From Candidatus Falkowbacteria bacterium (GTDB taxonomy: Bacteria; Patescibacteriota; Patescibacteriia; UBA11705; JABHMO01), in contig JABHAL010000013.1 in the NCBI GenBank assembly GCA_018674305.1, forward strand, positions 8,553 to 72,552: 64,000 nt of DNA. The letters run 5' to 3'. Every line of letters begins with the position of its first letter. Within the stretch, counting starts at the first letter, position 1. Below are positions 1 to 64,000 of this stretch, piece by piece. Both the position numbers and the translations under genes were made by a program. The notes beneath the pieces were generated by a model. That model was not told the DNA's origin, searched no databases, and was given only the letters and a program-made list of their open reading frames with translations.

Positions 1-60
1 AAATTTAATTATTTTATTAGGTATTGTGTATTGGGTATTGTGTATTGGGTATTAAGTGGT

Positions 61-1311
61 TTACTCATGACGCAATGCTTCAATCGGGTTTTTCTTAGCT
101 GCTTGCCTGGCCGGGTAGAGGCCAAAAACAATTCCGACGATTAATGACATGCCAACTGCGATAATCAGGCCAGGCCAGGAAATTGCAAAGGCCCAGTCAA
201 ACCCTTGAGATGTGGCAATAACTGAAACTAACCAGGAAAAACCAATTCCAATAATGATTCCAATTATTCCACCAACTAAAGTTAAAATGACCGATTCAGC
301 CAGAAATTGCCATAAAATATCTTTGTACTTGGCACCATTTGCTTTACGCAGGCCAATCTCAAAAGTTCGCTCAGTTACCGAAACATACATTATGTTCATA
401 ATACCAACACCTCCGACAATTAAGGAAATTGAACCGAGCGCGATTAATAGAATTTGAATACCATATATTACAACATCCATCATTTCTAACATTTGGTCCA
501 TGCTGATTACCGCAAAGTCATCTTTGTTCGGATCAGATATTTTATGTTGGTCGCGCATTATTAAAGTTACATCTTCGACAGTTTGTTCTCCAATCTCAGG
601 GTCAATCATCTGCGCAAAAACAAATGAAACATAATCAATACCCAGAATTCTTTTTTGTAGAGTTTGTACGGGCATAAAAATCATGTTGTCCATGTCAAAT
701 CCAAACGAAGCACCTTTTTCCTTTAGACCGCCGATAACTCGAAATTTGTCTTTATCGATTTTAATTGATTCTCCAATTGGATCTTGTTCTCCAAATAGTT
801 TATTTTTAATATCATAACCAAGAACAACCACTTTTGTTAAGGCTTTGTTTTCTTGTGCTGTGAAAAAACGGCCTTGATCAACTTCCGCAGTATCAATATC
901 AATAAAGGCCGCATTCGTTCCAAACAAAAAGGCCTTTTTTATTTCACTTTCATAATTAGCCAGTTTTTGTCCCATTACACCAACGTAATAGTTCTCAATG
1001 TTTGGATGACGACTGACCGCTTCAGCATCTTCCTCTTTTAAAGTGGTGATTACAGATCCACCAACCATGGAGAAAGCGTTGTCTACGGAGGTTTGAGATG
1101 TTTGTGGAGTTTTGACTTCAATTTCAATAAAGTCAGTTCCAAATGCTTCCAGCTCACCAACAATCAAGCCTTTAATTGCTTGACCGGTTGATAGAACAAT
1201 AATTACGGCAGCAATGCCAATCACAATTCCAAGCGCAGTCAAAAAGGTACGCCCTTTGTTTTTATTAAAGGTTGATAATGCTATTTTGATTGGAAGTAAA
1301 AAATTATTCAT
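61..1311 (-). CDS. ABC transporter permease, FtsX/MacB-like (second permease gene)
   Basis: 416 aa. N-terminal TM helix, a large periplasmic domain and a C-terminal 4-TM FtsX-type bundle. Overlaps the upstream paralog by 8 nt; in an operon with the ABC ATPase and HlyD adaptor. Confidence 0.8.
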   Translation of the reverse strand: MNNFLLPIKIALSTFNKNKGRTFLTALGIVIGIAAVIIVLSTGQAIKGLIVGELEAFGTDFIEIEVKTPQTSQTSVDNAFSMVGGSVITTLKEEDAEAVSRHPNIENYYVGVMGQKLANYESEIKKAFLFGTNAAFIDIDTAEVDQGRFFTAQENKALTKVVVLGYDIKNKLFGEQDPIGESIKIDKDKFRVIGGLKEKGASFGFDMDNMIFMPVQTLQKRILGIDYVSFVFAQMIDPEIGEQTVEDVTLIMRDQHKISDPNKDDFAVISMDQMLEMMDVVIYGIQILLIALGSISLIVGGVGIMNIMYVSVTERTFEIGLRKANGAKYKDILWQFLAESVILTLVGGIIGIIIGIGFSWLVSVIATSQGFDWAFAISWPGLIIAVGMSLIVGIVFGLYPARQAAKKNPIEALRHE

Positions 1312-2536
1312 AACGTAATGCCGTTATTGGGTCAAACTTAGCTGCCTTTTTTGCTGGATAAATACCAAAAGTTAAACCGATTAAAAAGGCAAAAACACAT
1401 GATAAAATAATTGAAAAACCGGTAATTGTGAAATCCCAGTTGTAATCAAGTTTGTTCACAATGATAGAAACTAAATAAGAAATAAAAATGCCGATAATAA
1501 TTCCAATTACGGCACCAAAAAAGGAAAGAATGATTGTTTCTGTCAAAAATTGATTGGTGATTTGACTTTTCGTAGCACCGACAGCTTTACGAAGACCAAT
1601 TTCCTTAATTCTCTCAGTTACAGAGGCAAGCATGATGTTCATGATTCCAATGCCACCTACGATTAGAGAAATGAAAACAATTGCAATTAGAAAAAATTGG
1701 AGAGCGTTGGTTACGGTTCCAAGTGCCTCCATCGCATCGGCGGTGCTTCGGACTGTAAAGTCATCATCCTCAGCGTTTTCAATGTCGTGGCGGTCTCGTA
1801 GCAATAATTTGATATCTTCAACGGCATTGGCCATATTTTCTTCCGAGTCAACTCTGGCACGAATAAAACCTAGATGATTAATTCCAACAACTTTTTTTTG
1901 CGCAGTTGTTAACGGTAAAAAAATCATTTTATCTACATTCTGAAATCCGGATGACCCGACTGGCTCAAGGACTCCGATCACTCTGAATTTATTATTTTTG
2001 ATTTTAATTTTTTCGCCAATCGGATTTACGCCTTCAAATAGGTCTTCGTTTATTTGTTGTCCAATGACGGCTACAGCACTAATATTTCGTTCATCTTCTT
2101 CTGTGAAAAAACTGCCGAGCTCAGTTTCTACGTCAGCTAACTTCGGATAGTCGGCCGATGTGCCGTAAACTGAGGCAGTTGTTTTTTGATTTGCCCAAGA
2201 AGCAGTTTTCGTTGCGCTAACGTATGATGAAACTGCTTCAATATGAGGAAGTTTAGCAATTGCTTTTGTGTCATCATCTTGCAAAGATGTGATTATGATT
2301 CCCATGGCAGCAGCCGGTGGACCATCTTCATCTCCACCACCTGGTAAAATACCAATTACATTAGAACCAATACTATTGAATTGATTAGTGATTAAGCTTT
2401 GTGCACCAGCAACAACAGAGGTAATTATTATAACTGAAGAAATTCCAATAATAATTCCAAGCATAGTCAAAAAAGAACGCATTTTCTGAGCGCGTAGATT
2501 TTTTAGTGATTGCTTGATTGTAGTTTGGATAAACAT
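1304..2536 (-). CDS. ABC transporter permease, FtsX/MacB-like (first permease gene)
   Basis: 410 aa, paralogous to 61..1311 with the same TM/periplasmic/FtsX architecture. Conserved C-terminal motif GLYPAxxAAKxxPIEALRxE is shared by both. Confidence 0.8.
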   Translation of the reverse strand: MFIQTTIKQSLKNLRAQKMRSFLTMLGIIIGISSVIIITSVVAGAQSLITNQFNSIGSNVIGILPGGGDEDGPPAAAMGIIITSLQDDDTKAIAKLPHIEAVSSYVSATKTASWANQKTTASVYGTSADYPKLADVETELGSFFTEEDERNISAVAVIGQQINEDLFEGVNPIGEKIKIKNNKFRVIGVLEPVGSSGFQNVDKMIFLPLTTAQKKVVGINHLGFIRARVDSEENMANAVEDIKLLLRDRHDIENAEDDDFTVRSTADAMEALGTVTNALQFFLIAIVFISLIVGGIGIMNIMLASVTERIKEIGLRKAVGATKSQITNQFLTETIILSFFGAVIGIIIGIFISYLVSIIVNKLDYNWDFTITGFSIILSCVFAFLIGLTFGIYPAKKAAKFDPITALRYE

Positions 2537-2620
2537 TTTTTAAAATTTTCAATTTACAATTTTGCAATTTTCATTAAATTTCTAATTTGCAATTTTCAAA
2601 CTGCCTTCTGTTTGAAAATT

Positions 2621-3358
2621 TTACTTCGCAAGGTCGTCGCCATCTTTAAATATGTGCCGATTCTTAACTTGTTTGTCTGTTGAAATCAAGCCGTCTCTCA
2701 TGAATATAATTCTTTTTGCAGCATCAGCAACATCTTGTTCGTGAGTAACCATGATAATCGTTTTTCCTTGTTTATTTAAGTCTTGAAGAATTTTCATAAT
2801 GGAGGCACCGGTTTTAGAATCCAAATTACCGGTTGGCTCATCTGCTAGAATTACGTCCGGATCATTAACCAAAGCTCGCGCAATTGCTACGCGTTGTTTT
2901 TCTCCACCGGAAAGTTGATTTGAAAAATGATCTTTGCGATGTTCAAGGCTGACGGCCTTGATTGCTTTATTGGTTTTAACTTTATGTTCGGCGTTGGAAA
3001 GTTTACCGTAAACAAGTGGTAGTCTGACGTTATCAAAAACCGTTGTTCTGGTTAGAAGATTAAAGGATTGAAAAACAAAACCAATTTCTTTATTGCGCAA
3101 GCCGGCTAATTCTTCTTCTTCTAAAGCAGTTGTATTTTTTCCTTTGAAAAAATATTCACCTTTGGTTGGTTTATCCAGAAATCCGACAATATGCATTAAC
3201 GTTGATTTTCCAGAACCGGACGGGCCCATGATCGCTAAAAATTCACCTTGCTCAATTGTAAAGCTAGCTTCTTGTAGAGCCATAGTCTCCACATCTTCTG
3301 TTTTATAGCAGCGTTGTAAACTTCGTACGTCAATTAATTTTTTTTCTTGTTTTTCCAT
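2621..3358 (-). CDS. ABC transporter ATP-binding protein (MacB/LolD-type)
   Basis: Walker [13 protein letters not shown] signature [15 protein letters not shown], Walker [12 protein letters not shown] and an H-loop VTHE. Confidence 0.92.
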
Positions 3359-3372
3359 GGTAATGTTTGTTA

Positions 3373-5124
3373 TTATTTTCCGTTTTTAATACTGATCACA
3401 ATTTCATCTCCTTCGTTAATACCTTCAAGAATTTCCACGTTACCGTTTGAACCACGAAGACCGGTTCTAACTTTTACTTCTGTGAAATCAAGTCCGTCTT
3501 CATTTAATATTCGAACAATTTTATCACCGTTTTGTTTTAGAATTGCTCTTTGTGGAACGCTAATTACATTTTCCTTTTTTTCAGTTAAAATATCTAGGTC
3601 AGCGGTCATTCCAGATTTAATTAAATCACTTTCCTCATCAAATTGAAAAGTAACTTTATAAGTTGGCACATTATCAATAATGGTTTCCGCTGGGTCAATT
3701 TTAATTACTGTGGCCTGGAATTCTTTATCGCTACTATATGCGTCAAGAGTTACAATTCCAATATCGTCAATTTTAATATTAGCAATATCCACTTCCGGTA
3801 CGTTAGCCTCGATTTGATACTTTGCTTCAGAAATTACAGTTATGACTTGTGAATTTGCTGCCACAATTTCACCCAACTTAGCATCAATTTTAGTTACAAT
3901 GCCCTGAATGGGGGAGGTTATATATGTCTTACCAATTTGGGCTTGATAATTAGCTACATTGGCCTGCGCGGATTTAATTGAAGCTAGCTGAGAATCAACA
4001 TTTGCTTGAGCTTGGTCAACTTTTGCTTGTTGAGCAGCAATTTGCTCTGAGGTATAGCCAGCCTGAGATAAGGTTAGTTCGTTTTGTGCAGTGGTTATAA
4101 CACTTTGTTTTGTGTTAACAGTAGTCTGTGCCGCAATAATGTTACTTTCACTTGTTGCTTTCTGGAGAATAATAGCTTGTTCTTTCGTTGTTAAAGCCGT
4201 TATCTCAGAATCAATATCAGTTTTTTCTGTATTTATAATAGTAATATTAGCAGAGCTCATTTCTAAAACGATTGGTATGTTATTCAATTCAGTTTTAACG
4301 GTTTGTATAGCGTTTTTTACGGTTTGTAGGGCATTGTCAATGTTGCTATGAGTTGGATCAGCTTGGGTACTTAACAAAATCCCTTTTGCGCCACCAGTTA
4401 AACCGCTTAGATTGCTTTTTGTCCAACGACCAGCATTGGTCGCTCCCCAAATTGGATAAATCATATTACCTTTAGCCGTTGAGAACTTTGAACTGTCCTG
4501 GTCATTGTCATTAAAATAGGTAGCTTGAATATCCGTAATTGTATAAATAGTGTTTTCTGCTGTAGTTATGGAAGTAGACAGTGCGTTGAGTGCAGCTTCA
4601 TAGTCTTCAGCCAAGTCAGTAGTCGCTTTGTTTTGTACATTAGTTAAATTTGATTGAGCGTCAGTCAAAGCAACCAAAGCATTATTAACAGCAGTTTGTT
4701 TTATTTGTAATGTTTCAGGTCTAGTGCCCAGTTTGTATTCTTCTAACGTAGATTGTTGCGTGGCCAAGGCCGCTTGGTATTGAAGTAATTGCGCCTTAGC
4801 TTGATCAACTTGAGCAGAAGCTTGATTACGTTGCGCCGCCAGATCAGCATTATTTAATCTTAGCAATACTTTTCCCTTGAAGACTTGATCACCAACCTTA
4901 ACGGGTAAATAGGTCACTTTACCGCTTTTTTCCAAGGCTAAATCAACTTCTTCAGCAGCTTGCACTGAACCTGTAATGCTGATTTCTTGAATTAGCTCTC
5001 CAGCCTGAATTTCAAGAGTGTCAAATTCAGGTAGTACAGGTTTTTTGGCTTGGTAAATGAAAAAACCAACGATGATAATAACGATGACTGTAATGATCCA
5101 AAAACTTTTTTTCTTGTAAAACAT
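3373..5124 (-). CDS. HlyD-family periplasmic adaptor (MacA-like) with very long coiled-coil
   Basis: 583 aa. N-terminal TM anchor (FWIITVIVIIIVGFF), a biotinyl-lipoyl-like beta-hairpin, a long Q/A-rich coiled coil and a C-terminal beta-barrel. Lies adjacent to the ABC ATPase and permeases. Confidence 0.7.
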   Translation of the reverse strand: MFYKKKSFWIITVIVIIIVGFFIYQAKKPVLPEFDTLEIQAGELIQEISITGSVQAAEEVDLALEKSGKVTYLPVKVGDQVFKGKVLLRLNNADLAAQRNQASAQVDQAKAQLLQYQAALATQQSTLEEYKLGTRPETLQIKQTAVNNALVALTDAQSNLTNVQNKATTDLAEDYEAALNALSTSITTAENTIYTITDIQATYFNDNDQDSSKFSTAKGNMIYPIWGATNAGRWTKSNLSGLTGGAKGILLSTQADPTHSNIDNALQTVKNAIQTVKTELNNIPIVLEMSSANITIINTEKTDIDSEITALTTKEQAIILQKATSESNIIAAQTTVNTKQSVITTAQNELTLSQAGYTSEQIAAQQAKVDQAQANVDSQLASIKSAQANVANYQAQIGKTYITSPIQGIVTKIDAKLGEIVAANSQVITVISEAKYQIEANVPEVDIANIKIDDIGIVTLDAYSSDKEFQATVIKIDPAETIIDNVPTYKVTFQFDEESDLIKSGMTADLDILTEKKENVISVPQRAILKQNGDKIVRILNEDGLDFTEVKVRTGLRGSNGNVEILEGINEGDEIVISIKNGK

Positions 5125-5125
5125 A

Positions 5126-5551
5126 TTACTTGTAATTATTTAATATTTTTTGATATATATTGACCAGATTTTTTTTGTCTTGTTCGTCTAGGACTTTAAA
5201 CATTTCTTGAGCGATTTTTTTCATTTTTATAACGGTTTGCTTTATAAAAGTTTCGCCATCTGGCGTGACTTGCAAATTAATTTTTCTGCGATCACTTTTT
5301 GAATGGGTTCGTTTGACTAAGCCTTGCTTTTCAAGTTTGTCGATCAGGGTGGTGGCGGACGGACTGGTTATAGCTAGAAATTCAGCTACGTCCTTGCTTA
5401 AAGTTTTAGGATTTTTTAAAATAAAACTTAGGGTTTCAGCCTGAATATAGTCTACTGGACTAAAGTTTTTTTCTTTGCACATAGAATTCATGAGTGCTCG
5501 CTTGGTGGCGAACAGCATAGAAACTAATTGTGAGTTTAGGGTCTTTGGCAT
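5126..5551 (-). CDS. MarR-family transcriptional regulator
   Basis: 141 aa with a winged-helix pattern (ITSPSATTLIDKLEKQGLVKR..DRR) typical of MarR. It is the first gene of the efflux operon and ends 2 nt before the HlyD start. Confidence 0.7.
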   Translation of the reverse strand: MPKTLNSQLVSMLFATKRALMNSMCKEKNFSPVDYIQAETLSFILKNPKTLSKDVAEFLAITSPSATTLIDKLEKQGLVKRTHSKSDRRKINLQVTPDGETFIKQTVIKMKKIAQEMFKVLDEQDKKNLVNIYQKILNNYK

Positions 5552-5650
5552 ATAATTAGTTTGTCTAACTATTAGGTAGTCTAATTATAACGAATTGAAT
5601 AGATTTGTCAAGTAAAAAAACACAGCCGGTGAGGGCTGTGAGTTGTGAGT

Positions 5651-5950
5651 TTAATCTTTAAGTCGTTCAATTAATCTTTCGGTGATAGACTCGATTACAC
5701 CTGGGCGTTTCTCGAGAGAGTAAACATCTAGATAAAGAGCCATATCAGAAAAGATTAGGTTAAATAGTTTACAAAGACGAATCAGCAGTTCGAGTGAAAT
5801 GGACGTTTTTTTCTTCTCAAGTATGGAAATGTAGGATTCTGAATAATTCAGCCTTTCACCTAGGTCTTTTTGTGACCAACCAGTTTGTGCACGTAGTGCA
5901 GTGATGAGGTTTCCTATGCCAAGCCCAAGAAGTCGTCTATTGTTATCCAT
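5651..5950 (-). CDS. XRE-family HTH transcriptional regulator
   Basis: HTH_3-like segment LRAQTGWSQKDLGERLNYSESYISILEKKK. The start is chosen at the internal Met (MDNNRR), which has an upstream AGGGG SD-like sequence; the ORF-track start at 6082 adds a non-conserved extension. Confidence 0.55.
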   Translation of the reverse strand: MDNNRRLLGLGIGNLITALRAQTGWSQKDLGERLNYSESYISILEKKKTSISLELLIRLCKLFNLIFSDMALYLDVYSLEKRPGVIESITERLIERLKD

Positions 5951-6166
5951 GATGGCCCCTAGATTGTTTGTGTGAAGGAACAATAGTTTTAGTATATAGA
6001 ATGAGGGGTTTTTGTCAACCGATATTAGTAGAGTCAATTCATGAATTGACTCTATTGGTGATATCATTCTAAATTTAGACAATAATCATGGTTGATTCTT
6101 GACTTTTGTATTGTAATAATGTATATTGTTTAGTTAATTGTGTAATTTTACAATGGAGGTAGAGAT

Positions 6167-6286
6167 ATGCCATATTTTTGGGCAATTGTGGATGTGGTTG
6201 TGATTCTTGGAGTAGTGGTTATGGTTGCTGTCGCAACTGATTGGATTAACAGAAAATCAGGATTTGAAAACGGCAAACTCGATTGA
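6167..6286 (+). CDS. small hydrophobic peptide (39 aa, single TM)
   Basis: ATG preceded by a strong SD (aatGGAGGtagagatATG). Encodes MPYFWAIVDVVVILGVVVMVAVATDWINRKSGFENGKLD. It replaces the antisense ORF-track call 6148..6351. Confidence 0.35.
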   Translation: MPYFWAIVDVVVILGVVVMVAVATDWINRKSGFENGKLD

Positions 6287-6399
6287 GTTGAAGTTTCAAA
6301 AGCGAAACTAACCGTGATCCATTCAAGATCTGGCTCCCTGGGTTTAAACAATGAACATACAAAAAAGAAGCGTTACCGAGTGGTGCTTCTTTTTTCTTT

Positions 6400-6440
6400 A
6401 CCAAAAAACGTCCATATTTATCCTAGGACGTCTTTTTTTG
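6400..6440. terminator. bidirectional rho-independent terminator (L28 3' end)
   Basis: Stem acgtcc/ggacgt (6408-6413 / 6426-6431) flanked by an A-run and a T-run. The L28 stop codon lies in the loop. Confidence 0.5.
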
Positions 6441-6608
6441 AACTTTTACTAAAGTTTTAATGCATTTAGTACAAAGGGTAAGTTTTTTGCCATCAATTCT
6501 CTTGGTCTGTAGGTTCGGATATTTCCTGGTTTTAGTTTTGATCATTGAGTGACTGCGCTTGATTGCTGCCTTTGGTCCTTTGCCGCATTTTTCACAGATT
6601 CTAGACAT
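6423..6608 (-). CDS. rpmB: 50S ribosomal protein L28
   Basis: 61 aa. MSRICEKCGKGPKAAIKRSHSMIKTKTRKYPNLQ matches the L28 N-terminal consensus (MSRVCxxTGKxPxxGNNxSHA..KRxxxPNLQ). Confidence 0.8.
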   Translation of the reverse strand: MSRICEKCGKGPKAAIKRSHSMIKTKTRKYPNLQTKRIDGKKLTLCTKCIKTLVKVQKKTS

Positions 6609-6729
6609 ATTATTGTTAAAACCCTAATATCTAAATAAGAAATTCTAAACAAATTCGAAATTCAAATTTTTTAATACCAAAACTATTGTAACATTTTGGA
6701 TTTAAGGAGTTTGAAATTGTTTAGAAATT

Positions 6730-6768
6730 AGAGTTTAGGATTTAGAATTTTACTAAGTGTGGTATAAT
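6730..6768 (+). promoter_or_regulatory. candidate sigma70 promoter with extended -10 (TGgTATAAT)
   Basis: tgtggtataat at 6758-6768, about 130 nt upstream of the M50 protease gene. Confidence 0.4.
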
Positions 6769-6898
6769 ACTATCATATGTGATATAATTTTGCAAGAGCA
6801 ATTACAGTTAAAAGGTAAAAAGTAAAAGTGAAAAGTGAAAGTTACAAGTATTTGCCTAGGGGTTTTATCAATGAAAACTATACTGTAAACTTTTACCT

Positions 6899-7588
6899 TT
6901 GGATTTTTACTTATCAAATATGATTATAATGCAACTATTGGATCAACCGTTATTTTTGCTAGCTTGGGTAGTAGCAATTATTTTTGTTTTAACAATTCAT
7001 GAGTTTTCTCATGCTTTAGCAGCAACTCTTTTGGGTGATGGTACAGCCAAGATGAAGGGGCGCTTAACTTTAAATCCATTTTCTCATATTAGTTGGGTAG
7101 GTTTTTTTATGCTTTTAGTGATCGGTTTTGGTTGGGGGAAACCGGTACCATTTAATCCTTACAATTTAAAGTGGTCGCGGTTTGGACCAGCAGTTGTGGC
7201 CGGAGCAGGTCCTTTGTCAAATCTAATTTGCGCTATTGTTTTCATACTTTTATTCAAAGTATTATTTCCAGCTGTGCATCCTCTGTTTTTAATATATTCC
7301 GGGATTGGAGCAGAGGGGAATTTGTTGGCTATTTTCTTGTCCTTATCAATTTTTCTGAATATCATTTTAATGTTGTTTAACTTAATTCCTCTGCCACCCC
7401 TGGATGGTTCAAAAATATTGTTTTCTTTCTTGTCAGATGTTAAGTTTTCACGCATTCGAGAAACTTTGGAACATCAGGGACCAATGATTCTATTAATGGT
7501 TATTGTCCTTGATAATATGCTTAATTTGAATTTGTTAGGAAGTCTACTTTATGGTGCATTAGACATTGTTTATAAGTGGCTATTATAG
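6899..7588 (+). CDS. site-2 protease family (peptidase M50) membrane metalloprotease
   Basis: HEFSHAL (HExxH) within a TM helix and an NLIPLPPLDGSKIL (LDG) motif. Polytopic membrane protein. Confidence 0.7.
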   Translation: MDFYLSNMIIMQLLDQPLFLLAWVVAIIFVLTIHEFSHALAATLLGDGTAKMKGRLTLNPFSHISWVGFFMLLVIGFGWGKPVPFNPYNLKWSRFGPAVVAGAGPLSNLICAIVFILLFKVLFPAVHPLFLIYSGIGAEGNLLAIFLSLSIFLNIILMLFNLIPLPPLDGSKILFSFLSDVKFSRIRETLEHQGPMILLMVIVLDNMLNLNLLGSLLYGALDIVYKWLL

Positions 7589-7704
7589 TTCTTGACGAGT
7601 TCCTTATTGTATGATATCCTTATAGCGATATTAATATAGCTTAATCTAGGCTATTTTTATTTCCCAAATCTATAACTCTAAAATTTTTAATTTTAAAAAT
7701 TATT

Positions 7705-8124
7705 ATGCCTACAATAAATCAACTAGTTAGAAAAGGTAGAAAGAGTAAAAGCTCAAAGTCAAAAACTCCGGCTTTGCAAACTGTTTTTAATACTTTAAAA
7801 AGACGTCGTAGGACTTTACCAAAAGGCGCCGCTTTTAAACGTGGTGTATGTTTAAAGGTTACAACTACAACACCAAAGAAACCTAATTCAGCTTTGCGTA
7901 AGATCGCTCGTGTTCGACTTTCGAATGGACAAGAAGTAACAGCATACATCCCAGGTGAAGGCCATAATTTGCAAGAGCATTCAATTGTAATGTTACGTGG
8001 TGGTCGAGTAAAAGATTTGCCGGGTGTACGTTACCATGTTGTGCGTGGAGTTTATGATACTCAGGGTGTTGAAGGCCGAAAACAATCAAGGTCTTTGTAC
8101 GGAGCCAAGAAAGAGAAGAAATAA
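7705..8124 (+). CDS. rpsL: 30S ribosomal protein S12
   Basis: [12 protein letters not shown]...[47 protein letters not shown], canonical S12. Confidence 0.97.
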
Positions 8125-8146
8125 ATAAGGATACTCTTAAAAGATG

Positions 8147-8212
8147 CGAAACACGGATGTTTCGTAAACAAACTAACAAAATAATTAGGTAAGCGAGACA
8201 TCACTGTCTCGC
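8147..8212 (+). promoter_or_regulatory. two perfect hairpins in rpsL-rpsG intercistronic spacer (candidate S7 feedback site)
   Basis: cgaaac-acggat-gtttcg (8147-8164) and gcgagaca-tcac-tgtctcgc (8193-8212), within an unusually long 184-nt rpsL-rpsG gap. Confidence 0.4.
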
Positions 8213-8308
8213 CCAACTCTAAATAAATTATAATAAGATAAGTTGGGAGTAATATGTGATAACTGAAATATCAATTATTACATGTGAATCTAAACTAACT
8301 TAAATTCT

Positions 8309-8806
8309 ATGCGTGGAAAACAAGCACCAAAGAGAAAGATAAAGACGGATATTCGCTACAATTCAGCCCTTGTCAGTAAGTTTATCAATTATTTAATGGA
8401 AGACGGTAAAAGAGCAGTCTCACAAAAAATTGTGTATGATTGTTTTGAGATAATCCAAAAGCAGATTGATACTGGCAAAATTAAAAAAGAGGAGTTTCCA
8501 ACTGCTCTTAGTGTTTTTGATCAAGCAGTAAAAAATGTTACTCCGCAAATGGAAGTTCGTGGTCGGCGAATAGGTGGTGGTAATTATCAGATTCCATATC
8601 CAGTTCGTGGTGAACGAAAACAATTTTTATCTTTGCATTGGTTAATAACTGCAGCAAAGAAGAAAAAAGGTAAACCAATGCACATCAAATTATCTGATGA
8701 GTTGGTAGCTGCTATGAATAGTGAGGGCGATGCTTTCAAGAAGAAAACAGACGTTCATAGAATGGCTGATTCTAATCGAGCATTTGCTCATTTTGCGCGT
8801 TATTAA
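8309..8806 (+). CDS. rpsG: 30S ribosomal protein S7
   Basis: 165 aa whose sequence matches bacterial S7 throughout, placed between rpsL and fusA. The in-frame ATG at 8396 (MEDGKRAVSQ) would give a conventional 136-aa S7 if the N-terminal 29 residues are not translated. Confidence 0.93.
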   Translation: MRGKQAPKRKIKTDIRYNSALVSKFINYLMEDGKRAVSQKIVYDCFEIIQKQIDTGKIKKEEFPTALSVFDQAVKNVTPQMEVRGRRIGGGNYQIPYPVRGERKQFLSLHWLITAAKKKKGKPMHIKLSDELVAAMNSEGDAFKKKTDVHRMADSNRAFAHFARY

Positions 8807-8830
8807 TTAAAATAAAAAAATCAAACAAGT

Positions 8831-10918
8831 ATGTCGAGAGAATATTCATTAGAAAATACTAGAAATATTGGGATTATTGCCCATATTGACGCAGGTAAAA
8901 CAACAGTTACTGAGCGTATTTTATTTTATACAGGAAAAAAACATAAGATTGGAGAAGTTCATGAAGGTGGAGCTGAAATGGACTGGATGGAACAAGAGAA
9001 AGAGCGTGGTATTACTATTACTTCTGCTGCTACAACTTGTTTCTGGAATGATAAGAGAATTAATATTATTGACACTCCTGGTCACGTAGATTTCACTGCC
9101 GAAGTAGAACGTTCTTTGAGAGTTCTTGATGGTGGTGTTATTGTTTTTGATGGAGTAGCTGGAGTTGAACCGCAATCTGAAACGGTTTGGCATCAAGCGG
9201 TTAAATATAGTGTCCCACGAATGGGTTTTATCAATAAGATGGATCGCATGGGCGCGGATTTTTATGCCGACATGGAGTCTATTTATGATAGATTAACTAA
9301 GAATGCTCACCCTATTCAATTACCAATCGGAGCAGCTGAGACATTTAAGGGGATCATTGACTTATTCAAAATGAAAGCTTTTGTCTATGAAGATGACATG
9401 GGAATTAAAATCTTGGAAATTGATATTCCTGAAGACATGGAGGCCAAGTCTAAAGAGTATAGAGATAAATTAGTTGAAGCTATTGTCGAACATGATGAGG
9501 TTTTGATGGATAAATATTTAGCAGGTGAGGAAATCCCAGTCGAAGATTTAAAAAGAGTCTTACGAGTGGCTACTATTGAAAATAAAATTGTACCTATCTT
9601 GGTTGGTAGTGCTTTGAAAAATAAAGGTGTTCAAATGCTTTTAGATGCAATTGTTGAATTTTTACCATCACCGCTCGATATCCCACCATTACAAGCAACT
9701 GACGCAAAGGATGAAGAAAAGTTGGTTGAAATAAAGCCAAATGATGAAGATCCTTTTGCTGGCTTGGCATTTAAAATTGCCACAGATCCTTATGTCGGTA
9801 AATTATGTTTCATTCGTGTTTACTCAGGCATTTTGAAATCAGGTTCATATATTGTTAATGTTAATACTGGTGAAAAGGGGAGAGTTGGTCGGCTAGTAAG
9901 AATGCATGCAAATCATCGCGAAGAAGTTACAGAAGTTTATGCTGGGGAAATTGCAGCTGTGATTGGATTAAAAAATACTTTTACTGGACATACACTATGT
10001 GCTGAGGAGCGTGAAGTTATTCTAGAAAATATTACTTTCCCAGAACCGGTAATTTCTGTGGCGATTGAACCAAAGACAAAGGTTGACCAGGAAAAAATGG
10101 GAATGGCTTTACAAAAGTTGTCAGAAGAAGATCCAACTTTTAGGGTTCGAACTGACGATGAGACTATGCAGACTATCATTGCTGGTATGGGAGAGTTACA
10201 TTTAGAAATTCTTGTTGATCGAATGAAGAGAGAGTTTAAAGTGGAAGCTAATATTGGTGCACCGCAAGTAGCTTATAAAGAAACTATTAAAAAAACAGCA
10301 GAAGCAGAAGGAAAATATGTTCGTCAGTCAGGTGGTCGTGGTCAGTATGGTCATTGTAGACTTCGAGTGTCGCCTAGAGAAGCCGGAGAAGGTTTTGAGT
10401 TTGTTGACGAGGTCAAAGGTGGTGTTATTCCACGAGAATATATTCCAGCTGTCCAAAAAGGAATTAAGGAAGCAATGGATAAAGGTGTTTTAGCTGGGTA
10501 TCCTATGATTGATATTCAGGCAGTTGTTTATGATGGATCTTTTCATGAAGTTGATTCATCAGAATCAGCCTTTAAGATTGCTGGATCAATTGCTTTTCAG
10601 GATGCTGTTAAAAAAGCAAACCTGGTTTTACTTGAACCAGTAATGAAAGTGGAAGCAACAATACCGGAAAAATATTTAGGTGATGTGGTTGGTGATTTAA
10701 ATTCCAAACGTGCTCAGATTAGTGAAATGCGTGATCGCGGAAATGCCAAGGTTATTGATGCAGAAGTTCCTCTATCTGAAATGTTTGGTTATGCCACTAC
10801 ACTCCGATCAGTAACTCAAGGTCGTGGTAGTTATTCAATGGAATTTTTAAAGTATTCCGATGTTCCGGCAAATGTAGTTGAAAAGATTATGAATTCAAAA
10901 AATAGTGATAAAAAGTAA
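8831..10918 (+). CDS. fusA: elongation factor G
   Basis: [17 protein letters not shown] and NKMDR GTPase motifs. 695 aa, in the str operon position. Confidence 0.97.
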
Positions 10919-10922
10919 ACAT

Positions 10923-11213
10923 ATGTTAAGTTGGCAAAAAATTGTTAACTTGTTGAGAAAAAATAACGACAAATTGGTGGTTTTTGATAGTGAGAGCGGA
11001 GAGGCCTATGTTGTTTTGCCTCATCAACAATACGAAAAACTTGCCGGTCAGGTCGAGGGCGAAAATGATTTATCCGAAGAGCAACTTTTGGATAGTATAA
11101 ATCGCGACATAGAAACCTGGCAGTCTAGCGAAGAAATGGAAGAGCTTATTGAGCAAGCTGAAGTTAAGGAAGAGTCAGGTGATGATTATTATTACATTGA
11201 ACCTGTTGAATAA
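10923..11213 (+). CDS. hypothetical acidic protein (about 96 aa)
   Basis: ORF between fusA and tuf. The C-terminal half is strongly acidic (EEQLLDS..EEMEELIEQAEVKEESGDDYYYIEPVE). The alternative start at 10905 would overlap the fusA stop. Confidence 0.35.
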   Translation: MLSWQKIVNLLRKNNDKLVVFDSESGEAYVVLPHQQYEKLAGQVEGENDLSEEQLLDSINRDIETWQSSEEMEELIEQAEVKEESGDDYYYIEPVE

Positions 11214-11216
11214 AGC

Positions 11217-11244
11217 TTGCAATTATCATTTTTTATGATATAAT
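11217..11244 (+). promoter_or_regulatory. candidate tuf promoter (TTGCAA-16-TGaTATAAT)
   Basis: -35 ttgcaa 11217-11222, a 16-nt spacer and an extended -10 tgatataat at 11236-11244. tuf also has a strong SD (taAGGAGaataatacaATG). Confidence 0.5.
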
Positions 11245-11341
11245 AGCCTCACTTAAATTAATTTAATAAAAAATAATTAAACAGGCGACTGGATTATAAC
11301 TCCGATATTAATTTGGAGGTCGTCTTAAGGAGAATAATACA

Positions 11342-12535
11342 ATGGCAGCAGAAGTATTTGAAAGAACTAAACCCCATGTAAATGTGGGAACAATTGGTCA
11401 CGTTGACCACGGTAAGACAACTTTAACAGCAGCTATCTTAAAGTATCTTATTGGTAAGGGTGGAGTAGCTCAGAATAAAGACGTTAGTCAAATTGACGCA
11501 GCGCCTGAAGAAAAAGCTCGTGGTATTACAATTGCTACAGCTCATGTTGAGTATGAGACTGAAAATCGTCACTATGCTCACGTTGATTGTCCAGGTCATG
11601 CTGATTATGTAAAAAACATGATTACTGGAGCAGCCCAAATGGACGGCGCAATTTTGGTCGTAGCTGCTACAGATGGTCCTATGCCACAAACTAGAGAACA
11701 TATTTTGTTGGCTAGACAGGTTGGTGTCCCATCAATTGTTGTTTTTCTAAACAAAACCGATTTAGTTGATGATAAGGAATTGATCGATTTAGTTGAAGAA
11801 GAAGTTCGTGATTTATTAAAAAAATACGAATTCCCTGGAGATGAAACTCCAATTGTTAGAGGATCAGCTTTGAAGGTGTTAGAAGATCCTGCTAGTGAAG
11901 ATTCAGTTAAGTCTATGCAAGAATTAATGGAAGCTCTAGATACATTTATTCCAGAACCAAAAAGAGATATTGATAAGGATTTTTTAATGCCAATCGAAGA
12001 CGTGTTTTCAATTGAAGGACGTGGAACTGTAGTGACTGGTAGAATAGAAAGAGGTATTGTTAAAGTTAATGAAGAAATAGAGATTGTTGGTATTCGTGAT
12101 AATCAAAAAACAATCGTAACCGGTGTGGAAATGTTTAATAAGACCTTGAATGAAGGTCGCGCTGGTGATAATGCAGGTATTCTGCTACGTGGTTTGAAAA
12201 AGGACCAAGTAGAAAGAGGGCAGGTTTTGTCTAAGCCAGGTACAGTTAAACCTCATACAGAATTCCAATGCGAAGTTTATGTATTGTCAAAAGATGAAGG
12301 TGGTAGACACAAACCATTTTTCAAGGGATATAAACCACAGTTTTACATGAGAACAACAGATGTTACTGGTGAAGTCTTCTTACCTGAAGGTACAGAGATG
12401 GTTATGCCTGGTGACACTGTAAACTTGGACGTTAAGTTAATTACTCCAATTGCCTTAGAAGAATCACAAAGATTTGCTATTCGAGAAGGTGGTAGAACTA
12501 TTGGTGCTGGAGTGATAAGTAAAATTACTAAATAA
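11342..12535 (+). CDS. tuf: elongation factor Tu
   Basis: [18 protein letters not shown] and NKTD motifs. 397 aa. Confidence 0.97.
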
Positions 12536-12547
12536 CTTTTATAGGCA

Positions 12548-12898
12548 ATGACAGACACAAAACAACCTAAAAAGTTAGAAGGCAACCTAGATGCTGTTCA
12601 AAGAATCAGGATCAAGATTAAAGCCTACGATCATAAAATAATTGATCAATCTACACAGACCATTATCGAAGCTGGAGAAAGAACTGGTGCTACTATCAAG
12701 GGCCCTATTCCTTTGCCAGTGGAAAAGAAAAAATACACGGTTAACCGATCAACCTTTGTTCATAAGGATGCTCGAGACCAGTATGAAATGAGAATTCACA
12801 AAAGATTGATTGATATTTTAAGTCCTAGTGCTAAAACCATTGATTCTTTAATGAATTTGAACCTGCCAGCAGGTGTGGATATTGAGATAAAAATGTAG
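12548..12898 (+). CDS. rpsJ: 30S ribosomal protein S10
   Basis: 116 aa. [18 protein letters not shown].....TGA.I.GPIPLP......[24 protein letters not shown] matches S10. Confidence 0.95.
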
Positions 12899-12935
12899 GT
12901 AATTTTAGCCATTTTTTCTTGAATATTCTAAGGCC

Positions 12936-12964
12936 TTGACAAAACTTTGATTCTATATTAAAAT
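12936..12964 (+). promoter_or_regulatory. sigma70-like promoter (TTGACA-17-TAAAAT) for rplC operon
   Basis: ttgaca at 12936-12941, a 17-nt spacer and taaaat at 12959-12964, inside the 282-nt rpsJ-rplC gap. Confidence 0.5.
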
Positions 12965-13122
12965 TTTACTGAAATAAGCTAATAATTGGTTATATGTCAG
13001 TGATTGGAGCTTTAGTAACCGTCAAACTTTGACGAAGTGCCAGAGAACTGTTCATCGGCATTAGGAAATTGCTATTGAAAAGTTTAGTATCTAAATTTGA
13101 TCGACTTAATATAAACCGGTAA

Positions 13123-13157
13123 GGGGCCGGGCTTTAAGTCCGCCCCTTTTTGTTTTT
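13123..13157 (+). terminator. rho-independent terminator/attenuator hairpin in rplC leader
   Basis: The GC-rich stem GGGGCCGGGC..ttaagt..CCGCCCC is followed by TTTTTGTTTTT. It lies downstream of the promoter and about 25 nt upstream of the rplC ATG. Confidence 0.55.
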
Positions 13158-13180
13158 CTCAAAATTATAAGTTAGTTAAT

Positions 13181-14029
13181 ATGAAATTCATAATTGGTAA
13201 AAAATTAGACATGACACAAAAGTTTACCGAAGACGGTAAAGTAGTGCCAGTGACCAGAATCGTAGCTGGTCCATGTTTTGTGACTGCCAAAAATAAATAT
13301 ATTGACCATAAGGGAATTCAGATAGCTTGGGAAAAAGTCGATACAAAAAAAGTTTCTAAACCACAAAACGTGATTTTCAAAAAAATATTCAAGAAGGATG
13401 TTGCATATAGAAGATTAAAGGAATTCAAGGTTTCAAATGATGACGCTATGTACGATAAACTTGAAGTTGGGCAAGAGATTAATGTTGGTATTTTTCAAGT
13501 AGGGGACGTTGTTAAGATTAAAGGACATTCCAAAGGTAAAGGTTTTCAGGGTGTAGTTAAACGCCACGGTTTCAAAGGTTCTCCAGCTTCACATGGTCAT
13601 AAAGATCAGCTGAGAATGCCAGGTTCCATTGGTGCCACTGGGCCAGCTCACGTATTTAAAGGCACTCGAATGGGTGGACACATGGGAGATCAATCAGCTA
13701 CTTTGCCGAGTGTGGAAATTGTCGAAATATTACCTGAAACAAATGAAATTTATATCAAAGGAGCAGTTCCAGGTGCACGTAATAGTCTTTTGTATATAAA
13801 GATTGAAGGTGATTTTGAATTACCTAAAAAAGAAGAAGTTAAGTCAGAAGAAGTTAAACCAGTAGCTACTGAGAAGAAGGTAGAAGAAGTTAAATCTGTT
13901 GAAGAAAAAAAATCCGAACCAACCCCTGAGTTAACCAAGGAGGATGTTAAAATTAAAGAACCAAAAGTTGATAATAAAAAAGACGTTTTAGTAAAAGATT
14001 CAGCGAAGAGTGAAGAAGTAAAGGAATAA
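13181..14029 (+). CDS. rplC: 50S ribosomal protein L3 with ~70-aa K/E-rich C-terminal extension
   Basis: L3 core (VAGPCFVT...FKGSPASHGHKDQLRMPGSIGATGPAHVFKGTRMGGHMG). The tail EEVKSEEVKPVATEKKVEEVKSVEEKK... is absent from typical ~210-aa L3. Confidence 0.93.
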   Translation: MKFIIGKKLDMTQKFTEDGKVVPVTRIVAGPCFVTAKNKYIDHKGIQIAWEKVDTKKVSKPQNVIFKKIFKKDVAYRRLKEFKVSNDDAMYDKLEVGQEINVGIFQVGDVVKIKGHSKGKGFQGVVKRHGFKGSPASHGHKDQLRMPGSIGATGPAHVFKGTRMGGHMGDQSATLPSVEIVEILPETNEIYIKGAVPGARNSLLYIKIEGDFELPKKEEVKSEEVKPVATEKKVEEVKSVEEKKSEPTPELTKEDVKIKEPKVDNKKDVLVKDSAKSEEVKE

Positions 14030-14061
14030 GAAATTATTATTTTACTTCTTCATTTTTATAT

Positions 14062-14694
14062 ATGATTAAAGCCAAATTATACAACCAAGCAGGAGAAGAA
14101 AAAGGAGAAGTGAAATTAAATCCTGAAATTTTTGGTATGACAGTAAGTGATGAATTGGTTCGCCAAGCTTTGGTTGCTGTAATGGCCAACAAAAGACAAG
14201 TTATTGCCCACTCCAAAGATCGTAGTGAAGTTCGTGGTGGTGGTCGTAAACCTTGGAAACAAAAAGGTACAGGTAGAGCAAGACATGGTTCAACCCGATC
14301 TCCTATTTGGAAAGGTGGTGGTGTAACCTTTGGTCCGCGAAATGTGAGAAATTTCAGTAAAGACATTAATAAAAAAATGAAGGTCAAGGCGGTATTAATG
14401 GTTTTGTCTGACAAAGCGAATAATCAAGCAATAAAAATTTTGGAAAAATTAGAAATGACTGAACCTAAAACTAAAAAATTTGCAGATTTAACAAAAAATA
14501 TAAAAATGGAAAAGAGCGGATTAATAGTTCTTGATAAGATGGATAAGAAAATTGCGTTATCTGTTAGTAATATTCCCAAAGTTGAAGTTATTGCTGCAGA
14601 CAGTTTGAATATTTATGATTTATTGAAGTATAATCACACGATAATCACCAAACAGGCTTTGGCAAAACTTGAAGAGGTTTTTCTAAAGAAATAA
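14062..14694 (+). CDS. rplD: 50S ribosomal protein L4
   Basis: 210 aa. [26 protein letters not shown] core motif. Confidence 0.9.
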   Translation: [210 protein letters not shown]

Positions 14695-14698
14695 AAAT

Positions 14699-15202
14699 AT
14701 GAGCGGTATATTAAATAAAATATTTAAGGCGGATGATCAGAAGAAAAAGACTGATTCTGTAAAAGAAGTTAAAACTGATAAAAAAGAAACAGTTAAGGTT
14801 AAAGATACTCAAAAATCAGTAGCAACTGCAACGCCTGTCACAAAAGCACCAATTAAGGTTGCGTCAACTCCAGTCAAGGAAGTGGCTAAACCTATTAAGG
14901 TTCAAAGAAAAGATGATGCTGGTGCATATAAAATTTTGTTACAGCCGTTGGTTACTGAGAAAGCAACTGATTTAATGCAATATAACAAATATTGTTTCTT
15001 GGTAGCACTTACTGCTAATAAGAGTGAAGTTGCTAAGACAATAATGAATGTTTATGGTGTTAAGCCAGCAAAAGTAAATTTTATCAAGAAACAAGGTAAA
15101 CGAGTGCGTTATGGTAGAATTTTTGGAAAGACCAAAAGAACCAAAAAGGCTATTATTACACTACGACCTGGTGATAAAATGGAGATTTACGAAGGAGTTT
15201 AA
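14699..15202 (+). CDS. rplW: 50S ribosomal protein L23 with ~75-aa K-rich N-terminal extension
   Basis: The C-terminal ~95 aa match L23 (ILLQPLVTEKAT......YCF.V...ANK.EV......YGVKPAKVN). The N-terminal KT/KV-rich segment is extra. Confidence 0.85.
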   Translation: MSGILNKIFKADDQKKKTDSVKEVKTDKKETVKVKDTQKSVATATPVTKAPIKVASTPVKEVAKPIKVQRKDDAGAYKILLQPLVTEKATDLMQYNKYCFLVALTANKSEVAKTIMNVYGVKPAKVNFIKKQGKRVRYGRIFGKTKRTKKAIITLRPGDKMEIYEGV

Positions 15203-15211
15203 TTAGTCAAT

Positions 15212-16057
15212 ATGGCAATAAAAGTATACAAACCAATATCAAATGCTAGACGAAAAATGAGTATAATCGATTCGTCTGACTACACAAAGAAAAAACCAGA
15301 GAAAAAACTTCTGCGTGTTTTGAAGAAAAGTGGTGGCCGAAATAATACTGGTCGAATTACTGTTCGTCATCGTGGTGGTGGAGCAAAGCGTTTATATAGG
15401 TTAATTGATTTCAAAAGAGATAAATTTGATATTCCAGCAAAGGTTACAGCTATTGAGTATGATCCAAGTCGATCATCTAGAATTGCACTTTTAGTTTATC
15501 ATGATGGTGACAAGCGATATATCATTGCCCCGGCTAATTTGAAGGTAGGTGATCAAGTTATTTCTTCAAAAGCAAAGGTTGAGATACAGGTTGGTAATGC
15601 AACTCAATTGGAAAATATTCCTGTAGGAATGTTGATTTCAAATATTGAACTTGTTCCAGGTAGGGGCGCAGAGATGGCTCGTAGCGCTGGAGCATGGTGT
15701 AAGCTAATGGCAGTTGAAGGCAAGTATGCACAATTGCGTTTACCATCTTCTGAGATTCGTTTAGTTCCAAAGGAATGTTTTGCTACAATTGGCCAGGTAA
15801 GTAATCCTGAACATATGCATGTGAAGATTGGTAAAGCTGGTAGAAAAAGACACATGGGATTCCGACCGACTGTACGTGGTAAGGCCATGAACCCAGTTGA
15901 TCATCCTCATGGTGGTGGAGAAGGTAGTAACCCAATTGGAATGAAACATCCGAAAACGCCGTGGGGTAAGCCGGCTTTAGGAGTGAGAACAAGAGCAAAA
16001 AATAAACAATCAGATAAATTAATATTAACTAGACGCAAGAAAAAGCGTAAAAAGTAA
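15212..16057 (+). CDS. rplB: 50S ribosomal protein L2
   Basis: [28 protein letters not shown] and HPHGGGEG motifs. Confidence 0.96.
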
Positions 16058-16105
16058 TTAATGTAGATATAGCAGATATTCTGTGAATTCTACTTATAAA
16101 TAAAT

Positions 16106-16390
16106 ATGTCAAGAAGTCTAAAAAAAGGACCATACATAGATGCAAAACTATTAAAGAAGGTCGGTGTAGCTAAACCCGGTGATGTTATTAAAACCTGGGC
16201 TAGAAGCGCAGTTGTGACACCTGAAATGGTAGGTTATATTTTTGCTGTACATAATGGCAAGGACTTTATTGAAGTATCTGTAGTAGAAAACATGGTTGGC
16301 CATAAGCTTGGTGAGTTTTCACCAACGAGAAAGTTTTTCTCACATGGTGGTAAAATGGCCAAGACTCAAATGAAAGGTGGTAAAAAGTAA
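16106..16390 (+). CDS. rpsS: 30S ribosomal protein S19
   Basis: [13 protein letters not shown]........KTW.R...V.PEMVG.....HNGK.F....[19 protein letters not shown]. Confidence 0.95.
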
Positions 16391-16399
16391 TTATATTAT

Positions 16400-16996
16400 A
16401 TGCAAGTGAAAGCAAAAGCAAAATACATCAGGATTTCTCCTAGAAAAGCTAGACTAGTTGTTGACTTAGTTAGAGGTTTGGATTTGCAAGCAGCTCTTGA
16501 TAAATTAGCAGTGACTAACAAGAAAGCTGTTCGTTTTGTAGATAAACTTTTGAAGTCTGCTTTAGCTAATGCCGAGCACAATTTAGAATTAAAAAAAGAC
16601 AATTTATATATTAAGGAATTAAAAGTTGACGAAGGCCCAACCTTTTATCGTTGGATGCCACGTGCGTTTGGACGGGCAACACCATTGAGAAAGAGAACCT
16701 CTATGATTTCAGTTATTCTTGATGAGCGGGTGCCAACTGAGAAAAAAGTTACTGAAAAAGGATCTAAAAAAATTGAAACTGTAAAAGTAGACCAAAAAAC
16801 AACTGATCAAATAAAACAAAAAGTAGATGTTTCTAAGAAGGATACTGATTTGAAGGATGTTGATGCTGAGAAAAAGGATGATCAGCATGATGTTAAACGT
16901 AAGGGTGGACAACGCGATATGCAACAACAAGATCGTATGCAAAAAAAGGAAAAAGGATTATTTAAAAAAATGTTCAGACGTAAGTCTGGCATGTAA
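16400..16996 (+). CDS. rplV: 50S ribosomal protein L22 with ~85-aa K/D-rich C-terminal extension
   Basis: N-terminal ~110 aa have the L22 fold signature (ISPRKARLVVDLVRG....AL..L.......A..V.K.L.SA.ANAE). The C-terminal KKDTDLKDVDAEKKDDQ... tail is extra. Confidence 0.9.
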   Translation: MQVKAKAKYIRISPRKARLVVDLVRGLDLQAALDKLAVTNKKAVRFVDKLLKSALANAEHNLELKKDNLYIKELKVDEGPTFYRWMPRAFGRATPLRKRTSMISVILDERVPTEKKVTEKGSKKIETVKVDQKTTDQIKQKVDVSKKDTDLKDVDAEKKDDQHDVKRKGGQRDMQQQDRMQKKEKGLFKKMFRRKSGM

Positions 16997-17011
16997 AATT
17001 TCGTAAGTTAT

Positions 17012-17719
17012 ATGGGTAAAAAAATAAATCCAATTATATTTCGTCTGAAACAAACTAGAACTTGGGATTCTCGGTGGTTTGCTAGTAAAGGAAATTATAC
17101 AAAGTTTTTAAAACAGGACATCGAAATAAAAGAATATTTAAAGAAAAAATTACTTAATGCCTTTGTTTCAACAGTTAATATTGAAAGAACTAGCAAGGAC
17201 ATGAATATTATTATTTATTCTGCTAGACCGGGTGTAATTATAGGTCGTAGTGGTGTTGGAATTGACGAGTTGAAAAAGCATATAAAAATGAAATTTTTAA
17301 AAGATAGAAAAGCAAAGTTAAATATAAACATTAAGGAAGTTAGCAACCCTAATTTAGATGCCATGATTGTTGCAAATAACCTTAAATTTGATATTGAAAA
17401 ACGTTTTCCTTTCCGAAGAGCAATGAAACAAGCATTAGGAAAAGTTGAACGAGCAGGAGCAAAGGGTGTTAAAATAGAAATGGCAGGAAGATTAAATGGT
17501 GTAGAAATTGCACGTAATGAAAAGTTGATTTCCGGAAAAGTTCCTTTGCACACTTTAAGAGCGGATATTGACTACGCAAATGTTAAAGCTTTTACTATAT
17601 TTGGTGTAATCGGTATCAAGGTGTGGATTTACCGTGGTGATATTTTTGAAAAAAAAGCTAAAGTTAAAAATGTTAAAAATAATGATTCAGTAAGTCAAGA
17701 AACAAAAGTAAGTAAGTAA
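17012..17719 (+). CDS. rpsC: 30S ribosomal protein S3
   Basis: [10 protein letters not shown]......W.S.WFA KH and other S3 motifs. Short K-rich C-terminal tail. Confidence 0.95.
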
Positions 17720-17729
17720 TTTATTATAT

Positions 17730-18146
17730 ATGTTAACTCCCAAGAAAACTAAACACAGAAAATGGCATAAGGGTCGTGGTCGCAATAGGGACACGAAGGC
17801 TTCCAGGGCTACAGAAGTTTCTTTTGGTCAATTTGGATTAAAAGCTACAACGGCTTCTTGGGTTTCTTCTCGACAAATCGAGGCTGCTCGAAGATCGATT
17901 ACTCGTTATGTTAAGCGTGGAGGAAAAGTTTGGATCAGAATTTTCCCAGATAAGCCAGTGACCAGTAAAGGTTCTCAAGCAACTATGGGTAGTGGTAAAG
18001 GTGCACCTGAGTATTTTGTAGCCGTCGTTAGACCTGGAACTGTTATTTTTGAACTAGCGGGTGTAACCGAGGAAATTGCCAAAGAATCAATGCGTTTGGC
18101 TGGACATAAATTACCTGTAAAAACTAAATTTGTAAGTAGAGGATAA
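17730..18146 (+). CDS. rplP: 50S ribosomal protein L16
   Basis: [16 protein letters not shown]......[11 protein letters not shown]......[10 protein letters not shown]...[17 protein letters not shown]. Confidence 0.95.
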
Positions 18147-18356
18147 TTGAAGTATATGAAGACAAGAGAATTAGAAAAAAAATCAAGTGAAGAATTAGAA
18201 AAGTTATATATCGATTTTTGTCAAAAAAGACAACAGTTGAATTTTAAAGTTGCCAGTAAGCAATTGAAAAATATTAGAGAAGTAAGAGAGGCGAGAAAAA
18301 CAATTGCTAGGATTCTAACTATTCAAAAGCAACGACAAAGTGAAGAAAAAAAATAA
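18147..18356 (+). CDS. rpmC: 50S ribosomal protein L29
   Basis: 69 aa helical protein in the canonical position between rplP and rpsQ (ELEKKSSEELEKL...QQL). Confidence 0.85.
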   Translation: MKYMKTRELEKKSSEELEKLYIDFCQKRQQLNFKVASKQLKNIREVREARKTIARILTIQKQRQSEEKK

Positions 18357-18374
18357 AGAAACAGTTTTATCAAT

Positions 18375-18629
18375 ATGATTGAAAAAAAAGTAAAATTATC
18401 AAGACAATTAACCGGAACAGTTGTTAGTACCAAGATGGACAAAACTGCAGTAGTTAAGGTTGATCGAGTGGTAAAACATAAAATTTATAAAAAACAATAC
18501 GCTGTAAGTAAAAAATATAAAGCTCATAATGAAAAGGGAGATGTTCGTGTCGGTGATAAGGTTGTTATTCAACAGTGCAGACCAATGAGTAAAGAAAAAT
18601 GTTGGCGAATTTTTAAAAAAGTTAAATAG
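18375..18629 (+). CDS. rpsQ: 30S ribosomal protein S17
   Basis: LTGTVVSTKMDKTAVVKVDRVVKHKIYKK....SKKYKAHNE......GDKVVIQQCRPMSK.K.W. Confidence 0.9.
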   Translation: MIEKKVKLSRQLTGTVVSTKMDKTAVVKVDRVVKHKIYKKQYAVSKKYKAHNEKGDVRVGDKVVIQQCRPMSKEKCWRIFKKVK

Positions 18630-18649
18630 TTTTGTAGATTAATTTATAT

Positions 18650-19021
18650 ATGATTCAACATAGAACAATGGTAAAATCAGCTGATAACTCTGGCGCAAAA
18701 CGCATGCAGTGTATTAGGGTTTTAGATGGTTATAAAAAGCGGTATGCTAGATTGGGTGACGTTATTACTATAACTGTAAAGGAAGCAAAACCGCATAGCA
18801 TGGTTAAGAAAGGTGAAGTTTTGCACGCTGTAGTTGTAAGAACGAGAAAAGAGAGTCGCCGGAATGATGGTTCGTATATTAGATTTGGTGATAACGCAGT
18901 TGTGATTATTGATCGTAAAACAAAAGAGCCTAAAGGGACACGTATATTTGGTCCAGTTGCCCGAGAGGTAAGAAAAAGAGGCTTCAGTAAAATAATTTCA
19001 TTAGCTCCAGAAGTTCTATAA
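18650..19021 (+). CDS. rplN: 50S ribosomal protein L14
   Basis: MIQ..T...ADNSGAK...CI.VLGG.....A.LGD.I...VK.A.P......GEV..AVVVRT.K. Confidence 0.95.
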
Positions 19022-19033
19022 AGTTATAAATAT

Positions 19034-19393
19034 ATGAGAATAAAAAAAGGTGACAAAGTCCAAATTACAAAGGGTAAAGACCGAGTCAAACGCACAAAAA
19101 AAGGTGAAAAGAAAGAAAAAGGCAACCAAGGCAAAATTGTTCAGGTTTTAAGAACCAAGAAAAAGGTTGTAGTAGACGGTTTAAATTTACGATATAAACA
19201 TGTGCGACCCAAAAGAGAAGGCGAAAAAGGCCAAAGAATTGAATTTCCAGCACCGATTAGTATTTCTAATGTTATGTTGGTATGTCCTAAATGTAGTAAA
19301 GCAACAAGGGTAAGTTATAAATTGCTGGATTCAGATTTAAAAGGTAAGAAAAAAATAAGAATTTGTAAAAAATGTAAAGAAGCTATTGATTAA
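19034..19393 (+). CDS. rplX: 50S ribosomal protein L24 with C-terminal C4 zinc-ribbon
   Basis: KOW motif (IKKGDKVQITKGKDRVK..GKIVQV) plus a C-terminal CPKC...CKKC segment. Confidence 0.85.
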   Translation: MRIKKGDKVQITKGKDRVKRTKKGEKKEKGNQGKIVQVLRTKKKVVVDGLNLRYKHVRPKREGEKGQRIEFPAPISISNVMLVCPKCSKATRVSYKLLDSDLKGKKKIRICKKCKEAID

Positions 19394-19398
19394 TCAAT

Positions 19399-19947
19399 AT
19401 GAATAACCTAAAAAAACAATATAATGATGAAATTGTTCCAGCACTAATGGAAAAGTTTGGTTATAAGAATAAGTTAGCTGTGCCAAATTTGGAAAAAGTA
19501 GTATTGAACGTGGGTGCGGGAAAAGGACTTAAGGATAAAGAATATTTAGTTACAATAAAAAAAACACTAGAATTAATCAGTGGTCAAAAACCAGTTGAAA
19601 CAATTGCTCGTAAATCAATTTCTAATTTCAAGATTAGAGAAGGGATGGTAGTTGGAGCTAAGGTAACTCTACGAGGAAAGAGAATGTGGGATTTTATTGA
19701 AAAACTAGTAAAAGTAACTTGTCCTCGAATCAGAGATTTTCGTGGTTTATCACCAAAAGCGTTTGATAGAAATGGTAATTATTCAATAGGTTTTAATGAG
19801 TATGTTGCTTTTCCTGAAATTATACAGGATGATGTTGAGCGACTACATGGTTTGGAAGTTTGTATAAAAACAACTTCTGATACGGAAGAATTAGGCAAAG
19901 CATTATTAAAAGAATTAGGTTTTCCATTTAAAAAAGAAGATAAATAA
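19399..19947 (+). CDS. rplE: 50S ribosomal protein L5
   Basis: [12 protein letters not shown]......K.......[34 protein letters not shown]...L. Confidence 0.95.
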
Positions 19948-19955
19948 TTGTAACT

Positions 19956-20141
19956 ATGTCAACCAAGGCACAATTCGTAAAATCACAAAATAAACCCAAA
20001 TTTTCAAGTAGAATTGTTAGGCGTTGTTGGCGTTGTGGCCGCGCTCACGGTTATATGAGAAAGTTTGCACTGTGCAGAATATGTTTCAGGGAACTAGCCG
20101 AGAAAGGCGAAATACCAGGAGTTACTAGAAGTAGCTGGTAA
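19956..20141 (+). CDS. rpsN: 30S ribosomal protein S14 type Z (zinc-binding)
   Basis: 61 aa with CxxC...CxxC ([25 protein letters not shown]). Confidence 0.92.
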
Positions 20142-20204
20142 TCACAAGTATCAAAGAGTGAGATACAAATATTAATAAGCTATAAATCAACTTATATTTG
20201 AAAT

Positions 20205-20597
20205 ATGACAATGACAGATCCAATTGCAGACATGCTAACACGCATTCGAAATGCCTCTATGGTTAAGAAGGCGGAAGTTTTGATTCCTTATTCAAAATTT
20301 AAATACGCTGTTGCAAAAATTCTAGAAAAGGAGAAATATGTTGAAGCTGTTGAAAAAACTGACTTAGAATTTAAATATATTAAAATTAAATTAAAATACG
20401 AAGATAATAAACCAGCCATTGGTAAGATTCGACGTGTTAGTCGAGTTGGTCAACGCATTTATGTGAAAAAGGTAGACCTACCAAGAGTTTTGAATAATTA
20501 TGGATTAGCTATTGTTTCAACTTCTAAAGGTATAATGACCAATCGGGAAGCTAAACATTTAGGACTAGGAGGTGAAGTAATTTGTGAGGTTTATTAA
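20205..20597 (+). CDS. rpsH: 30S ribosomal protein S8
   Basis: MTMTDPIADMLTRIRNA...........S.....VA.IL..E.Y.......;  C-terminal STSKGIMT...A...LGGEVICEVY. Confidence 0.95.
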   Translation: MTMTDPIADMLTRIRNASMVKKAEVLIPYSKFKYAVAKILEKEKYVEAVEKTDLEFKYIKIKLKYEDNKPAIGKIRRVSRVGQRIYVKKVDLPRVLNNYGLAIVSTSKGIMTNREAKHLGLGGEVICEVY

Positions 20598-20606
20598 TAT
20601 TAATAT

Positions 20607-21155
20607 ATGTCTAGAATAGGAAAAAAACCAATTGAAATCCCATCAGGGGTCAACGTCACGTTAGACCAAGGTTTAATATTGGTAAAAGGGCCAAAAGGTG
20701 AATTGCAAAGATCAATTCATCCACTTGTCAAAGTGGAAATCAAGGATACTGAGATAAATGTCAAAGTTGATAATGAAGAAAACCATATACAAAAAGCACT
20801 TTGGGGATTATTTCGAAGTTTAATTTACAATATGGTAGTAGGTGTAACTGAAGGATTTGAAAAAAAGTTAGAAATTAATGGAGTAGGTTATAAAGCAAAT
20901 GCTACAGGTCAAAATTTGGTACTTAATGTTGGGTATTCGCATGCTGTAGAATTTAATATACCAGAAGGCATTAATTGTCAGGTTGAAGCTAATGTGATTA
21001 CCATTTCTGGAATTGATAAGCAACAAGTTGGAGAAGTGGCAGCAAATATTCGAAAAGTTCGTAAGCCAGAGCCATACAAAGGTAAAGGAATTAAATATAT
21101 TGACGAAATTATTAGAAGAAAAGCAGGAAAGGCAGCAGCTAAAGCCGCAGCTTAA
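20607..21155 (+). CDS. rplF: 50S ribosomal protein L6
   Basis: MSRIGKKPI.IP.GV.V.......VKGPKGEL two-domain L6. Confidence 0.95.
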   Translation: MSRIGKKPIEIPSGVNVTLDQGLILVKGPKGELQRSIHPLVKVEIKDTEINVKVDNEENHIQKALWGLFRSLIYNMVVGVTEGFEKKLEINGVGYKANATGQNLVLNVGYSHAVEFNIPEGINCQVEANVITISGIDKQQVGEVAANIRKVRKPEPYKGKGIKYIDEIIRRKAGKAAAKAAA

Positions 21156-21168
21156 TTGAAATTATAAT

Positions 21169-21528
21169 ATGAAAAATCGAGAAGTAATAAAATTTAATAA
21201 GTTTAAACTACGACAAAAGAGAACACGGGCCAAGATTGTTGGAAAGTTGGAATTACCACGTTTAACAGTAAAGCGTAGTTTAAAGCATTTTTATATGCAA
21301 ATAATTGACGACAAGAATGGTCAGACTATTTGTGCTGTTTGTGATAAGGATATCAAAGTTGAAGGAAAGAAACCTGTTGAAGTAGCGAAATTAATTGGTC
21401 AGGAATTAGCAAAAAAAGCAAAAGAGAAAAAAATAGAGAAAGTTCGTTTTGATCGTGGTGCATATAAATATCATGGTCGAGTTAAAGCTGCCGCTGAGGG
21501 AGCTCGCGAACAAGGTTTAGAAATTTAA
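21169..21528 (+). CDS. rplR: 50S ribosomal protein L18
   Basis: 119 aa, position and RLTVKRSLKH.Y.QIIDD..G.T... Confidence 0.9.
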   Translation: MKNREVIKFNKFKLRQKRTRAKIVGKLELPRLTVKRSLKHFYMQIIDDKNGQTICAVCDKDIKVEGKKPVEVAKLIGQELAKKAKEKKIEKVRFDRGAYKYHGRVKAAAEGAREQGLEI

Positions 21529-21540
21529 TTATTATATATT

Positions 21541-22089
21541 ATGGCTAAGAAAGAATACAAAAAAAGAGCACCAAGAGAAGCTAGAGAGTTTGATCAAAAA
21601 ATTATTGATTTAGCTAGAGTGACTCGAGTGATGGCTGGCGGAAAGCGCTTAAGGTTTCGCGCCTGTATTGCGATTGGTGATAAAAAAGGTAAATTAGCAA
21701 TAGGCTTAGCCAAGGGAGCTGATGTTGCTCTTGCTGTTAACAAGGCAGTAAACAGAGCACAAAAGCAAATGATCAAGGTACCACTAGTTAATGAAACTAT
21801 TCCACATGAAATTAGAGTAAAATATAAGGCCGCTCAACTGTTGCTAAAACCTGCACCTAAAGGTACTGGGATCAAGGCTGGTGGTGCGATACGCGTGGCT
21901 TTAGAGTTAGCCGGTGTTCCAAATATTGTAGCCAAAATTTTGGGTACTAATAATAAAGTAACTAATGTTAAGGCATTAATGATAGCTTTAGCTTCATTCA
22001 AGACTAAGCCACTCTCTAATGTGAAAAAAGCCAGTTCAAAACAGACGACTACTGATAAAGCTGAAGTTACTGCTGATACAAAAAAATAA
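21541..22089 (+). CDS. rpsE: 30S ribosomal protein S5
   Basis: RVTRVMAGGKRLRFRA...GDKKGKLAIGLAKGADVALAV.KA (dsRBD plus S5 C-terminal domain). Short C-terminal tail. Confidence 0.93.
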   Translation: MAKKEYKKRAPREAREFDQKIIDLARVTRVMAGGKRLRFRACIAIGDKKGKLAIGLAKGADVALAVNKAVNRAQKQMIKVPLVNETIPHEIRVKYKAAQLLLKPAPKGTGIKAGGAIRVALELAGVPNIVAKILGTNNKVTNVKALMIALASFKTKPLSNVKKASSKQTTTDKAEVTADTKK

Positions 22090-22115
22090 TTAAACAGATT
22101 ATAATAGAATAAAAT

Positions 22116-22679
22116 ATGAGTTTGAGTTTACATAATTTAACCAACAAGAAAAAGCCTAAAAAAAGATTAGGGCGTGGTAATGCTTCAGGGCATGGAACTT
22201 ATTGTTGCCGTGGATTAAAAGGGCAAAGGTCTCGTTCTGGTGGTAAAGGTGGTTTGAAACTTAAAGGTTTTAAGCAAAATTTACTAAATGCACCTAAGTT
22301 TAAAGGGATGAAAAGGCGGACTGCAAGTGCGCAGGTTGTTTTGTTATCAGCTTTAGACAAAAACTTCGCAGATAATGAAAAGGTTGGTCCAGGCGCTCTT
22401 TTACAAAAAGGGTTAATTGGTAGTATATCTCAACCAGTAAAAATTTTAGTTAACAGTTCAAAAGATAAAATAAGTAAGAAGTTGGAAGTTTTTGGGTGTG
22501 CTGTATCAAAATCTGCTGAAAGTGCTATACTGAAAGCTGGAGGTAAGATTGTTGAAGCGGTTCCAGTCTCAGTAAAAAAAGAAAACTCTAGTAAACCTAC
22601 TTCATCTGTTGATAGTGCCTCTTCTACTAAAGGCAAGAAGGATAAAACGGAAGTCAAGAAAGCTACACCAAAAAAATAA
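22116..22679 (+). CDS. rplO: 50S ribosomal protein L15 with S/K-rich C-terminal tail
   Basis: KKRLGRG.ASGHGTY..RG.KGQ.SRSG. motif. It follows rpsE directly, with no L30 gene between them. Confidence 0.85.
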   Translation: MSLSLHNLTNKKKPKKRLGRGNASGHGTYCCRGLKGQRSRSGGKGGLKLKGFKQNLLNAPKFKGMKRRTASAQVVLLSALDKNFADNEKVGPGALLQKGLIGSISQPVKILVNSSKDKISKKLEVFGCAVSKSAESAILKAGGKIVEAVPVSVKKENSSKPTSSVDSASSTKGKKDKTEVKKATPKK

Positions 22680-22792
22680 AAAATAATTTAGTCGAGCAGC
22701 CTCTAATTTTTAGTTAGTTGTTTCACTCCTCTTGCCGTCAGCATCGCTTAAGCGAAGCACTCCGGGCAGGCTCCTCTAACCCTTCAAATTTT

Positions 22793-24064
22793 ATGTGGGA
22801 AAGATTAATTCAAATTTGGCGATTAAGAGATTTACGTAATAAGATATTATTTGTTTTAAGTATGCTAGTTGTTTTTAGATTAGCTGCTCATATTCCTATT
22901 CCAGGAGTTAATGTGGAAAATTTGCGTGAATTTTTTGGTTCTAATCAAATATTAGGTTTATTGAATTTATTTTCTGGTGGTGGTATGCAAAACTTCTCTA
23001 TTGTTATGATGGGAGTAGCGCCATATATCACAGCTTCAATTATTTTCCAGCTTTTAGGTATGATTATTCCAAAGTTGGAAGAAATGTCAAAGGAAGAAGC
23101 TGGTCGTCAGAAAGTAAACATGTATACAAGAATTTCTACAGTTCCCCTAGCTATTTTACAAGGGTATGGCATGATTGCAATATTACGACAATCGCCCAAA
23201 CCAATTATCGAAGATCTAAGTTTTTTTTACTTGGCGGCTGTACTGATAACAATATCAGCTGGAACAGTATTTCTCATGTGGTTGGGTGAGTTGATTACAG
23301 AAAAGAAGATTGGTAATGGTATTTCATTATTAATTTTTGCGGGTATTGTGGTTCGTATACCAACTGCCTTACAGCAAGTAATTGTTAATTTTAGTCAGGA
23401 GCAGGTTATTAACTTATTGGTCTTTACTTTTATCGCTATTGTAACTATTGTTGGTGTAGTAATAATTTCCGAAGGTCAGAGAAATATCCCTGTTTCATAT
23501 GCCAAGCGAGTGCGAGGGATGAAGATGTATGGTGGTATGAATACTCATTTGCCAATCAGAGTTAATACAGCTGGAGTTATTCCAATCATTTTTGCTATTT
23601 CGATTATATTATTTCCACCTATGGTTTCTCAGTTCTTACTACGTGCACAATCGGCTTGGATTCAGAACTTTGGCCAGGGTGTAATAAATTTATTTAATAA
23701 TCAATTATTTTACGGTGTCCTATATTTTTTATTAGTTTTTGGATTTACTTATTTTTATACAGCTGTTATTTTTCATCCATATCAGATCGCAGAAAATTTA
23801 CAAAAAAATGGTGGTTTTGTCCCAGGGATTCGACCAGGGAATCATACAGCTGAATATCTACAAAAAACGATCAGTCGTATTACTTTGACAGGTGCATTAT
23901 TCCTAGGCTTAATTGCAGTTTTGCCGTTAGTAATGCAGCAAGTATCAGGTTTGCAATCTATGGTAATTGGAGGTACCAGTATTCTGATTGTGGTAAGTGT
24001 AGCGATTGAAATTGTTAAACAGGTTGAATCACAGCTGACTATGCGTGATTACGAAGGTTTTTAG
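22793..24064 (+). CDS. secY: preprotein translocase subunit SecY
   Basis: The start is set at MWERLIQIWRLRDLRNKILFVLSML, the typical SecY N-terminus. 10 TM segments. The ORF-track start at 22718 reads through a GC-rich structured element. Confidence 0.93.
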   Translation: MWERLIQIWRLRDLRNKILFVLSMLVVFRLAAHIPIPGVNVENLREFFGSNQILGLLNLFSGGGMQNFSIVMMGVAPYITASIIFQLLGMIIPKLEEMSKEEAGRQKVNMYTRISTVPLAILQGYGMIAILRQSPKPIIEDLSFFYLAAVLITISAGTVFLMWLGELITEKKIGNGISLLIFAGIVVRIPTALQQVIVNFSQEQVINLLVFTFIAIVTIVGVVIISEGQRNIPVSYAKRVRGMKMYGGMNTHLPIRVNTAGVIPIIFAISIILFPPMVSQFLLRAQSAWIQNFGQGVINLFNNQLFYGVLYFLLVFGFTYFYTAVIFHPYQIAENLQKNGGFVPGIRPGNHTAEYLQKTISRITLTGALFLGLIAVLPLVMQQVSGLQSMVIGGTSILIVVSVAIEIVKQVESQLTMRDYEGF

Positions 24065-24091
24065 TAAAAAAGTTTATCGAATAATATATTA

Positions 24092-24122
24092 AAATTGCTG
24101 GAGTAAGTCCAGCAATTTTGTT
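24092..24122 (+). terminator. rho-independent terminator after secY
   Basis: attgctgga-gtaag-tccagcaat is a perfect 9-bp stem followed by TTTGTT. Confidence 0.6.
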
Positions 24123-24159
24123 ATAATAAAGTTGTCTTAAATTTACTATTTAACTACAT

Positions 24160-24825
24160 ATGTCGAAAAAACAAGTAATTGTAATCTTTATTGGTCCTCC
24201 AGGGTCAGGAAAGGGAACTCAGGCAAAACTTTTGGCTGATAAGTTTAATTATACTGATTTATCTTCTGGTAAATTATTCCGGGAAGAAGTGCAGAAAAAA
24301 ACTAAAATTGGAAAACAAATAAAACCGTTTATGGACAAGGGTTTTTTGGTTTCTGATGAAATAACCACTGAAATGATGATAAAAAAAATTTCTAGATTAA
24401 GGAAGCCAATTATTTTGGATGGTTTTCCTCGTAATTTAAACCAATCCAAAATTCTCGATGAATATTTGCAAAAGCATAAAAATAAGTATAAGATTGTGAT
24501 AGTTGAGGTCAAATTAACAGAAAAGCAGGTTTCTCAAAGGATATTAGGTCGTCTGGAGTGTGCCTGTGGTCGTATTTTTCACGAACAGCTCAACTTGCCA
24601 AGTAATAAAGGCATTTGTGACATTTGTGGGTCCAAATTACAAACTCGTTCAGATGCAAAAGTTAGTGTGGTCAAAACTAGAATGCAAATTTACAAATATG
24701 AAACGGCACCTATTCTAAAATTTTATAAAAAAGAAAAATATTATCGTTTTTATCAAGTAGAAGGTGATAAAAAGGTCAACGAAGTTTTTAAACAATTAGA
24801 AAAAATTATTAAACGATCAAAATGA
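24160..24825 (+). CDS. adk: adenylate kinase (zinc-lid type)
   Basis: P-loop GPPGSGKGTQA. C4 lid CACGRIF...CDICGSKL. Confidence 0.93.
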   Translation: MSKKQVIVIFIGPPGSGKGTQAKLLADKFNYTDLSSGKLFREEVQKKTKIGKQIKPFMDKGFLVSDEITTEMMIKKISRLRKPIILDGFPRNLNQSKILDEYLQKHKNKYKIVIVEVKLTEKQVSQRILGRLECACGRIFHEQLNLPSNKGICDICGSKLQTRSDAKVSVVKTRMQIYKYETAPILKFYKKEKYYRFYQVEGDKKVNEVFKQLEKIIKRSK

Positions 24826-25580
24826 GTTTACTAAAAAGTCCAACTGAAATTCAAACATTAAAGCAAGGAGGCGAAATTCTGGCTAATATTTTACAACAAG
24901 TTATTGAAAAATGTACGCCTGGAATCACAACTGGCGAATTGAATCAATTTGCTGAAGAAATGATTTATACAGCTGGAGGAGAGCCTTCATTTAAAGGTTA
25001 TGGTGATCCGCCATATCCTAGTGGTTTGTGTACTTCAATTAACAATGAGTTAGTGCACGGAATTCCAGGCGAGGTTATTTTAAAAGATGGTGATATTTTA
25101 AGTTTGGATATTGGAATGAGATATCCGAAGTCTTCTGGTTTATATACTGACATGGCCGTAACTGTACCTATTGGGAAAATTGATGCTCAGACAGAGAAAT
25201 TGATTAGAGTAACCAAAAGAGCTTTGGAAATTTGGACTAGTAATTTAAAGGCTGGAGACAACCTGTATGCTGTTGCTAAATTAGTTCAGGAGTATATAGA
25301 AAGAGAAGGCTTTTCAGTTGTTCGTGAGATGGTTGGTCATGGTGTTGGTCACGCAGTTCATGAAGATCCACCAATCCCAAACTATTATATTAGAAATACA
25401 GAATTTATATTAAAAGAAGGTATGGTTCTGGCCCTTGAACCTATGGTTAGTTCTGGTGATTTTCGTATTAAGGTGTTAGATGATCAGTGGACAATATCTT
25501 CAATTGATAATAGTTTAACCGCCCACTTTGAACATACAGTGGTTATTACGAAGAGAGGATGTGATATTATTACTAAATAA
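24822..25580 (+). CDS. map: methionine aminopeptidase type I
   Basis: Pita-bread fold metal ligands (D..D...H..E..E pattern: GDILSLDIG, VGHGVGHAVHE, LEPM). 4-nt overlap with adk. Confidence 0.93.
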   Translation: MSLLKSPTEIQTLKQGGEILANILQQVIEKCTPGITTGELNQFAEEMIYTAGGEPSFKGYGDPPYPSGLCTSINNELVHGIPGEVILKDGDILSLDIGMRYPKSSGLYTDMAVTVPIGKIDAQTEKLIRVTKRALEIWTSNLKAGDNLYAVAKLVQEYIEREGFSVVREMVGHGVGHAVHEDPPIPNYYIRNTEFILKEGMVLALEPMVSSGDFRIKVLDDQWTISSIDNSLTAHFEHTVVITKRGCDIITK

Positions 25581-25642
25581 GTTTTGTTTCTAAGGAAGAA
25601 TAGTGTTCTGGCCAATACTCTCGATGGGAATTAAAAAATTAC

Positions 25643-26899
25643 ATGATTAATCCAGAAGTTCAACAACTAAGTGAAAAAGCCCTAAAAGTTAATTTTAACG
25701 AAATTCAACAGGCTCATTTTGATAGATTAATGTCAGAATTAGAAGCAATCTCAGATGGGTTAGGTTTTGCTGAGCTTAAAGCAAAGGCTGAGGCAGGAAG
25801 TAAGGAAGCACTTCAAGTGATGCGCGATTATATCACCAAGAAAGAGCAGATTGTTAAATTTATTGAAACTAAAGAAATATCAAGGGTAAACTGGGAGTTG
25901 GAGTCAGAACCTGTTCTTGAACTACCAGTGGAGAGCATAGAAGCGTGTGATATTTCACCAGACGGCAGTAGATTGATATATATAACAGAAAGTCCAACCT
26001 CTCAAGGTGTTTATGTTAAATATTTGCAGAACAACAAACCGCCAAAGGAGATTTTTGCTAGGACTGCAAATATAGCAAAGATGAAGGATGTAAAATTTGT
26101 TCCAGATGGAGAAAAGGCTTTTATTGTAACTAATAAGCCGGAACTTTACACAGCTTGGTTGCCAACTGACGTTAAAGAAGGTGATTGGGTTCAAGAAAGA
26201 GTTCGTTTAGCACATGCTAAAATGCACGATTGCGCTGTCTCTCCGAATGGGCAAGATATATTGTTTGTTGGTGATGGTTATGTTGAAATAGCTAATTTGG
26301 AAAATATTCATGATCCTAACAGAACGAGATTGGTTTTAAATCTAAAACATGAAGATCCTGATCGCGCAGAAGGTTATATTCAGGCAGGGGTTTGTTTTTC
26401 TCCTGATGGTAAGATTGCTTATGTTCCATTAAACGAGAAAATTTGTAGAATTGATCTTAATAAAAATGATAACCCAATTGGTTTACCAACTTGGGAGAGT
26501 GATGATGTGGGTGAGTCGATTACTCAATTTGATCCGATTTATTCTGTGGCGATCACTTCTGATGGGGAATATTTATTTACAGGCACACAGGACGGCCAGA
26601 TTTCTAAGTGGGAGACGGCTACTGGTAAAGAGATGGCTTTAACAGTAATGGAAGAAAATGATGGTGATATAAATTCGCTAACCACAGCTATTCAAAAGAT
26701 GATTGTTTCTCCGGATAATAAACATTTAATTGTGGGGGATGATTTTGGAAGGTTAACTTTTATTGATATAGAGACAGGTGAACATATTAAAGAAATTCAG
26801 CTACCACAAGCCAGTAGTGTTACAGAATTGAAATTAGTTGGTGAGGATACGATTTATGCGCAAACTGAGACTATGATTCATCGAGTGAAGAGCATATAA
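25643..26899 (+). CDS. family-X paralog (distal copy): conserved N-terminal helical module + beta-propeller-like C-terminus
   Basis: The N-terminal ~75 aa MINPEVQQLSEKALKVNFNEIQQAHFDRLMSELEAISDGLGFAELKAKAEAGSKEALQVMRDYITKKEQIV match the eight paralogs at 42950-51925. The C-terminus has repeated SPDG/SPNG/TSDG..GxxDG..I blades (WD40/PD40-like). Confidence 0.6.
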   Translation: MINPEVQQLSEKALKVNFNEIQQAHFDRLMSELEAISDGLGFAELKAKAEAGSKEALQVMRDYITKKEQIVKFIETKEISRVNWELESEPVLELPVESIEACDISPDGSRLIYITESPTSQGVYVKYLQNNKPPKEIFARTANIAKMKDVKFVPDGEKAFIVTNKPELYTAWLPTDVKEGDWVQERVRLAHAKMHDCAVSPNGQDILFVGDGYVEIANLENIHDPNRTRLVLNLKHEDPDRAEGYIQAGVCFSPDGKIAYVPLNEKICRIDLNKNDNPIGLPTWESDDVGESITQFDPIYSVAITSDGEYLFTGTQDGQISKWETATGKEMALTVMEENDGDINSLTTAIQKMIVSPDNKHLIVGDDFGRLTFIDIETGEHIKEIQLPQASSVTELKLVGEDTIYAQTETMIHRVKSI

Positions 26900-26991
26900 C
26901 ACAGATCATAGAACATTATTCATAGAGCAACAATTATAGATAAGAATTATAATTTTTCAGTAATTGTCCCATGCTCTATGATCCATGAATT

Positions 26992-27378
26992 ATGAATATA
27001 TTGGGCCTCGACTGGGGTAAAGCAAAAATTGGTATAGCACTTGGCAGTGATGAAACTAAAATCGCTAGCCCTATTTTGATTTTGGAGAATAATGGGGAGT
27101 GGCTTGATAGATTGAAAAGAATTATAGTCAGTGAAATGATTGGGATAGTTGTGATAGGCAAACCTGTAAGTTTAAAAGGTGATGAGAGTATGTCACATGA
27201 ATTTGAATATTTTGTTAGGCAAGTAAAAAAGTTAGGTAAGAAAATAGTTTTTGAAGATGAACGACTATCAACCAAACTGGCGCAAGGTTTAATGCGTGAT
27301 TTTAAGAAAACAAAAAGAGCTCAAGATGACGATGTGGCAGCTACCGTTATTCTGCAGTCTTATTTAGATAAATTGTGA
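26992..27378 (+). CDS. ruvX: YqgF/RuvX-like Holliday junction resolvase / pre-16S rRNA nuclease
   Basis: MNILGLDWGKAKIGIALGSDETKIASPI, an RNase H-like YqgF N-terminus. 128 aa. Confidence 0.75.
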   Translation: MNILGLDWGKAKIGIALGSDETKIASPILILENNGEWLDRLKRIIVSEMIGIVVIGKPVSLKGDESMSHEFEYFVRQVKKLGKKIVFEDERLSTKLAQGLMRDFKKTKRAQDDDVAATVILQSYLDKL

Positions 27379-27379
27379 T

Positions 27380-28045
27380 ATGGAAAAGTTGCAAAAAACT
27401 AAAGCAATTGTGTTGAGTACAAAAGAATGGCGGGAGGATGACCTGCTTTTTTCGTTTTTAACAGAAGATTTTGGTAGGATCCAGGCAATTGCTACAGGTT
27501 CAAAAAAAATAACCAGTAAACTGGTAGGGCATTTAAGTACGCCAGGAATTGTTGAATTGATATTTGTACAGGGCAAGGCGCAAAAAAAGATTACTCACGC
27601 GTATTTAATAAAAACTTTCAAGTTGAATGAACCTGATGATTTCTATTTTTTAAATTTAGCCTGGGAGATTATCGATAAGGCAGTTTTGGAAGAAACTGCC
27701 TATAGCGAGGTTTGGCAATTACTCAGCTGGTTGTCCATAAATATTACTAATTACCAGATGTTTGAACAAAAAAGATTTATTGTAAATATTTTTTTAATTA
27801 AGTTATTGAATCTTCTAGGTTTTCGAATTAATTTGGAAAAACAAAGGAAGAATTTTAATATCAAAACTGCCCAAATAATTAGCCAACTTCAAAATGGGCA
27901 AGTTAGACCTGATTTTAGTATTTCTAAAAATGATAATCAAGCCTTATTTAAGTTTTTACAACGGTATTTGCAATATAATTTGGAACAACCATTTAACAGT
28001 TTTAAAATTGCGGGCACTATTGACAAATCAATCAAATTAGTCTAA
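27380..28045 (+). CDS. recO: DNA repair protein RecO-like
   Basis: N-terminal OB-fold pattern (KAIVLSTKEWREDDLLFSFLTEDFGRIQAIATGSKK) and a size typical of RecO. No zinc finger. Confidence 0.5.
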   Translation: MEKLQKTKAIVLSTKEWREDDLLFSFLTEDFGRIQAIATGSKKITSKLVGHLSTPGIVELIFVQGKAQKKITHAYLIKTFKLNEPDDFYFLNLAWEIIDKAVLEETAYSEVWQLLSWLSINITNYQMFEQKRFIVNIFLIKLLNLLGFRINLEKQRKNFNIKTAQIISQLQNGQVRPDFSISKNDNQALFKFLQRYLQYNLEQPFNSFKIAGTIDKSIKLV

Positions 28046-28085
28046 AATTATATATTAAATTGTTCATTATAAATTAGGGGGAGGA

Positions 28086-28835
28086 ATGAAGTTGTTGGTA
28101 GTTCTTGGTGTACTATTGTTTATGTGTACCCAATGTATCAAGGAAATGGAGTTTGGTGAGTGGCATGGTGAAATTCCTGGGGATAATCTTCAAGACGTGA
28201 CAGGTGTTGACGCCAAAGATTTAACTGACACAATCGAGCCAGTCGATACTATTGATCCGATTGACACGATTGAACCAGTTGATACAGTTGATCCGATTGA
28301 CACGGTCGATCCAATCGACAATATTGATCCTATCGATACAATTGACCCAATTGACACGTTTTCAGAGATAGTTAAGGAAGTCATAGTTCCAATTGAAACA
28401 CAGTTAGAAGTGATTGAGTGTGCTCCAGGTTACCAGTATGACCCGGAGTCGGGTGAATGTGTTTCATTTTGTCCAGCTGATAAATATTACGAAGAGCAAT
28501 TGGGGCAGTGTTTTTTCTATCCCTGTTGTGACTTGAATTCACAGTGGTCAGTTAGCGTGATGGATACTGAAACATCTTTGTTCACTATTTATCAGTTGAA
28601 CTTGAATCAGCAGGTTGCTTATTTGCAAGGAGAACTAACGTTAGCGTCTCCACCTGAAATTGGTAACTGTGTTGGGCATTTACAGAAAAAAGAATTCACA
28701 CTTACTTGTCAAAATGCTGAATACAGCTTACTTCTAACGTCAGAAACCACTTTAGAAGGGGAGGTTTTTGGGTTTTATAGTTATAGCTTTATTGATGGAA
28801 CTTTTCAAAACGGTCCGTTCAATATGACTAAATAA
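28086..28835 (+). CDS. secreted/lipoprotein-like Cys-rich protein with (DPIDTI)n repeat region
   Basis: Strong SD (aGGGGGAGGaATG) and a signal peptide (MKLLVVLGVLLFMCTQC). A tandem DTIEPV/DPIDTV repeat is followed by a C-terminal ~150-aa domain with about 8 Cys, which is ~85-90% identical to its paralog at 28955..29734. Confidence 0.6.
   Translation: MKLLVVLGVLLFMCTQCIKEMEFGEWHGEIPGDNLQDVTGVDAKDLTDTIEPVDTIDPIDTIEPVDTVDPIDTVDPIDNIDPIDTIDPIDTFSEIVKEVIVPIETQLEVIECAPGYQYDPESGECVSFCPADKYYEEQLGQCFFYPCCDLNSQWSVSVMDTETSLFTIYQLNLNQQVAYLQGELTLASPPEIGNCVGHLQKKEFTLTCQNAEYSLLLTSETTLEGEVFGFYSYSFIDGTFQNGPFNMTK
28227..28358 (+). repeat. 18-nt (hexapeptide DPIDT[IV]) tandem repeat inside CDS
   Basis: About 7 tandem copies of gatccgattgacacgatt variants, in frame. 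Confidence 0.8.
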
Positions 28836-28838
28836 ACA

Positions 28839-28872
28839 AAAAAGAGGATGTCTCAAGTACATGCCTCTTTTT
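28839..28872 (+). terminator. rho-independent terminator
   Basis: aaagaggatgt...acatgcctcttt hairpin followed by TTTTT. Confidence 0.55.
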
Positions 28873-28954
28873 AATTATAAATCAGAACTTGACAATCTTC
28901 TGTATTTATATTAAACTATTATATAATTTGATTGTTCTTTATAGGGAGGAAGAA

Positions 28955-29734
28955 ATGAGACAACAGAATATACTTTTGTTTATTCTAGTGCAAGTTGTTC
29001 TTATGGCATGTATCAGTAAACCACCACCTTGGCGACCAGATGGCTGGCTTGAAGTGACTAAAGAGGTTTTTCTTGATGTTAATGAAATCAAGGTAGTTGA
29101 TCAGTTCGAAGTAAAGTACGATATGACGGCTCTTGAATTAAAAGAAGTAGAAACGAAAGATTTTATTGCTGTTGGGGATGAATATGATGCTAGTGATCAA
29201 GGTGAGGTAGAGCTTATTGATCTTGTTGCGGAGTTGTTAGATCAAAAAACACAAAAGGATCTGGAGATCTTAGATTATTTTGGTGAGCTAGATCAGTTTG
29301 AAGAGGAAGTCATTGAGTGTCCTCAGGGTTATCAATATGATCCTGAAGCAGGGGAGTGTGTTTCGTTTTGTCCGGCAGATAAGTATTATGAAGATAAGTT
29401 GGGCCAGTGTTTTTTCTATCCTTGCTGTGACTTAAATGCACAATGGTCAGTTAGCGTGATGGATACTGAAACATCTTCGTTTACTGTTTATCAAGTGAAA
29501 TTGAATCAGCAGGTTGCCTATTTGCAAGGAGAATTGACGCTAACGTCTCCATCTGAAATTGCTAACTGTGTGGGGTATTTACAGAAAAAAGAATTCGCAC
29601 TTACTTGTCAAAATGCTCAGTACAGCTTACTTCTAACGTCAGAGACCACTTCAGAAGATGAGGTTTTTGGGTTTTACAGTTATAGCTTTACTGATGGAAC
29701 TTTTCAAAACGGTCCGTTTAATATGTCAAAGTAA
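28955..29734 (+). CDS. secreted/lipoprotein-like Cys-rich protein (paralog of 28086..28835)
   Basis: The start is set at MRQQNILLFILVQVVLMAC (LMAC lipobox-like), preceded by the SD agGGAGGaagaaATG. It has an acidic variable N-terminus. The C-terminal Cys-rich domain is near-identical at the DNA level to 28400-28835. Confidence 0.6.
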   Translation: MRQQNILLFILVQVVLMACISKPPPWRPDGWLEVTKEVFLDVNEIKVVDQFEVKYDMTALELKEVETKDFIAVGDEYDASDQGEVELIDLVAELLDQKTQKDLEILDYFGELDQFEEEVIECPQGYQYDPEAGECVSFCPADKYYEDKLGQCFFYPCCDLNAQWSVSVMDTETSSFTVYQVKLNQQVAYLQGELTLTSPSEIANCVGYLQKKEFALTCQNAQYSLLLTSETTSEDEVFGFYSYSFTDGTFQNGPFNMSK

Positions 29735-29736
29735 AC

Positions 29737-29772
29737 AAAAAAGAGGGTGTGAATGTACATTCCTCTTTTTCG
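29737..29772. terminator. bidirectional rho-independent terminator between convergent genes
   Basis: aaaagagggtgtgaatgtacattcctcttttt is a duplicated version of the terminator at 28839. Confidence 0.5.
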
Positions 29773-29785
29773 TGTGTTAAAAAGT

Positions 29786-30961
29786 TTATCTCCGATTGTT
29801 ATTACAGCGTGGTAGTCCCCAGTTGAACCAAGAACAAGTTTTTTCCTTGGTTGACGTGCAGATACCTTGCTGACACGCCAGTTCCATTTTGGGTTCATAC
29901 CGATTGATATCCACTGAGATTTCAATTAATTCAGCAATTTTTTCAATCGGCATAATCGTTGGAGTCACGTCGGGTGTCGATAGACTGCCATTCAAAATGA
30001 AATGCCCAGATTTGCCAGAGCAATGGAAATACCATCTTCGCATCGGTCCATCGCCTTCCTTCATTAGAGCCTGCCAGTTCGTGACTGTGACAGAGCCAAG
30101 AGCTTTTTGCTCTTCGAGTCGCAGCATCAGAATCAAGCTGTACAATTTCAGGTTGGCCTGTTTCTTGGTGTGAACCATGGTCTGGCCAGTAGATTTCATT
30201 TGCAGAACAATGTCAGCACCTTTGTACCTGCCTGCCTTGGCCATTTCACTGCTGTCAGATTTGATGACCAAAAGCTGTAGCTTTCTGCCTTTACCAGGTC
30301 CTGGGATTTCTCGCATGTCCCCGTTGGATTCCAACTCGGCAACTGCAGCATTGAATTGATCAGATTGCTCTTTTCTTGCAGCGGCGATGTGATCATCCCA
30401 AAGCTTAATGATGTCAGGCCGGTTAGCAAAGTGGCCATGTACAACATTTGACACATTGGCAACCGCGAAGACGTACTTCTTCTTTGGGACACTGAACATT
30501 GACTGGAAAGCAGTAAGTCCCCAGTTAATGTTTCTGATCTGACTGTGTGGCATCACCCGTCGGAGAAGGTTGATGCAAGAGGCCAGTCCGTTTCGAACGT
30601 CAATACCCTCAATATCTGCAGAGTACAGATACTTGAGAATTTCTTTGACGTTTGGCAAATTTGAAACCCCCAATGACTTGGCAACCAGTGTGGCTGCGCA
30701 ATCTTTTTTGTCTCTTGCTTTGCCAGTGCCATTGTCTGGGTGTTCGTCGAATTCGTTTCCCATTGTGCCAACGATAACGACACCACCAGACGTGTGTTCC
30801 GCCACCCACTCGGGAGTAGCATACCTCTCGATGAGAACAGCTGCTGCGATTTCGTCTGCGTGTGGACCAACGTGGGTTAAAAACCACAGAGCCTCTCCTG
30901 CCGCAAAAATAGGGAAACGGACATAGTTACTGTGTTCTTCAAGCCTAGATAGCTGGTTCAA
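29786..30961 (-). CDS. hypothetical protein, compositionally atypical (about 47% GC vs ~35% background)
   Basis: 391 aa. Uninterrupted ORF with a C-terminal Cys-rich tail (CQQGICTSTKEKTCSWFNWGLPRC). GC content is clearly higher than in flanking DNA. It lies adjacent to the tRNA pair. Confidence 0.5.
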   Translation of the reverse strand: MNQLSRLEEHSNYVRFPIFAAGEALWFLTHVGPHADEIAAAVLIERYATPEWVAEHTSGGVVIVGTMGNEFDEHPDNGTGKARDKKDCAATLVAKSLGVSNLPNVKEILKYLYSADIEGIDVRNGLASCINLLRRVMPHSQIRNINWGLTAFQSMFSVPKKKYVFAVANVSNVVHGHFANRPDIIKLWDDHIAAARKEQSDQFNAAVAELESNGDMREIPGPGKGRKLQLLVIKSDSSEMAKAGRYKGADIVLQMKSTGQTMVHTKKQANLKLYSLILMLRLEEQKALGSVTVTNWQALMKEGDGPMRRWYFHCSGKSGHFILNGSLSTPDVTPTIMPIEKIAELIEISVDINRYEPKMELACQQGICTSTKEKTCSWFNWGLPRCNNNRR

Positions 30962-31203
30962 TTTGCACCTCCAATTTTGTTAAATTACAATATAGTAACT
31001 AATCAGTATAACACAGATGAGATATTTTGTCAACACTTATGTAAAATTAGGCAAATATTGCGGTATTTTTATTACTCGACAAAATTGTTAATTTTTGCTA
31101 CTATATACCCAGCTTTACTATAATGTTCGTATAGCTATCGGTAGGGATCGCCACGATCGAAATTGTAAGTATTGAATAAAATATAAATACATCTGGTTCT
31201 TGC

Positions 31204-31279
31204 GCTCGTATAGCTCAGGGGTTAGAGCACCACGCTTATAACGTGGGGGTCGATGGTTCAATCCCATCTACGAGCACCA
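31204..31279 (+). tRNA. tRNA-Ile (anticodon UAU)
   Basis: Manual fold: acceptor gctcgta/tacgagc, D stem gctc/gagc, anticodon stem ccacg/cgtgg with loop cuUAUaa, T arm gatgg-ttcaatc-ccatc, discriminator a and encoded CCA. Confidence 0.75.
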
Positions 31280-31328
31280 GTTGTATTTATATTTTGAGAC
31301 TCGACGCAATTTTATTTACGAGTACTAG

Positions 31329-31405
31329 GGACGCTTAGCTCAGTTGGTTAGAGCGCATCGTTGACGTCGATGAGGTCAGTGGTTCGACTCCACTAGCGTC
31401 CACCA
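31329..31405 (+). tRNA. tRNA-Val (anticodon GAC)
   Basis: Acceptor ggacgct/agcgtcc, D stem gctc/gagc, anticodon stem catcg/cgatg with loop ttGACgt, T arm agtgg-ttcgact-ccact, encoded CCA. Confidence 0.85.
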
Positions 31406-31440
31406 AAAAATCATCAATTTACTTTGGTGTTTTTTTATTA

Positions 31441-31510
31441 CGGTCTATGGTTCGCCCAGCATACGCTGGGCGCCCGGCGTATGCCGGGCGACTCCACTAG
31501 CGTCCACCAT
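31441..31510 (+). repeat. partial copy of tRNA-Val T-arm/acceptor 3' end interrupted by two GC-rich hairpins
   Basis: tggttcg + [cccagc-atac-gctggg][cgcccggc-gtat-gccgggcg] + gactccactagcgtccacca. The last 20 nt are identical to tRNA-Val 31386-31405. A terminator hairpin (gcaccg...cggtgcTTTTT) follows at about 31513-31545. Confidence 0.6.
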
Positions 31511-31591
31511 GAAGCACCGGTATTTAGTTGACGGTGCTTTTTGGTTTAAATGATGTTATAATAGAACCGAATAAAAAATAAAAAGTATATT

Positions 31592-32620
31592 ATGCCGATT
31601 ATTGCTTGGGTTGCAGTTTTAATTTTAAGTTTGTGGGTATTGATTAAATCTGCAGATTATTTCACTGATTATGCGGAACAGTTAGGTAAAATATTACGTT
31701 TACCAAATTTTATTATTGGTGTAGTGATTGTTGCGATAGGAACATCGTTGCCTGAGTTTGCTACTTCTATAATGGGTGTGTATCAAGGGGATGTTGAATT
31801 TTTAAGTGGTAATGTTCTCGGTACAGTAATTGTAAATATTTTATTGGGATTAGGAATTGCAGTTATATTTACAAAACGTAAAACAATTTTTAATTGGGAT
31901 ATAGTTTCTAATGATTTGCCTTTTTTTGCTGCCGCTATTTTCTTAGTTGTAGTTTCTTTGATGGATGGTCATTTCAGTAAGGTTGAAGCTTTATTGTTTT
32001 TGGCTGGGTATATAATTTATATCATATATGCTTACTATATTCAGAAGGAAATAAAGGACACTGCTCAAAAAGAATACAAAAAAGAATTAAGCAAGGAAAT
32101 TAAAAGTGGTTTAGAAGAAATGGAGGAAAAAGACAAAAAAGCAAGTTCAAAGTTTTTTGATAAAATTTTGAAAAAGGAAATTAAAATTGTAGTTATTCTG
32201 TTATTTAGTTTAGGTATTGTAGCTATTGCTTCTCACTTTGTTGTTACATCAGTTCTTAATTTAGCTGTCATATTAGGATTGGGAACTTCTGTTTTGGCAG
32301 CTACAGTAGTAGCGTTGGGAACGTCATTACCGGAAATTTTAGTGGCATTATCAGCTGCGCGAAGAGGTAATTTTGATATGGTGATTGGCGATATTTTAGG
32401 CTCAAATATTTTTGATATTTTTGTTATTTATGGAGTGGCTGGTTTGATAACTCCGCTAACCATAACGCATGAGCTGTTTGTAATTTTGTCTATTTTCCTT
32501 GTGGGTTGTTTTTTCCTTTTGTGGTTGGTTTTAATTGACAAGAAAATCACTAAGTCGGAGGCGTTAATGTTTATAGTTATTTATGTTTTATTTGCAGGTA
32601 AATTATTTAATATTTTTTAG
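31592..32620 (+). CDS. Ca2+/Na+ antiporter, CaCA family (YrbG-like)
   Basis: Two alpha-repeat signature motifs, GTSLPEFATS and GTSLPEILVALSAA. About 10 TM segments with a central hydrophilic loop. Confidence 0.75.
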   Translation: MPIIAWVAVLILSLWVLIKSADYFTDYAEQLGKILRLPNFIIGVVIVAIGTSLPEFATSIMGVYQGDVEFLSGNVLGTVIVNILLGLGIAVIFTKRKTIFNWDIVSNDLPFFAAAIFLVVVSLMDGHFSKVEALLFLAGYIIYIIYAYYIQKEIKDTAQKEYKKELSKEIKSGLEEMEEKDKKASSKFFDKILKKEIKIVVILLFSLGIVAIASHFVVTSVLNLAVILGLGTSVLAATVVALGTSLPEILVALSAARRGNFDMVIGDILGSNIFDIFVIYGVAGLITPLTITHELFVILSIFLVGCFFLLWLVLIDKKITKSEALMFIVIYVLFAGKLFNIF

Positions 32621-32628
32621 TGATAATA

Positions 32629-32663
32629 AAAAAGTGGCCCTGTTATGGGCCACTTTTTGTTTT
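32629..32663. terminator. bidirectional rho-independent terminator between convergent genes
   Basis: agtggccc-tgttat-gggccact is a perfect 8-bp GC-rich stem flanked by an A-run and TTTTGTTTT. Confidence 0.7.
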
Positions 32664-32672
32664 ACAGAAAAT

Positions 32673-33788
32673 TTAATATAAAAATTCTTGAATGTGATTG
32701 ATGATATCCAATGGTTGAGTTGTTAATTCAAAACTGATCAGGTTTTTACTACCCAATGGATTGTATTGATTGAATCTATAGCATAGATCAATTGGTTTTT
32801 CGGCTTTTACTATACAAAACTTTTTACCCTTATCTTCATGGAATAGGGCAGTTATCTCAACAGTTGGAATGCTACTAATTAATTCGTCAATAGCACCTAT
32901 TAAATCTTGCGATCTAGAGTTTGTCTCTTGAAAATCGTCTTGAGTAACTTCAGCCCAGGCGATTTTTTGTTGATCATCAGTTTTTAAATTCATTAATACA
33001 CGACCCCAAAGTTTGAGCGCATTTACAGTTTGTTTTTGATATAAGTTTTGTACAATTGAATCCCTTTGTGCGCCTGCTGCCACTAACTGACTGGCGATAT
33101 TTAAACTTTTTGGGGTTACTGAAGGAATTTTGAAGCTTTTAGTTTTTTCTACCATTCCAGTTAATAAATAAGTAGCAATGGGTTCATCTAGCAGCTTTGA
33201 ATCAACCTGTTCAACAAAGTCGTAGATGATTTCTGAAACAGAAGAGGCTGTTAGATTGATTGCGTTTATATGCCCATAGTGTTCATTGTCTGGAGAGTGA
33301 TCAATGTTGATAATAGGCACTTGGTAAAAAAAATCTGTATTATCAAAGTAGAGCGAACCAAGAGATTCCAGGTCAGGAGTATTTAAGGCAATTATTAAAT
33401 CATATCGGTAATGATTGTCATTGATACGTATATTATTTTTTGAAAAAGTACTTTTTTCTGGATGAACGTGAATATGTAGACGATTATCTTCAATTTGATA
33501 ATCAATTTCTGGATGTTTTTGATTTTCAATTTCCAGGCTGATGATAATTTTTTTTAAATTATTTACTTGTTTTTGAATTGAGGCTGCTTTTGGTAAAAAT
33601 TTATAAGTAGAAGGTAACTCAAATTCAGGAGACACAATTTCTGCGCTTCGGCCCATTTTACTAAGTAATTCAGCTAGAGCTAAGCTTCCAGCAATGACAT
33701 CACCGTTGTGATCCTGACGAAAGGTAATCAATGGATTATTGCTTTTCTGGATCGCTTCATAAAGTTGTTGATGTTGATTTAGCGCCAT
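32673..33788 (-). CDS. DHH-family phosphoesterase-like protein (NrnA-like, motifs partly degenerate)
   Basis: DHNGD resembles DHH motif I and NIDHSPDNEHYG resembles motif III, with DHS in place of DHH. The size and a DHHA1-like C-terminal region fit the family. Confidence 0.4.
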   Translation of the reverse strand: MALNQHQQLYEAIQKSNNPLITFRQDHNGDVIAGSLALAELLSKMGRSAEIVSPEFELPSTYKFLPKAASIQKQVNNLKKIIISLEIENQKHPEIDYQIEDNRLHIHVHPEKSTFSKNNIRINDNHYRYDLIIALNTPDLESLGSLYFDNTDFFYQVPIINIDHSPDNEHYGHINAINLTASSVSEIIYDFVEQVDSKLLDEPIATYLLTGMVEKTKSFKIPSVTPKSLNIASQLVAAGAQRDSIVQNLYQKQTVNALKLWGRVLMNLKTDDQQKIAWAEVTQDDFQETNSRSQDLIGAIDELISSIPTVEITALFHEDKGKKFCIVKAEKPIDLCYRFNQYNPLGSKNLISFELTTQPLDIINHIQEFLY

Positions 33789-34249
33789 AACGGTTCTTGG
33801 GAACTTTTGAAAAATATATTTACTACTGCAATCCTGAAATTCTAGCTACAAATTGTTAAAAGTTCGTCTACTTAATTTGCTTTAAGTTTCCTTGCTTTTT
33901 ACAATTTTCGTTTTAAAATTTCAGAATTTCGTAACGTAAATATATTTTCAAAAGTTCCCTTACAAGCATGGGCGTTAATATCATAAGGTAGTATCTTAAC
34001 GAAATTAAAGGTATCTGTCAATAGATTTATTAACATGTAAAAGGGGTTTTTAGTATGGGAGCGATAGGCAGACCATTATCATGAACTTGTGTCAATTTTC
34101 GTTGATTTTAGGTAATTTTTATGCTAGAATTAAGTTAAGTATAATTTAAAGGTAAAAATATTTACTTTGGTGTTTTTAGAAACCCTTTTAGTTTTTTTTA
34201 ACACTTTTGACACTTATTGCACCTCTAACATCTTCATCAATTTTAATAT

Positions 34250-37200
34250 ATGGACAAAACCTATCAATCAAAAAAATTCGAAGACAAGATTTATAAAAAC
34301 TGGATAAAAAAAGATTTATTCAATCCAGACAAATACACCGGAGAACCATATTCAATAATGATGCCACCACCAAACGTGACCGGTGTTTTGCATTTGGGCC
34401 ATGCTTTGGAAAATTCTTTAATGGACTCAATGGCGCGTTATCAGAGATTGCAAGGCAAAAAAGTTTTACTTTTACCAGGTGTAGATCATGCTGCAGTGGC
34501 AACTCAAGCCAAGGTCGAAAAGATTTTGATTGAACAAGGCATGGAAAATCCTAGGCAAGAACTGGGTAGGGACAAGTTATTAGAAAAAGTTAAAAAATAC
34601 GCGGATGAGTCACGTGACACAATTCTAAAGCAAATTCGAAGGATGGGGACCAGTTGTGATTGGAGTCGTTTTGCTTATACATTTGATAAAGAAAGAAATC
34701 AAGCTGTAAATAAGGTCTTTAAGAAAATGTATGACGACGGCCTGATTTATCGTGGGTACAAAGTAATTAATTGGTCAGTCAAGGGTCAGTCAACTTGTTC
34801 AGATGATGAACTTGAACATAAAGAACGAGAAGCGAAGTTGTATACTTTTAAATATTCAAAAGATTTCCCAATTGAAATCGCGACTACACGACCGGAAACT
34901 AAACTTGGTGATACTGCAGTGGCAGTCAATCCAAAAGATAAACGTTATAAAAAATATATTGGACAAGAGCTTGAAGTTGATTTTTGTGGTAATAAGTTGA
35001 AACTAAAAATAATCTCTGACCCAGAAGTAGATCCAGATTTTGGGACTGGTGCGCTTGGGGTTACGCCGGCTCATAGTCCAGTTGATTTTGAAATGTATGA
35101 AAAGCAAAAAGCACTGAAACAGCCAATTGGTTTAATTCCGGTGATTGGAGCTGACGGAAAAATGACCAAAATGGCTGGCGCAGAGTTTGTGGGATTAAGC
35201 GTAGAAAAAGCTCGGGATAAAGTTGTTAAAAAACTCAAAGCTAACGGTTTATTTATAAAAGAAGAAGATATAATGCAAAACGTGGGAACTTCAGATCGTT
35301 TCGGTGACGTGGTAGAAGCAATTCCAATGACTCAATGGTTTGTTGATGTGAACAAAGAGATCCCAGGTAAGAAAAAAAGTTTAAAACAATTAATGACGCA
35401 GGCCGTTAACAAAGGACATAAAGGAAAAGGTGATCAGAAGATCAATATTGCTCCTCAGCATTTTGAAAAAATATATTTTCAGTGGATTGATAATTTGCGT
35501 GACTGGTGCATTTCTCGGCAGATTTGGTTTGGCCATCGTATCCCTGTTTGGTACAAAGAAGGAAATTCAGTTGTCGGAATTCGCCATGGTGAAGCAGAAA
35601 ATAATGCTCAGGATTATTTAAATGGTGATATTGATAATAATCATTTTGCATTAACAAAAAAGGGTCAAAAACAAGTTGAACAAGCGGCTGAAGAATTAGC
35701 AGATCAAAAATTTGATTTAATTTATACTTCTGATTTTCTACGAACTAAGCAAACTGCAAAAATTTTAGCTGACAAGTTGGGAGTTAAACAGGTGATTGAA
35801 GACCCTCGTTTACGGGAATATGGTATGGGCGAATTTGAAGGTAATGCAGATGGTAGTTTGAGTAGATGCCGTTGTGGTCACTTTGCTGATTGGAAAAATG
35901 CTAATCCTCATGGAGTTGAATCATGGACAAGTGTTTACGGTAGAACTATGGCTGTGTTAGAAGAAATAAAACAAAAACATACTGATAAAAAAGTTTTAAT
36001 TGTCTCTCATGGTGAAATTCTTCGTTATATATCTTCTTATGGCAGAAACTTAGAGCCAGAACAAACCTTTTTACTCCCTTATCCTCAGAACGCTGGAACA
36101 ATCAAGGTGGATTTAAATGAAGAACAAATTAAAGTGAGTGATCAACCAGTCAATGATCCAGGTTGGCATCAAGACCCTGACACTTTGGATACCTGGTTTT
36201 CTTCAGGGTTGTGGACATTCTCAACTTTAGGTTGGCCGGAGAACAATAAGGAAAAAAATAAAGAAAAAAAGAAAATAATAAACGACTTAAAAACTTTTCA
36301 CCCGACCAGCTGGATGCAAATGGGATATGAGCTTTTATTTTTTTGGATGGCTAGAATGATTTTGATGTCCACTTACGTTATGGACGAAATCCCTTTTAAG
36401 AATGTTTACATTCACGGTATGCTCCGTGACGAAAAAGGCCAGAAGTTTTCTAAGTCAGCAGGTAATGGTGTGGATCCAATTGAAGTTATTGATAAATATG
36501 GAGCAGATGCTCTACGTTGGGCACTGTTGATTGGCATTTCCCCTGGTAATGACTCTGCTTTTTACGACGAAAAAGTTGAAAGTGCTCGAAATTTAGTCAA
36601 TAAACTTTGGAATGTGTCGCGTTATATTATAGGAGATATAGGTGATAAAGGAGATAGAGGAGAGAACAAAGAGACCTTAGCTGATGCGTGGATTTTATCA
36701 CGATTTAATCAACTCAAGGAGCGAGTAACAAAATTATTGGATGAATTTAATTTCTCAGCAGCAGGTGAAGAGCTACGAGAGTTTACTTGGAGTGAATTTG
36801 CGGATTGGTACATCGAAATATCAAAAATCAAAGATCAAAATTCTGAATTAAGAAAGAAAATTTTAGTAAAAATTCTCAAAGAGCTCTTGGTTATGTGGCA
36901 CCCGTATGTGCCTTTTGTTACCCAAGCGATATGGCAACAGTTTGATCCCAAAGAAGATATAATGATAACTCAGTGGCCAAAGGTGGATAAAGCTTTAATT
37001 AACAAGCCAAAGGAACAAAAATTTGCTATAATTAAGGAGGTAATTATTAAAATTCGTAATTTACGGTCAGAGTACAAAATAGATCCAGGCAAAAGAATAA
37101 AGGTGTTATTGAAAACTGATAAGCCTTTTGTTGAAGAGAATAAGGATGTTATAATCGTCTTGGCTCGTTTGGAACAACTTGATTTTGTAGACCATAAACC

Positions 37201-37465
37201 GGAGAAAGCAGCCTCAGCCGTTGTCGATGGGGTGGAGGTTTATTTACCGTTAGCAGATATTCTTGATCCTGAAAAGGAAAAACAGCGGTTGGTATCTGAG
37301 AAAAGCAATTTGGAAACTTTTGTTGGTAACCTAGAAAAGAAATTAAGCAACAAACAGTTCATTTCTAATGCTCCAAAACAAGTAGTTGAAATTGAAAAAC
37401 AAAAGTTGAAAACAGCACAGGAAAATTTATCTAAAATACAACAACAAATAATTAACTTGAATTAA
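34250..37465 (+). CDS. valS: valyl-tRNA synthetase with inserted histidine-phosphatase (PGM-family) domain
   Basis: HIGH (PPPNVTGVLHLGHA), KMSKS (KFSKSAGN), the WCISRQIWFGHRIPVWY and DTWFSSGLW motifs, and a C-terminal coiled coil. 1071 aa against ~880 typical. The extra ~180 aa at aa ~443-625 carry RHGE...LTKKGQ...LIYTSDFLRTKQTA...DPRLREYGMG...LIVSHGEIL. Confidence 0.95.
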   Translation: MDKTYQSKKFEDKIYKNWIKKDLFNPDKYTGEPYSIMMPPPNVTGVLHLGHALENSLMDSMARYQRLQGKKVLLLPGVDHAAVATQAKVEKILIEQGMENPRQELGRDKLLEKVKKYADESRDTILKQIRRMGTSCDWSRFAYTFDKERNQAVNKVFKKMYDDGLIYRGYKVINWSVKGQSTCSDDELEHKEREAKLYTFKYSKDFPIEIATTRPETKLGDTAVAVNPKDKRYKKYIGQELEVDFCGNKLKLKIISDPEVDPDFGTGALGVTPAHSPVDFEMYEKQKALKQPIGLIPVIGADGKMTKMAGAEFVGLSVEKARDKVVKKLKANGLFIKEEDIMQNVGTSDRFGDVVEAIPMTQWFVDVNKEIPGKKKSLKQLMTQAVNKGHKGKGDQKINIAPQHFEKIYFQWIDNLRDWCISRQIWFGHRIPVWYKEGNSVVGIRHGEAENNAQDYLNGDIDNNHFALTKKGQKQVEQAAEELADQKFDLIYTSDFLRTKQTAKILADKLGVKQVIEDPRLREYGMGEFEGNADGSLSRCRCGHFADWKNANPHGVESWTSVYGRTMAVLEEIKQKHTDKKVLIVSHGEILRYISSYGRNLEPEQTFLLPYPQNAGTIKVDLNEEQIKVSDQPVNDPGWHQDPDTLDTWFSSGLWTFSTLGWPENNKEKNKEKKKIINDLKTFHPTSWMQMGYELLFFWMARMILMSTYVMDEIPFKNVYIHGMLRDEKGQKFSKSAGNGVDPIEVIDKYGADALRWALLIGISPGNDSAFYDEKVESARNLVNKLWNVSRYIIGDIGDKGDRGENKETLADAWILSRFNQLKERVTKLLDEFNFSAAGEELREFTWSEFADWYIEISKIKDQNSELRKKILVKILKELLVMWHPYVPFVTQAIWQQFDPKEDIMITQWPKVDKALINKPKEQKFAIIKEVIIKIRNLRSEYKIDPGKRIKVLLKTDKPFVEENKDVIIVLARLEQLDFVDHKPEKAASAVVDGVEVYLPLADILDPEKEKQRLVSEKSNLETFVGNLEKKLSNKQFISNAPKQVVEIEKQKLKTAQENLSKIQQQIINLN

Positions 37466-37719
37466 AAATATGGTTGCAACAACAAAAAAAGATGACAAAA
37501 AAGAGGATTTAGACAAAGTTTTAGCTGATTTGAAAAAGAAGAACGATGATCTAAATACAAGGACGTCAAAATCATTGACTAATTTTGTGGTTTGTGCTAT
37601 ATTTAGATGAAAGAACAAGGTCATCTAAAATATAATTTTTATGCCTAAGCAGGCAATCAATTTAAAAGCACCGGAAGGCCTAGGTCACATGGAGCTTAGG
37701 GTTAGTTTTGTGTACGTTC

Positions 37720-37748
37720 GAAATGCTTAATTTAAGCATTTTTTTGTT
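37720..37748 (+). terminator. rho-independent terminator
   Basis: aatgcttaaatttaagcatt palindrome followed by TTTTTGTT. Confidence 0.55.
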
Positions 37749-37782
37749 ATTTTGTAATAAATAGGATAAATATAAATATTTT

Positions 37783-40179
37783 ATGTCAGAATTAAACCCC
37801 AACCAGATCATTGGTAAAGAACAATTTGTAGAAGGTGTCGATGATGATGACAGTAAGGTTTCAGCGCCAGAAAAGAAAAAAAAGAAAAAAAAGCGTAGTG
37901 AACCGAAATTGCCAGAAGATTTAAAGCCGTTTGAAAAAGAGGCTGCTATTTTTGCTAAATCAAATCGTCGAATTTTGGCAGATCTTGCCGGTGATAATAC
38001 TTTGAGGTTTAAACCAGGGAAAGGTTTTAAGATTAATTTGGTGTCCGGTGAAGTTACGCTTGGTTTAGAGCAATGGAAGTGGGCACATGAACATGGGTTG
38101 GGACATGAGCAAATTCTTTTCAGTAGTGGTCATGAAATTGCTCATTTTTGGGATTTGAGAGAAGACCCAGAGGGAATGCTTGAAAATTTTGATTATATGG
38201 AAAAAAAGGCCAGAGGCTTGGCCCCACAAGTAGAGGCCATTTTGAAAAAAAAGCATGGCGATCTACCAGAATATTTAACTAAACAAAAAAAAGTTGATCC
38301 TGATGACCCGAGCAAAACAATGAGTGGTTTAGAAATATTTTTATATAAACAACTGCATACATTATATAATTGTTTGGATGATATTTATGTTAATAAGCGA
38401 GTTGGTAGGAAAATGGCTCGTTATTTGATTGAAGGAAAAAGACACAGTCCTCAAGTGATGAAAATGTACAGAGATTTTTTGTTTCCAACTGATAGTAAGA
38501 AACGAGGACAGCCACCGGAGGATGAGCTAACCTCATATTATCTTAAAAAAAGTGCTAAGGCTCAACAGTTGGTTTATCTTTTGTTGCGAAAAAGAATGGT
38601 GCCGGATCAAATGGTAATAGTGGATGATGAAATAAAAAAAATTGTCGAAGATGAGGATATGGAAAAGTTGGTTGATTTTATAACGACACCTAGTCCTGAT
38701 GGTATTCCAGAAAAAGATCAACACAGAGCATCTTGGAGATATAAACAAATTAAAGAATATATTGAACCATTCTATATTGAGCTTTTGATGAAAGATATAG
38801 AAGAATTAGAAATCCCTCCAGAAAAAGAAACACAAATGGGTGACGGCGAAGGTGAAGGCGAAGAAGGTGAGGGTGAAGGTGAAGGTGAAGGTGAAGGTGA
38901 AGGTGAAGGTGAAGGTGAAGGTGAAGGCGAAGAAGGTGAAGGCGAAGAAGGTGAGGGTGAAGGTGAACCAAAGGATGGTGAGCCTAAAGATGGCAAACCA
39001 AATCCTTGGTCACAACTCAATCCTAATAAGCCAATGGACAGAAAAACAGTTGCAGATTATTTAAAAGATAAAAAAGGTAAAGATGAAGAAGAGTCAAAAA
39101 AAGTAGCCGAGCGTGAACGCAAGGCTAGAATGACGCCGGCGGAAAGAGCCAAAGAAGCAATTCGCAGAGCAGATAAAGCTTTTGCTGAAAAGCATGATAT
39201 TCCTGAAGAAAAAGTGCATGATTATCGTCAGATCTCGCATGAAATTGCTAAACATAAGGAGGAATTAGCTCAATTATTTGAAAGTATTTGTAAAAATATA
39301 AGTCGTCAGATTGAATTAGCTTGGGAAAAGTATTACCGTTCTGGTAAATTGGATGTTGCTCGATTGACGAAGAAGTACGGTCCATACTTTGTGGATAAAA
39401 AAATGCTCAGTTTTGTACAGTTTGATCAGCTTGAGACTTATCAGCAGAGAGCGTTTATTGAAAAATTAAGTCTAAAACCGGATGAATTTAGAATTAGATT
39501 TATTGTCGATTGTTCAGGATCTATGACGCTTGGTGATAAAACATATAAAGCCAAAGAAGTGTTAGTTTTGTTTTTGGAATCTTTAGCAACATTTGAAGAC
39601 AAAATTGATCGCATGTTCAAAAAATTCAATATGAAACAACCACCACTTCGAGCCAGAACTCAAATTATTACTTTTGGTGATGAAGGTGGGTCTGAGGAGG
39701 TTAAAAAACTCAGAACGGAAAGAAGAATTAATGTGGAACAAGAGAGGGTAGATCGGTTGCGAGGTTTTGCGGGGATTCATTCAGATGGTGGTAATACCTG
39801 TGATGATGAGGCTTGGCAAAAGGTGAAGGGAACTTTTTGGGACGGAGATTCAGAGAAAATTAAAAAGGGAGAGTTGAAAGATATTGCGATCGAAATTACA
39901 GATGGTGGCTCAACTACAGCTGCTGAAACAAGATCTTTGTTGCACCAAATTTCAAATATGGGAATAGTAACACGTGCGATTGGTGTTTTTGATAAAGACG
40001 AAGAAGGGGATGATTATAGGTCCTCTTGGCGAAGTTCTGATTTAGATACTTTTGATGAAGTTTGGGGCAAAGACGGTGAAGTTATTCATGATGTTAGTGA
40101 ATTGGTTGAAGCAGTTTATAAATTACTCAAAGAACAGATTCAGGATATTAACTTCCAAATGGGAGAAGCTGAAGAATAA
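37783..40179 (+). CDS. metallopeptidase-like (HExxH) + von Willebrand factor A domain protein (DUF2201-type), partner of MoxR-like ATPase
   Basis: HEIAH at aa ~117 in an N-terminal domain. MIDAS motif DCSGSM at aa ~576 followed by a vWA-like region. A central (GE)n low-complexity linker. 798 aa. Confidence 0.7.
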   Translation: MSELNPNQIIGKEQFVEGVDDDDSKVSAPEKKKKKKKRSEPKLPEDLKPFEKEAAIFAKSNRRILADLAGDNTLRFKPGKGFKINLVSGEVTLGLEQWKWAHEHGLGHEQILFSSGHEIAHFWDLREDPEGMLENFDYMEKKARGLAPQVEAILKKKHGDLPEYLTKQKKVDPDDPSKTMSGLEIFLYKQLHTLYNCLDDIYVNKRVGRKMARYLIEGKRHSPQVMKMYRDFLFPTDSKKRGQPPEDELTSYYLKKSAKAQQLVYLLLRKRMVPDQMVIVDDEIKKIVEDEDMEKLVDFITTPSPDGIPEKDQHRASWRYKQIKEYIEPFYIELLMKDIEELEIPPEKETQMGDGEGEGEEGEGEGEGEGEGEGEGEGEGEGEEGEGEEGEGEGEPKDGEPKDGKPNPWSQLNPNKPMDRKTVADYLKDKKGKDEEESKKVAERERKARMTPAERAKEAIRRADKAFAEKHDIPEEKVHDYRQISHEIAKHKEELAQLFESICKNISRQIELAWEKYYRSGKLDVARLTKKYGPYFVDKKMLSFVQFDQLETYQQRAFIEKLSLKPDEFRIRFIVDCSGSMTLGDKTYKAKEVLVLFLESLATFEDKIDRMFKKFNMKQPPLRARTQIITFGDEGGSEEVKKLRTERRINVEQERVDRLRGFAGIHSDGGNTCDDEAWQKVKGTFWDGDSEKIKKGELKDIAIEITDGGSTTAAETRSLLHQISNMGIVTRAIGVFDKDEEGDDYRSSWRSSDLDTFDEVWGKDGEVIHDVSELVEAVYKLLKEQIQDINFQMGEAEE
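38842..38966 (+). repeat. hexanucleotide (GGTGAA)n microsatellite encoding (Gly-Glu)n
   Basis: About 20 near-perfect tandem copies of ggtgaa, ggcgaa or gaagaa, in frame within the vWA protein. Confidence 0.85.
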
Positions 40180-40342
40180 ACAAATTAATTATCAATTGAT
40201 CAATGTACAAAGTCCTAAATAAATACAAAAATAATAAGGTTCAAATTTTAAAATTGTTTTGAGTTTATGTGCTTGGATTTGTTTAGAGCTTGATCAACTG
40301 ACTAATCGTTTATTAACTTTATTACATATTAATTAAAATTCT

Positions 40343-42928
40343 ATGGTTCTAAATTTTTTCAAATCAAAGTTCGAGAAGAACTACACTCCAGTAGAGGAAG
40401 TGGATGCTGTTGAGTTACAAGAGTGGAAAGCTAATGATGAGCGTGCAGAAAGATTATTCGAACAATATCAAGAGTATTTTACTTTGCTTTCTGATGTTCG
40501 GCCGGATTTAACTTCAATAGAAGAAACCGTTCAAACTGAGAAAGGTCCTAAGAAGGTTAAACGTCGATTGCAAGTTACGGAAATGCTGGAAACCGATCGT
40601 GAGCATTGGCGGAAGTTTATCAATACAAAAAAAATCAAGCAGGATTTAGCTGAAGAATTGTCAGACTCTACAGACTCAAAAATGGTAATCGAAACGGAGG
40701 TTGAGGCAGTTTTGGATTCAATTGCAGAAATAGTTGAATTAAGAAAGCAAGTTGTGGGGGATGAGGAAATTGGAATTAGTATTCCAAACGAAGTGCAGGA
40801 TGCTTATAATTATAGAGTTCAGGAAGGAATCACAGCCAAAAAGAAAATTAAAGATTATAATAAAAGATTAGAACAATTGTTGGTAGCTTCTCGCGGTTCG
40901 TCAGCACGTAAACGTAGACCTGCTCAAGTCAGAGCAGCTAGAAATGAATATAAGCAATTAAAGGAGGAGTTTAGCGAATATATTGAAAATGATCCAGATG
41001 CTTTTATGGTTATGGCCTTCGATAGAATGTTAAATATGAAGAAATCATTTGATGAGGGTGGTAGAATTGTTGAGACTCGCTATGTGAAAATTTTAATGGA
41101 GCAAGTTTACGAAAAGTTAGAAGGTGGTCGCCCAGTATTTTTGCATGGTGAATTGGGAAGTGGAAAGTCAGAAGTAGCTAAACATTTATCCAGAAAAATT
41201 TTGTCTAGACATTATTTACATCGTTGGGAAACGGGAGATGAGGACTTGAACTTGGCTCCACACCCGAAACCAATAAAACCAGCAGAAATAAACTATGAAG
41301 ATTATGTAAAAGAAGGTATGAGTGAGGAGGAGGTAAGTGAAAATACTCGAGAATTCAACAAAGCCAGGAAAGAGAGACTTGGAAAACTGGAAGAGTGGCG
41401 TAAAAAGCTTAAAGATTGGCACAAAGAACGAAAAGAACAAGCAGAGCCTTATTTAATATCTGGTCATCGAGGATTAGAAGCAGAACAGTTTATCGGAGGA
41501 ATGAAGATTGAGCGTATGAAGAGTATGACACCAGAAGAGAAAACTAAACTGATGATGGAAAAATTGGCGGAGTATAGGTCTGAACACGAGAAAGACGGCG
41601 TAGCAAAGGAAAAATTAGACCAGATGATGGGGTTATATGAGGAAGATCTAAAAAAGTTTTACGATAACCCAGTAGAAGTTTGTGGTTATCTGGGTATGTT
41701 TTATCGCGCGATGCAAGAAGGCCGACCAATTATTATTGATGAGATGAATGCCATTCCTCATCACGTGTTGATTTTATTAAATGATCTTTTGACTAGAGTT
41801 CCTGGTGATAATGTTAAACCTATGGTTGAGGGAGTTTCTGAGTTTACTGTAAAAAAAGGATTTTATGTTATTGCTACAGGTAACTGGGATCCAGAATCAG
41901 CTGATGTTTATGTAGGTCGGCAAAAGATAGATGCTGCCTATTTATCACGTTTTGAATTAGAAAAATACGATTATTTACCTAATGCCGTTGACTTCAGTCT
42001 TCTGGCAGAAACTTCAACGCTGGAACAGGAAGATGAACATAAGCTAAGGCAAGAAAATGAATTATTTCACATGTTGATTATCAGAATGTTAGACAATAAC
42101 GGCTCATTGCAGATCCCAGAGGGAGGAGATGATCAACTTTATAGATTGGCAGTTGTGGCTAGAAATATTCAAAGCGCTTTTTCTGGTTTTGATGTGCCAA
42201 GTGAATATTTTCCAGATGCCACCGGTAATGTTGAACGTGGCCCAAAAGATGTATTAAAGGAAAATGTTTTGTCATTACGACACTTGATCCCAATTATAGA
42301 ACGTTGGAAAAGTGAAGGTTATAGTAAACCAATTGATGTTTATCTTTTTAATTATTACTTGGAAAGATCTAAGGCGAGAGAAGAAGAAATGCTTTATCTT
42401 TATGAAAAACTGCAAACGCAGGGAGATTTTTTCTCTGTTAGTGAAGGCTGGCCTCCAGCAACAGGCGAGATTGATCCGGCAACTGGAGCTAATGATGATG
42501 ATCAAAAGTTTCAACAACAGGCCAAAAATAGAATTTTAAAATTTGATACAGCTAAAATGTTGCATGATGTTGATTATTTGAGTGGACATAAATCGGGTGA
42601 AGCTCTTATTGATGATGATATGCCGGAAGTAGCGACTATGTCGGCGGTAGAGGTAATCAAGATGCTGTTTGGGCGTATCCCGGAGAGAACCGAGATTAGA
42701 TTAAAGAAAGTCAACTTAGGTGAAAATGGTGAGCCTGAAGGTGGAGTAAAAGCAGAATTAGACCCAGTCACAGAAAGAGAAATCCGTAAACTTTCTGAAA
42801 GAAATGAAGAACTTGACGATAGAGTTGAGCATCATGTAGATGAGGGAGGTAAAGATATGCAGGGTGCTCAGGATGCGTTAAAACATGGTCACAGGAAATC
42901 CGAAGAATCTGTAGAAGGCGAACGCTAA
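40343..42928 (+). CDS. MoxR-like AAA+ ATPase (large, with insertions)
   Basis: Walker A HGELGSGKSEVAKHL, Walker B IIIDEMNAIPHHVL and sensor-1-like YVIATGNWDP. 861 aa with charged coiled-coil N- and C-terminal regions. Confidence 0.7.
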   Translation: MVLNFFKSKFEKNYTPVEEVDAVELQEWKANDERAERLFEQYQEYFTLLSDVRPDLTSIEETVQTEKGPKKVKRRLQVTEMLETDREHWRKFINTKKIKQDLAEELSDSTDSKMVIETEVEAVLDSIAEIVELRKQVVGDEEIGISIPNEVQDAYNYRVQEGITAKKKIKDYNKRLEQLLVASRGSSARKRRPAQVRAARNEYKQLKEEFSEYIENDPDAFMVMAFDRMLNMKKSFDEGGRIVETRYVKILMEQVYEKLEGGRPVFLHGELGSGKSEVAKHLSRKILSRHYLHRWETGDEDLNLAPHPKPIKPAEINYEDYVKEGMSEEEVSENTREFNKARKERLGKLEEWRKKLKDWHKERKEQAEPYLISGHRGLEAEQFIGGMKIERMKSMTPEEKTKLMMEKLAEYRSEHEKDGVAKEKLDQMMGLYEEDLKKFYDNPVEVCGYLGMFYRAMQEGRPIIIDEMNAIPHHVLILLNDLLTRVPGDNVKPMVEGVSEFTVKKGFYVIATGNWDPESADVYVGRQKIDAAYLSRFELEKYDYLPNAVDFSLLAETSTLEQEDEHKLRQENELFHMLIIRMLDNNGSLQIPEGGDDQLYRLAVVARNIQSAFSGFDVPSEYFPDATGNVERGPKDVLKENVLSLRHLIPIIERWKSEGYSKPIDVYLFNYYLERSKAREEEMLYLYEKLQTQGDFFSVSEGWPPATGEIDPATGANDDDQKFQQQAKNRILKFDTAKMLHDVDYLSGHKSGEALIDDDMPEVATMSAVEVIKMLFGRIPERTEIRLKKVNLGENGEPEGGVKAELDPVTEREIRKLSERNEELDDRVEHHVDEGGKDMQGAQDALKHGHRKSEESVEGER

Positions 42929-42949
42929 TAATTACGTTAAGTATTAAAT

Positions 42950-43921
42950 ATGATCAATCCAGAACAGCAATTGAAGGAAAGCGCACTTAGGGTGAACTTC
43001 GATGAACGTCAGCAAGATTATTTTGATAGACTAATGTCTGAATTAGAAGTTATTTCTCAGGGCAAGGGTTTTTTAGAGTTGGAAAAAGAGGCTTTAGCCG
43101 GGACAGTAGTAGCTCTTCAGCGTTTACGTGAATATATTGCCAAGAAAGAACAGATTGTGGAGTTTATCGAGAATAAAGAAATACCACCTGTTTTTGTTAA
43201 GACGATTGAATCCATCACTCCGGAAGGAGTAGAGGTTAAAATACAGTTACAAATGGAATTGGAGTCTTGGAAAGGGGCTTATGCTCTAGCTGGCATTGAT
43301 TGGGTTGAGTTTCCTGATAAGTTGGAGGTCACCCAAGAACAAGCTACACGTATGCAGGAATTAATTGCCAAGTATGGTTTTGATAAAATGATGATTATTC
43401 CAGATGAAATAAATGGCAATAACGAATTTAGTGATAATAAAAATTATGAATTAACTAATTTACTTCTTGATGGAGTTGATAAGATCTCTACTACTAATGC
43501 TTATCGTGGTTCCGGCGGTTCAATTAGCCGGGTGCGGGATAATAGGCAGGGATTGAGAATTGTTTTAATGAAAAAAGTTTCTGATTTTAATGAAAGTCAA
43601 TTATATAGAAGCACTTTAGCCGTTAGATGTGATCAAGTTCAAAAGACAGAACCTTTTAAAGAACCGGAGATATCAGGTTTAACGTTGTCTGAGTTTGCTG
43701 TCTGGCAGTGGATGTATTACAAAGCGACTTCTAAATTTTGGGGCTCAGATGGAGGAACTGGAGTTTGGCTACCAGAAACAAAATTTGCTTCAGATAGATA
43801 TATTACGCCAATCGCTTTAATGAAGGAGACTGGTCAAAAAATTGCATTCACAGAGAGAGCACCGGATGAAAGTTACCCAAATGCAGGAACTTTGTTTGGC
43901 GCAGTGTTTCCGATTGAGTAG
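42950..43921 (+). CDS. family-X paralog A: conserved N-terminal module + C-terminal domain type 2
   Basis: N-terminus MINPEQQLKESALRVNFDERQQDYFDRLMSELEVISQGKGFLELEKEA...LQRLREYIAKKEQIVEFIENKE. The C-terminal domain is shared with paralog B (GLRIVLM..FNESQ..SGLTLSEF..GxVFP). Confidence 0.6.
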   Translation: MINPEQQLKESALRVNFDERQQDYFDRLMSELEVISQGKGFLELEKEALAGTVVALQRLREYIAKKEQIVEFIENKEIPPVFVKTIESITPEGVEVKIQLQMELESWKGAYALAGIDWVEFPDKLEVTQEQATRMQELIAKYGFDKMMIIPDEINGNNEFSDNKNYELTNLLLDGVDKISTTNAYRGSGGSISRVRDNRQGLRIVLMKKVSDFNESQLYRSTLAVRCDQVQKTEPFKEPEISGLTLSEFAVWQWMYYKATSKFWGSDGGTGVWLPETKFASDRYITPIALMKETGQKIAFTERAPDESYPNAGTLFGAVFPIE

Positions 43922-44001
43922 ATGTACGAACTTATAAGAAATTACGAACAATTACTTAATTACTACTTACTATTTACCATTTACTATTTACTTATTAACT
44001 T

Positions 44002-45186
44002 ATGTCAGTCAACACAGATCCACAAAAAATCGAACAGTTATTAACTCGCGGAGTGGAAAATGTTTACCCAAATAAAGAATTTTTGGAAGAACTTTTGAAA
44101 TCCGGGAAAAAACTAAAACTATATTTAGGAATTGATCCTACCGGTCCAAGTTTGCATTTGGGGCACGCTATTAGTTTAATGAAACTCAGACAATTTCAGG
44201 AACTTGGTCACACGGTTATTATGTTGATTGGTAGTTTTACTGCCATGATCGGTGATCCAACTGATAAATTAGCCGTTCGTCAGCCATTGACCAGAAAACA
44301 AGTTTTAGCCAATTGCAAGAACTATGAAAAACAAGCGGCCAGTATTTTGGATATGAAAAAAACTGAAGTTAAATACAATAACAAGTGGTTAGATAAATTG
44401 AACTTCAAAGATATCGTTGAAATTGCAGGGAAATTCACAGTTCAGCAAATGCTAGAGCGTGATATGTTTGAGAATCGAATGAAAGAAGGTAAACCGATCG
44501 GATTGCATGAGTTTTTGTATCCTTTAATGCAGGGCTATGATTGTGTGGCCATGAAAGTTGATGGTGAAATTGGTGGCAATGATCAAACCTTTAATATGTT
44601 GGCCGGACGGACGTTAATGAAATCCATGAGTAATAAAGAAAAGTTTGTAGTGACTAATAAATTGTTAGCTGATACTTCTGGTAAGAAAATGGGTAAGTCC
44701 GAGGGTAATATGATTACTTTGGATGATGCTGCTGTAGATAAGTTTGGTAAAGTAATGGCCTGGACAGATGATATGATTGTGAATGGCTTTGAACTTTGCA
44801 CTTTTGAACCAGCAAGTAAGGTTAGCGAAGTTGAAGCGCGATTAAATAAAGGTGAAAATCCACGTGACCTTAAATTAGAATTAGCCAAAGCTATTGTTAG
44901 AATTTATCATGGTGAAGCAGAAGCCGAAAAAGCAGTTGATAACTTTATAAAAACTTTTTCACAAAAGCAAAACCCGGATGACATTGAAGAGTTTGATTTA
45001 AGTGGTAAAACAATTATTGAAGCGTTAGTTGAGGCAAGGGTAGTACAATCAAATTCAGAAGCTAGAAGAAATATTCAACAAGGTGGTGTCAAAATCAACG
45101 ATCAAGTTGTTGAAAAAATAGATACAAAAGTTAAATCTGGTGATGTTATCCAAAAAGGTAAACGCCATTTTATAAAAATCAAATAA
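44002..45186 (+). CDS. tyrS: tyrosyl-tRNA synthetase (with C-terminal S4 domain)
   Basis: HIGH (PTGPSLHLGHA), KMSKS (KMGKSEGN) and a C-terminal S4-like ARRNIQQGGVKIND. Confidence 0.9.
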   Translation: MSVNTDPQKIEQLLTRGVENVYPNKEFLEELLKSGKKLKLYLGIDPTGPSLHLGHAISLMKLRQFQELGHTVIMLIGSFTAMIGDPTDKLAVRQPLTRKQVLANCKNYEKQAASILDMKKTEVKYNNKWLDKLNFKDIVEIAGKFTVQQMLERDMFENRMKEGKPIGLHEFLYPLMQGYDCVAMKVDGEIGGNDQTFNMLAGRTLMKSMSNKEKFVVTNKLLADTSGKKMGKSEGNMITLDDAAVDKFGKVMAWTDDMIVNGFELCTFEPASKVSEVEARLNKGENPRDLKLELAKAIVRIYHGEAEAEKAVDNFIKTFSQKQNPDDIEEFDLSGKTIIEALVEARVVQSNSEARRNIQQGGVKINDQVVEKIDTKVKSGDVIQKGKRHFIKIK

Positions 45187-45195
45187 TCCGCAACT

Positions 45196-45639
45196 ATGAA
45201 AATCCTATTATTTATTGAAAACAACGTATTGAACTCAGATGACCTTAGTCCGGTTACTGGCGTAGCGAGTAAAGTCCAAGGCTGGATTAGTAATGGTGCA
45301 GAAGTTGAATTTGTCACAGGTATTCATAAATTTTTGGATTTAAAAAAAGTTGACGAAGCAATTCAAAAGTTAGGAGTTTCCCATCCCAAGATACACGCTA
45401 GAGCAGAAGGCGAGAAATATATAAATATTGTTCGTGAGGTAAAACCAAATATTTTATTAGAAAATGAAACTAACTCTGGCGAAGAAAAAAAAGTTGCTGA
45501 TAGATTAAAACCAGAAGACAAAGTCAATTGTATCTTTTTAACAGGGGAAAAGGGAGTTGATAGTTTACCCGTTGATCTAGATGAGCTAAGGGACCTTTCT
45601 GAAGAAGACGGGGAAGTAGTTCGTGAGGATGCTTATTAA
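45196..45639 (+). CDS. hypothetical protein
   Basis: 147-aa ORF with no recognisable motif. It starts 10 nt after tyrS. Confidence 0.35.
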   Translation: MKILLFIENNVLNSDDLSPVTGVASKVQGWISNGAEVEFVTGIHKFLDLKKVDEAIQKLGVSHPKIHARAEGEKYINIVREVKPNILLENETNSGEEKKVADRLKPEDKVNCIFLTGEKGVDSLPVDLDELRDLSEEDGEVVREDAY

Positions 45640-45709
45640 TTGTAGTACAGATAATACAAATTAAAGTGCTACTAGACAATCATTTATTATTTATTTTAGT
45701 TATAATTTT

Positions 45710-46747
45710 ATGTTTACTCCAGAAGCAAGTCAATTAAATGAAAGTTCACTTAGAGCTAATTTTAATGAAGCACAGACAGACCATTTTAACCGTTTGATGG
45801 ATGAGTTGGAGCATATATCACAAGGGTATGGCTTTCAAGAGATCAAAGCTATTGCTGAAGCTGGTGACCCACAAGCTTTGAAAGTTTTACGACAATATGT
45901 TTCAAAAAAAGAACAGGTTGTATGTTTTATTGAAAGAAAAATAATCTTGGTTCAAGATATTCGGGCAACTACACCTGAAGGAGTGGAGGTAGAATTTCAT
46001 TTACAAGAACAGTTGCGTAAATGGCAATCCTTTTTTATGGAAAAAGGAATTGATTGGGTGGATTGGCCACAGGAAATTAAAGTTAGTCAGGAAACACAAG
46101 AGCAGATGCAGAAACTTATTGAACGAGCTGGATTTAACCGTTTGGCCGTCATCCCTGAAGGTGTGGTTGGAGATCCAGACTTTGAGGAGAGTATTGATGG
46201 GAAAGGACGAAAAATTAATAAGCTAGTTACTCCAGCAGAACATTATAGTGAACTGTTTAGAAAAATGACAGTTGGCTCTGATTATAACCCACCTGATTTT
46301 TTCAAAAGCGATTTACTAGAGGGTGGAATTGATGGGACTTTAGATACACGCAAGGATTTGAGATTAGTTTTATTTACAGATGTCCCTGGACACGACGGAT
46401 GTAAGCATACTAAAAGTTTTAATAATGAATCGTGGGAGGCCTTACAAAGAAGAAAGCCCATGTATCCTAATATTGATGGTTTAACTTTATCAGAGTATTT
46501 TATATTAGAGCGTGATCATTTTGATCGTACTGGTCAGCATTTGTTTACTGATTCTAGTAATATTTGTTCTGCTAGCGTGCGACCAGCAACTGATCGAGTA
46601 CCAACTGTTCGTTGGGGGACTCAGAACAATCGCATTCTTTTTAAATCTAGACCAAAGACATACGAACCAGACGCAAGTAGAAGATCTTCAAGTAGGCCTT
46701 CAATAATTACTAAAACCGCTGGGGTTTTTCCAGCAGAAGCTTTCTAA
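45710..46747 (+). CDS. family-X paralog B: N-terminal module + C-terminal domain type 2
   Basis: N-terminus MFTPEASQLNESSLRANFNEAQTDHFNRLMDELEHISQGYGFQEIKAIAEAGDPQALKVLRQYVSKKEQVV. The C-terminus is related to paralog A. Confidence 0.6.
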   Translation: MFTPEASQLNESSLRANFNEAQTDHFNRLMDELEHISQGYGFQEIKAIAEAGDPQALKVLRQYVSKKEQVVCFIERKIILVQDIRATTPEGVEVEFHLQEQLRKWQSFFMEKGIDWVDWPQEIKVSQETQEQMQKLIERAGFNRLAVIPEGVVGDPDFEESIDGKGRKINKLVTPAEHYSELFRKMTVGSDYNPPDFFKSDLLEGGIDGTLDTRKDLRLVLFTDVPGHDGCKHTKSFNNESWEALQRRKPMYPNIDGLTLSEYFILERDHFDRTGQHLFTDSSNICSASVRPATDRVPTVRWGTQNNRILFKSRPKTYEPDASRRSSSRPSIITKTAGVFPAEAF

Positions 46748-46750
46748 AAT

Positions 46751-47527
46751 ATGCAGCCAGAGTTAGGCCATTTGAGTGAACAAGGCTTACGCGCTGATTT
46801 CAACAAGAAGCAGCGCGTTTATTTTGATAAATTAATGTCTGAATTAGAAGAAATCTCAGGTGGTTTAGGTTTTTCTGAACTTGAAGCGGAAGCCCGGTCT
46901 GTGTTGAGTTCATCGGCGACTTCAGTCGGCAGCTCAAGTGAAGCCATTCAAAAACTAAGAGATTATATCGCCAAGAAAGAGCAGATTGTGGGGTTTATTG
47001 AGCAAAAAGAATTACCTGAGACATATGAATTACGCGATGAAGAGCTTGAGGTTGGTGATGAGGTTTATTTGATTGAGCCAACAACTGGTTTCGTTCGAAA
47101 AGGGAAAATTTCTAATTTCTTTGAGAAGGATGGTGCTGATTGGGCTAGGGTTATTACTGGCGATGATGGCAAACAACTGAGCTTTTGTAAAATAGAAAAT
47201 TTAGCTAAAAATAAACCTAAAAAACTTGATGCTGGAGAGCTTGGAGAACTTGTGGTGTTGGATTTGAGTAAGTATCAAGGTTTTGGTGTAGGGGATATCT
47301 ATCATAATTTTAGAAGCAAAAATAGGAAAATTGAGGGATTTTGTTCGCCCGACAATGCAGTAGAATCTAATGGCTTTAAACCTAGTGGCGTGGCTGTTGT
47401 TTTCAGTTATGGAGAGGGTATTTTCCATAGCCATAAAGAGAAAATGTTTGGTTCCGAGTCAATCGGTAGTTTTAAAGAAGCCATTGAAAATATGATGTAT
47501 AAAAAAATAGAAGACCCGAATTTATGA
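46751..47527 (+). CDS. family-X paralog C: N-terminal module (with Ser-rich insertion) + SH3/KOW-like C-terminus
   Basis: FDKLMSELEEISGGLGFSELEAEA...KLRDYIAKKEQIVGFIEQKELPE, then VGDEVYLIEP..KGKI and LAKNKPKK..LDLSKYQGFGVGDIY, as in paralogs E-H. 3-nt gap from B and 4-nt overlap with D. Confidence 0.6.
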   Translation: MQPELGHLSEQGLRADFNKKQRVYFDKLMSELEEISGGLGFSELEAEARSVLSSSATSVGSSSEAIQKLRDYIAKKEQIVGFIEQKELPETYELRDEELEVGDEVYLIEPTTGFVRKGKISNFFEKDGADWARVITGDDGKQLSFCKIENLAKNKPKKLDAGELGELVVLDLSKYQGFGVGDIYHNFRSKNRKIEGFCSPDNAVESNGFKPSGVAVVFSYGEGIFHSHKEKMFGSESIGSFKEAIENMMYKKIEDPNL

Positions 47528-48813
47528 TTAATCCAGAAATTCAACAATTAGCAGAAAAAAGCCTTAAGGTTAATTTCACAGAAGTTCAACAACAACGTTT
47601 TGATAAATTAATGTCTGAATTAGAAGAAATCTCAGGTGGTTTGGGTTTTTCTGAACTCAAAGCGAAAACGTTGAGTCTACCACCAAATTCAGTTGCTGGA
47701 AAAAGAGCGCTTCAGCGTCTTCGCGATTATATTACCAAAAAAGAAAAGATTGTTGTGTTCATTGAGACAAGAGACATGAGTCCAAATTGGCAGGATTACA
47801 AAAAGACACGTGAATTATCATCAATTTATGGTGATTCTGAAAGACCTTTTTCAGCTGACTGGTTGGATGAGGATAATATGTTGGTTCGTTATACTATTTT
47901 TGGTGGTGATGAGGATACTATGGCCATGGTTTATCCGGAGTCTGGGGCTATGTTTGATGGTCTTCGAGAGGGACTTTTCAAAGGAGGGATTTCTTTCTAT
48001 AAAATGATTGATAATCAAAGCGCCTATTGCATTGATTCTAAAAATTTTTTATATAAACTTGATTGGACAGGTAAGGCAATGCTTGATGCAGAAATAGTAT
48101 CTTTAGGTAGAATAAATAGAGATAATCTTGAGGCATCTGAAATTGCTATAGTCGGGAAAGACATTTTGTTAATTTCTATGACTGATGATAAGCTGATTAT
48201 GTGGGATGTTAGTGCAAAACAAAAGATTTTCACTTTTCAAGGAAAACATGAGGACAGTATTATGAGTACACAAAGATTATCACCAGCTAGTGTTGTCACT
48301 TTGGATCTCAGTGGTGGAATTGCAGCTTGGAATTTATTAGGAAATAAAGAAAATGTTTGGTATGAAACTATTGCCCCTGCTACAAATCACTTTATCGATA
48401 TGCAATGCCAGGATGATAATTTTGTTAATAGCGTGGTTACAAAAGATAATATTATTGTACATGCCAACGTAACAAGCAAGTTCAAAACGGAATCAGATGT
48501 GCCAGATATTACACGTTCCGAGCTTATATTTCTAAATAAAAAGGGAAAAGAGCAATATAGGGTTGAGTTGCCAAAGGACTTGCAAATATTCGATAAAATT
48601 TATGAGATTCAGCTGACTGATGACAATAAATTACTGTTGGGAATGGAATCAGGCGAAGTTTTGGTTTATGATATTAAAACGAATAAGATTGTCAGTACAA
48701 TTGGCGATCCAGATGAAGAAAAAAAAGGCGTTGAGAGAATGCAGGTTTTGCCAAATAACCAATTGATGGTAACGTATGGAGATGCTACGATTGCGTTTTT
48801 CGATGAAAAGTAG
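47524..48813 (+). CDS. family-X paralog D: N-terminal module + beta-propeller-like C-terminus
   Basis: N-terminus MINPEIQQLAEKSLKVNFTEVQQQRFDKLMSELEEISGGLGFSELKAK. The C-terminus has WD-like blades (DDKLIMWDVSAKQKIFTFQGKHEDSI, GGIAAWNL, GEVLVYDIKTNKIVSTIG). Confidence 0.6.
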   Translation: MINPEIQQLAEKSLKVNFTEVQQQRFDKLMSELEEISGGLGFSELKAKTLSLPPNSVAGKRALQRLRDYITKKEKIVVFIETRDMSPNWQDYKKTRELSSIYGDSERPFSADWLDEDNMLVRYTIFGGDEDTMAMVYPESGAMFDGLREGLFKGGISFYKMIDNQSAYCIDSKNFLYKLDWTGKAMLDAEIVSLGRINRDNLEASEIAIVGKDILLISMTDDKLIMWDVSAKQKIFTFQGKHEDSIMSTQRLSPASVVTLDLSGGIAAWNLLGNKENVWYETIAPATNHFIDMQCQDDNFVNSVVTKDNIIVHANVTSKFKTESDVPDITRSELIFLNKKGKEQYRVELPKDLQIFDKIYEIQLTDDNKLLLGMESGEVLVYDIKTNKIVSTIGDPDEEKKGVERMQVLPNNQLMVTYGDATIAFFDEK

Positions 48814-48952
48814 GAGCAGTAATTGGTAATCAGTCCCGATGAATCAGCAAAGCTGATTATCGGGATCCCGCCTTACGTCGGGATAATTAGTAACTAGTAA
48901 ATAGTAGTGAGTAACTAAATAATTTTTTAAACTAGATCAAAATTCAAAGAAC

Positions 48953-49648
48953 ATGTTAACTCCTGAACACAATTTAACTGAACGCTCACTCCAAGCTAAC
49001 TTCACCGAAGTTCAGCAAGCTCATTTCGATAAATTAATGTCTGAATTAGAAGTGATTTCAGATGGTTTGGGTTTTGCTGAGCTTAAAGCAAAGGCTGAAG
49101 AGGGAGATAAAGAAGCCCTTCAGGTAATGAGGGATTATATTACTAAGAAAGAACAGATTGTTGAGTTTATTGAGAAGAAGGAAGTGCCTGAGAATGAGTG
49201 GCGTGAAGAGGAACTTAAAGTTGGAGATGAGGTCTTTGTTTTGAATACTGCGCATTTTGGAGAAAAAGTGAAAATTTTAGATATTAACGATTTAGGTAAA
49301 GTTAAAAGGTATTATGTTAAGGTCAAGGAAGGTGCCAATACAAATTTACGATTTTTTCAGGATTGGTATTTAGCCAAAAATAAACCAGAAGAATTTGATG
49401 CTGATCGAGCGGGTAAAATTTATTTACTTGATTTAAAAAAATATAACGGGCTTACTGTCGGCGATTTTTTTTCTAAAGGTGTAGAAAATAGAGAAATTTT
49501 AGGTTTCAAAATGCCAGAACATCCCCATCACCGAGTCGGATTAACGATTGTTGTTAAAAAAGACGGCGAGGCAACATTTTTAATGTCATACAAAAGATTC
49601 ATAGAACTAAATGAGGAGCAAAATTATAAAAAAGTCGAAAAGTCTTAA
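48953..49648 (+). CDS. family-X paralog E (231 aa): N-terminal module + SH3/KOW-like units
   Basis: N-terminus MLTPEHNLTERSLQANFTEVQQAHFDKLMSELEVISDGLGFAELKAKAEEGDKEALQVMRDYITKKEQIVEFIEKKEVPENEW. The C-terminus is colinear with F, G and H. Confidence 0.65.
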   Translation: MLTPEHNLTERSLQANFTEVQQAHFDKLMSELEVISDGLGFAELKAKAEEGDKEALQVMRDYITKKEQIVEFIEKKEVPENEWREEELKVGDEVFVLNTAHFGEKVKILDINDLGKVKRYYVKVKEGANTNLRFFQDWYLAKNKPEEFDADRAGKIYLLDLKKYNGLTVGDFFSKGVENREILGFKMPEHPHHRVGLTIVVKKDGEATFLMSYKRFIELNEEQNYKKVEKS

Positions 49649-49689
49649 ACACGTAACACATAACACGTATCCTGTAACAATCATAAAAA

Positions 49690-50385
49690 ATGTTAAATCC
49701 CGAACAACAATTAATAGAAAGATCTCTTCACGCTAACTTCACTGAAGTTCAGCAACAACATTTTGATAAACTAATGTCTGAGCTGGAACAGATTTCAGGT
49801 GGTTTAGGTTTTTCTGAATTTAAAGCTAAAGCTGAAACTGGTGACAAAGAAGCATTACAAGTAATGCGTGATTATATCGCCAAGAAAGAGCAGGTTGTTG
49901 AGTTTATTGAGAAGAAGGAAGTTCCTGAGAATGAATGGCGAGAGGAGGAGCTTAAAGTTGGAGACGAGGTTTTTATATTGTATGCCGCACATTTTGGAGA
50001 AAAAGTAAAAATTATAGATATTGACGATTTAGGTAAAGTTAAAAAGTATCATGTTCAGGTCAGTGTAGTTGACGATACAAATTCTCGGTTTTTGAAAGAT
50101 AGTCAATTAGCTAAAAATAAACCAGAAAAATATTATGCTGACAGATTGAGTGAAATTGATTTACTGGACTTGAAAAAATATATAGATCTTTGTGTGGACG
50201 ATGTTTATTCTGATGGTCAGGAGATAAAAGAAATTATTGGGTTTATGATGCCAATCGCTGCAAATCATGAGGATGGTTTAACAATAGTGTATAAAGCAAC
50301 TAATGGTCAGACATATGCAACATCATACAGACGTTTTAAACAGATTAATCGTGGACTCGATTATAAAAAAGTAGAAAAGTCTTAA
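49690..50385 (+). CDS. family-X paralog F (231 aa)
   Basis: Full-length homolog of E (N-terminal module plus VGDEVFIL..GEKVKII..LAKNKPEKY..LLDLKKY). Confidence 0.65.
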   Translation: MLNPEQQLIERSLHANFTEVQQQHFDKLMSELEQISGGLGFSEFKAKAETGDKEALQVMRDYIAKKEQVVEFIEKKEVPENEWREEELKVGDEVFILYAAHFGEKVKIIDIDDLGKVKKYHVQVSVVDDTNSRFLKDSQLAKNKPEKYYADRLSEIDLLDLKKYIDLCVDDVYSDGQEIKEIIGFMMPIAANHEDGLTIVYKATNGQTYATSYRRFKQINRGLDYKKVEKS

Positions 50386-50447
50386 GCGTATAGCGTGAAT
50401 CGTATAGCGCGTAACACATATCCCGTACCCCGTAACAAAATTAAAAT

Positions 50448-51158
50448 ATGATCAATCCCGAGCAACAATTAACAGAAAAATCTCTCCATGCTAACTTTAC
50501 CGAAGTTCAGCAACAACATTTTGATAAACTAATGTCTGAGTTGGAGGTGATCTCAGGTGGATTAGGTTTTGCTGAACTTAAAGAGAAGGCTGACGCGGGT
50601 AATAAAGAAGCATTGCAAGTAATGCGTGATTATATCGCCAAGAAAGAGCAAATTGTTGAGTTTATTGAAAAGAAGGAGATGCCTGAGAATGAATGGCGAG
50701 ATGAGGAATTCAAGTTTGGTGATGAAGTCTATATAGTGGGAGGGGGTTATTCTGGTAGAAAAGGAACAGTTGAGAATAATGATAGTTCTGGTAACGTAAT
50801 TCGAGTACTGGTTTTTAGCAAAGATGAGAATGGCGATGCCGAAATAATTTATTTTAATCCTGAAGATGTAGCCAAAAATAAACCGGAAAAAATCCAATCT
50901 GACCGACTTGGTGAAATTGAGTTACTTGATTTGAAAAAATATGAAGATTATGCTGTTGGTGATATTTTTGTGCGACATAATAGGACTAAAACAAAAACAA
51001 GAGAGATTTTAGGTTTTAGTATGCCTGATAGCTTTACTCACGAAGAAGGCCTGAAAATTGTTTTTAAATATGGTGATGGTGATGTGTATACTGCACGTCG
51101 CTTCAGATTCGAGAATGAAATTATTGCTTTAGTTTACAAAAAAGTAGAAAAGCCTTAA
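50448..51158 (+). CDS. family-X paralog G (236 aa)
   Basis: Full-length homolog of E and F. Its first ~65 nt are identical to H, and it has a near-identical 62-nt upstream spacer. Confidence 0.65.
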   Translation: MINPEQQLTEKSLHANFTEVQQQHFDKLMSELEVISGGLGFAELKEKADAGNKEALQVMRDYIAKKEQIVEFIEKKEMPENEWRDEEFKFGDEVYIVGGGYSGRKGTVENNDSSGNVIRVLVFSKDENGDAEIIYFNPEDVAKNKPEKIQSDRLGEIELLDLKKYEDYAVGDIFVRHNRTKTKTREILGFSMPDSFTHEEGLKIVFKYGDGDVYTARRFRFENEIIALVYKKVEKP

Positions 51159-51220
51159 GCGTATAGCGTGAATCGTATAGCGCGTAACACATATCCCGTA
51201 TCCCGGAACAAAATTAAAAT

Positions 51221-51925
51221 ATGATCAATCCCGAGCAACAATTAACAGAAAAATCTCTCCATGCTAACTTTACCGAAGTTCAACAACGATATTTTGATAA
51301 ATTAATGTCTGAATTGGAAGTGATCTCGGATGGTTTGGGTTTTACTGAACTTAAAGCGACTGCTGAAGCGGGTAATAAAGAGGCTCTTCAAGTAATGAGG
51401 GATTATATCTCCAAGAAAGAACAGATTGTTGAGTTTATTGAGAAAAAAGAATTGCCAGAAGTAAATGAATTGAGAGACGAGGAATTAAAAGTTGGTGATG
51501 AGGTTTTTATATTAGAGAATTTTTCATTTGGAGCAACGGGCAAAATATTAAGTATTCCTAGAAGTTCGGATAGTAAAGCTTTTATGGTTGATGGAATTAA
51601 GGATAGTAATAATCCTTCAATGAAAGAATATGGATTTGAAGGACGATTGTTGGCCAAAAATAAGTCAGAAAAATATAATGCTGATAGACTTGGTGAAATA
51701 GATTTGCTAGACTTAAAAAAGTATAACGATATAACAGTTGGTGATATTTATCGCTCCGAGGATGGTAAAGGAGAAATAGAAGTTGTTGGCTTAAGTATGC
51801 CAATAAATGCTAAGATTGAAGATGGTCTATTAATTGTGTATAAAATAGGTAATGGGCAAACGTATGCCAAGTTAAATCGCTGGTTTCGGCGAGATCTTAA
51901 AGCTCGTAATTATAGAAAAGCATAG
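51221..51925 (+). CDS. family-X paralog H (234 aa)
   Basis: Full-length homolog of E, F and G. Confidence 0.65.
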   Translation: MINPEQQLTEKSLHANFTEVQQRYFDKLMSELEVISDGLGFTELKATAEAGNKEALQVMRDYISKKEQIVEFIEKKELPEVNELRDEELKVGDEVFILENFSFGATGKILSIPRSSDSKAFMVDGIKDSNNPSMKEYGFEGRLLAKNKSEKYNADRLGEIDLLDLKKYNDITVGDIYRSEDGKGEIEVVGLSMPINAKIEDGLLIVYKIGNGQTYAKLNRWFRRDLKARNYRKA

Positions 51926-52057
51926 AAATGAAACCATGTATTCGTAGCAAAATCGTAAGTAAATTAAGATGAAGACTTTATTCCCGTAATTTAATTTATT
52001 AATCACTTTAGTTATCTTTTTTCGCCCTCTTTATCCTCTTAATCCTATTTAAAAAAT

Positions 52058-53755
52058 ATGAACAAAATAAAACAACAATTAGCGGATTACTTAAGTAAAA
52101 AATTAAAGATTAAAGTTGAACCAAGTCAATTTACTGAGCCGCCAAATCGTGAAATGGGCGACCTCGCATTACCATGTTTTGATTTGGCGGCACAATTGAA
52201 ACTTGATCCTCAAGCGACCTGCCAGGAGATCCTTAAACGCGCGCAGGCCGACATGCTGGAGATTATTGAAGAAGTAAAAGCGGCTGGGCCTTATCTTAAT
52301 TTTGTAATTAAAAGCGCATATCTAAACAAGCTGGTTCTGGAAAGTAAATTTGAACCCGAAAAGAAAGTTACAGAAAAAGTAATGATTGAGTATTCTCAGC
52401 CAAACACTCATAAAGAATTTCACGTTGGCCATTCTCGAAACGCAATTCTTGGTGCAGCTTTGGTAAAGATTCATCGTTTCCTAAATAAAAAACCTAAAAA
52501 TGTAATTGCTGCTAACTATATTGGCGACACTGGAGTGCATGTAGCTAAAGTATTGTGGTACATAACCAAGTTTAATTCTAATATTGATATACCCAAGGGT
52601 GTAACTAACTCAGAATACCTTGGCCAAGCTTATACTGAAGCTGTGAAAAAGCTGGAAGAAGATGAAACCCTAAATCAGGAAGTTAGCGATATTCACAAAG
52701 AGCTGGAAGCCGGCGATAAAGATTTAGTTTCCTTGTGGAGATCAACCAAAGAGTGGAGCATGATAGGTTTTTATGATGTATACAATTTACTTAATGTTGA
52801 ATTTGATGAATGGTTTTGGGAAAGTGAAGAAGAAGCCGTTGGAAAAAAGATTGTTCAGAATATTCTTGATGAAAAAACAATTCCACAAATTAGAAAAAGT
52901 GATGGCGCCGTGATTGCTGATTTAAAGGAGTTCAAGCTGGAAGTCTTAGTTTTGATCAAGTCTGATGGAAACGCGCTTTACGGCGCAAAGGATATTCCAC
53001 TTGGTATGAAAAAGTTTGATAAGTTCAAAGTTAAAAAATCTATCTATGTGGTTGATAATCGACAGTCATTGTATATAAAACAAGTTTTTAAGCTTTTGGA
53101 TTTACTGGGATATGAGGATCGTGAGAAAATTCACGTGGCTTATGATTTTGTAACATTGCCAGACGGTGCGATGGCTTCAAGAAAAGGGAACGTGGTAACT
53201 TTTTCCAAGTTTTATAATGAGATCTGGAAGAAAACAATTGAAGAAACCAAAGAACGTCATGATGAGTGGCCGAGGGATAGGATTGAAGCAGTGGCCAGTA
53301 AAATTGCGTTGGCAGCTATTAAGTTTTTTATGTTGAAATATGATAATAATTCGGTAATAGTTTTTGATGTTAAGAAGGCCTTAGCATTTGAAGGTGATTC
53401 TGGTCCGTATTTACTTTATACTTTAGCTAGGATTAATTCTATTTTACGAAAAACCAAACTTAAAGGTAAGGTTGATTATTCTTTGCTAACTGATAAAACT
53501 GAAAAAGCTTTGATTTTACATATGAGTAATTTTAATGAAATTGTAGTCAAAGTTGCTCAAGATAACGTGCCAATGCGACTCTGCACCTACTTAATTGATC
53601 TAACTCAACTGTATAATAATTTTTATCATCAGTGCCCAGTTTTGAAATCTGAGGAAAACTTACGTTTAGCACGTTTGACTTTATGCTCAAAAGTGAAATT
53701 TTTGCTTGAAAAGGGACTAAATTTATTGAATATTGACCCTGTTGATGAAATGTAG
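52058..53755 (+). CDS. argS: arginyl-tRNA synthetase
   Basis: N-terminal Arg_tRNA_synt_N-like region, class I HIGH-like EFHVGHSRNAILG, and a C-terminal DALR anticodon-binding-like region. 565 aa. Confidence 0.9.
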   Translation: MNKIKQQLADYLSKKLKIKVEPSQFTEPPNREMGDLALPCFDLAAQLKLDPQATCQEILKRAQADMLEIIEEVKAAGPYLNFVIKSAYLNKLVLESKFEPEKKVTEKVMIEYSQPNTHKEFHVGHSRNAILGAALVKIHRFLNKKPKNVIAANYIGDTGVHVAKVLWYITKFNSNIDIPKGVTNSEYLGQAYTEAVKKLEEDETLNQEVSDIHKELEAGDKDLVSLWRSTKEWSMIGFYDVYNLLNVEFDEWFWESEEEAVGKKIVQNILDEKTIPQIRKSDGAVIADLKEFKLEVLVLIKSDGNALYGAKDIPLGMKKFDKFKVKKSIYVVDNRQSLYIKQVFKLLDLLGYEDREKIHVAYDFVTLPDGAMASRKGNVVTFSKFYNEIWKKTIEETKERHDEWPRDRIEAVASKIALAAIKFFMLKYDNNSVIVFDVKKALAFEGDSGPYLLYTLARINSILRKTKLKGKVDYSLLTDKTEKALILHMSNFNEIVVKVAQDNVPMRLCTYLIDLTQLYNNFYHQCPVLKSEENLRLARLTLCSKVKFLLEKGLNLLNIDPVDEM

Positions 53756-53845
53756 ATAACTTTTTGACCCAAGCCTCGTATTTTAGTAAGATAGAGGTAT
53801 ATTGAAGGGGGAATGGGAGGGGTTAATAAATAACGAACTTAAATT

Positions 53846-54298
53846 ATGTTTAAATCCAATGGAGAAGAAGATTATAACGAAAATGTAGTTGACGACACTG
53901 TAATCGGTCAATCAATAAAAATTGAAGGTGATTTGGTTAGTAATGGTAGCATTACAGTTGAGGGGGAGGTTATTGGTAGCGTCAAAACTGAACAAACTTT
54001 GAAGATTGGTGAAAGAGCTAAAGTTAAGGCGGAAGTAAACGCTAATGAGGCATTTGTTTCAGGGAAAGTTAGTGGCAACATAGTGGTCAAAGGAAAATTA
54101 GAACTTAGTAATACTGCTGAAGTTAATGGCGACATTGAAGCCAGTACTTTACAAATTGATGCCGGCGCTGTTTTTAATGGTCGTTGTTCGATGACTGATA
54201 ATGCAAGCCCAACATCAGCTGAAGGAAAAGATCCTTCTTCGCCTGAAGCTACGAAGGACAAGGAAGACCAGGCTGAGATTTTTAGTGATGAAGATTAG
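53846..54298 (+). CDS. bactofilin family protein
   Basis: DUF583 beta-helix repeats (IEGDLVSNGSITVEGEVIGSVKT..GKVSGNIVVKGKLELSNTAEVNGDIEA) and an acidic disordered C-terminal tail. Confidence 0.8.
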   Translation: MFKSNGEEDYNENVVDDTVIGQSIKIEGDLVSNGSITVEGEVIGSVKTEQTLKIGERAKVKAEVNANEAFVSGKVSGNIVVKGKLELSNTAEVNGDIEASTLQIDAGAVFNGRCSMTDNASPTSAEGKDPSSPEATKDKEDQAEIFSDED

Positions 54299-54332
54299 AC
54301 TCATGAATCATGTATCATGAAGCAACACTTTA

Positions 54333-55145
54333 GTGATGTTACATGCTACAGGCTGTATGTATTATTACATTTACGACACATTTTTAGGTGATAAAAAATA
54401 CGAAAAAACAATTGATCGTATCAAGACCAGGTTGTTAGATTTAGAAATTCAGGGAAAACACGAACGACTGACCTTACTTAAAAGTGTTGATGAATTAATT
54501 AACGATGAAGCCAAGCGGGGAGTAAAAACTGTCGTTGTTCTTGGTAATGATAAGACGTTTCTTAAAGTCGTTAATATAATTGCCAAAAATAAAATTACAC
54601 TAGGACTGATTCCTGTTGGCCCAGGCAATAATATTGCTAAGTGTTTAGGCTTACCAATGGAAGATGCTGCTTGTGAAGTGATTGCAGCTCGTACAATTGT
54701 TAAATTTGATTTAGGGAAGGTGGGCGAACAATACTTTTTTGCCAATTTGAAAATTAATAAAAACCTAGATCGCTTAAGTGTAGAAAAAGATAATTATAAA
54801 ATTGTACCACAGGCTGATTGTGCAGAAATTGAGGTCAATAATTTTTACTTTCCGAATGAGAAAAGAAAAACTGAAAGTAAAATGAAGAAATTTTCCGCTC
54901 AAGATAATAAAGTTGAATTGGTTATCAGGTCAAAGGTAAATAAAAGAGCCTGGTTTAGCCAAAAACAACCTCAGCCAAAGATCGACACTATTATTCAGGG
55001 AACAGATTTCAAAATTAAGAGCTTCGAATATTTACCCGTGACTTTAGATAATTATAAAATAATTAAAACACCGGTTGTTGTAGAAATCGAACCGAAAATA
55101 TTTCAGGTGATTGTCGGGAAGGGTAGACAAAAAAATATTAATTAA
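54333..55145 (+). CDS. diacylglycerol-kinase-catalytic-domain-like protein (degenerate motifs)
   Basis: VVVLGNDKTFLKVVN...LGLIPVGPGNNIAKCLGL aligns to DAGK_cat/NAD-kinase motifs (VVxGGDGT...GIIPxGTGNDFAR). The Gly/Asp signature residues are altered. Confidence 0.4.
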   Translation: MMLHATGCMYYYIYDTFLGDKKYEKTIDRIKTRLLDLEIQGKHERLTLLKSVDELINDEAKRGVKTVVVLGNDKTFLKVVNIIAKNKITLGLIPVGPGNNIAKCLGLPMEDAACEVIAARTIVKFDLGKVGEQYFFANLKINKNLDRLSVEKDNYKIVPQADCAEIEVNNFYFPNEKRKTESKMKKFSAQDNKVELVIRSKVNKRAWFSQKQPQPKIDTIIQGTDFKIKSFEYLPVTLDNYKIIKTPVVVEIEPKIFQVIVGKGRQKNIN

Positions 55146-55266
55146 AACAAAAAATGATAATACGAATTTACTCAGGATGCGAATGATGCGAATAAGCGAA
55201 TATATTAAGGATATCAGATTCGCATATTAGCGGCATTCGTATGAAGGTTTATTCGTATCACTTATT

Positions 55267-55449
55267 ATGAATGTTCAAGTAAACAAAGAAACCTGTATCG
55301 GCTGTGGCTCTTGCGCAGCTATTGCTGGTGAAGTATTTCAAATGGTTGACGGTAAAGCTGAAGTAATTGCTGGTGATTTGACTGGCAAAGAAGAAATGGC
55401 GAACCAAGCTAACGACGCTTGTCCGGTTGCCTGTATAACTGTTGAATAA
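55267..55449 (+). CDS. ferredoxin (single [4Fe-4S]/[3Fe-4S] cluster)
   Basis: 60 aa with CIGCGSC....CP. A direct/inverted GCGAAT repeat array lies upstream. Confidence 0.8.
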   Translation: MNVQVNKETCIGCGSCAAIAGEVFQMVDGKAEVIAGDLTGKEEMANQANDACPVACITVE

Positions 55450-55498
55450 TTTTAAAAAATATGCAAAAATAGCACTAGAGGGTGCTGTTTTTGTTTTT

Positions 55499-55584
55499 GC
55501 CCAGGTGGTGGAATTGGTATACACACATGGTTGAGGGCCATGGCTCTCCGGGGCGTGCGGGTTCAAGTCCCGCTCTGGGCACCA
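55499..55584 (+). tRNA. tRNA-Leu (anticodon GAG), type II with long variable arm
   Basis: Acceptor gcccagg/tctgggc (G7-U66), anticodon stem catgg/ccatg with loop ttGAGgg, variable arm gctctccggggcgt, T arm gcggg-ttcaagt-cccgc, discriminator a and encoded CCA. Confidence 0.8.
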
Positions 55585-55590
55585 CTATGT

Positions 55591-55658
55591 AAACAGGGGT
55601 TCAGCCGGCATGCGCCGGCTGCCCGGCGAATGCCGGGCAAGTCCCGCTCTGGGCACCA
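55591..55658 (+). repeat. partial copy of tRNA-Leu T-arm/acceptor 3' end interrupted by two GC-rich hairpins
   Basis: aggggttca + [gccggc-atgc-gccggc][tgcccggc-gaat-gccgggca] + agtcccgctctgggcacca. The last 21 nt are identical to tRNA-Leu 55564-55584. The second hairpin shares the core gcccggcgWatgccgggc with the element at 31441..31510. Confidence 0.6.
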
Positions 55659-55767
55659 TAAGAATTTTATTATTAAAAATAAGATTCTTTTTTTGTTGAT
55701 AAATTTTTTATATATAAGCATAAATATGGTATAATTTAATTGCATAATTATTAATTGCGTATATTTT

Positions 55768-56007
55768 ATGTTAGTTAGAATTATAGTTGGTTTGATTGTT
55801 TGTGCAGTAGGTTATTTAATGGTCTGGAAACCAGGAGCATTTTATGAATTCATTGGGCCACTAGGCTTTGCGGAAAAAATGTTTATGGGCGGTAGTAAAT
55901 CATTTTATAAAATGTTCGGTATTGTAGTGATTTTGATAGGATTTTTAGTTGTCACAAACCTACACGCTGCTTTTTTTGGAGGTTTGTTTAGTTTTTTCTT
56001 TGGATAA
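55768..56007 (+). CDS. small membrane protein (2 TM), hypothetical
   Basis: 79-aa ORF with two hydrophobic helices. Confidence 0.35.
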   Translation: MLVRIIVGLIVCAVGYLMVWKPGAFYEFIGPLGFAEKMFMGGSKSFYKMFGIVVILIGFLVVTNLHAAFFGGLFSFFFG

Positions 56008-56012
56008 CGCAC

Positions 56013-56390
56013 ATGAGTTCAAAAAAACAACTTGGCCAATGGGGGGAAGATCTAGCAGCAAAGTTTTATGTTGATAAAGGCTATGAATTAGTTGATAAAA
56101 ATTATTATCTTAAATCCAAAAAACTTATTGCTGAAATAGACTTGATTGTAGCCAAAGATAAAGAAGTAGTGTTTGTGGAAGTCAAAACCAGAACCAGTAA
56201 AGCTTATGGTTATGGTGAACAAGCCGTGAATTATTCAAAAAAACAAAAAATTTCCAAAGCTATAAATCAGTTTTGTACATTGAACGAAAAATACGATGAC
56301 TATTTTCCACGCTTTGACATTATGGTTGTAGAAGTCATGGATTTAATACCAAAATTTATTCATTTTGAAAATATCGAATTAAATTGTTAA
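56013..56390 (+). CDS. yraN: YraN-family (UPF0102) endonuclease-like protein
   Basis: GEDLAAKFYVDKGYELVDKNY.....EIDLIV.KDKEVVFVEVKTR, a restriction-endonuclease-like fold. Confidence 0.75.
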   Translation: MSSKKQLGQWGEDLAAKFYVDKGYELVDKNYYLKSKKLIAEIDLIVAKDKEVVFVEVKTRTSKAYGYGEQAVNYSKKQKISKAINQFCTLNEKYDDYFPRFDIMVVEVMDLIPKFIHFENIELNC

Positions 56391-56419
56391 ATTATTTAAC
56401 AATAAACTAGTATAATTAT

Positions 56420-56755
56420 ATGGATCAACCAACCGTACCAAACAGTGCCAAAGACATTGAAGACAACAAATTATTAGCAGCCATTAGTTATTTAGGCATA
56501 TTATGTTTAATTCCATTATTAGCGAAAAAAGATAGTAAATATGTGCAATTTCATGCTAAGCAGGGATTAGTTTTATTTATTGTTGAAGTAATCGTTTCAT
56601 TTATAAATATTATTCCAATCTTAGGACAAATGGTTTGGTTATTTGCTAGCATGGCCTTCCTGATTATTTCTGTTATCGGTGTAATCAAAGCTTGGAATGG
56701 CGAGTGGTGGAAAGCGCCAATCATTCATGACTACAGTAAAAAAATAAACATTTGA
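56420..56755 (+). CDS. DUF4870-like small membrane protein
   Basis: NKLLAAISYLGILCLIPLLAKKDSKYVQFHAKQGLVL pattern with about 3 TM helices. Confidence 0.5.
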   Translation: MDQPTVPNSAKDIEDNKLLAAISYLGILCLIPLLAKKDSKYVQFHAKQGLVLFIVEVIVSFINIIPILGQMVWLFASMAFLIISVIGVIKAWNGEWWKAPIIHDYSKKINI

Positions 56756-56852
56756 GAGAAGATCAAGGTGATAAAGGTGATAACTAAAGTGAGAACGTCA
56801 CAAGTTACCTTCTTTAGCCCTCTTTCGCCTTTTTAGCCCTCTTTCCTATAAT

Positions 56853-58286
56853 ATGAAGAGAACAAAAATTGTCTGTACCCTAGGCCCAGCGTCAGACAAG
56901 AAAACCATTATAAAGCAATTGATACGCAACGGCATGAACATGGCGCGGTTTAATTTTTCTCATAATGTCCATGCTTACCACGGTCGAGTTTTACGTTTGG
57001 TCCGTTCGGCAGCAAAAGAGGTAAAACAATCAGTGGCTATTTTGCAAGATTTACAAGGTCCGCGCATTCGGTTAGGTGATTTACCGAAAAAAGGAATTAA
57101 TTTAGTTCGAGGTTCAGAAATTATTTTGACAACGGATACTAAGAAAAATAAAAAGAAAATACCAGTAACTTACAAAAACATGCACCGCGATGTCAAGGCG
57201 GGCCAAAGAGTTTTGATTGCAGATGGTGTGATTGAATTGATGGCGACTAAGGTCAGAGGAAAGGACATTTATTGCAAAGTACAAGCTGGTGGAGTGGTTA
57301 CTTCTCACAAGGGGATTAACCTGCCTGACACTGATGTTACTGTGCCGGCTTTGTCGGAAAAGGATAAAAAAGATTTAATGTTTGGAATTAAAAACGCAGT
57401 TGATTTTGTGGCTTTGTCTTTTGTTCGCAATGCTAAAGAGGTGAGCAATTTAAAAGACTTAATAACAAAGTATGAAAAAAAGTTAAAAATAAAATCCAAA
57501 AATCCAATCAAGATAATTGTAAAAGTTGAGAGAAAGGAGGCCATTGAAAATCTGGATGAAATAATTGCTGTGGCTGATGGCATTATGGTAGCGCGTGGCG
57601 ATTTGGGGATTGAACTTTCTGCTGAAGATGTACCATTAATGCAGAAAATGATTATTGATAAATGTTTGACCGCTGCTAAACCGGTAATTGTGGCTACTCA
57701 AATGTTGGAGTCTATGGTTAATAATCCTCGGCCAACCAGAGCAGAGGCAAGTGATGTAGCAAATGCTGTTATTGACCACACGGACGCAGTTATGTTATCG
57801 GGTGAAACTGCTGCAGGCAAGTATCCAGTCAAGGCCGTTGAATATATGCGTAAGATTATTGAAAAGACAGAGCAGTCAGCTTATGACGATTTAGTAATCA
57901 AACATAAAATAAAGCAGATCAAGTCAACTAGCGATGCGGTTAGTAGCTTAGCCAAGACTTTGGCTGATCAAATCAACGCTAAATTAATTTTAGTTGCATC
58001 TATTAGTGGACATTCAGGAAGGGTGGTAAGTCGTTACCGTCCAGAGTTGCCCATTTTTGTTGCTTGCGAAGATCATCGAGTACAGCGACAGTTGCAATTA
58101 ACCTGGGGCGCAATACCTTTTGTGTTACATCGCTGTAAGGATTTACCAGCAATAATAAAAAAAGCGGAGACCTATCTTAAGTTGACTAAACAGGCAAAGA
58201 AAAATGATAAAATGATTGTTGTAGCTGGTGTTCCAGTTGGCAAGAGTGGGAAAATTAATTTAGTTGAAGTTAAAGAAGTTTCGTGA
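56853..58286 (+). CDS. pyk: pyruvate kinase
   Basis: MKRTKIVCTLGPAS, the MVARGDLGIE active-site motif and a C-terminal regulatory domain. 477 aa. Confidence 0.93.
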   Translation: MKRTKIVCTLGPASDKKTIIKQLIRNGMNMARFNFSHNVHAYHGRVLRLVRSAAKEVKQSVAILQDLQGPRIRLGDLPKKGINLVRGSEIILTTDTKKNKKKIPVTYKNMHRDVKAGQRVLIADGVIELMATKVRGKDIYCKVQAGGVVTSHKGINLPDTDVTVPALSEKDKKDLMFGIKNAVDFVALSFVRNAKEVSNLKDLITKYEKKLKIKSKNPIKIIVKVERKEAIENLDEIIAVADGIMVARGDLGIELSAEDVPLMQKMIIDKCLTAAKPVIVATQMLESMVNNPRPTRAEASDVANAVIDHTDAVMLSGETAAGKYPVKAVEYMRKIIEKTEQSAYDDLVIKHKIKQIKSTSDAVSSLAKTLADQINAKLILVASISGHSGRVVSRYRPELPIFVACEDHRVQRQLQLTWGAIPFVLHRCKDLPAIIKKAETYLKLTKQAKKNDKMIVVAGVPVGKSGKINLVEVKEVS

Positions 58287-58287
58287 T

Positions 58288-58557
58288 ATGCAATGGCAGA
58301 AGCGTTATTTATTGATATTATTTTTTTTTATAGCTGTAATTACGGCCATGTTTTTTATTTATTCTAATATAAAATCACCGGAAAGAATTGAGTATTATGA
58401 ACTTGAACCATCTTGGATACAAAAGGTTAGTTGTATAATTCGTGGAGGTGCTTTGGAAGAAATAACTGATGTTGAGGACATAAAACTACCAGTTGTTCCT
58501 CAAAAAAAAGAAATTACATCGCAAAAGTCAGTCGGGTATATGTGCCATTTCCATTAA
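58288..58557 (+). CDS. hypothetical membrane protein
   Basis: The start is set at MQWQKRYLL, immediately after the pyk stop. One TM helix. Confidence 0.3.
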   Translation: MQWQKRYLLILFFFIAVITAMFFIYSNIKSPERIEYYELEPSWIQKVSCIIRGGALEEITDVEDIKLPVVPQKKEITSQKSVGYMCHFH

Positions 58558-58667
58558 GTTAAGATTACTGATTTGTGCGGATGTACGGATCTACAAAAAT
58601 AGAAACGTAAATTTGATTTAGAATTAACACGTTGAATCTGAATATTAGTATAAATTGGTAATTTGTT

Positions 58668-59810
58668 ATGAATAAGTTTATACGTGAAAAATTTGCTTTT
58701 GGTGAAGCAGTTGCCACCTTAATAGGCACCATTATCGGTGCTGGTATTTTAGGTGTGCCTTTTGTTATTGCTCAGGTTGGTTTTGGTTTGGGTTTTGTGA
58801 TGTTAATTGTTTTAGGTTTGGCAGCTTTACTTATGAACTTGATGTTTTGTGAAGTTGTCCTACGTACTCGTTTTCGTCATCAGATTGCTGGATATGCAAA
58901 AAAATATTTAGGTAACTTTGCTTATCGGGTTGCAGTTTTAGCGTCATTAATTGGTGGTTATGGAGCTTTGACAGCTTACATGATTGGTGAGGGAGAGGTT
59001 TTGGCAGCTTTGTTTGGTGGAGATAAATTTGTTTATAGTTTAATATTTTTTGCAGTATGTTCTCTAATCCTTTTGGTAGGTTTAAACTTAGTTAAAGTTT
59101 TTGAATTGTGGATGGTGGCAATTTTTTTGGTAATAATCCTCGTTATATTTGGATTGAGTTCATCGCATATAAGTATAAATAATCTGGTGTATACCGACTT
59201 TTCTAATCTTTTTGTTCCTTATGGCGTGATCTTGTTTGCTTATGGTGGAGCAGCTTCGATTGTTCCACTTAGAGAAATTTTACGTAAGCATCCTAAAAAA
59301 GTTAAGCGTGCTGTTACGGTTGGTAGTATAATTCCAATTGTTATTTATTCTTTATTTGCTTTAATAGTTGTTGGTGTAACCGGGATACTAACAACAGAAG
59401 TCGCCACAATTGGTTTGGGAGAAAAAATTGGTAAGTCAATGATTGTCTTTGGTAACTTGTTTGCTTTTTTTGCTATGGGCACCAGTTTTTTGACGATTGG
59501 CATTACCATGAAAGAATTATTCCAGTTTGATTTTAAGTTTTCCAAAATGACAGCCTGGTTATCAGTCGTATCTATTCCAATGATCATTTTTCTGATCAGT
59601 GCTCGTGACTTTATTCACATTATGGGAATAGCTGGTAGTTTGACTTTTGGCTTATCAGGAACAATTTTAGTTCTAATGTATTGGAAGGCTAAAAAGTCTG
59701 GCGATCGAAAACCAGAGTTTCATTTACCTAAATTTAAGATTATCGGAGGGTTATTAATCTTAATGTTTGCTCTAGGTATTGTGTATACTGTTTATGATTT
59801 AGTTATTTAG
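58668..59810 (+). CDS. amino-acid permease-like transporter (11-12 TM; Trp/Tyr permease/AAAP-like)
   Basis: N-terminal GTIIGAGILGVPFVIAQ-type motif. Polytopic, 380 aa. Confidence 0.5.
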   Translation: MNKFIREKFAFGEAVATLIGTIIGAGILGVPFVIAQVGFGLGFVMLIVLGLAALLMNLMFCEVVLRTRFRHQIAGYAKKYLGNFAYRVAVLASLIGGYGALTAYMIGEGEVLAALFGGDKFVYSLIFFAVCSLILLVGLNLVKVFELWMVAIFLVIILVIFGLSSSHISINNLVYTDFSNLFVPYGVILFAYGGAASIVPLREILRKHPKKVKRAVTVGSIIPIVIYSLFALIVVGVTGILTTEVATIGLGEKIGKSMIVFGNLFAFFAMGTSFLTIGITMKELFQFDFKFSKMTAWLSVVSIPMIIFLISARDFIHIMGIAGSLTFGLSGTILVLMYWKAKKSGDRKPEFHLPKFKIIGGLLILMFALGIVYTVYDLVI

Positions 59811-59917
59811 TATATAAGGTAATAAAAGTTGGTATTTGTCCAGCTTTTTTGTTCTAAATTTAGGAAAATTCATTGCTTGATTATTTCTGATTTTTATGAT
59901 ATTCTATTGTAAATAAT

Positions 59918-61411
59918 ATGAAAAAAGTCCTTAGAACTAAATTATTTCGATTCTACGAAATGGTGCCAGGCGGACTGATCTGGCTTACTTTTGTTTTGTC
60001 CATTGCACTATCTTTTGTTAAGCCACTTTGGGTAATTTACTTTATTATAGCTTTTGACTTGTATTGGCTGTTCCGCGTTTTGCATTTCATTTTATATGCG
60101 ACCATGTCATATTTTAAATATCGTAAGATTGTACAACTTGACTGGTTAGCCAAGGTCAAGAAAATACCAAACTGGGAGCGGATTTATCATATTATTTATT
60201 TGCCAACTTATGGCGAACCTTTAGAAGTTTTACGAACTACTTTCAAAAGTTTGACTGATAGTAATTATATTGGAGAAAAGATGATAGTTATTTTGGGTGG
60301 TGAAGGTAGAATTGCCGATGATTTTATTCCCAAGGCAAAGCAGATAGAAAAAGAATTTGGTCACAAGTTTTTTAAATTTTTAGCGACAACTCATCCAGAT
60401 GGATTGCCTGATGAAATGAAAGGTAAGGGTGCTAATGCGAATTGGATGGGGCATCGATCAAAAGAGCTAGTTGATGAACTGAAAATTCCTTATGAAAATT
60501 TAATAGTGTCTTATTTTGATTCAGATACTTGTGTTCACAAAGAATATTTTGCGCATTTAGCGTATAAATATCTAACGCATCCAAAGCCAATGAGGGTATC
60601 TTATCAGCCAGCAGTAAATTACAATAATAATATTTGGGAGGCACCAGCAGCAATGAGAGTAACTGCCTTTGGCACTATCTTTTGGTTATTAATGGATATG
60701 ATGCGGCCAGAGCGATTGTACACTTTTAGTTCCCATTCAATGAGTTTCAAGGCTTTAGTTGACGTAGGTTTTTGGCAAAAAGATATTGTAACTGATGATT
60801 CTAGAATTTTCTTACAATGTTTTTTTAAGTACGATGGCGATTATGCAGTGGAGCCAATGTATGTACCAGTTTCTATGGATACGGTAATGGATAAAAATTA
60901 TTGGAAAGGTTTTCAGAATTTATATAAACAACAAAGACGTTGGGCTTGGGGAGTTGAACATTTTCCTTACATGATGAATAAGTTCAGACATAATAAAAAA
61001 ATCGCTTGGACTAAAAAATTAAAGTACACCTGGAATTTAACAGAAGGAATGTACTCCTGGGCAACTGCACCAATCATAATTTTAATTTTAGGTCGGCTTC
61101 CACTTTGGGTAGCTGGTCGGAGCGCTTCTTCTGCTTCAGTTATTGTACAAAATGCGCCATTCGTTTTGGAGAAGCTAATGGGAGCAGCTATGATTGGAAT
61201 TTTATTTTCTGCTATTGTTAGTTTGTTTATTTTACCACCTAGGCCAAGTGGTCATTCCCGGTGGAAATATTTGGTAATGTTTTTACAGTGGATTCTATTG
61301 CCTGTTACTATAATATTATTTGGTTCAATTCCTGCGACAGAATCACAAACCCGTTTACTTCTACCAAAAAAATATCATCTTGGCTTTTGGGTAACACCTA
61401 AGTCAAGGTAA
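59918..61411 (+). CDS. processive family-2 glycosyltransferase (cellulose/chitin-synthase-like) membrane protein
   Basis: DSDT (DxD), the QQRRWAWG (Q[QR]xRW) motif, and TM helices flanking the catalytic domain. Confidence 0.7.
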   Translation: MKKVLRTKLFRFYEMVPGGLIWLTFVLSIALSFVKPLWVIYFIIAFDLYWLFRVLHFILYATMSYFKYRKIVQLDWLAKVKKIPNWERIYHIIYLPTYGEPLEVLRTTFKSLTDSNYIGEKMIVILGGEGRIADDFIPKAKQIEKEFGHKFFKFLATTHPDGLPDEMKGKGANANWMGHRSKELVDELKIPYENLIVSYFDSDTCVHKEYFAHLAYKYLTHPKPMRVSYQPAVNYNNNIWEAPAAMRVTAFGTIFWLLMDMMRPERLYTFSSHSMSFKALVDVGFWQKDIVTDDSRIFLQCFFKYDGDYAVEPMYVPVSMDTVMDKNYWKGFQNLYKQQRRWAWGVEHFPYMMNKFRHNKKIAWTKKLKYTWNLTEGMYSWATAPIIILILGRLPLWVAGRSASSASVIVQNAPFVLEKLMGAAMIGILFSAIVSLFILPPRPSGHSRWKYLVMFLQWILLPVTIILFGSIPATESQTRLLLPKKYHLGFWVTPKSR

Positions 61412-61505
61412 TTGAGTACTGAACGTCCTGATTTACTGATTATTTAGCATCATATATGTTTTGTTTACTTAATCAGTATATCAGTAAAGATCAGTAATCA
61501 TTTTT

Positions 61506-62486
61506 ATGTCCAAAGTCTCAATCAATTTAGTCACATGGAATGGAGCAAGATATATTGAAAGTTGCTTAAAGTCTGTACTTGAGCAAACTTTTAAGGATGT
61601 TTCATTAATTATTATTGACAATGGTTCAACGGATAATACTTTAGAATTGATCAACGAACGATATCCGCATTTAAAAGTTATTAAACATAAAGATAACTTG
61701 GGTTTTGCCAAAGCTCATAATCAAGCGATTCATTGGACCAAATCTGATTATGTTTTGTGCTTGAATCAGGATGTTGTTTTGGAGCCAGGCTTTGTTCAGG
61801 AGTTAGTAGAGTTTATGGATAACAATCCCATGGCGGGAGTGGCTTCTGGAAAAGTATATCGTTGGCAAGACGGTGAAAAGACTAAGTATATTGATACCAT
61901 TGGTTTAAAAATATTCAAGAATTTTAGAGTAATTGATATGGGAAGCGGGGAGGTGGACGAAGGTCAGTACGATTTGAAGAAACAAGTATTTGGCATTTCT
62001 GGAGCATTACCATTTTTTCGACGTAAAGCATTGGAAGAAATAAGGTATCAACAAGAATATTTTGATGAATCATTTTTTAGCTACAAAGAAGATGTTGATC
62101 TAGCGTTTCGTTTACAGGTGGCGGGCTGGGAGGCATGGATGGTTCCTGGTGGGATTGCTTACCATGATCGTACAGTTACGATTCCGTTTGATAAAATGAC
62201 CAAATTGCAGGTTGCCAGTAACCGACGGAGAAAGTCACAGTTTGCTAATTTTTATTCTTATCGTAATCATATATTTTTCCTGATAAAATGTTTACCAAAG
62301 TTAAGTTTACGTGTTTTTCTGTATGAACTGGTAAAATTTTTCTATGTATTTTTATTGGAAACAAAAAATCTTAAAGCCTGGATTCAGGTTATAAGAAATT
62401 GGAAACAATTGAAATTGAAACGCAAAATAATTTGGAAGAATAAGAAGATTAAGGATGAAGAGTTGAGTGATTGGTTTAATAGTTAA
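61506..62486 (+). CDS. family-2 glycosyltransferase
   Basis: SINLVTWNGARY..., IIIDNGSTDNT and NQDVVL (DxD-like) GT2 motifs. Confidence 0.75.
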   Translation: MSKVSINLVTWNGARYIESCLKSVLEQTFKDVSLIIIDNGSTDNTLELINERYPHLKVIKHKDNLGFAKAHNQAIHWTKSDYVLCLNQDVVLEPGFVQELVEFMDNNPMAGVASGKVYRWQDGEKTKYIDTIGLKIFKNFRVIDMGSGEVDEGQYDLKKQVFGISGALPFFRRKALEEIRYQQEYFDESFFSYKEDVDLAFRLQVAGWEAWMVPGGIAYHDRTVTIPFDKMTKLQVASNRRRKSQFANFYSYRNHIFFLIKCLPKLSLRVFLYELVKFFYVFLLETKNLKAWIQVIRNWKQLKLKRKIIWKNKKIKDEELSDWFNS

Positions 62487-62566
62487 TAATTTGAATATTG
62501 CGCAAATATTATTACATTAGTTGTCTAAATATTTGTTTAATATCAATTTTTAATATTTGTTTAATC

Positions 62567-63358
62567 ATGGAATTATCAATTATAATTTTAAATTACAAAC
62601 AGAGGGGCTTAATCAAGAATTGTGTTAAGGCCCTTTTAGAGTCTGAGGTAAATTTCCCTTATGAAATTATTGTTGTTGATAATGATTCGAAGGACGGGAT
62701 TGAAGATTTAATCAAAGAGCGTTTTTCTCAGGTTAGGTTTATTCAGACTGGTGCAAATTTGGGTATGGGTGGTGGTAATAATGTTGGCATAAAAAATGCA
62801 CAAGGCAAACATGTAATGGTAATGAACCCGGATATCTTTGTTTCTCAAGATTCTTTGCAGAAATTAGTTGATCATATAAAGAATGAACCAGAAATTGGTT
62901 TGTTAGCACCACGATTGTTAAATCCTGATCGTACATTGCAATATACTTGTTATCGTTGGCATAAATTGTTTACCCCAATGTACCGCAGAACTTTTTTGGG
63001 TAAATTACCTTGGGCGAAAAAAGAACTTGATCGATTTTTAATGACCGACTGGGATCACAATGATACTCGAGAAGTTGATTGGATACAGGGTTCATGCTGG
63101 GTTTCGCCAAAAGAGGTACTTGATAAGATCGGGGCATTTGATGATCGTTATTTTATGTATTTTGAAGATACCGACCTTTGTCGTCAAATTAAACAAGCTG
63201 GTCACCAGGTCGTTTATCATCCTGAAGTGGAAGTTGTGCATTTACATCGTCGGCAGTCCGCTGATCAGGGTGGTATGAAGTCCTTATTTAGTAAATTGAC
63301 TCGTATTCATATTTATAGTTGGCTGAAATATATGTTGAAATGGCGCAAAAACACGTAA
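62567..63358 (+). CDS. family-2 glycosyltransferase
   Basis: The start is set at MELSIIILNYKQ. IVVDNDSKDG and NPDIFV motifs. The ORF-track start at 62498 adds an unlikely 23-aa extension. Confidence 0.7.
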   Translation: MELSIIILNYKQRGLIKNCVKALLESEVNFPYEIIVVDNDSKDGIEDLIKERFSQVRFIQTGANLGMGGGNNVGIKNAQGKHVMVMNPDIFVSQDSLQKLVDHIKNEPEIGLLAPRLLNPDRTLQYTCYRWHKLFTPMYRRTFLGKLPWAKKELDRFLMTDWDHNDTREVDWIQGSCWVSPKEVLDKIGAFDDRYFMYFEDTDLCRQIKQAGHQVVYHPEVEVVHLHRRQSADQGGMKSLFSKLTRIHIYSWLKYMLKWRKNT

Positions 63359-63394
63359 CACATAGCACATAACACTTGACATTGGAGGGGTAGA

Positions 63395-63805
63395 ATGCAA
63401 TACGGTAAAGAACTGCCCGTTGAACAAAGAGATTCTCAAGCTTTGTTTGAATTTAAATTTGAAGGAACAGAAGAGGAGTTTAAAGCTTGGCTAATCAAGC
63501 TGGTTCAAGAGTTCATGCAATGGTGTGATCCTAAAGTACATCGGTATTCCATTGATGACGTTGTTTCTATGCCTTGGAATTCCGAGGGTGGAATTTATGG
63601 GTTTGAAATTGAAGGCAAACTTTTTGCCTGGTGTAAAATGTATTTCTTCGATGATGCTGGGCGGTATGGTCAAAAAAGAGCATTGTTGTTCAGAGATCAT
63701 CATAGTCAAAGCGCTCGTCAAGAAGTTATGAGAATTGCTGAAGCTTTTGAAAAATATTTAAAGGAAAAGCAGGTTGAGTTTGAACTTTTTTTCCTTAAAC
63801 GTTAA
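63395..63805 (+). CDS. hypothetical protein
   Basis: 136-aa ORF with no recognisable motif. Confidence 0.35.
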   Translation: MQYGKELPVEQRDSQALFEFKFEGTEEEFKAWLIKLVQEFMQWCDPKVHRYSIDDVVSMPWNSEGGIYGFEIEGKLFAWCKMYFFDDAGRYGQKRALLFRDHHSQSARQEVMRIAEAFEKYLKEKQVEFELFFLKR

Positions 63806-64000
63806 AATAATAACTGGACGTAATGCGTTCAGTTTTTTAATATTCTCCTATGAATTGACAAAGTCGAGTTTTTATTTTACGCTAGTGGTAGCAAGGCAGA
63901 GGAGAGAGAAAGAAATGTTTTATTAATCTTTTTAATGAGGTTTAGAATGATTAAAAAAATTCTTCTGCTGCTTCTATTTGTTTTTCTGTGTTCCTGCAGA

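Follow-up and report, generated by a model that had tools for sequence, protein, structure and literature searches.

The tandem lpl lipoprotein paralogues of Staphylococcus aureus recombine at a conserved intragenic segment, which shuffles their 5' and 3' halves, and the phylogenies of the two half-ORFs disagree (Tsuru & Kobayashi, 2008; PMC2568036). The two neighbouring genes described here, A and B, resemble lpl in being candidate tandem lipoprotein paralogues with recombined halves and discordant phylogenies, and in that the exchanged tract ends in the most conserved segments, namely the Cys-hairpin region and the stop codon with its terminator. They differ from lpl in belonging to an unrelated protein family, with two copies only, and in having probably undergone a single internal replacement of the 3' half that kept the terminator of B, as opposed to the recurrent crossovers within a conserved central segment that occur in lpl. 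The A/B event also appears to be fixed in the species, unlike the strain-variable exchanges of lpl.

As regards protein shape, a C-terminal eight-stranded barrel is also found in the neisserial lipoproteins NHBA/GNA2132, fHbp and TbpB (C-lobe), which have no sequence similarity to A and B. Unlike the A and B heads, the neisserial barrels have neither a Cys-hairpin module nor disulfides, and these proteins reach the outer-membrane surface of diderm bacteria, whereas the expected location of A and B is on the cytoplasmic membrane of a CPR bacterium. Avidin and streptavidin (calycin superfamily) have no detectable homology to the A/B head, which differs from them in being tethered and disulfide-rich. 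Proteins made of CPxGxxWDxxxxxC hairpins, scored as partial CBM_14, have this module in common with the A/B head, but the six-Cys pattern of CBM_14 is absent from A and B, and nothing points to chitin binding.

Our analysis indicates, with a joint probability of about 85%, that A and B encode proteins consisting of a signal peptide ending in Cys, an acidic tether, two hairpins and an avidin/calycin-type eight-stranded barrel, and that their history is one of old duplication followed by gene conversion. Nothing previously known is overturned by this finding. What it corrects is a tempting misreading, in which the similarity of adjacent paralogues in one genome is taken as recent duplication; a single sister genome points to an old duplication with a later partial conversion, and this alters what is inferred about selection on the A and B proteins.

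The A-B locus and its expression signals

The window, i.e. the whole 64-kb stretch of DNA that was analysed, comes from Candidatus Falkowbacteria, a CPR-type organism as had been supposed from the sequence. A and B are neighbouring ORFs on its + strand, to which all coordinates given here refer. Gene A (28086..28835) encodes a protein of 249 aa and gene B (28955..29734) one of 259 aa. The plausible start of gene B is ATG 28955 rather than TTG 28889, in agreement with the NCBI call MBT5338626.1, and TTG 28889 falls within the -35 hexamer of the promoter-like site of this gene. A search for further A/B paralogues within the window found none. The adjacent, convergent gene of 391 aa has no match in Pfam, NCBIfam or the PDB sequences, and the flanks of the pair contain housekeeping genes, with no conserved operon neighbour; near the distant family members L015 and L016, a search for conserved functional neighbours gave housekeeping genes only.

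To judge from their sequence signals, A and B each have their own promoter, SD and terminator and are two separately transcribed genes. Gene A is preceded by a promoter-like site (TTGACA-17-TAAAAT, 28020..28048, 11/12 matches) within the 3' end of recO, and by an SD-like sequence (AGGGGGAGG, 28076..28084) whose GGAGG core ends 1 nt before the ATG, although its G-run permits a register with longer spacing. Gene B has a promoter-like site of its own (TTGACA-17-TAAACT, 28889..28917, 10/12), the TTGACA of which is conserved in the sister-species locus L006, and an SD (GGGAGG, 28944..28949) 5 nt before the ATG. An SD core of at least 5 nt occurs in only about 5 of the 49 large ORFs of the window, with starts set mechanically; A, B and the 391-aa gene next to them are among this small number, in keeping with the earlier remark that such sequences are rare here. 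Strong SDs in a genome otherwise poor in them would predict that both genes are highly expressed. The terminator hairpin of gene A (28839..28872; A-tract, stem and U-tract) has a predicted energy of -12 kcal/mol and that of gene B (29735..29773), located between B and the convergent gene, one of -14.2 kcal/mol. Direct folding gave z of about -4.4 for both hairpins (-4.4 for that of A), with 0/200 shuffles as good; a simple terminator scan found neither real hairpin and reported two chance sites inside CDSs. An excess of promoter-like matches (16 vs 6.5 expected) is not biological, since it arises mostly from the recurrence of TTGACA within the I-D-T codons of the repeat in gene A.

BLAST aligns 28407-28872 with 29306-29770, a repeat of 466 bp with 86.9% identity and one gap, terminators included; over its coding part, nucleotide identity is 87.0% and amino-acid identity 85%. 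It encodes the C-terminal domains of A (28407..28832) and B (29306..29731), each of 142 aa with eight invariant Cys, close to the domain of about 150 aa, about 8 Cys and 85-90% DNA identity first described from the sequence. That the duplication or the mosaic structure discussed below is an artefact of repeat collapse or chimeric assembly, a concern raised with that first description, has a negligible probability. A short contig (L014) does switch from B to A, and it overlaps itself by 141 nt, which is the k of the assembler; the L004 contig ends within gene A. However, four independent ENA assemblies agree at 100% identity over the 1740-bp A-B locus and a fifth contains part of it, and the full arrangement lies on four long contigs (4.4-128 kb) from differing samples and assemblers, which argues that it is genuine. 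In addition, 13% of sites distinguish A from B, so that their reads are separable, and the sister-species locus was replicated in two samples.

Old duplication and probable gene conversion from A into B

We denote by _w the copies of the window genome and by _6 those of the sister species (L006), the sister lineage being L006/L007. This lineage holds both an A gene with DPIDT repeats and a B gene with an acidic N-terminus. The orthologous N-termini of the window and sister species are 78% identical at the nucleotide level, whereas those of A and B are unalignable (39%); since both types are orthologous in the sister, the N-terminal divergence would predate the species split. The two C-domains of the sister are saturated at synonymous sites (pS 0.88), and pS between the C-domains of A and the sister B is 0.87-0.97. 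Two copies are present in the window species and in L006/L007, and one in L008, L011, L015 and L016; A_w, B_w, A_6 and B_6 form a single clade with 100% bootstrap. Together, these comparisons indicate that the duplication is old and occurred before the window and sister species separated. On this evidence, the ancestor had a single gene downstream of recO, and the tandem duplication that preceded the split took in the whole unit from promoter to terminator.

The sequence-only reading had taken the pair to be recently duplicated. A recent tandem duplication of the whole gene with its terminator, after which positive selection rapidly drove the N-termini apart, does fit this genome alone, where 87% nucleotide identity extends over 466 bp including the terminators next to unalignable N-termini. 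It becomes barely credible in the light of the sister species, with its orthologous N-termini of both types and its synonymously saturated C-domains, and of dN/dS values <0.35 everywhere; attributing the sister arrangement to chimerism is disfavoured by its presence on two contigs from two samples. The terminator and last codons of B are also B-type. The two terminators are homologous, as implied when they were described as co-duplicated, but they were not part of a recent event: that of B is identical to the sister-species B terminator at 44/44 nt.

The likeness of A and B in the window genome is best explained by conversion of B by A, which would make B_w a mosaic. A tract within B (29312..29716) carries 86 A-type against 16 B-type informative sites; its 5' 115 nt are patchy, and its core (29426-29716) is 90.7% identical to A. 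Upstream of the tract, the counts are 12 A-type vs 45 B-type and downstream, where the terminator lies, 2 vs 12, i.e. 14 vs 57 outside the tract (Fisher P = 5.6e-18). B_w therefore combines a B-type N-terminus and terminator with an A-type barrel, giving discordant segment phylogenies around a contiguous tract, and in the tree it groups with the A-type clade with 100% bootstrap and with B_6 with 0%. In the core, dS is 0.24 between A_w and B_w, 0.57 between A_w and A_6 and 0.70 between B_w and A_6; over the whole C-domain, it is 0.58 between the paralogues vs 0.74 and 0.82 to A_6. Core sites at which A_w and B_w agree and differ from A_6 number 32, vs 15 and 11 for the two alternative patterns. 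The paralogues are thus closer to each other than to the orthologue at silent sites in the core and the whole C-domain, but not in the first 120 nt of the domain, where 17 A-type and 8 B-type sites are mixed and pS between A_w and B_w is 0.85. This mixed signal makes the 5' boundary of the tract, and the number of conversion events, uncertain. The exchange appears to be nonreciprocal: A_w is collinear and orthologous with A_6 throughout (nucleotide identity of 78% for the N-terminal and 86% for the C-terminal half), which identifies A as the probable donor. Protein distances pair A_w with A_6 (91%) and not with B_w, so that conversion requires either faster amino-acid change in B after the event or retained B-type patches.

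The conversion inference rests on two pair-bearing lineages, and the polarity of the change accordingly hangs on few outgroups. The window state could thus be the ancestral one, the C-domains of A and B having been similar since the old duplication and the B barrel of the sister having been accelerated or replaced by a foreign homologue; the protein distances, which place B_w just outside A_w and A_6, would agree with this. We consider such a history highly improbable. A core dS of 0.24 between B_w and A_w, below the 0.57 between A_w and its orthologue, is impossible for a split preceding speciation unless conversion took place, and the separation of B_6 from the A-type sequences goes beyond amino-acid change to synonymous saturation. 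B_6 branches within the four-gene clade, as the sister of the A-type sequences, and not among the outgroups, with which it shares CPPGY, QCL, VS[FY], NE, Y-N-[YF] and K-[NS]-G, the A-type sequences being derived at these positions.

With conversion as the preferred reading, nonreciprocal recombination would have moved about 300-400 bp of the barrel-coding sequence of A into B, in the window lineage only and much after the duplication, and would have spared the signal peptide, tether, last 3 codons and terminator of B. Nor does the conversion itself look recent, the core having a dS of 0.24 and the domain as a whole one of 0.58. Both heads would have been kept under purifying selection since then: dN/dS is 0.09-0.11 in the C-domain and 0.19-0.33 in the linkers, values that point to purifying selection on the C-domain and speak against the diversifying selection suggested earlier for the pair.

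Architecture of the encoded proteins

At the N-terminus of both products, a basic n-region is joined to a hydrophobic h-region (MKLLVVLGVLLF in A, MRQQNILLFILVQVVL in B), and AF2 predicts a helix at residues 3-15 of A. With the lipobox defined as [LVI][ASTVI][GAS]-C closing the h-region, the signal peptide of B ends in a box, L-M-A-C19, that is canonical at -1, which suggests that B is a lipid-anchored lipoprotein. The hydrophobic signal/anchor of A ends in LLFM-C14, where the box L-F-M-C14 is non-canonical at -1 (F-F-C in the sister-species A); given this atypical box, A may be either lipidated or kept as a signal-anchored protein. In all 18 non-A family members, B included, the h-region leads into [GAS]-Cys at residues 15-19. 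The proposal that the products are exported, membrane-tethered and Cys-rich is supported by these features, with the caveat of the non-canonical box of A.

The N-terminal halves are unlike, as had been noticed at the outset: A carries a DPIDT-type repeat and B an acidic, non-repetitive region (29% D+E) together with a PPPW motif. In both proteins, about 95-100 aa of this part would form a disordered tether of acidic character, which in A contains Pro and is built of a Pro/Asp/Thr hexapeptide repeat; residues 12-106 of full-length A have pLDDT <50 (AF2). The 18-nt tandem repeat behind it (28226..28357; hexapeptide [IV][DE]P[IV]DT, about 7 units) was measured by TRF as 7.3 copies of period 18 with 68% matches, and corresponds to seven strict [IV][DE]P[IVT]D[TN] hexapeptides. 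It had been thought prone to slippage and possibly variable in length, but the four to five assemblies show no length variation and the sister species also has 7 units, despite a dS of about 0.8.

The head opens with 36 residues that make up two copies of a CPxGxxWDxxxxxC (C-x12-C) hairpin. Sequence and strand positions suggest that these are short beta-hairpins stapled by disulfides; the disulfide pairing, expected to be C5-C18, C22-C35 and C88-C101 with C40-C41 vicinal or free, and the presence of a pocket are deduced from the same positions. A YPCCD..G.W motif, invariant in the family, stands at the entry to the barrel. Invariant residues that may line a solvent-accessible polar pocket are W47, Y62, Y106, Y124, Y126, Q93, K94, N103 and T114. 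The C-domain was modelled by AF2 as a closed up-and-down barrel of eight antiparallel strands, of the calycin type, with a pLDDT of 91, although this first run gave only one confident model out of five, on shallow alignments of 6 sequences; an independent AF2 run on full-length A gave pLDDT 90-95 for residues 110-249. The disulfide-rich fold suspected from the Cys content thus finds a predicted counterpart in two Cys-stapled hairpins followed by a barrel.

Against Pfam and NCBIfam, A and B gave nothing beyond a sub-threshold CBM_14 match. Membership of CBM_14 (peritrophin-A) was rejected: the match scores 16.5 bits vs a gathering threshold of 22.1, covers profile positions 27-45, or about 27-49, of 53, and 0 stretches pass. 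The family profile also matches proteins with 4-9 such hairpin repeats, which Pfam scores as partial CBM_14. Foldseek against the PDB returned generic calycin barrels only, with no match at E <0.001, and the family HMM against the PDB sequences gave cyanovirin at the level of noise (E 0.07) and no avidin. A resemblance of 'LTSGTTE' to streptavidin was likewise rejected as a sign of homology (hhalign probability 0.5%, E 0.12, using approximate sequences of streptavidin and avidin).

Possible function and extent of the family

It is possible, at slightly less than even odds, that the barrel head serves as an extracellular binding module, which a flexible acidic stalk keeps at a distance from the membrane; the architecture, the history and this function taken together form a blended picture that we regard as fairly likely. 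The ligand would most likely be a small polar molecule or metabolite, and otherwise a partner surface molecule; no ligand, partner or conserved operon neighbour came to light, and the genes on either flank are housekeeping genes. As a result of homogenisation, both paralogues would now show essentially one head on two stalks and anchors. A distinctly unlikely extension of this idea is that A and B belong to an undescribed, CPR-restricted family of surface-tethered, avidin-like scavengers, in which the vicinal Cys of YPCCD..G.W lie in a binding or redox site, the metabolically reduced Patescibacteria capture vitamins, cofactors or metabolites from the environment or a host cell, and conversion keeps both copies specific for one ligand.

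A role of the head as an adhesin or host-recognition module, directed at a host-cell macromolecule and comparable to neisserial NHBA, fHbp and TbpB, and not as a small-ligand binder, seems somewhat unlikely: the barrel is strongly conserved (dN/dS about 0.1), unlike typical host-interface antigens, its best fold matches are compact ligand-binding barrels, and it has no sequence relationship to the neisserial proteins. Barrels of this shape are also known among MliC/PliC-type lysozyme inhibitors and calycin-type protease inhibitors, and we consider it very unlikely that the head is such a proteinaceous inhibitor or shield protecting the cell wall. Surface proteins are the likely interface of reduced-genome bacteria with their surroundings, and this, together with the compact, conserved and probably disulfide-stapled barrel, makes it reasonable to choose the head for expression and for ligand screens.

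The family of A and B is small and lacks annotation; it consists of tethered beta-barrel surface proteins of Patescibacteria and is uncharacterised and fairly ordinary. No Pfam or NCBIfam model covers the head domain, and our search of the literature on lipoproteins of Falkowbacteria and Patescibacteria found no description of the family. A-type proteins were not present in a collection of 5.8 billion proteins by exact look-up. In a set of 1.84 billion representatives, the family falls into about 16 clusters at 50% identity; scans of genome contigs and metagenome contigs added just 1 and 2 loci, respectively, and a search of the 5.8 billion proteins with gene A as query returned the identical 5 proteins again.

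The tandem pair and its expression signals

Our analysis confirmed that two adjacent genes, A (28086-28835, + strand, 249 aa) and B (ATG 28955 to 29734, + strand, 259 aa), share a Cys-rich C-terminal domain, or head, of 142 aa with eight invariant Cys, carried on an acidic tether. In DNA, the shared portion is a 466-bp repeat (28407-28872 versus 29306-29770, 86.9% identity by BLAST). The pair is preceded by recO (27380-28045) and followed by a convergent 391-aa gene (29786-30961, - strand). The mechanically called ORF of gene B opens at TTG 28889, which lies inside the -35 hexamer of a promoter-like TTGACA-17-TAAACT; its credible start is therefore ATG 28955, 5 nt past GGGAGG, and the 259-aa product agrees with the NCBI record MBT5338626.1 ('Candidatus Falkowbacteria bacterium'). 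A and B each carry separate expression signals: a promoter-like site (for A, TTGACA-17-TAAAAT at 28020-28048, 11/12), a Shine-Dalgarno (SD) motif and an A-tract/stem/U-tract terminator (28839-28872, -12 kcal/mol for A; 29735-29773, -14.2 kcal/mol for B; z about -4.4 in both cases). SD motifs are indeed rare in the window, as the sequence-only reading had remarked, being found in about five of the 49 large ORFs, among them A, B and the 391-aa gene. The strong-SD ORFs also include those at 11342 and 15212, and about 40 of the 49 lack any recognisable SD within 20 nt of their mechanically assigned starts.

Four independent contigs of 4.4-128 kb, assembled from different ENA samples, carry the 1740-bp locus at 100% identity, and a fifth contains part of it; the duplication is thus real, and the suspicion of an assembly artefact can be set aside. 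The 18-nt tandem repeat of gene A was also confirmed (28226-28357, 7.3 copies, 68% matches, corresponding to seven strict hexapeptides). Its predicted instability was not: no repeat-length variant was seen among these assemblies, the sister species has the same number of units (seven) in its A-type gene, A', even though dS is about 0.8, and the fact that the units are only 68% alike in DNA argues against frequent slippage.

Two contigs have unusual structures. The first 75 nt of ena:ERZ27250154:k141_172548 are unrelated to the window and are followed by 100% identity with gene A from 28772, so that the contig has either a chimeric end or a structural variant lacking most of gene A. The 1040-bp contig ena:ERZ27250220:k141_1361195, which encodes protein P0009, is equivalent to window positions 28762-29643 followed by 28745-28902, i.e. 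it runs from the 3' end of gene A through the spacer and gene B to the gene A terminator and spacer, changing cleanly from B-type (45/45 sites) to A-type within an identical stretch of 23 nt (29621-29643). The overlap between its two ends is exactly 141 nt, which is the k of the assembler, and the loop has a length of 899, the same as the tandem period. Either the contig is an artefact of a de Bruijn loop, or the sample contains a real variant produced by unequal crossover or conversion.

An older duplication and partial gene conversion

In the sister lineage (L006/L007, two samples), synteny is conserved and the genes again form a tandem pair, in which A' carries seven DPIDT repeats and B' has an acidic N-terminus. 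The N-terminal halves are 78% identical between A and A' and between B and B', versus 39% between A and B. Outgroup loci have one copy (L008 and L011, at the equivalent position, as well as L015 and L016), and A, B, A' and B' form one clade with 100% bootstrap support. The presence of the pair in both species, the single-copy outgroups and the orthologous N-termini place the duplication after these outgroups and before the split of the two species. The proposal that the pair arose recently is thus not supported, since the sister species already has it; the C-domains of A' and B' are 67% identical, with saturated synonymous sites (pS 0.88).

The similarity of the two heads in the window has another probable origin. 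The C-domain of window B clusters with A and A' (100% bootstrap support) and is never placed with B'. Gene B is B-type at 45 of 57 informative sites upstream of a tract (29312-29716) in which 86 of 102 sites are A-type, and returns to B-type (12/14) from its last three codons through its terminator, which matches that of B' exactly (Fisher P = 5.6e-18 for the distribution of site types along the gene). In the core of this tract (29426-29716), identity between A and B is 90.7% and their dS is 0.24, compared to 0.57 for A-A' and 0.70 for B-A', and A and B agree against A' at 32 sites, versus 15 and 11 for the two alternatives. Neighbouring genes have dS values of 0.57-1.24 between the two species. 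The simplest history is a nonreciprocal transfer from A to B in the window lineage after speciation, with A as the donor given its collinearity with A' over the whole length. In the hairpin module, which takes up the first 120 nt of the C-domain, the signal is mixed (17 A-type versus 8 B-type sites; A-B pS 0.85), so that the 5' end of the tract is either patchy or derived from an older event. Both ends of the tract fall within the segments most conserved between A and B types, as described for recombination in the tandem lipoprotein cluster lpl of S. aureus (PMC2568036). The pair is a clear, if conventional, example of partial gene conversion.

An exported family with a conserved head

The A/B family is small, with five relatives only among 5.8 billion proteins searched and 16 matches at E < 1e-10 when 1.84 billion cluster representatives were searched exhaustively by HMM, and scans of A and B found no Pfam or NCBIfam model. 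All full-length members have a hydrophobic N-terminus that closes with [GAS]-Cys at residues 15-19 and often continues with KP.PW, then a linker (40-170 aa, 21-34% D+E), and the motif YPCCD..G.W in the head. The gene B product conforms to this N-terminus (L-M-A-C19); the box is atypical in A (L-F-M-C) and A' (L-F-F-C), so lipidation of the gene A product is uncertain. VDT-type hexapeptides also adjoin the head in single-copy outgroups (P0013, P0014, L011), and the tether of A thus looks closer to the ancestral form. A-type proteins (28086-28832; 6155-6898 in L006) are absent from a 15-billion-protein collection by exact look-up and never appeared as search matches, although a gene of 249 or 248 aa is called at this position on the contigs. 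This is probably a database quirk, but A-type orthologues of other lineages could be missed as a result.

AlphaFold2 gave a pLDDT of 91 for the B head, although only one of five models was confident; in an independent run on full-length A, residues 110-249 reached 90-95, residues 12-106 fell below 50 and the signal peptide was helical. Foldseek found no significant match in the PDB, listing generic calycin barrels, and a family-HMM search of PDB sequences linked the head to no solved structure; homology to avidin by sequence was rejected (hhalign probability 0.5%). The first 36 residues of the head comprise two C-x12-C hairpins, a unit that recurs four- to nine-fold as CPxGxxWDxxxxxC in other proteins, which are partial CBM_14 by Pfam score. 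A and B themselves do not qualify as CBM_14 (16.5 bits versus a threshold of 22.1). Predicted strand positions place C88 opposite C101 across a hairpin; with this pair and the two hairpin staples accounted for, the invariant vicinal C40-C41 would be left as a vicinal disulfide or free thiols.

The view that a CPR organism exports these products as Cys-rich surface proteins is upheld by their export-type N-termini, disordered acidic tethers and conserved barrel heads under constraint. Selection on A and B is purifying or relaxed, not diversifying as had been suggested, with a dN/dS of 0.09-0.11 over the head, where the core has 0.28 since the conversion, and of 0.19 and 0.33 for the tethers of A and B, respectively. 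We infer for the head a role as an extracellular binding module, presented on a stalk. A small polar ligand is favoured by the compact avidin-like barrel predicted, in which many polar and aromatic residues are invariant (W47, Y62, Y106, Y124, Y126, T56, T100, T114, N103, Q93, K94-K95); binding of a macromolecular target, as by NHBA or fHbp, and a role as an inhibitor, like PliC or MliC, are live rivals. The neighbourhoods of the window, sister and outgroup loci contain no operon partner hinting at function. The family is unannotated and assembled from known kinds of parts, and its novelty is modest.

Neighbouring features of the window

The 391-aa gene has a strong SD (GGAGGTG) and a G+C content of 46-48%, versus about 31-40% in its surroundings. 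Searches of Pfam, NCBIfam and PDB sequences gave no match for it, yet it is conserved next to the single or paired lipoprotein genes of three lineages, having 391 or 394 aa in the window species, L006/L007 and L008. A second set of paralogues with one conserved and one divergent half consists of four tandem genes (48953-51925, +; 231, 231, 236 and 234 aa; none reaching the threshold of a Pfam family), in which an N-terminal module of about 80 aa is highly conserved (MLNPEQQLTE.SL.ANFTEVQQ.HFDKLMSELE.IS.GLGF.E.KAKAE.G.KEALQVMRDYI.KKEQIVEFIEKKE) and the C-terminal halves diverge. This module also heads a 418-aa WD40/beta-propeller protein just upstream of A/B (25643-26899, +); it is 72-87% identical in nucleotides among the five genes, and no signal peptide is visible in their products.

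A tRNA-Ile with anticodon TAT (UAU; 31204-31279, +) adjoins tRNA-Val(GAC). Such a tRNA is uncommon, the usual bacterial AUA decoder being a CAT-anticodon tRNA modified by TilS. In the valyl-tRNA synthetase (34250-37465, +, 1071 aa), the precomputed Pfam domain list places a His_Phos_1 (histidine phosphatase) match inside tRNA-synt_1, and the same match occurs in the sister species.

What the first reader, a model, noticed from the sequence alone, without database searches (positions are those of the whole stretch)
31386..31545. tRNA-Val followed by a partial copy of its own T-arm/3' end split by a pair of GC-rich hairpins
The 20 nt gactccactagcgtccacca (tRNA-Val 3' end including CCA) recur 85 nt downstream. 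In the copy the T-loop is interrupted after ttcg by cccagcATACgctggg + cgcccggcGTATgccgggcg, two perfect GC-rich hairpins in an AT-rich genome. A terminator follows. The same architecture, with a related second hairpin, occurs after tRNA-Leu at 55591. It resembles an att-site duplication, or a small tRNA-targeting insertion element or scar. Alternatively it could be a structured tRNA-like RNA that is processed or acts as a decoy.
Basis: seen in the sequence. Interest (0 to 1): 0.68.

Follow-up and report, generated by a model that had tools for sequence, protein, structure and literature searches.

The report
Hairpin scars of tRNA-targeting mobile element
Two tRNA genes in this Patescibacteria genome are each followed by a copy of their own 3' end split by a symmetric GC-rich double hairpin; related genomes show this is the gene-less footprint of an apparently undescribed selfish DNA element, associated with a small GIY-YIG nuclease, that inserts into the T-loop sequence of tRNA genes while leaving a working tRNA copy.

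Summary
tRNA-Val(GAC) and tRNA-Leu(GAG) are each followed by a copy of tRNA nt 51-76. In that copy a 36-nt pair of perfect GC-rich hairpins sits between T-loop nt 57 and 58.

It is not a private oddity. A metagenome scan found 42 distinct units of the same design in low-GC, Patescibacteria-like contigs, all beside same-strand tRNA genes. The unit is two-fold symmetric and sits in the near-palindromic TTCG|AA. Its flanking CR dinucleotide is repeated, and the centre dinucleotide is complementary to it.

It comes in two mirror forms:
- intact tRNA followed by a 3' tail copy, as in the window;
- a copy of tRNA nt 1-57 followed by an intact tRNA.

In many loci an 82-90-aa stand-alone GIY-YIG nuclease gene (UPF0213/SLX1-like, dN/dS about 0.1) lies between the hairpins and the intact tRNA.

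Syntenic relatives have the same tRNA-Val and tRNA-Leu loci without the unit. The window has no nuclease gene. A contig that is probably from the same genome has a third unit (tRNA-His) and a divergent GIY-YIG gene.

Best reading: nuclease-less DNA-level footprints of a tRNA-gene-targeting selfish element. The mechanism is inferred, not shown. I found no published description.

The parts
31204..31279 (+). tRNA-Ile(UAU), first gene of the Ile-Val tRNA operon (context; carries no unit)
   Evidence: ARAGORN; Rfam tRNA, 71 bits
31329..31405 (+). Intact tRNA-Val(GAC) with encoded CCA; T-loop TTCGACT
   Evidence: ARAGORN; Rfam, 68 bits
31406..31447 (+). Spacer between the tRNA and the unit; forms an A/U-flanked weak hairpin (UCAUCAA/UUGGUG) plus a T-run
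   Evidence: Sequence; fold
31448..31454 (+). Copy of tRNA-Val nt 51-57 (tggttcg): the 5' half of a pseudo T-arm
   Evidence: Sequence; identity to the tRNA starts at nt 51
31455..31490 (+). Double-hairpin element: hp1 cccagcATACgctggg, centre cg, hp2 cccggcGTATgccggg, repeated cg
   Evidence: covariance model 74.4 bits, E 1.6e-22
31491..31509 (+). Tail copy of tRNA-Val nt 58-76 including CCA, 19/19 identical
31511..31545 (+). Hairpin (9-bp stem, 12-nt loop) plus U-run; probable terminator of the tRNA operon
   Evidence: Fold; not found by the strict consensus scan
55499..55584 (+). Intact tRNA-Leu(GAG) with encoded CCA; T-loop TTCAAGT
   Evidence: ARAGORN; Rfam, 50 bits
55585..55596 (+). 12-nt spacer
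   Evidence: Sequence
55597..55603 (+). Copy of tRNA-Leu nt 51-57 (gggttca)
   Evidence: Sequence
55604..55639 (+). Double-hairpin element: gccggcATGCgccggc, centre tg, cccggcGAATgccggg, repeated ca. A 50-nt core is identical to the tRNA-His unit of L128.
   Evidence: covariance model 70.5 bits; identity to L128
55640..55658 (+). Tail copy of tRNA-Leu nt 58-76 including CCA, 19/19 identical
55660..55696 (+). A/U-rich hairpin plus T-run; probable terminator
   Evidence: Fold

Best explanation
**What it is.** The two units are nuclease-less ('solo') DNA-level footprints of a family of selfish elements in Patescibacteria that target tRNA genes.

**The full element, seen in other genomes.** Its order is:
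1. a pseudo-copy of tRNA nt 1-57;
2. the double hairpin;
3. A.TCC plus 8-35 nt;
4. an 82-90-aa stand-alone GIY-YIG nuclease gene;
5. 5-30 nt, then an intact tRNA;
6. a spacer, GGTTCR, a second double hairpin, and a tail copy of nt 58-76.

**What is shown.**
- The hairpin pair sits exactly in the T-loop DNA motif TTCR|A.
- The CR dinucleotide is repeated on both sides.
- The same unit also sits in a pseudo-tRNA-Ser anticodon loop that reads CTCG|AAATC.
- The unit is absent from syntenic loci of relatives.
- The unit has been copied between different tRNA loci of what is probably one genome.
- The nuclease genes are under purifying selection.

**What is inferred.**
- The nuclease, probably as a dimer, cuts TTCR|A or the extruded hairpins and leaves 2-nt 3' overhangs.
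- The element enters by break repair or ligation.
- The resident tRNA gene is split into flanking halves. The element supplies an intact tRNA, or the missing tRNA part, so the cell survives.
- Recombination between the 57-nt 5' repeats then deletes the left hairpin and the nuclease gene. That leaves 'intact tRNA, spacer, GGTTCR, hairpins, tail', which is what the window shows at tRNA-Val and tRNA-Leu.
- In the window the units are most likely inert passengers, co-transcribed in the tRNA trailers.
For: **A real family.**
- 64 metagenome loci matched the pattern; 56 matches are true double hairpins in low-GC contigs.
- There are 42 distinct units.
- All lie beside same-strand tRNA genes.

**Two mirror forms.**
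- 12 are type A, 11 are type B, and the other 19 have diverged flanks.
- None has both tRNA halves contiguous around the hairpins.

**Link to a GIY-YIG gene.**
- 9 units have the ORF within 60 nt downstream and 5 have one upstream on the same strand.
- Pfam PF01541 gives E 1e-17 to 1e-15.
- All 5 family members picked by protein similarity alone lie 5-7 nt upstream of an intact tRNA-Ser, behind a pseudo-tRNA-Ser 5' piece with hairpins.

**Split resident gene.**
- In L195 the left pseudo 5' strand (GGAGAGG) and the right tail (CCTCTCCGCCA) complement each other.
- They differ from the intact tRNA between them (GGAAGGG/CCCTTCCGCCA).
- L137 and L187 also have tRNA-like tails that differ from the adjacent tRNA.

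**The target is a DNA sequence.** The unit also sits in the anticodon loop CTCG|AAATC of a pseudo-tRNA-Ser(CGA).

**The duplications are DNA-level.**
- Homology runs 5 nt past the tRNA 3' end in L124.
- Homology runs 21 nt upstream of nt 1 in L146.

**Symmetry and covariation.**
- Either strand reads as a hairpin with an ATNC loop followed by one with a GNAT loop.
- The centre dinucleotide covaries with the flanks: 33 G-C, 6 A-U, 2 G-U, 1 unpaired.

**Empty sites.**
- tRNA-Leu loci of L197, L198 and L199 have the same synteny and orientation.
- tRNA-Val loci of L188 and L190 were compared as well.
- None of them has the unit.

**Copying within a genome.**
- The window's Leu unit shares 50/50 nt with the tRNA-His unit of L128, whose tetranucleotide correlation with the window is 0.982.
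- L154 has one hairpin sequence in both a Lys-tail and a Thr-5' context.

**The nuclease is maintained.**
- dN/dS is 0.05-0.16.
- Catalytic-type residues are invariant.
- The closest solved structures are UPF0213 and SLX1.

**Cut geometry.** GIY-YIG homing enzymes such as T4 SegB leave 2-nt 3' ends (PMC2330249 abstract), which matches the 2-nt CR repeat.
Against: - The window has no GIY-YIG gene or remnant. The link for these two copies is by family resemblance only.
- No nuclease activity, cut site or transposition intermediate has been shown.
- It is unexplained why the centre dinucleotide is complementary to the target dinucleotide. A simple 2-bp target duplication does not predict that.
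- It is also unexplained how the intact tRNA copy escapes cutting.
- The empty sites come from relatives at 68-93% protein identity with non-alignable flanks. At the Val site the whole tRNA cassette is inverted in relatives. Exact insertion boundaries could therefore not be read.
- The nuclease gene's fixed position next to tRNA-Ser, with saturated dS between lineages, could also mean long-term vertical inheritance or domestication rather than active mobility.
- Most family members were collected with a pattern that required the GGTTCR...RA context. Their T-loop association is therefore partly built in. The A.TCC flank, the tRNA neighbours and the protein-first sample were not built in.
Confidence: 0.66

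Rival explanations
1. The double hairpin is an independent miniature transposable element. Its two 16-nt hairpins are inverted repeats of each other, and it makes a 2-bp target duplication. It is mobilised in trans and specifically hits TTCR|A. Hits in essential tRNA genes survive only where a partial tandem duplicate exists. The adjacent GIY-YIG gene is the trans-acting enzyme, or merely a neighbour that shares the same insertion hot-spot.
For: - hp1 and hp2 are inverted copies (loops ATNC and GNAT), and the CR dinucleotide is repeated.
- Identical units occur at different tRNA loci of one genome.
- Many ORF-less copies exist, including both window copies.
- Single GC-rich hairpins also litter pseudo-tRNA copies.
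Against: - This needs pre-existing partial tRNA duplicates at every site.
- The retained pseudo-part is always distal and runs to the tRNA end, while the proximal part is missing. Random decay does not predict that.
- Foreign-looking tails and the complementary flanking halves in L195 fit gene replacement better.
- In about 400 kb of fetched low-GC loci, no unit was found outside a TTCR|A tRNA-like context.
Confidence: 0.15
2. The unit is a functional RNA part of the tRNA precursor. It could be a 3'-end mimic (T-arm plus acceptor strand plus CCA) with two stabilising hairpins. Such an RNA might act as a processing signal, an exonuclease block, a decoy for tRNA-binding enzymes or toxins, or a terminator.
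For: - It lies between the tRNA and a terminator-like hairpin, so it is probably co-transcribed.
- It folds much better than shuffles, z = -4.3 to -6.8.
- The stems show changes on both sides of the pair.
Against: - The unit is symmetric on both DNA strands, and paired changes are expected for any DNA palindrome.
- At the stem positions the search pattern left free, departures are mismatches, not G-U pairs.
- It is absent from orthologous tRNA loci of relatives.
- It also occurs upstream of tRNAs in 5' pseudo-copies, in an anticodon loop, and in tandem arrays.
- Only 3 bp of T-stem and no 5' acceptor strand are present, so no tRNA-like minihelix can form.
- There is no Rfam family.
- Separate terminators follow both units.
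Confidence: 0.08
3. The repeats are attL/attR remnants of integrase-mediated genomic islands that integrated at the T-loop of tRNA genes and later lost almost all of their content.
For: - The identity block runs from the T-arm to CCA, as at many tRNA att sites (the general pattern is from my own knowledge).
- One related locus, L196, has a phage-integrase gene next to the tRNA-Ser.
Against: - Only 11-42 nt lie between the repeats in the window.
- The window tRNA regions have no called integrase, and none was seen in most related loci.
- The same symmetric 36-nt insert sits at the same T-loop position in 42 distinct loci.
- The mirror form duplicates the tRNA 5' part.
- The gene linked to the unit is a GIY-YIG nuclease, not a recombinase.
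Confidence: 0.04
4. The unit is a REP/BIME-like or IS200/IS605-type palindrome-associated element moved by an HUH Y1 transposase (RAYT or TnpA). The centre dinucleotide would act as a guide that pairs with the cleavage and target dinucleotide.
For: - There are two subterminal hairpins.
- Insertion is 3' of a short fixed motif (TTCR).
- The covariation between a dinucleotide at the foot of a hairpin and the flanking cleavage dinucleotide resembles the IS608 guide-target logic (from my own knowledge).
Against: - No Y1 transposase domain appears among the genes called around the units.
- There is no GTAG or CGTC tag.
- The hairpins are in inverted rather than direct orientation.
- The gene that recurs next to the units is GIY-YIG.
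Confidence: 0.05

Closest known systems
Free-standing GIY-YIG homing endonuclease genes in tRNA clusters (phage T4 SegB; PMC2330249)
   Same: - A GIY-YIG nuclease gene sits among or next to tRNA genes.
- It is a selfish element inherited together with the flanking tRNA region.
- SegB leaves 2-nt 3' overhangs, which matches the 2-nt CR repeat here.
   Different: - SegB-type enzymes carry DNA-binding domains and recognise long asymmetric sites. Here the protein is the bare catalytic domain of 82-90 aa.
- SegB systems have no hairpin element and no partial duplication or replacement of the tRNA gene.
- SegB is in a phage; this is in bacterial chromosomes.
Double-hairpin elements (DHEs) and GC clusters of fungal mitochondria (Paquin et al. 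2000, as cited in PMC10085805 and PMC2800124); GC-rich palindromes flanking Neurospora mitochondrial tRNA genes (Yin et al. 1981, cited in PMC2800124)
   Same: - Short GC-rich elements that fold into two stem-loops.
- Found in AT-rich genomes and thought to be mobile.
- Sometimes associated with tRNA genes.
   Different: - Those are mitochondrial, mostly intergenic, and not tied to a fixed position inside a tRNA sequence.
- No 2-nt repeat was reported for the Allomyces elements (PMC2800124).
- No linked stand-alone GIY-YIG gene or tRNA part-duplication is described in the texts I read.
- Sequence relatedness was not tested.
Integrative elements that target tRNA genes and restore the 3' end (tyrosine-integrase islands and prophages)
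   Same: - The tRNA stays intact because the incoming DNA carries a replacement for the displaced part.
- The displaced resident end remains as a direct repeat that reaches the CCA.
   Different: - There is no integrase here.
- The repeats are 11-42 nt apart in the window.
- The insertion point carries a symmetric hairpin pair.
- A mirror form replaces the 5' part.
Mobile endonuclease ORF plus gene-fragment insertion in Allomyces mitochondrial atp6 (Paquin, Laforest and Lang 1994; from my own memory, not read here)
   Same: An endonuclease gene travels with a copy of part of its target gene. That copy replaces the resident end, which is pushed downstream as a pseudo-fragment.
   Different: - The target there is a protein-coding mitochondrial gene.
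- I did not re-read the paper, so this is a lead and not a tested comparison.
UPF0213 / bacterial Slx1-cluster GIY-YIG proteins (PDB 1zg2, 1ywl; PMC1564403)
   Same: - The associated nuclease belongs here by sequence.
- It is a single-domain protein related to the structure-specific nuclease SLX1, which cuts branched DNA. That fits a hairpin or cruciform substrate.
   Different: No tRNA-gene or hairpin-element association is reported for this cluster in PMC1564403, and their function is unknown.

Membership tests
Free-standing GIY-YIG homing endonuclease system | A GIY-YIG nuclease gene lies adjacent to the target gene | tested here: not met
   The window has no GIY-YIG gene or remnant (tblastn; profile HMM, best score 7.8 bits). 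The feature is met in at least 13 related loci. A divergent GIY-YIG gene is present in L128, probably the same genome.
Free-standing GIY-YIG homing endonuclease system | The nuclease has an added DNA-binding domain that recognises a long asymmetric site | tested here: not met
   The proteins are 77-137 aa with only PF01541. The closest solved structures are single-domain UPF0213 proteins.
Free-standing GIY-YIG homing endonuclease system | The nuclease cleaves the element-free allele at or near the insertion site | not testable with these tools
   This needs a biochemical assay. The only indirect hint is the 2-nt CR repeat.
Free-standing GIY-YIG homing endonuclease system | Presence/absence polymorphism among related genomes | tested here: met
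   The unit is absent at syntenic tRNA-Leu loci (L197-L199) and tRNA-Val loci (L188, L190).
[quoted passage not shown] | Terminal inverted repeats and no coding capacity | tested here: met
   hp1 and hp2 are inverted copies of one 16-nt hairpin consensus, and the unit is 34-36 nt.
[quoted passage not shown] | A target-site duplication of fixed length | tested here: inconclusive
   The CR dinucleotide is present on both sides in 36 of 42 units. The centre dinucleotide is complementary to it, which a plain duplication does not predict. No isogenic empty site was available.
[quoted passage not shown] | Many dispersed copies per genome | tested here: inconclusive
   There are 2 copies in 64 kb, plus 1 in 11.7 kb of L128. 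The whole genome could not be scanned.
Integrase att-site duplication at a tRNA gene | An integrase gene and kilobase-scale island lie between the direct repeats | tested here: not met
   Only 42 nt (Val) and 12 nt (Leu) lie between the tRNA and the copy.
Integrase att-site duplication at a tRNA gene | The direct repeat corresponds to the tRNA 3' segment | tested here: met
   tRNA nt 51-76 are repeated, interrupted by the hairpins.
REP/BIME or IS200/IS605-type palindromic element | An associated HUH Y1 transposase (RAYT or TnpA) and a GTAG or CGTC tag | tested here: not met
   The units have no such tag. No Y1 transposase domain appears among the genes called around the units. This was not an exhaustive genome search.
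tRNA intron (group I, or protein-spliced) | Complete tRNA exons on both sides of the insert | tested here: not met
   None of the 42 units has both tRNA halves contiguous. The window copies lack nt 1-50. The Patescibacteria tRNA introns described in PMC13011429 are group I introns at position 35/36.
Known structured RNA families (Rfam 15) | A match at the gathering score | tested here: not met
   Only the three tRNAs match.
Fungal mitochondrial double-hairpin elements | A GC-rich element that folds into two stem-loops in an AT-rich genome | tested here: met
   The resemblance is one of form only.
Fungal mitochondrial double-hairpin elements | Mitochondrial location and sequence relatedness to the fungal elements | not tested
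   The host is a Candidatus Falkowbacteria bacterium. No fungal element sequences were compared.

The most novel reading that the evidence does not exclude
This is a previously unrecognised class of bacterial selfish element, a 'tRNA-gene replacement drive'.
- A bare, SLX1/UPF0213-like GIY-YIG nuclease uses a two-fold symmetric double hairpin as its DNA substrate. It cuts at hairpin bases or at the palindromic TTCG|AA and leaves compatible 2-nt ends.
- The element inserts into the T-loop sequence of tRNA genes.
- It splits the resident gene and substitutes its own tRNA copy.
- The centre dinucleotide of the hairpin pair would specify the target dinucleotide.
- The hairpin units could then spread on their own to other tRNA genes in the same genome.
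Probability: 0.35. Interest if true: 0.85.

Novelty: new variant of a known kind. Interest (0 to 1): 0.7.

Why it matters
**For mobile-element biology.**
- It would add a third way for selfish DNA to exploit tRNA genes, besides integrase att sites and introns.
- It would give the bacterial stand-alone Slx1/UPF0213-type GIY-YIG proteins, whose role is unknown, a concrete and testable function and DNA substrate.
- It would show that double-hairpin elements, known from fungal mitochondria, have a bacterial counterpart with a candidate enzyme.

**For Patescibacteria genomics.**
- These bacteria have very small genomes and mostly single-copy tRNA genes, so an element that rewrites tRNA loci and moves tRNA alleles between lineages matters for their evolution.
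- The same processes leave pseudo-tRNA pieces and hairpin-riddled copies that confuse tRNA gene annotation.

**As a possible tool.** A compact nuclease with a short, programmable-looking target dinucleotide might be of interest.

Tried and rejected
1. **First genome-contig scan.** The pattern GTTCR-N20-CCCGGCNNNNGCCGGGNNA was too loose.
2. **Viral-contig scan with the specific pattern.** It gave 0 hits.
3. **Near-identical contigs.** All three were 100% identical across the region, so they held no polymorphism.
4. **Clean isogenic empty sites.**
   - The nearest relative (93% protein identity, L188) has the whole Ile-Val tRNA cassette inverted with different flanks.
   - The Leu relatives (71-76%) have non-alignable downstream flanks.
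   - Absence is clear, but the insertion boundaries are not.
5. **Literature searches.** Nine searches found no description of the arrangement. The Patescibacteria tRNA-intron paper concerns group I introns at 35/36 and never mentions hairpins or GIY-YIG.
6. **Retro-element or primer-binding-site idea.** The 19-nt tail equals the tRNA 3' end up to A58. I rejected the idea for two reasons.
   - GGTTCR is retained on the other side of the hairpins.
   - In other loci the duplications run past the mature tRNA ends.
7. **Hairpin-capped break ends or P-nucleotide origin of the hairpins.** Rejected, because the stems are unrelated to the flanking tRNA sequence.
8. **Remnant of the nuclease ORF in the window spacers.** None was found. 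The L160 remnant served as a positive control.
10. **Strict terminator scan.** Folding shows a long-loop hairpin with a U-run.
Full report
**1. The observation**

The window (35.6% GC) has three tRNA genes: Ile(UAU) at 31204-31279, Val(GAC) at 31329-31405 and Leu(GAG) at 55499-55584.

At the Val site:
- A 42-nt spacer follows tRNA-Val.
- Then comes tggttcg (31448-31454), which equals tRNA nt 51-57.
- Then come 36 nt made of cccagcATACgctggg, cg, cccggcGTATgccggg and cg (31455-31490).
- Then comes actccactagcgtccacca (31491-31509), which equals tRNA nt 58-76 including CCA.

At the Leu site:
- After a 12-nt spacer comes gggttca.
- Then gccggcATGCgccggc, tg, cccggcGAATgccggg and ca.
- Then agtcccgctctgggcacca (55597-55658).

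In both sites identity to the tRNA starts at nt 51 and ends at the CCA, and the insert lies between T-loop nt 57 and 58.

Evidence that this is not chance or artefact:
- The four hairpins are the only perfect GC-rich hairpins in 64 kb.
- The combined pattern occurs twice against 0.00 expected.
- The region is identical in three independent assemblies.
- Rfam sees only the tRNAs.

- The dinucleotide before the insert (CG in Val, CA in Leu) recurs after it, and its complement (CG, TG) sits between the hairpins. Either hairpin can therefore be 8 bp.
- hp1 is the inverted form of hp2.

**2. The host organism**

- An identical protein is named by NCBI as coming from a Candidatus Falkowbacteria bacterium.
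- Homologues of a second protein are from Parcubacteria-type Patescibacteria.
- The contig is JABHIS010000023.1 of MAG GCA_018670895.1.

**3. A widespread family**

- A first, loose scan of genomes was wasted on chance hits in GC-rich genomes.
- A specific pattern found nothing in viral contigs.
- The same pattern found 64 metagenome loci. Of the matches, 56 are true double hairpins in contigs of 32-53% GC, and 11 are chance hits in GC-rich contigs.
- A purely structural search of the fetched loci gave 42 distinct units.

Shared design:
- The layout is GGTTCR, hairpin, YG, hairpin, CR, A.TCC.
- The stems are [C/T/G/A]CC[C/G/A]GC.
- The first loop is ATNC-like and the second is GNAT-like, its reverse complement.
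- Because of this the unit reads the same way on both strands. It is two-fold symmetric and sits in the centre of the near-palindromic T-loop DNA TTCGAA.
- The dinucleotide triplets are CG/CG/CG in 30 units, CA/TG/CA in 6, and irregular in 6.
- The centre pyrimidine pairs with the purine on either side in 41 of 42 units, with six double changes. No search imposed this.
- At the stem positions the metagenome pattern left free, departures are mismatches, never G-T.

**4. Always beside tRNA genes, in two mirror forms**

Every unit lies next to a same-strand tRNA gene or pseudo-tRNA.
- Type A: intact tRNA, spacer, nt 5x-57, hairpins, nt 58-76. Examples are the window's Val and Leu, His, Arg and several Ser. 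There are 12 by exact match.
- Type B: a copy of tRNA nt 1-57, hairpins, A.TCC, 10-300 nt, then the intact tRNA. Examples are Pro, Arg, Met, Gln, Thr and Ser. There are 11 by exact match.
- The other 19 have diverged or foreign-looking tails, or 5' pseudo-parts riddled with further hairpins.
- None has both halves of a tRNA contiguous around the hairpins.
- Type A units can be tandemly repeated: three times in L135, and at least twice in L133, L138 and L154.

Two observations place the process at the DNA level:
- The duplications can run past the mature tRNA ends, by 5 nt in L124 and 21 nt in L146.
- In L138, L142 and L159 the upstream unit sits in the anticodon loop of a pseudo-tRNA-Ser(CGA), at CTCG|AAATC. 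That is the same TCG|AA motif as the T-loop.

**5. The linked gene**

- In L134, L135, L143, L144, L145, L151, L169 and L183 the unit is followed within 8-35 nt by an 82-90-aa ORF (MYYVYIL...). In L138, L142, L150, L159 and L168 such an ORF lies just upstream of the tRNA.
- It is a GIY-YIG catalytic domain and nothing else (PF01541, E 1e-17 to 1e-15).
- The ORF ends 5-30 nt before an intact tRNA.

The fullest layout, in L134, is:
1. pseudo-tRNA-Ser(UGA) nt 1-57;
2. hairpins;
3. AATCC plus 11 nt;
4. the ORF;
5. 6 nt, then the intact tRNA-Ser(UGA);
6. 37 nt, then degenerate hairpins and the tail.

In L160 the spacer is an internally deleted ORF remnant.

Independent sampling confirms the link:
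- A protein search found 304 relatives, mostly from Patescibacteria MAGs.
- All five members chosen by protein similarity alone lie 5-7 nt upstream of an intact tRNA-Ser. Each is preceded by a pseudo-tRNA-Ser 5' piece with the hairpin pair or its degenerate remains.

Properties of the nuclease:
- The genes are under purifying selection. dN/dS is 0.05-0.16 where dS is not saturated.
- Tyr, Arg, His and Glu positions typical of the GIY-YIG active site are invariant.
- The closest solved proteins are the single-domain UPF0213 proteins 1zg2 and 1ywl, then SLX1 and the UvrC N-terminal domain.
- The 2006 survey of the superfamily places such bacterial proteins in the Slx1 cluster. My term search of it found no mention of tRNA-gene linkage.

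**6. Evidence for gene splitting and replacement**

- In L195 the left pseudo 5' strand (GGAGAGG...) and the tail after the right, degenerate hairpins (...CCTCTCCGCCA) are complementary acceptor halves.
- The intact tRNA-Ser between them has GGAAGGG...CCCTTCCGCCA.
- In L137 and L187 the tails are tRNA-like but differ at many positions from the adjacent tRNA, while the hairpins are perfect.
- In L126 the pseudo 5' copy differs from the intact tRNA by changes on both sides of the stems.

All of this fits a resident gene that was split, with an intact tRNA of different ancestry placed between the halves.

**7. Gain in the window's lineage**

- tRNA-Leu site. Three relatives (71-76% identity of the neighbouring kinase) keep the order ArgRS, bactofilin, kinase, ferredoxin, tRNA-Leu(GAG), small ORF, UPF0102. 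Orientation is the same and the tRNA-Leu is almost identical, but there is no unit.
- tRNA-Val site. The 93% relative L188 has the same flanking genes, but the promoter-Ile-Val cassette is inverted. There tRNA-Val runs straight into a terminator. L190 (68%) also lacks the unit.
- The covariance model finds nothing in any of these loci.
- The flanks are too diverged, or rearranged, to read the exact boundaries.

**8. Copying within a genome**

- L128 comes from a 448-kb JGI contig. Its tetranucleotide profile correlates with the window at 0.982, higher than that of the 93% relative.
- It has a type A unit after tRNA-His. The 50-nt core of that unit is identical to the window's Leu unit, while the tails follow their own tRNAs.
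- L154 carries one hairpin sequence in both a Lys-tail and a Thr-5' context. L177 has two identical units.
- The window's Val unit differs by one loop base from a unit next to a GIY-YIG gene in L150/L175.
- The window has no GIY-YIG gene or remnant.
- L128 encodes a divergent 85-aa GIY-YIG protein (PF01541, E 4.6e-13). It lies right after tRNA-Thr(UGU), which is preceded by a hairpin-riddled pseudo-tRNA-Thr 5' copy.

**9. Most likely mechanism**

Shown:
- a DNA-sequence target (TTCR|A);
- a repeated 2-nt flank;
- a two-fold symmetric palindromic insert;
- partial tRNA duplications that always leave one intact tRNA;
- linkage to a maintained single-domain GIY-YIG nuclease;
- lineage-specific presence;
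- copying within a genome.

Inferred:
- The nuclease acts as a dimer on the palindromic site or on extruded hairpins, as its relative SLX1 acts on branched DNA.
- It leaves 2-nt 3' ends, as GIY-YIG homing enzymes such as SegB do (PMC2330249).
- The element enters by repair or ligation and splits the resident gene.
- The element's own tRNA, or tRNA part, keeps the cell alive.
- Homologous recombination between the 57-nt 5' repeats then removes the left hairpins and the ORF, giving type A solos as in the window.
- Recombination between the 19-nt 3' repeats gives type B.

Not explained:
- why the centre dinucleotide is complementary to the target dinucleotide;
- how the intact tRNA escapes cutting;
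- whether the hairpin pair can move alone.

**10. Rivals**

- An independent miniature transposon, with the nuclease acting only in trans, is the strongest rival.
- A functional RNA is unlikely for several reasons:
  - the unit is symmetric on both strands;
  - it is not conserved at orthologous loci;
  - it occurs in several different contexts;
  - it has no 5' acceptor strand.
- Integrase att scars and HUH-transposase elements lack their defining genes.

**11. Comparison with known systems and novelty**

The parts resemble known things:
- free-standing GIY-YIG homing endonucleases in tRNA clusters (T4 SegB);
- fungal mitochondrial double-hairpin elements and GC palindromes near mitochondrial tRNAs (PMC10085805, PMC2800124);
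- integrative elements that restore the tRNA end.

I found no description of this combination in bacteria in nine full-text searches. The library lacks most subscription journals, so prior description cannot be excluded.

I rate it a new variant of a known kind. The window's own copies are the nuclease-less footprints.

Noticed in passing
window 31000-31590, compared with L188 3568-4000: The whole promoter, tRNA-Ile, tRNA-Val cassette (about 400 nt) is inverted in the window relative to the 93%-identical relative L188, and also relative to L189 and L190. The flanking protein genes keep their order. The inversion may be linked to the event that added the hairpin unit.
   Followed up: partly
window 31204-31279: The tRNA-Ile has a UAU anticodon, which is an uncommon way for bacteria to read AUA. 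It is conserved in relatives L188-L190.
   Followed up: no
window 34250-37465: The valyl-tRNA synthetase carries an inserted histidine-phosphatase domain (PF00300) between halves of the catalytic domain. The domain is also present in the orthologues of relatives (gene tables).
   Followed up: no
window 48835-48883: Another intergenic pair of hairpins lies just after a stop codon: CCCGAT..ATCGGG, with a nested hairpin, then ATCCCG..CGGGAT. It resembles a motif in L175 at 1137-1184 and occurs only once in the window.
   Followed up: partly
window 28086-28835 and 28889-29734: Two tandem paralogous ORFs have nearly identical Cys-rich C-terminal halves and acidic repeat-rich N-terminal parts (DTIDPI repeats). 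They have no Pfam hits on record.
   Followed up: no
window 29786-30961 (minus strand): A 391-aa ORF next to the tRNA operon lies in the most GC-rich 2 kb of the window (42%). It has no NCBIfam match and no Pfam hit on record. It is conserved at the same place in L188.
   Followed up: partly
L128 7700-8700: In the contig that is probably from the same genome, a divergent GIY-YIG gene follows tRNA-Thr. Both are flanked by a second repeat family (ttcttcgctcc..ggagc..cgaatggcRcagcc) that also follows the tRNA-His tail. That repeat is absent from the window.
   Followed up: partly
L129, L141, L143-L145, L166, L169, L184, L185, L189, L192: Pseudo-tRNA copies in these Patescibacteria contigs carry additional single GC-rich hairpins in their D-loops, anticodon loops and T-loops. 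Disabled tRNA copies seem to accumulate palindromic inserts of several kinds.
   Followed up: partly
L196 2893-4231: A phage-type integrase and an HTH_17 gene lie immediately downstream of the tRNA-Ser that carries the GIY-YIG/hairpin module. Two different tRNA-targeting elements may therefore share one locus. The MAG is labelled Methanoregula, which looks like a binning error given the bacterial tRNA context.
   Followed up: no

Follow-up and report, generated by a model that had tools for sequence, protein, structure and literature searches.

Few enzymes are as conserved as the aminoacyl-tRNA synthetases, and to our knowledge the only additional catalysis that their cores host is, in essence, editing. 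The T. thermophilus valyl-tRNA synthetase (ValRS; PDB 1GAX), like canonical bacterial ValRS, combines a Rossmann fold carrying the HIGH and KMSKS motifs with a CP1 editing domain, an anticodon-binding domain and a C-terminal coiled coil. The CP3 element is a variable hairpin that exits the Rossmann fold after WCISRQ..IPVWY and re-enters it at DTWFSS; in 1GAX it is no more than a zinc knuckle of ~25 residues flanked by WY-C..C and C..C-...DTWFSS. CP3 connects CP2 with the latter half of the Rossmann fold, and its topology and zinc content are species-dependent (PMC7191050). Class Ia synthetases are known for a variable CP3, zinc-binding in the case of T. thermophilus IleRS, and for lineage-specific insertions such as the leucine-specific domain of LeuRS; the known CP3 variants are small structural elements of ~35–65 residues. 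The ValRS described here, from a Candidatus Falkowbacteria bacterium within the Candidate Phyla Radiation (CPR), shares the canonical scaffold, but at this same structural location the cysteines are gone and an independent, 190-residue enzyme domain sits at the tip.

Fusions of phosphatases to RNA enzymes have precedents. The HD-domain phosphohydrolase of the E. coli CCA-adding enzyme is a phosphatase fused to a tRNA-end enzyme, and Rv2228c (NF005567) is a bifunctional RNase H/acid phosphatase. Both are terminal fusions with other partner enzymes, the former using an HD fold, whereas the histidine phosphatase (His_Phos, HP) domain at our locus is nested and scores 72–76 bits against Rv2228c-type CobC domains (NF005567; cut-off 326). 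An extra enzymatic domain within a class Ia synthetase has likewise been recorded in ileS_w_GNAT (NF040702), an NCBI exception family of IleRS with an inserted N-acetyltransferase; that insert is a GNAT rather than a His_Phos domain, and our ValRS stays far below the threshold of that family (148 vs 1999 bits). As to the phosphatase itself, PhoE (YhfR; the broad-specificity phosphatase of Geobacillus stearothermophilus, 1EBB/1H2E), PspA, CobC and GpgP are free-standing small-molecule enzymes. Unlike these, the inserted domain is always linked to IleRS or ValRS, either physically or genetically, and reaches no curated equivalog cut-off.

The window (the whole stretch of DNA analysed, 64,000 nt) contains the features listed in the table below. 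The valS product scored 953.5 bits with NF004349 (cut-off 704) and 885 bits with TIGR00422 (cut-off 612), the former match being broken at aa ~454, i.e., at profile position 430 of 860. Pfam returned a split tRNA-synt_1 domain along with Anticodon_1 and Val_tRNA-synt_C. The full-length protein matched 1GAX by phmmer (E = 2e-181), and its AF2 model matched 1GAX_A in Foldseek (E = 5e-57; target-normalised TM 0.87). Across 43 aligned ValRS, K732, S734 and K735 of the KFSKS motif were invariant and F733 and S736 nearly so, and the CP1 editing-domain motifs TTRPET and GTGALGVTPAHS were present. The ValRS scaffold and all of its synthetic and editing motifs are therefore intact. No second valS was found within the 64-kb window, and the gene is the valine-tRNA ligase of its host, aminoacylation itself being predicted from the sequence.

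Table: Features of the valS locus, in window coordinates.
Feature	Position	Strand	Basis or remark
DHH-family gene; conserved divergent neighbour of valS in the clade, synteny marker only	32673..33788	-	Pfam DHH, weak
valS, 1071-aa valine-tRNA ligase carrying the nested phosphatase	34250..37465	+	single uninterrupted ORF
HIGH motif of the synthetic site (HLGH, aa 48-51)	34391..34402	+	sequence; invariant in 43 aligned ValRS
WCISRQ motif, aa 419-424; final conserved ValRS block ahead of CP3, anchors the insertion upstream	35504..35521	+	alignment, sequence
Inserted histidine phosphatase domain, PhoE-like, His_Phos branch 1, aa 440-632	35567..36145	+	in place of the CP3/zinc-knuckle hairpin tip
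RHG motif: R445, H446 (predicted phospho-acceptor nucleophile), G447	35582..35590	+	alignments
R498, phosphate-binding arginine in S..R..TA	35741..35743	+	alignments, 100% conserved
E523, predicted general acid/base in RL.E.G.G	35816..35818	+	alignments
H587-G588, second catalytic histidine (SHGE)	36008..36013	+	alignments
DTWFSS motif, aa 647-652; ValRS catalytic domain resumes, downstream anchor of the insertion	36188..36205	+	alignment, sequence
Loop after STLGWP ('site B'), short Lys/Glu-rich expansion	36236..36298	+	30-aa spacer vs 19; low pLDDT at 665-670
KMSKS motif (KFSKS, aa 732-736)	36443..36457	+	sequence
tyrS, part of a conserved valS-tyrS-argS cluster (context)	44002..45186	+	L091, L092 and L093 share the gene order
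argS (context)	52058..53755	+	adjoins the phosphatase-bearing gene or a free phosphatase in most related loci

Between WCISRQ and LDTWFSS, the protein has a spacer of 221 aa, compared to typically 34 aa in ~100 insert-free Patescibacteria ValRS, and thus ~187 extra residues. This agrees with the first-pass annotation of the locus, which had claimed an in-frame insertion of ~180 residues between WCISRQ...IPVWY and DTWFSS, a stretch for which relatives have only the short (zinc-knuckle) hairpin. On 1GAX, the break falls at residues ~426–440, between the two cysteine pairs of the zinc knuckle. Pfam identified the insert as PF00300 (His_Phos_1) over aa 444–629 (nt 35579–36136; E = 6.4e-39; 134–136 bits vs a cut-off of 21.7), covering profile positions 4–188 of 194, and the originally proposed segment (35570–36125) scored E = 1.1e-39 on its own. 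In the predicted structure, the insert is a confident, integral domain with the alpha/beta fold of the superfamily, connected to ValRS through a beta-hairpin. The phosphatase module is hence nested at the tip of the CP3 hairpin, which places another, unrelated hydrolase whose catalytic residues are intact inside the catalytic domain of a ValRS. Such proteins currently bear the reduced annotation 'class I tRNA ligase family protein'; domain-level pathway surveys would overlook the embedded enzyme.

The catalytic core of PF00300 is complete in the insert (R445-H446-G447, R498, E523, R565 and H587). This bears out the initial description of a complete branch-1 domain, and the motifs quoted in it are all present: RHGE (445–448), FLRTKQTA (496–503), RLREYGMG (520–527) and VSHGE (585–589). 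R445, H446, R498 and R565 are conserved in 100% of 65 embedded copies at an overall identity of ~35%, and the catalytic residues are also kept in free-standing orthologues. Specifically, the R and H of the RHG motif occur in all of 15 ValRS-embedded and 50 IleRS-embedded copies and in 15 of 16 free ones, the remaining copy being truncated in the alignment. The E523 position holds E in 15 of 15 ValRS copies and 46 of 50 IleRS copies, with D in the other four. Conservation of H587 in the scanned copies is not independent, as HG[DE] was required by the pattern of the genome scan. Among orthologues, the insert diverges faster than the backbone (32–52% vs 54–71% identity), with every catalytic residue retained.

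This conservation bears on whether the domain need be an enzyme at all. It might instead stand in structurally for the CP3 knuckle, or be a sensor of phospho-metabolites or phospho-histidine that tunes Val/Ile charging to metabolic state, with hydrolysis being incidental. Consistent with this, a minority of ValRS-embedded copies has degenerate catalytic motifs (RYG in P0017, RHR in P0010, RHY in P0015, VHG in P0031 and P0102), so that catalysis is dispensable in those lineages. Moreover, the same loops accept unrelated domains (a serine hydrolase or an ASCH-like domain), and CP3 topology and zinc content vary among IleRS (PMC7191050). Nonetheless, the strict conservation of four catalytic residues across the embedded copies, the same residues in free-standing orthologues, and tandem duplications of the His_Phos domain, which point to activity or dosage over scaffolding, render a non-catalytic module improbable.

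Which phosphatase the insert represents was addressed by comparison with curated families. The closest solved relatives are all small-molecule enzymes, acting on phosphoserine, 3-PG and sugar phosphates, alpha-ribazole-P or glucosyl-3-PG. Although PspA (4IJ5) was the top structural neighbour, the insert scored 71–75 bits as a PspA-type phosphoserine phosphatase (NF045917; cut-off 350). Assignments as alpha-ribazole phosphatase CobC (TIGR03162; 101.5–106.5 bits vs 162.9), dPGM_arch (NF038349; 96–100 vs 225) or dPGM (TIGR01258; 41–45 vs 81.7, with residues 2–91 alone aligned) were rejected too, as was GpmB, likewise below its curated cut-off. PDB dPGMs aligned solely to profile positions 2–108, the N-terminal half. 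The insert is thus predicted, from its sequence, to be a generic PhoE-like phosphomonoesterase. A protein phosphatase in the manner of SixA, PGAM5 or Sts-1, directed at the synthetase itself or at a translation factor that a kinase toxin or signalling kinase has phosphorylated, seems very improbable: the SixA phosphohistidine phosphatase model gave 43 bits (TIGR00249; cut-off 74.5), the nearest neighbours are the small-molecule enzymes above, and none of the neighbourhoods examined contained a conserved kinase.

Could the insertion be an artefact or a selfish element, i.e., an assembly chimera, two genes miscalled as one fusion, or a mobile insertion (an intein or some other kind) lacking a host function? 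The GC3 of the insert (0.18) is below that of all backbone windows (0.32 ± 0.04; minimum 0.245), and inserts are patchily spread over the ValRS tree, as might be expected of such an element. However, its codon usage resembles that of the backbone to a normal degree (0.89 vs 0.896 ± 0.016), the reading frame is continuous, and the domain is predicted as an integral part of the fold. The identical 1071-aa protein is encoded by 16 contigs of several origins, which excludes an assembly chimera, and dozens of diverged orthologues have the same insert junctions. An intein would have a Hint domain, Cys/Ser/Thr as the first intein and first C-extein residues, and a terminal His-Asn. In line with the original reading of the segment as no intein, Pfam detected neither Hint/intein families nor an endonuclease domain, the fold is that of His_Phos, and the junctions, which read ...KEGNSVVGIRHGE... 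and ...IKVSDQPVNDPGW..., are devoid of splice-junction residues. An artefactual or selfish origin is thereby effectively refuted.

The same phosphatase family extends well beyond this gene. A word-indexed homologue search with the insert alone retrieved just three free proteins, and its distribution became visible through an exhaustive profile search and a scan of GTDB genomes in which loci were ranked by similarity to the ValRS insert. The best 80 loci in species-representative genomes, all Patescibacteria-type, comprised 14 ValRS+HP, 50 IleRS+HP and 16 free HP genes, and the ValRS insert was retained in orthologues 47–66% identical. The free genes mostly lie immediately 5′ of ileS and/or 3′ of argS: 6/6 free representatives examined follow argS and 4/6 precede ileS, with gaps of 1–13 nt or overlaps. 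Part of this argS/ileS adjacency is conserved synteny and not a set of independent events. In the profile search, all carriers of at least 500 aa among the best 150 matches (~60 proteins) were ValRS or IleRS homologues; matches of ~400 aa, checked for informative partner domains, proved to be tandem His_Phos proteins or synthetase fragments. One phosphatase family therefore occupies four placements in Patescibacteria, namely the CP3 of ValRS, a second ValRS loop (after STLGWP), the CP3 of IleRS and a separate gene, with one subfamily present in two different ValRS insertion sites. In the domain tree, free copies interleave with IleRS-embedded ones, which indicates repeated fusion or fission. 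The first-pass annotation stands as to the insertion but overlooked that the insert is one state of a Patescibacteria-wide association with IleRS and ValRS. We found no description of a ValRS/IleRS–histidine phosphatase architecture in the searchable literature, as that annotation had anticipated; a partnership with the two synthetases over a large part of the CPR, in four alternative arrangements, is thus undescribed.

By gene-fusion and gene-neighbour logic, these arrangements predict a real functional partnership. We tentatively propose as the likeliest reading, at a likelihood just short of even, that the domain is an active phosphatase working with the synthetase on a phosphomonoester relevant to Ile/Val charging, with tRNA-end unblocking as our guess for the reaction. 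Catalysis would proceed via a phospho-His446 intermediate, with E523 as the proton donor. Toxins are established to block aminoacylation by pyrophosphorylating the CCA end of tRNA (PMC11559606; 10.1101/2021.04.30.441581). In the leading specific scenario, 3′-end nucleases or toxSAS-type toxins would generate blocked tRNAs, the phosphatase would strip the 2′/3′-(pyro)phosphate off the acceptor end, and the tethered synthetase would then aminoacylate the freed tRNA. The first-pass annotation had put forward tRNA 3′-phosphate or cyclic-phosphate ends, aminoacyl-adenylate and alarmones as putative substrates; of these, aminoacyl-adenylate is chemically unlikely for a phosphomonoesterase using a phospho-histidine intermediate. 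If tRNA were the substrate, this would constitute a new step of tRNA quality control or repair and extend histidine phosphatases to a new class of substrate; we know of no member of the superfamily acting on RNA ends.

The principal competitor to this charging-related role is a housekeeping enzyme that merely piggy-backs, i.e., a small-molecule phosphatase or mutase (such as the phosphoglycerate mutase, PGM, that several Parcubacteria clades reportedly lack, or a phosphatase of phosphoserine or sugar phosphates). In tiny genomes, it would have been joined to synthetase genes that are essential and constitutively expressed, with no mechanistic link to aminoacylation. We take it as a serious rival, albeit an unlikely one. 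The closest solved relatives are metabolite phosphatases, and PGM is reported absent from several shallow Parcubacteria clades, possibly owing to forms too divergent for detection (Jaffe et al. 2020, PMC7304191). Furthermore, insert-free relatives encode enolase-iPGM-iPGM immediately upstream of DHH-valS, and when their enolase and iPGM were used as tblastn queries, iPGM was found in only one (L025) of the HP-bearing ValRS loci with sequence kept upstream of the DHH gene. A follow-up homologue search with iPGM, saturated by Magasanikbacteria matches at 68–91% identity, was silent on Falkowbacteria. No genome was represented twice among the best 80 loci, which is compatible with one HP copy per genome. 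Against piggy-backing, the insert falls below every curated metabolic equivalog cut-off (dPGM, dPGM_arch, PspA, CobC), dPGMs match its N-terminal half alone, and L025 has iPGM and the ValRS-embedded phosphatase together. In addition, the ~60 large carriers among the best 150 matches are Ile/Val synthetases only, and core insertion at three places with repeated switching between free and embedded states is difficult to account for unless physical proximity was selected. Were a metabolite the substrate after all, the domain would close a gap in the central metabolism of CPR and illustrate extreme genome reduction nesting enzymes in essential genes.

Returning to the proposed role in charging, it is also favoured by the domains found at equivalent positions in sister lineages. 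Some proteins carry an ASCH/PUA-like, putatively RNA-binding domain co-inserted beside the phosphatase; in other lineages, the site B loop holds a phosphatase or an ASCH-like domain in place of the short expansion seen here, and some related proteins have a serine hydrolase with intact GxSxG where others have the phosphatase. In a more far-reaching version, Patescibacteria might house an acceptor-end repair or anti-toxin activity in or beside Ile/ValRS, in which the CP3-tethered phosphatase would remove 3′-(pyro)phosphates immediately before charging and the serine hydrolase or ASCH-like domain would be its equivalent in sister lineages. Such a scheme is quite unlikely in our estimation, but if true, the insert would be the first RNA-end-directed histidine phosphatase and would define a new class of cis-acting synthetase accessory besides editing. 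On loss of the HD domain in Patescibacteria, a CCA-enzyme preprint contained nothing relevant. Finally, DHH-valS synteny was observed by tblastn in 14 ValRS loci.

The product of the window's valS gene is a valine-tRNA ligase. It well exceeds both NCBIfam valS equivalogs (953 bits against a cut-off of 704, and 885 against 612), matches tRNA-synt_1, Anticodon_1 and the ValRS C-terminal arm in Pfam, and bears the editing-domain motifs TTRPET and GTGALGVTPAHS. In the full-length AF2 model (pLDDT 82, pTM 0.68), its scaffold aligns to T. thermophilus ValRS (1GAX) with a TM of 0.87. The ValRS profile match stops at aa ~440-454 and restarts at aa ~633, and the spacer from WCISRQ to LDTWFSS measures 221 aa, versus typically 34 aa in ~100 insert-free Patescibacteria ValRS. 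This bears out the insertion claimed in the first-pass annotation, whose span (35570-36125) falls inside the segment that we delimit at aa 440-632. Aligned to 1GAX, the break lies at residues ~426 to ~440, within the zinc knuckle; the hairpin hosting the insert is CP3, a class Ia synthetase subdomain whose topology and zinc content differ among species (PMC7191050). The window protein has lost the zinc-knuckle cysteines. Because the orthologues P0004-P0009 retain both Cys pairs (WYC..C ... C.CGS) flanking the insert, the extra domain can be placed at the hairpin tip, and in the AF2 model it is attached via a β-hairpin extending the ValRS strand VWYK.

Features of the window valS gene, its neighbours and the compared loci
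Feature	Position	Strand	Remark
valS, valine-tRNA ligase, 1071 aa	34250-37465	+	single ORF without interruption
HIGH motif, HLGH	aa 48-51 of ValRS	+	read from sequence
Inserted segment (histidine phosphatase)	aa 440-632; nt 35567-36145	+	tip of the CP3 hairpin
KMSKS motif, KFSKS	aa 732-736 of ValRS	+	read from sequence
798-aa protein, long (GE)n acidic repeat, weak C-terminal vWA domain	37783-40179		immediately downstream of valS
861-aa AAA (MoxR/dynein-like) protein	40343-42928		after the 798-aa protein
Enolase-iPGM-iPGM loci of insert-free Magasanikbacteria-like relatives	L092 3021-7811; L093 1-8074		compared with window 29786-33788

The proposed identity of the insert as a histidine phosphatase likewise held, with PF00300 (His_Phos_1) matching at E 6e-39 over profile positions 4-188 of 194 and the branch-1 catalytic set complete (R445-H446-G447, N452, R498, E523, R565, H587-G588). 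All 15 ValRS copies, all 50 IleRS copies and 15-16 of the 16 free copies keep R445, H446, R498 and R565; the conservation of H587-G588 is not independent, as HG[DE] formed part of the scan pattern. The insert is the best-scored region of the full-length model (10-residue blocks at 78-96) and reaches a pLDDT of 92.4 when modelled by itself, in support of a folded, integral domain as predicted. A profile built from 14 ValRS inserts had PhoE as its top match (E 9e-29), and true dPGMs align to it over the N-terminal half only. Since the insert falls below every curated functional model (dPGM, archaeal dPGM, CobC, PspA, GpmB, SixA), by these profile tests it is predicted to be a generic PhoE-like phosphomonoesterase, not a mutase. 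These data establish an intact ValRS carrying at CP3 an intact phosphatase fold with its active-site residues.

An identical protein, named Candidatus Falkowbacteria, is found on 16 contigs (NCBI, JGI, ENA, Logan), and PF00300 is also present in ~20 of the 120 closest ValRS (47-66% identity; Falkow-, Kuenen- and Uhrbacteria). An artefact, an intein or a selfish element is effectively excluded. The insert diverges faster than the backbone (32-52% versus 54-71% identity) with its catalytic residues kept. Its GC3 is 0.18, compared with 0.32 ± 0.04 (minimum 0.245) in sliding windows over the rest of valS, and its overall codon usage lies inside the backbone range; we read the low GC3 as relaxed constraint, not recent foreign origin.

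The same phosphatase subfamily occupies two separate ValRS sites: the CP3 hairpin between WCISRQ and DTWFSS (site A; the window protein and its relatives P0002-9, P0037 and P0082) and the loop following DTWFSS...STLGWP (site B; P0065, P0072, P0112), in nine and five species, respectively, among species-representative genomes. An exhaustive profile search over 1.84 billion representatives gave 194 matches with E ≤ 1e-30; within the top 150 of these, all ~60 proteins of at least 500 aa are class Ia synthetases, mostly IleRS and a few ValRS. Six IleRS carriers tested scored 713-893 bits on TIGR00392 (cut-off 621). Their phosphatase lies at the ileS profile break, the CP3-equivalent position, which in insert-free IleRS is a zinc knuckle of 62-64 aa. 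A pattern-limited scan in which a single genome represented each GTDB species, ranked by similarity to the query, returned nearly exclusively Patescibacteria MAGs from many candidate phyla in its best 80 loci: 14 with ValRS-embedded phosphatase, 50 with IleRS-embedded phosphatase and 16 with free genes (~185-230 aa). ValRS and IleRS were the only partners joined to the phosphatase in these ORFs. Of the 16 free genes, most have ileS as the next gene downstream, argS as the next gene upstream, or both; a few are on short contigs that reveal neither neighbour. Free representatives that we looked up follow argS in 6/6 cases and precede ileS in 4/6, where they either overlap it or are separated from it by 1-13 nt; the argS adjacency partly reflects conserved synteny, the order in the window's clade being valS-tyrS-argS. 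The phosphatase family is genetically and physically linked to IleRS and ValRS lineage-wide.

Two tandem phosphatase domains lie inside the IleRS CP3 of P0127, P0129 and P0135, and the ValRS fragment P0124 holds three to four copies; P0260 (1561 aa) and a 1765-aa IleRS-like ORF at a Gracilibacteria locus (L078) are also oversized, for no apparent reason. Some phosphatase-bearing IleRS appear as two ORFs (L043, 2-931 and 935-3076), and others of ~750 aa (P0175, P0180, P0215, P0267) begin just ahead of the WCISRQ-equivalent block; a split of the IleRS gene, use of an alternative code (UGA) in the lineage or truncated gene calling might account for them. In one lineage (L009 3511-3888; L010 774-1151) the free phosphatase after argS is followed by a response-regulator gene, not ileS. 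Many of the CPR-type contigs (L012, L013, L016, L017, L020, L025 and others) carry deposited names, for example 'uncultured Gammaproteobacteria', 'Candidatus Saccharibacteria', 'Bdellovibrionales' and 'Binatia', that look like automated mislabels.

In a neighbour-joining tree of the phosphatase domain, rough for sequences this divergent, the ValRS copies form one clade with the site-B copies as basal branches; the IleRS-embedded and free copies are intermixed, which implies several fusion or fission events. Other domains use the same loops. A serine hydrolase (PF06821/PF00561) with intact GxSxG nucleophile motif (GHSIG/GRSLG) replaces the phosphatase at site A of P0074 and P0114 (ValRS aa ~450-640), and an ASCH/DUF3850-like domain of ~125 aa ('WELKIYG..IF..IK.G.K..E.R...') occurs at site A of P0118, at site B of P0097 and directly after the phosphatase in P0082, P0031 and P0102, an assignment that is marginal (DUF3850, PUA clan, E 0.004; archaeal PH0355/PF0455, E 0.006-0.01). 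At locus L091 of the Uhrbacteria, a free PF06821 gene (20854-21417) with a NUDIX gene behind it is found 8 kb downstream of the phosphatase-bearing valS. On the ValRS backbone tree, also neighbour-joining, the insert variants are scattered among insert-free sisters, which marks both loops as insertion hot-spots where domains were repeatedly gained and lost. In four to five ValRS lineages, CP3 holds more divergent His_Phos inserts with changed motifs (RYG in P0017, nucleophile His to Tyr; RHR in P0010; RHY in P0015; VHG/AHKG in P0031/P0102), suggesting from sequence that some lineages lost catalysis and retained the domain. Such degenerate copies favour a regulatory or structural role, which we consider possible at lower probability, as we do a protein-phosphatase role.

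Nesting at three positions, free genes set against ileS and the limitation of hosts to Ile and Val synthetases argue for a functional interaction by the gene-fusion/gene-neighbour principle. The phosphatase would be catalytically active, forming a phosphohistidine at H446 as its intermediate and using E523 to donate the proton, and would act jointly with the synthetase; we hold an active, aminoacylation-coupled enzyme to be a serious possibility, somewhat short of probable. In insert-free relatives, enolase and two tandem iPGM genes stand directly upstream of DHH-valS, and most phosphatase-bearing loci, like the window, have none at that position. Together with structural neighbours that are metabolite enzymes and a reported lack of PGM in several Parcubacteria clades (PMC7304191), this speaks for the strongest rival, a housekeeping metabolite phosphatase or mutase merely riding on essential genes; yet the domain stays below the dPGM, PspA and CobC thresholds, iPGM and a site-B ValRS-embedded phosphatase occur together at L025 (iPGM kept upstream, 3-1217), and a gene that only hitch-hikes should sit next to its host gene or be fused to one end of it, rather than lie triply nested in the catalytic core. 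For an aminoacylation-coupled phosphatase, the leading specific proposal is that it would take a blocking phosphate or pyrophosphate off the tRNA 3′ end, such ends being produced by end-cleaving nucleases and also by toxSAS toxins, which block aminoacylation by pyrophosphorylating the CCA end (PMC11559606; 10.1101/2021.04.30.441581). An RNA substrate would fit the co-inserted PUA-like domain; we rate this putative tRNA-end activity as unlikely.

ValRS and histidine phosphatases are both known families, CP3 variability is known too, and the NCBIfam exception family 'ileS_w_GNAT' is a known case of an extra domain in a synthetase. Our literature search for this architecture found no report of a histidine phosphatase in or beside ValRS or IleRS. 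Public records label carriers as 'class I tRNA ligase family protein', the only NCBI name of the window protein, or as plain valyl-/isoleucyl-tRNA synthetase. The nested phosphatase is clearly surprising for synthetase specialists and directly testable. Within the window, the genes for the 798-aa and 861-aa proteins break the otherwise conserved valS-tyrS-argS order; an 82-aa ORF on the minus strand (38772-39020) is merely the GE repeat read from the opposite strand.
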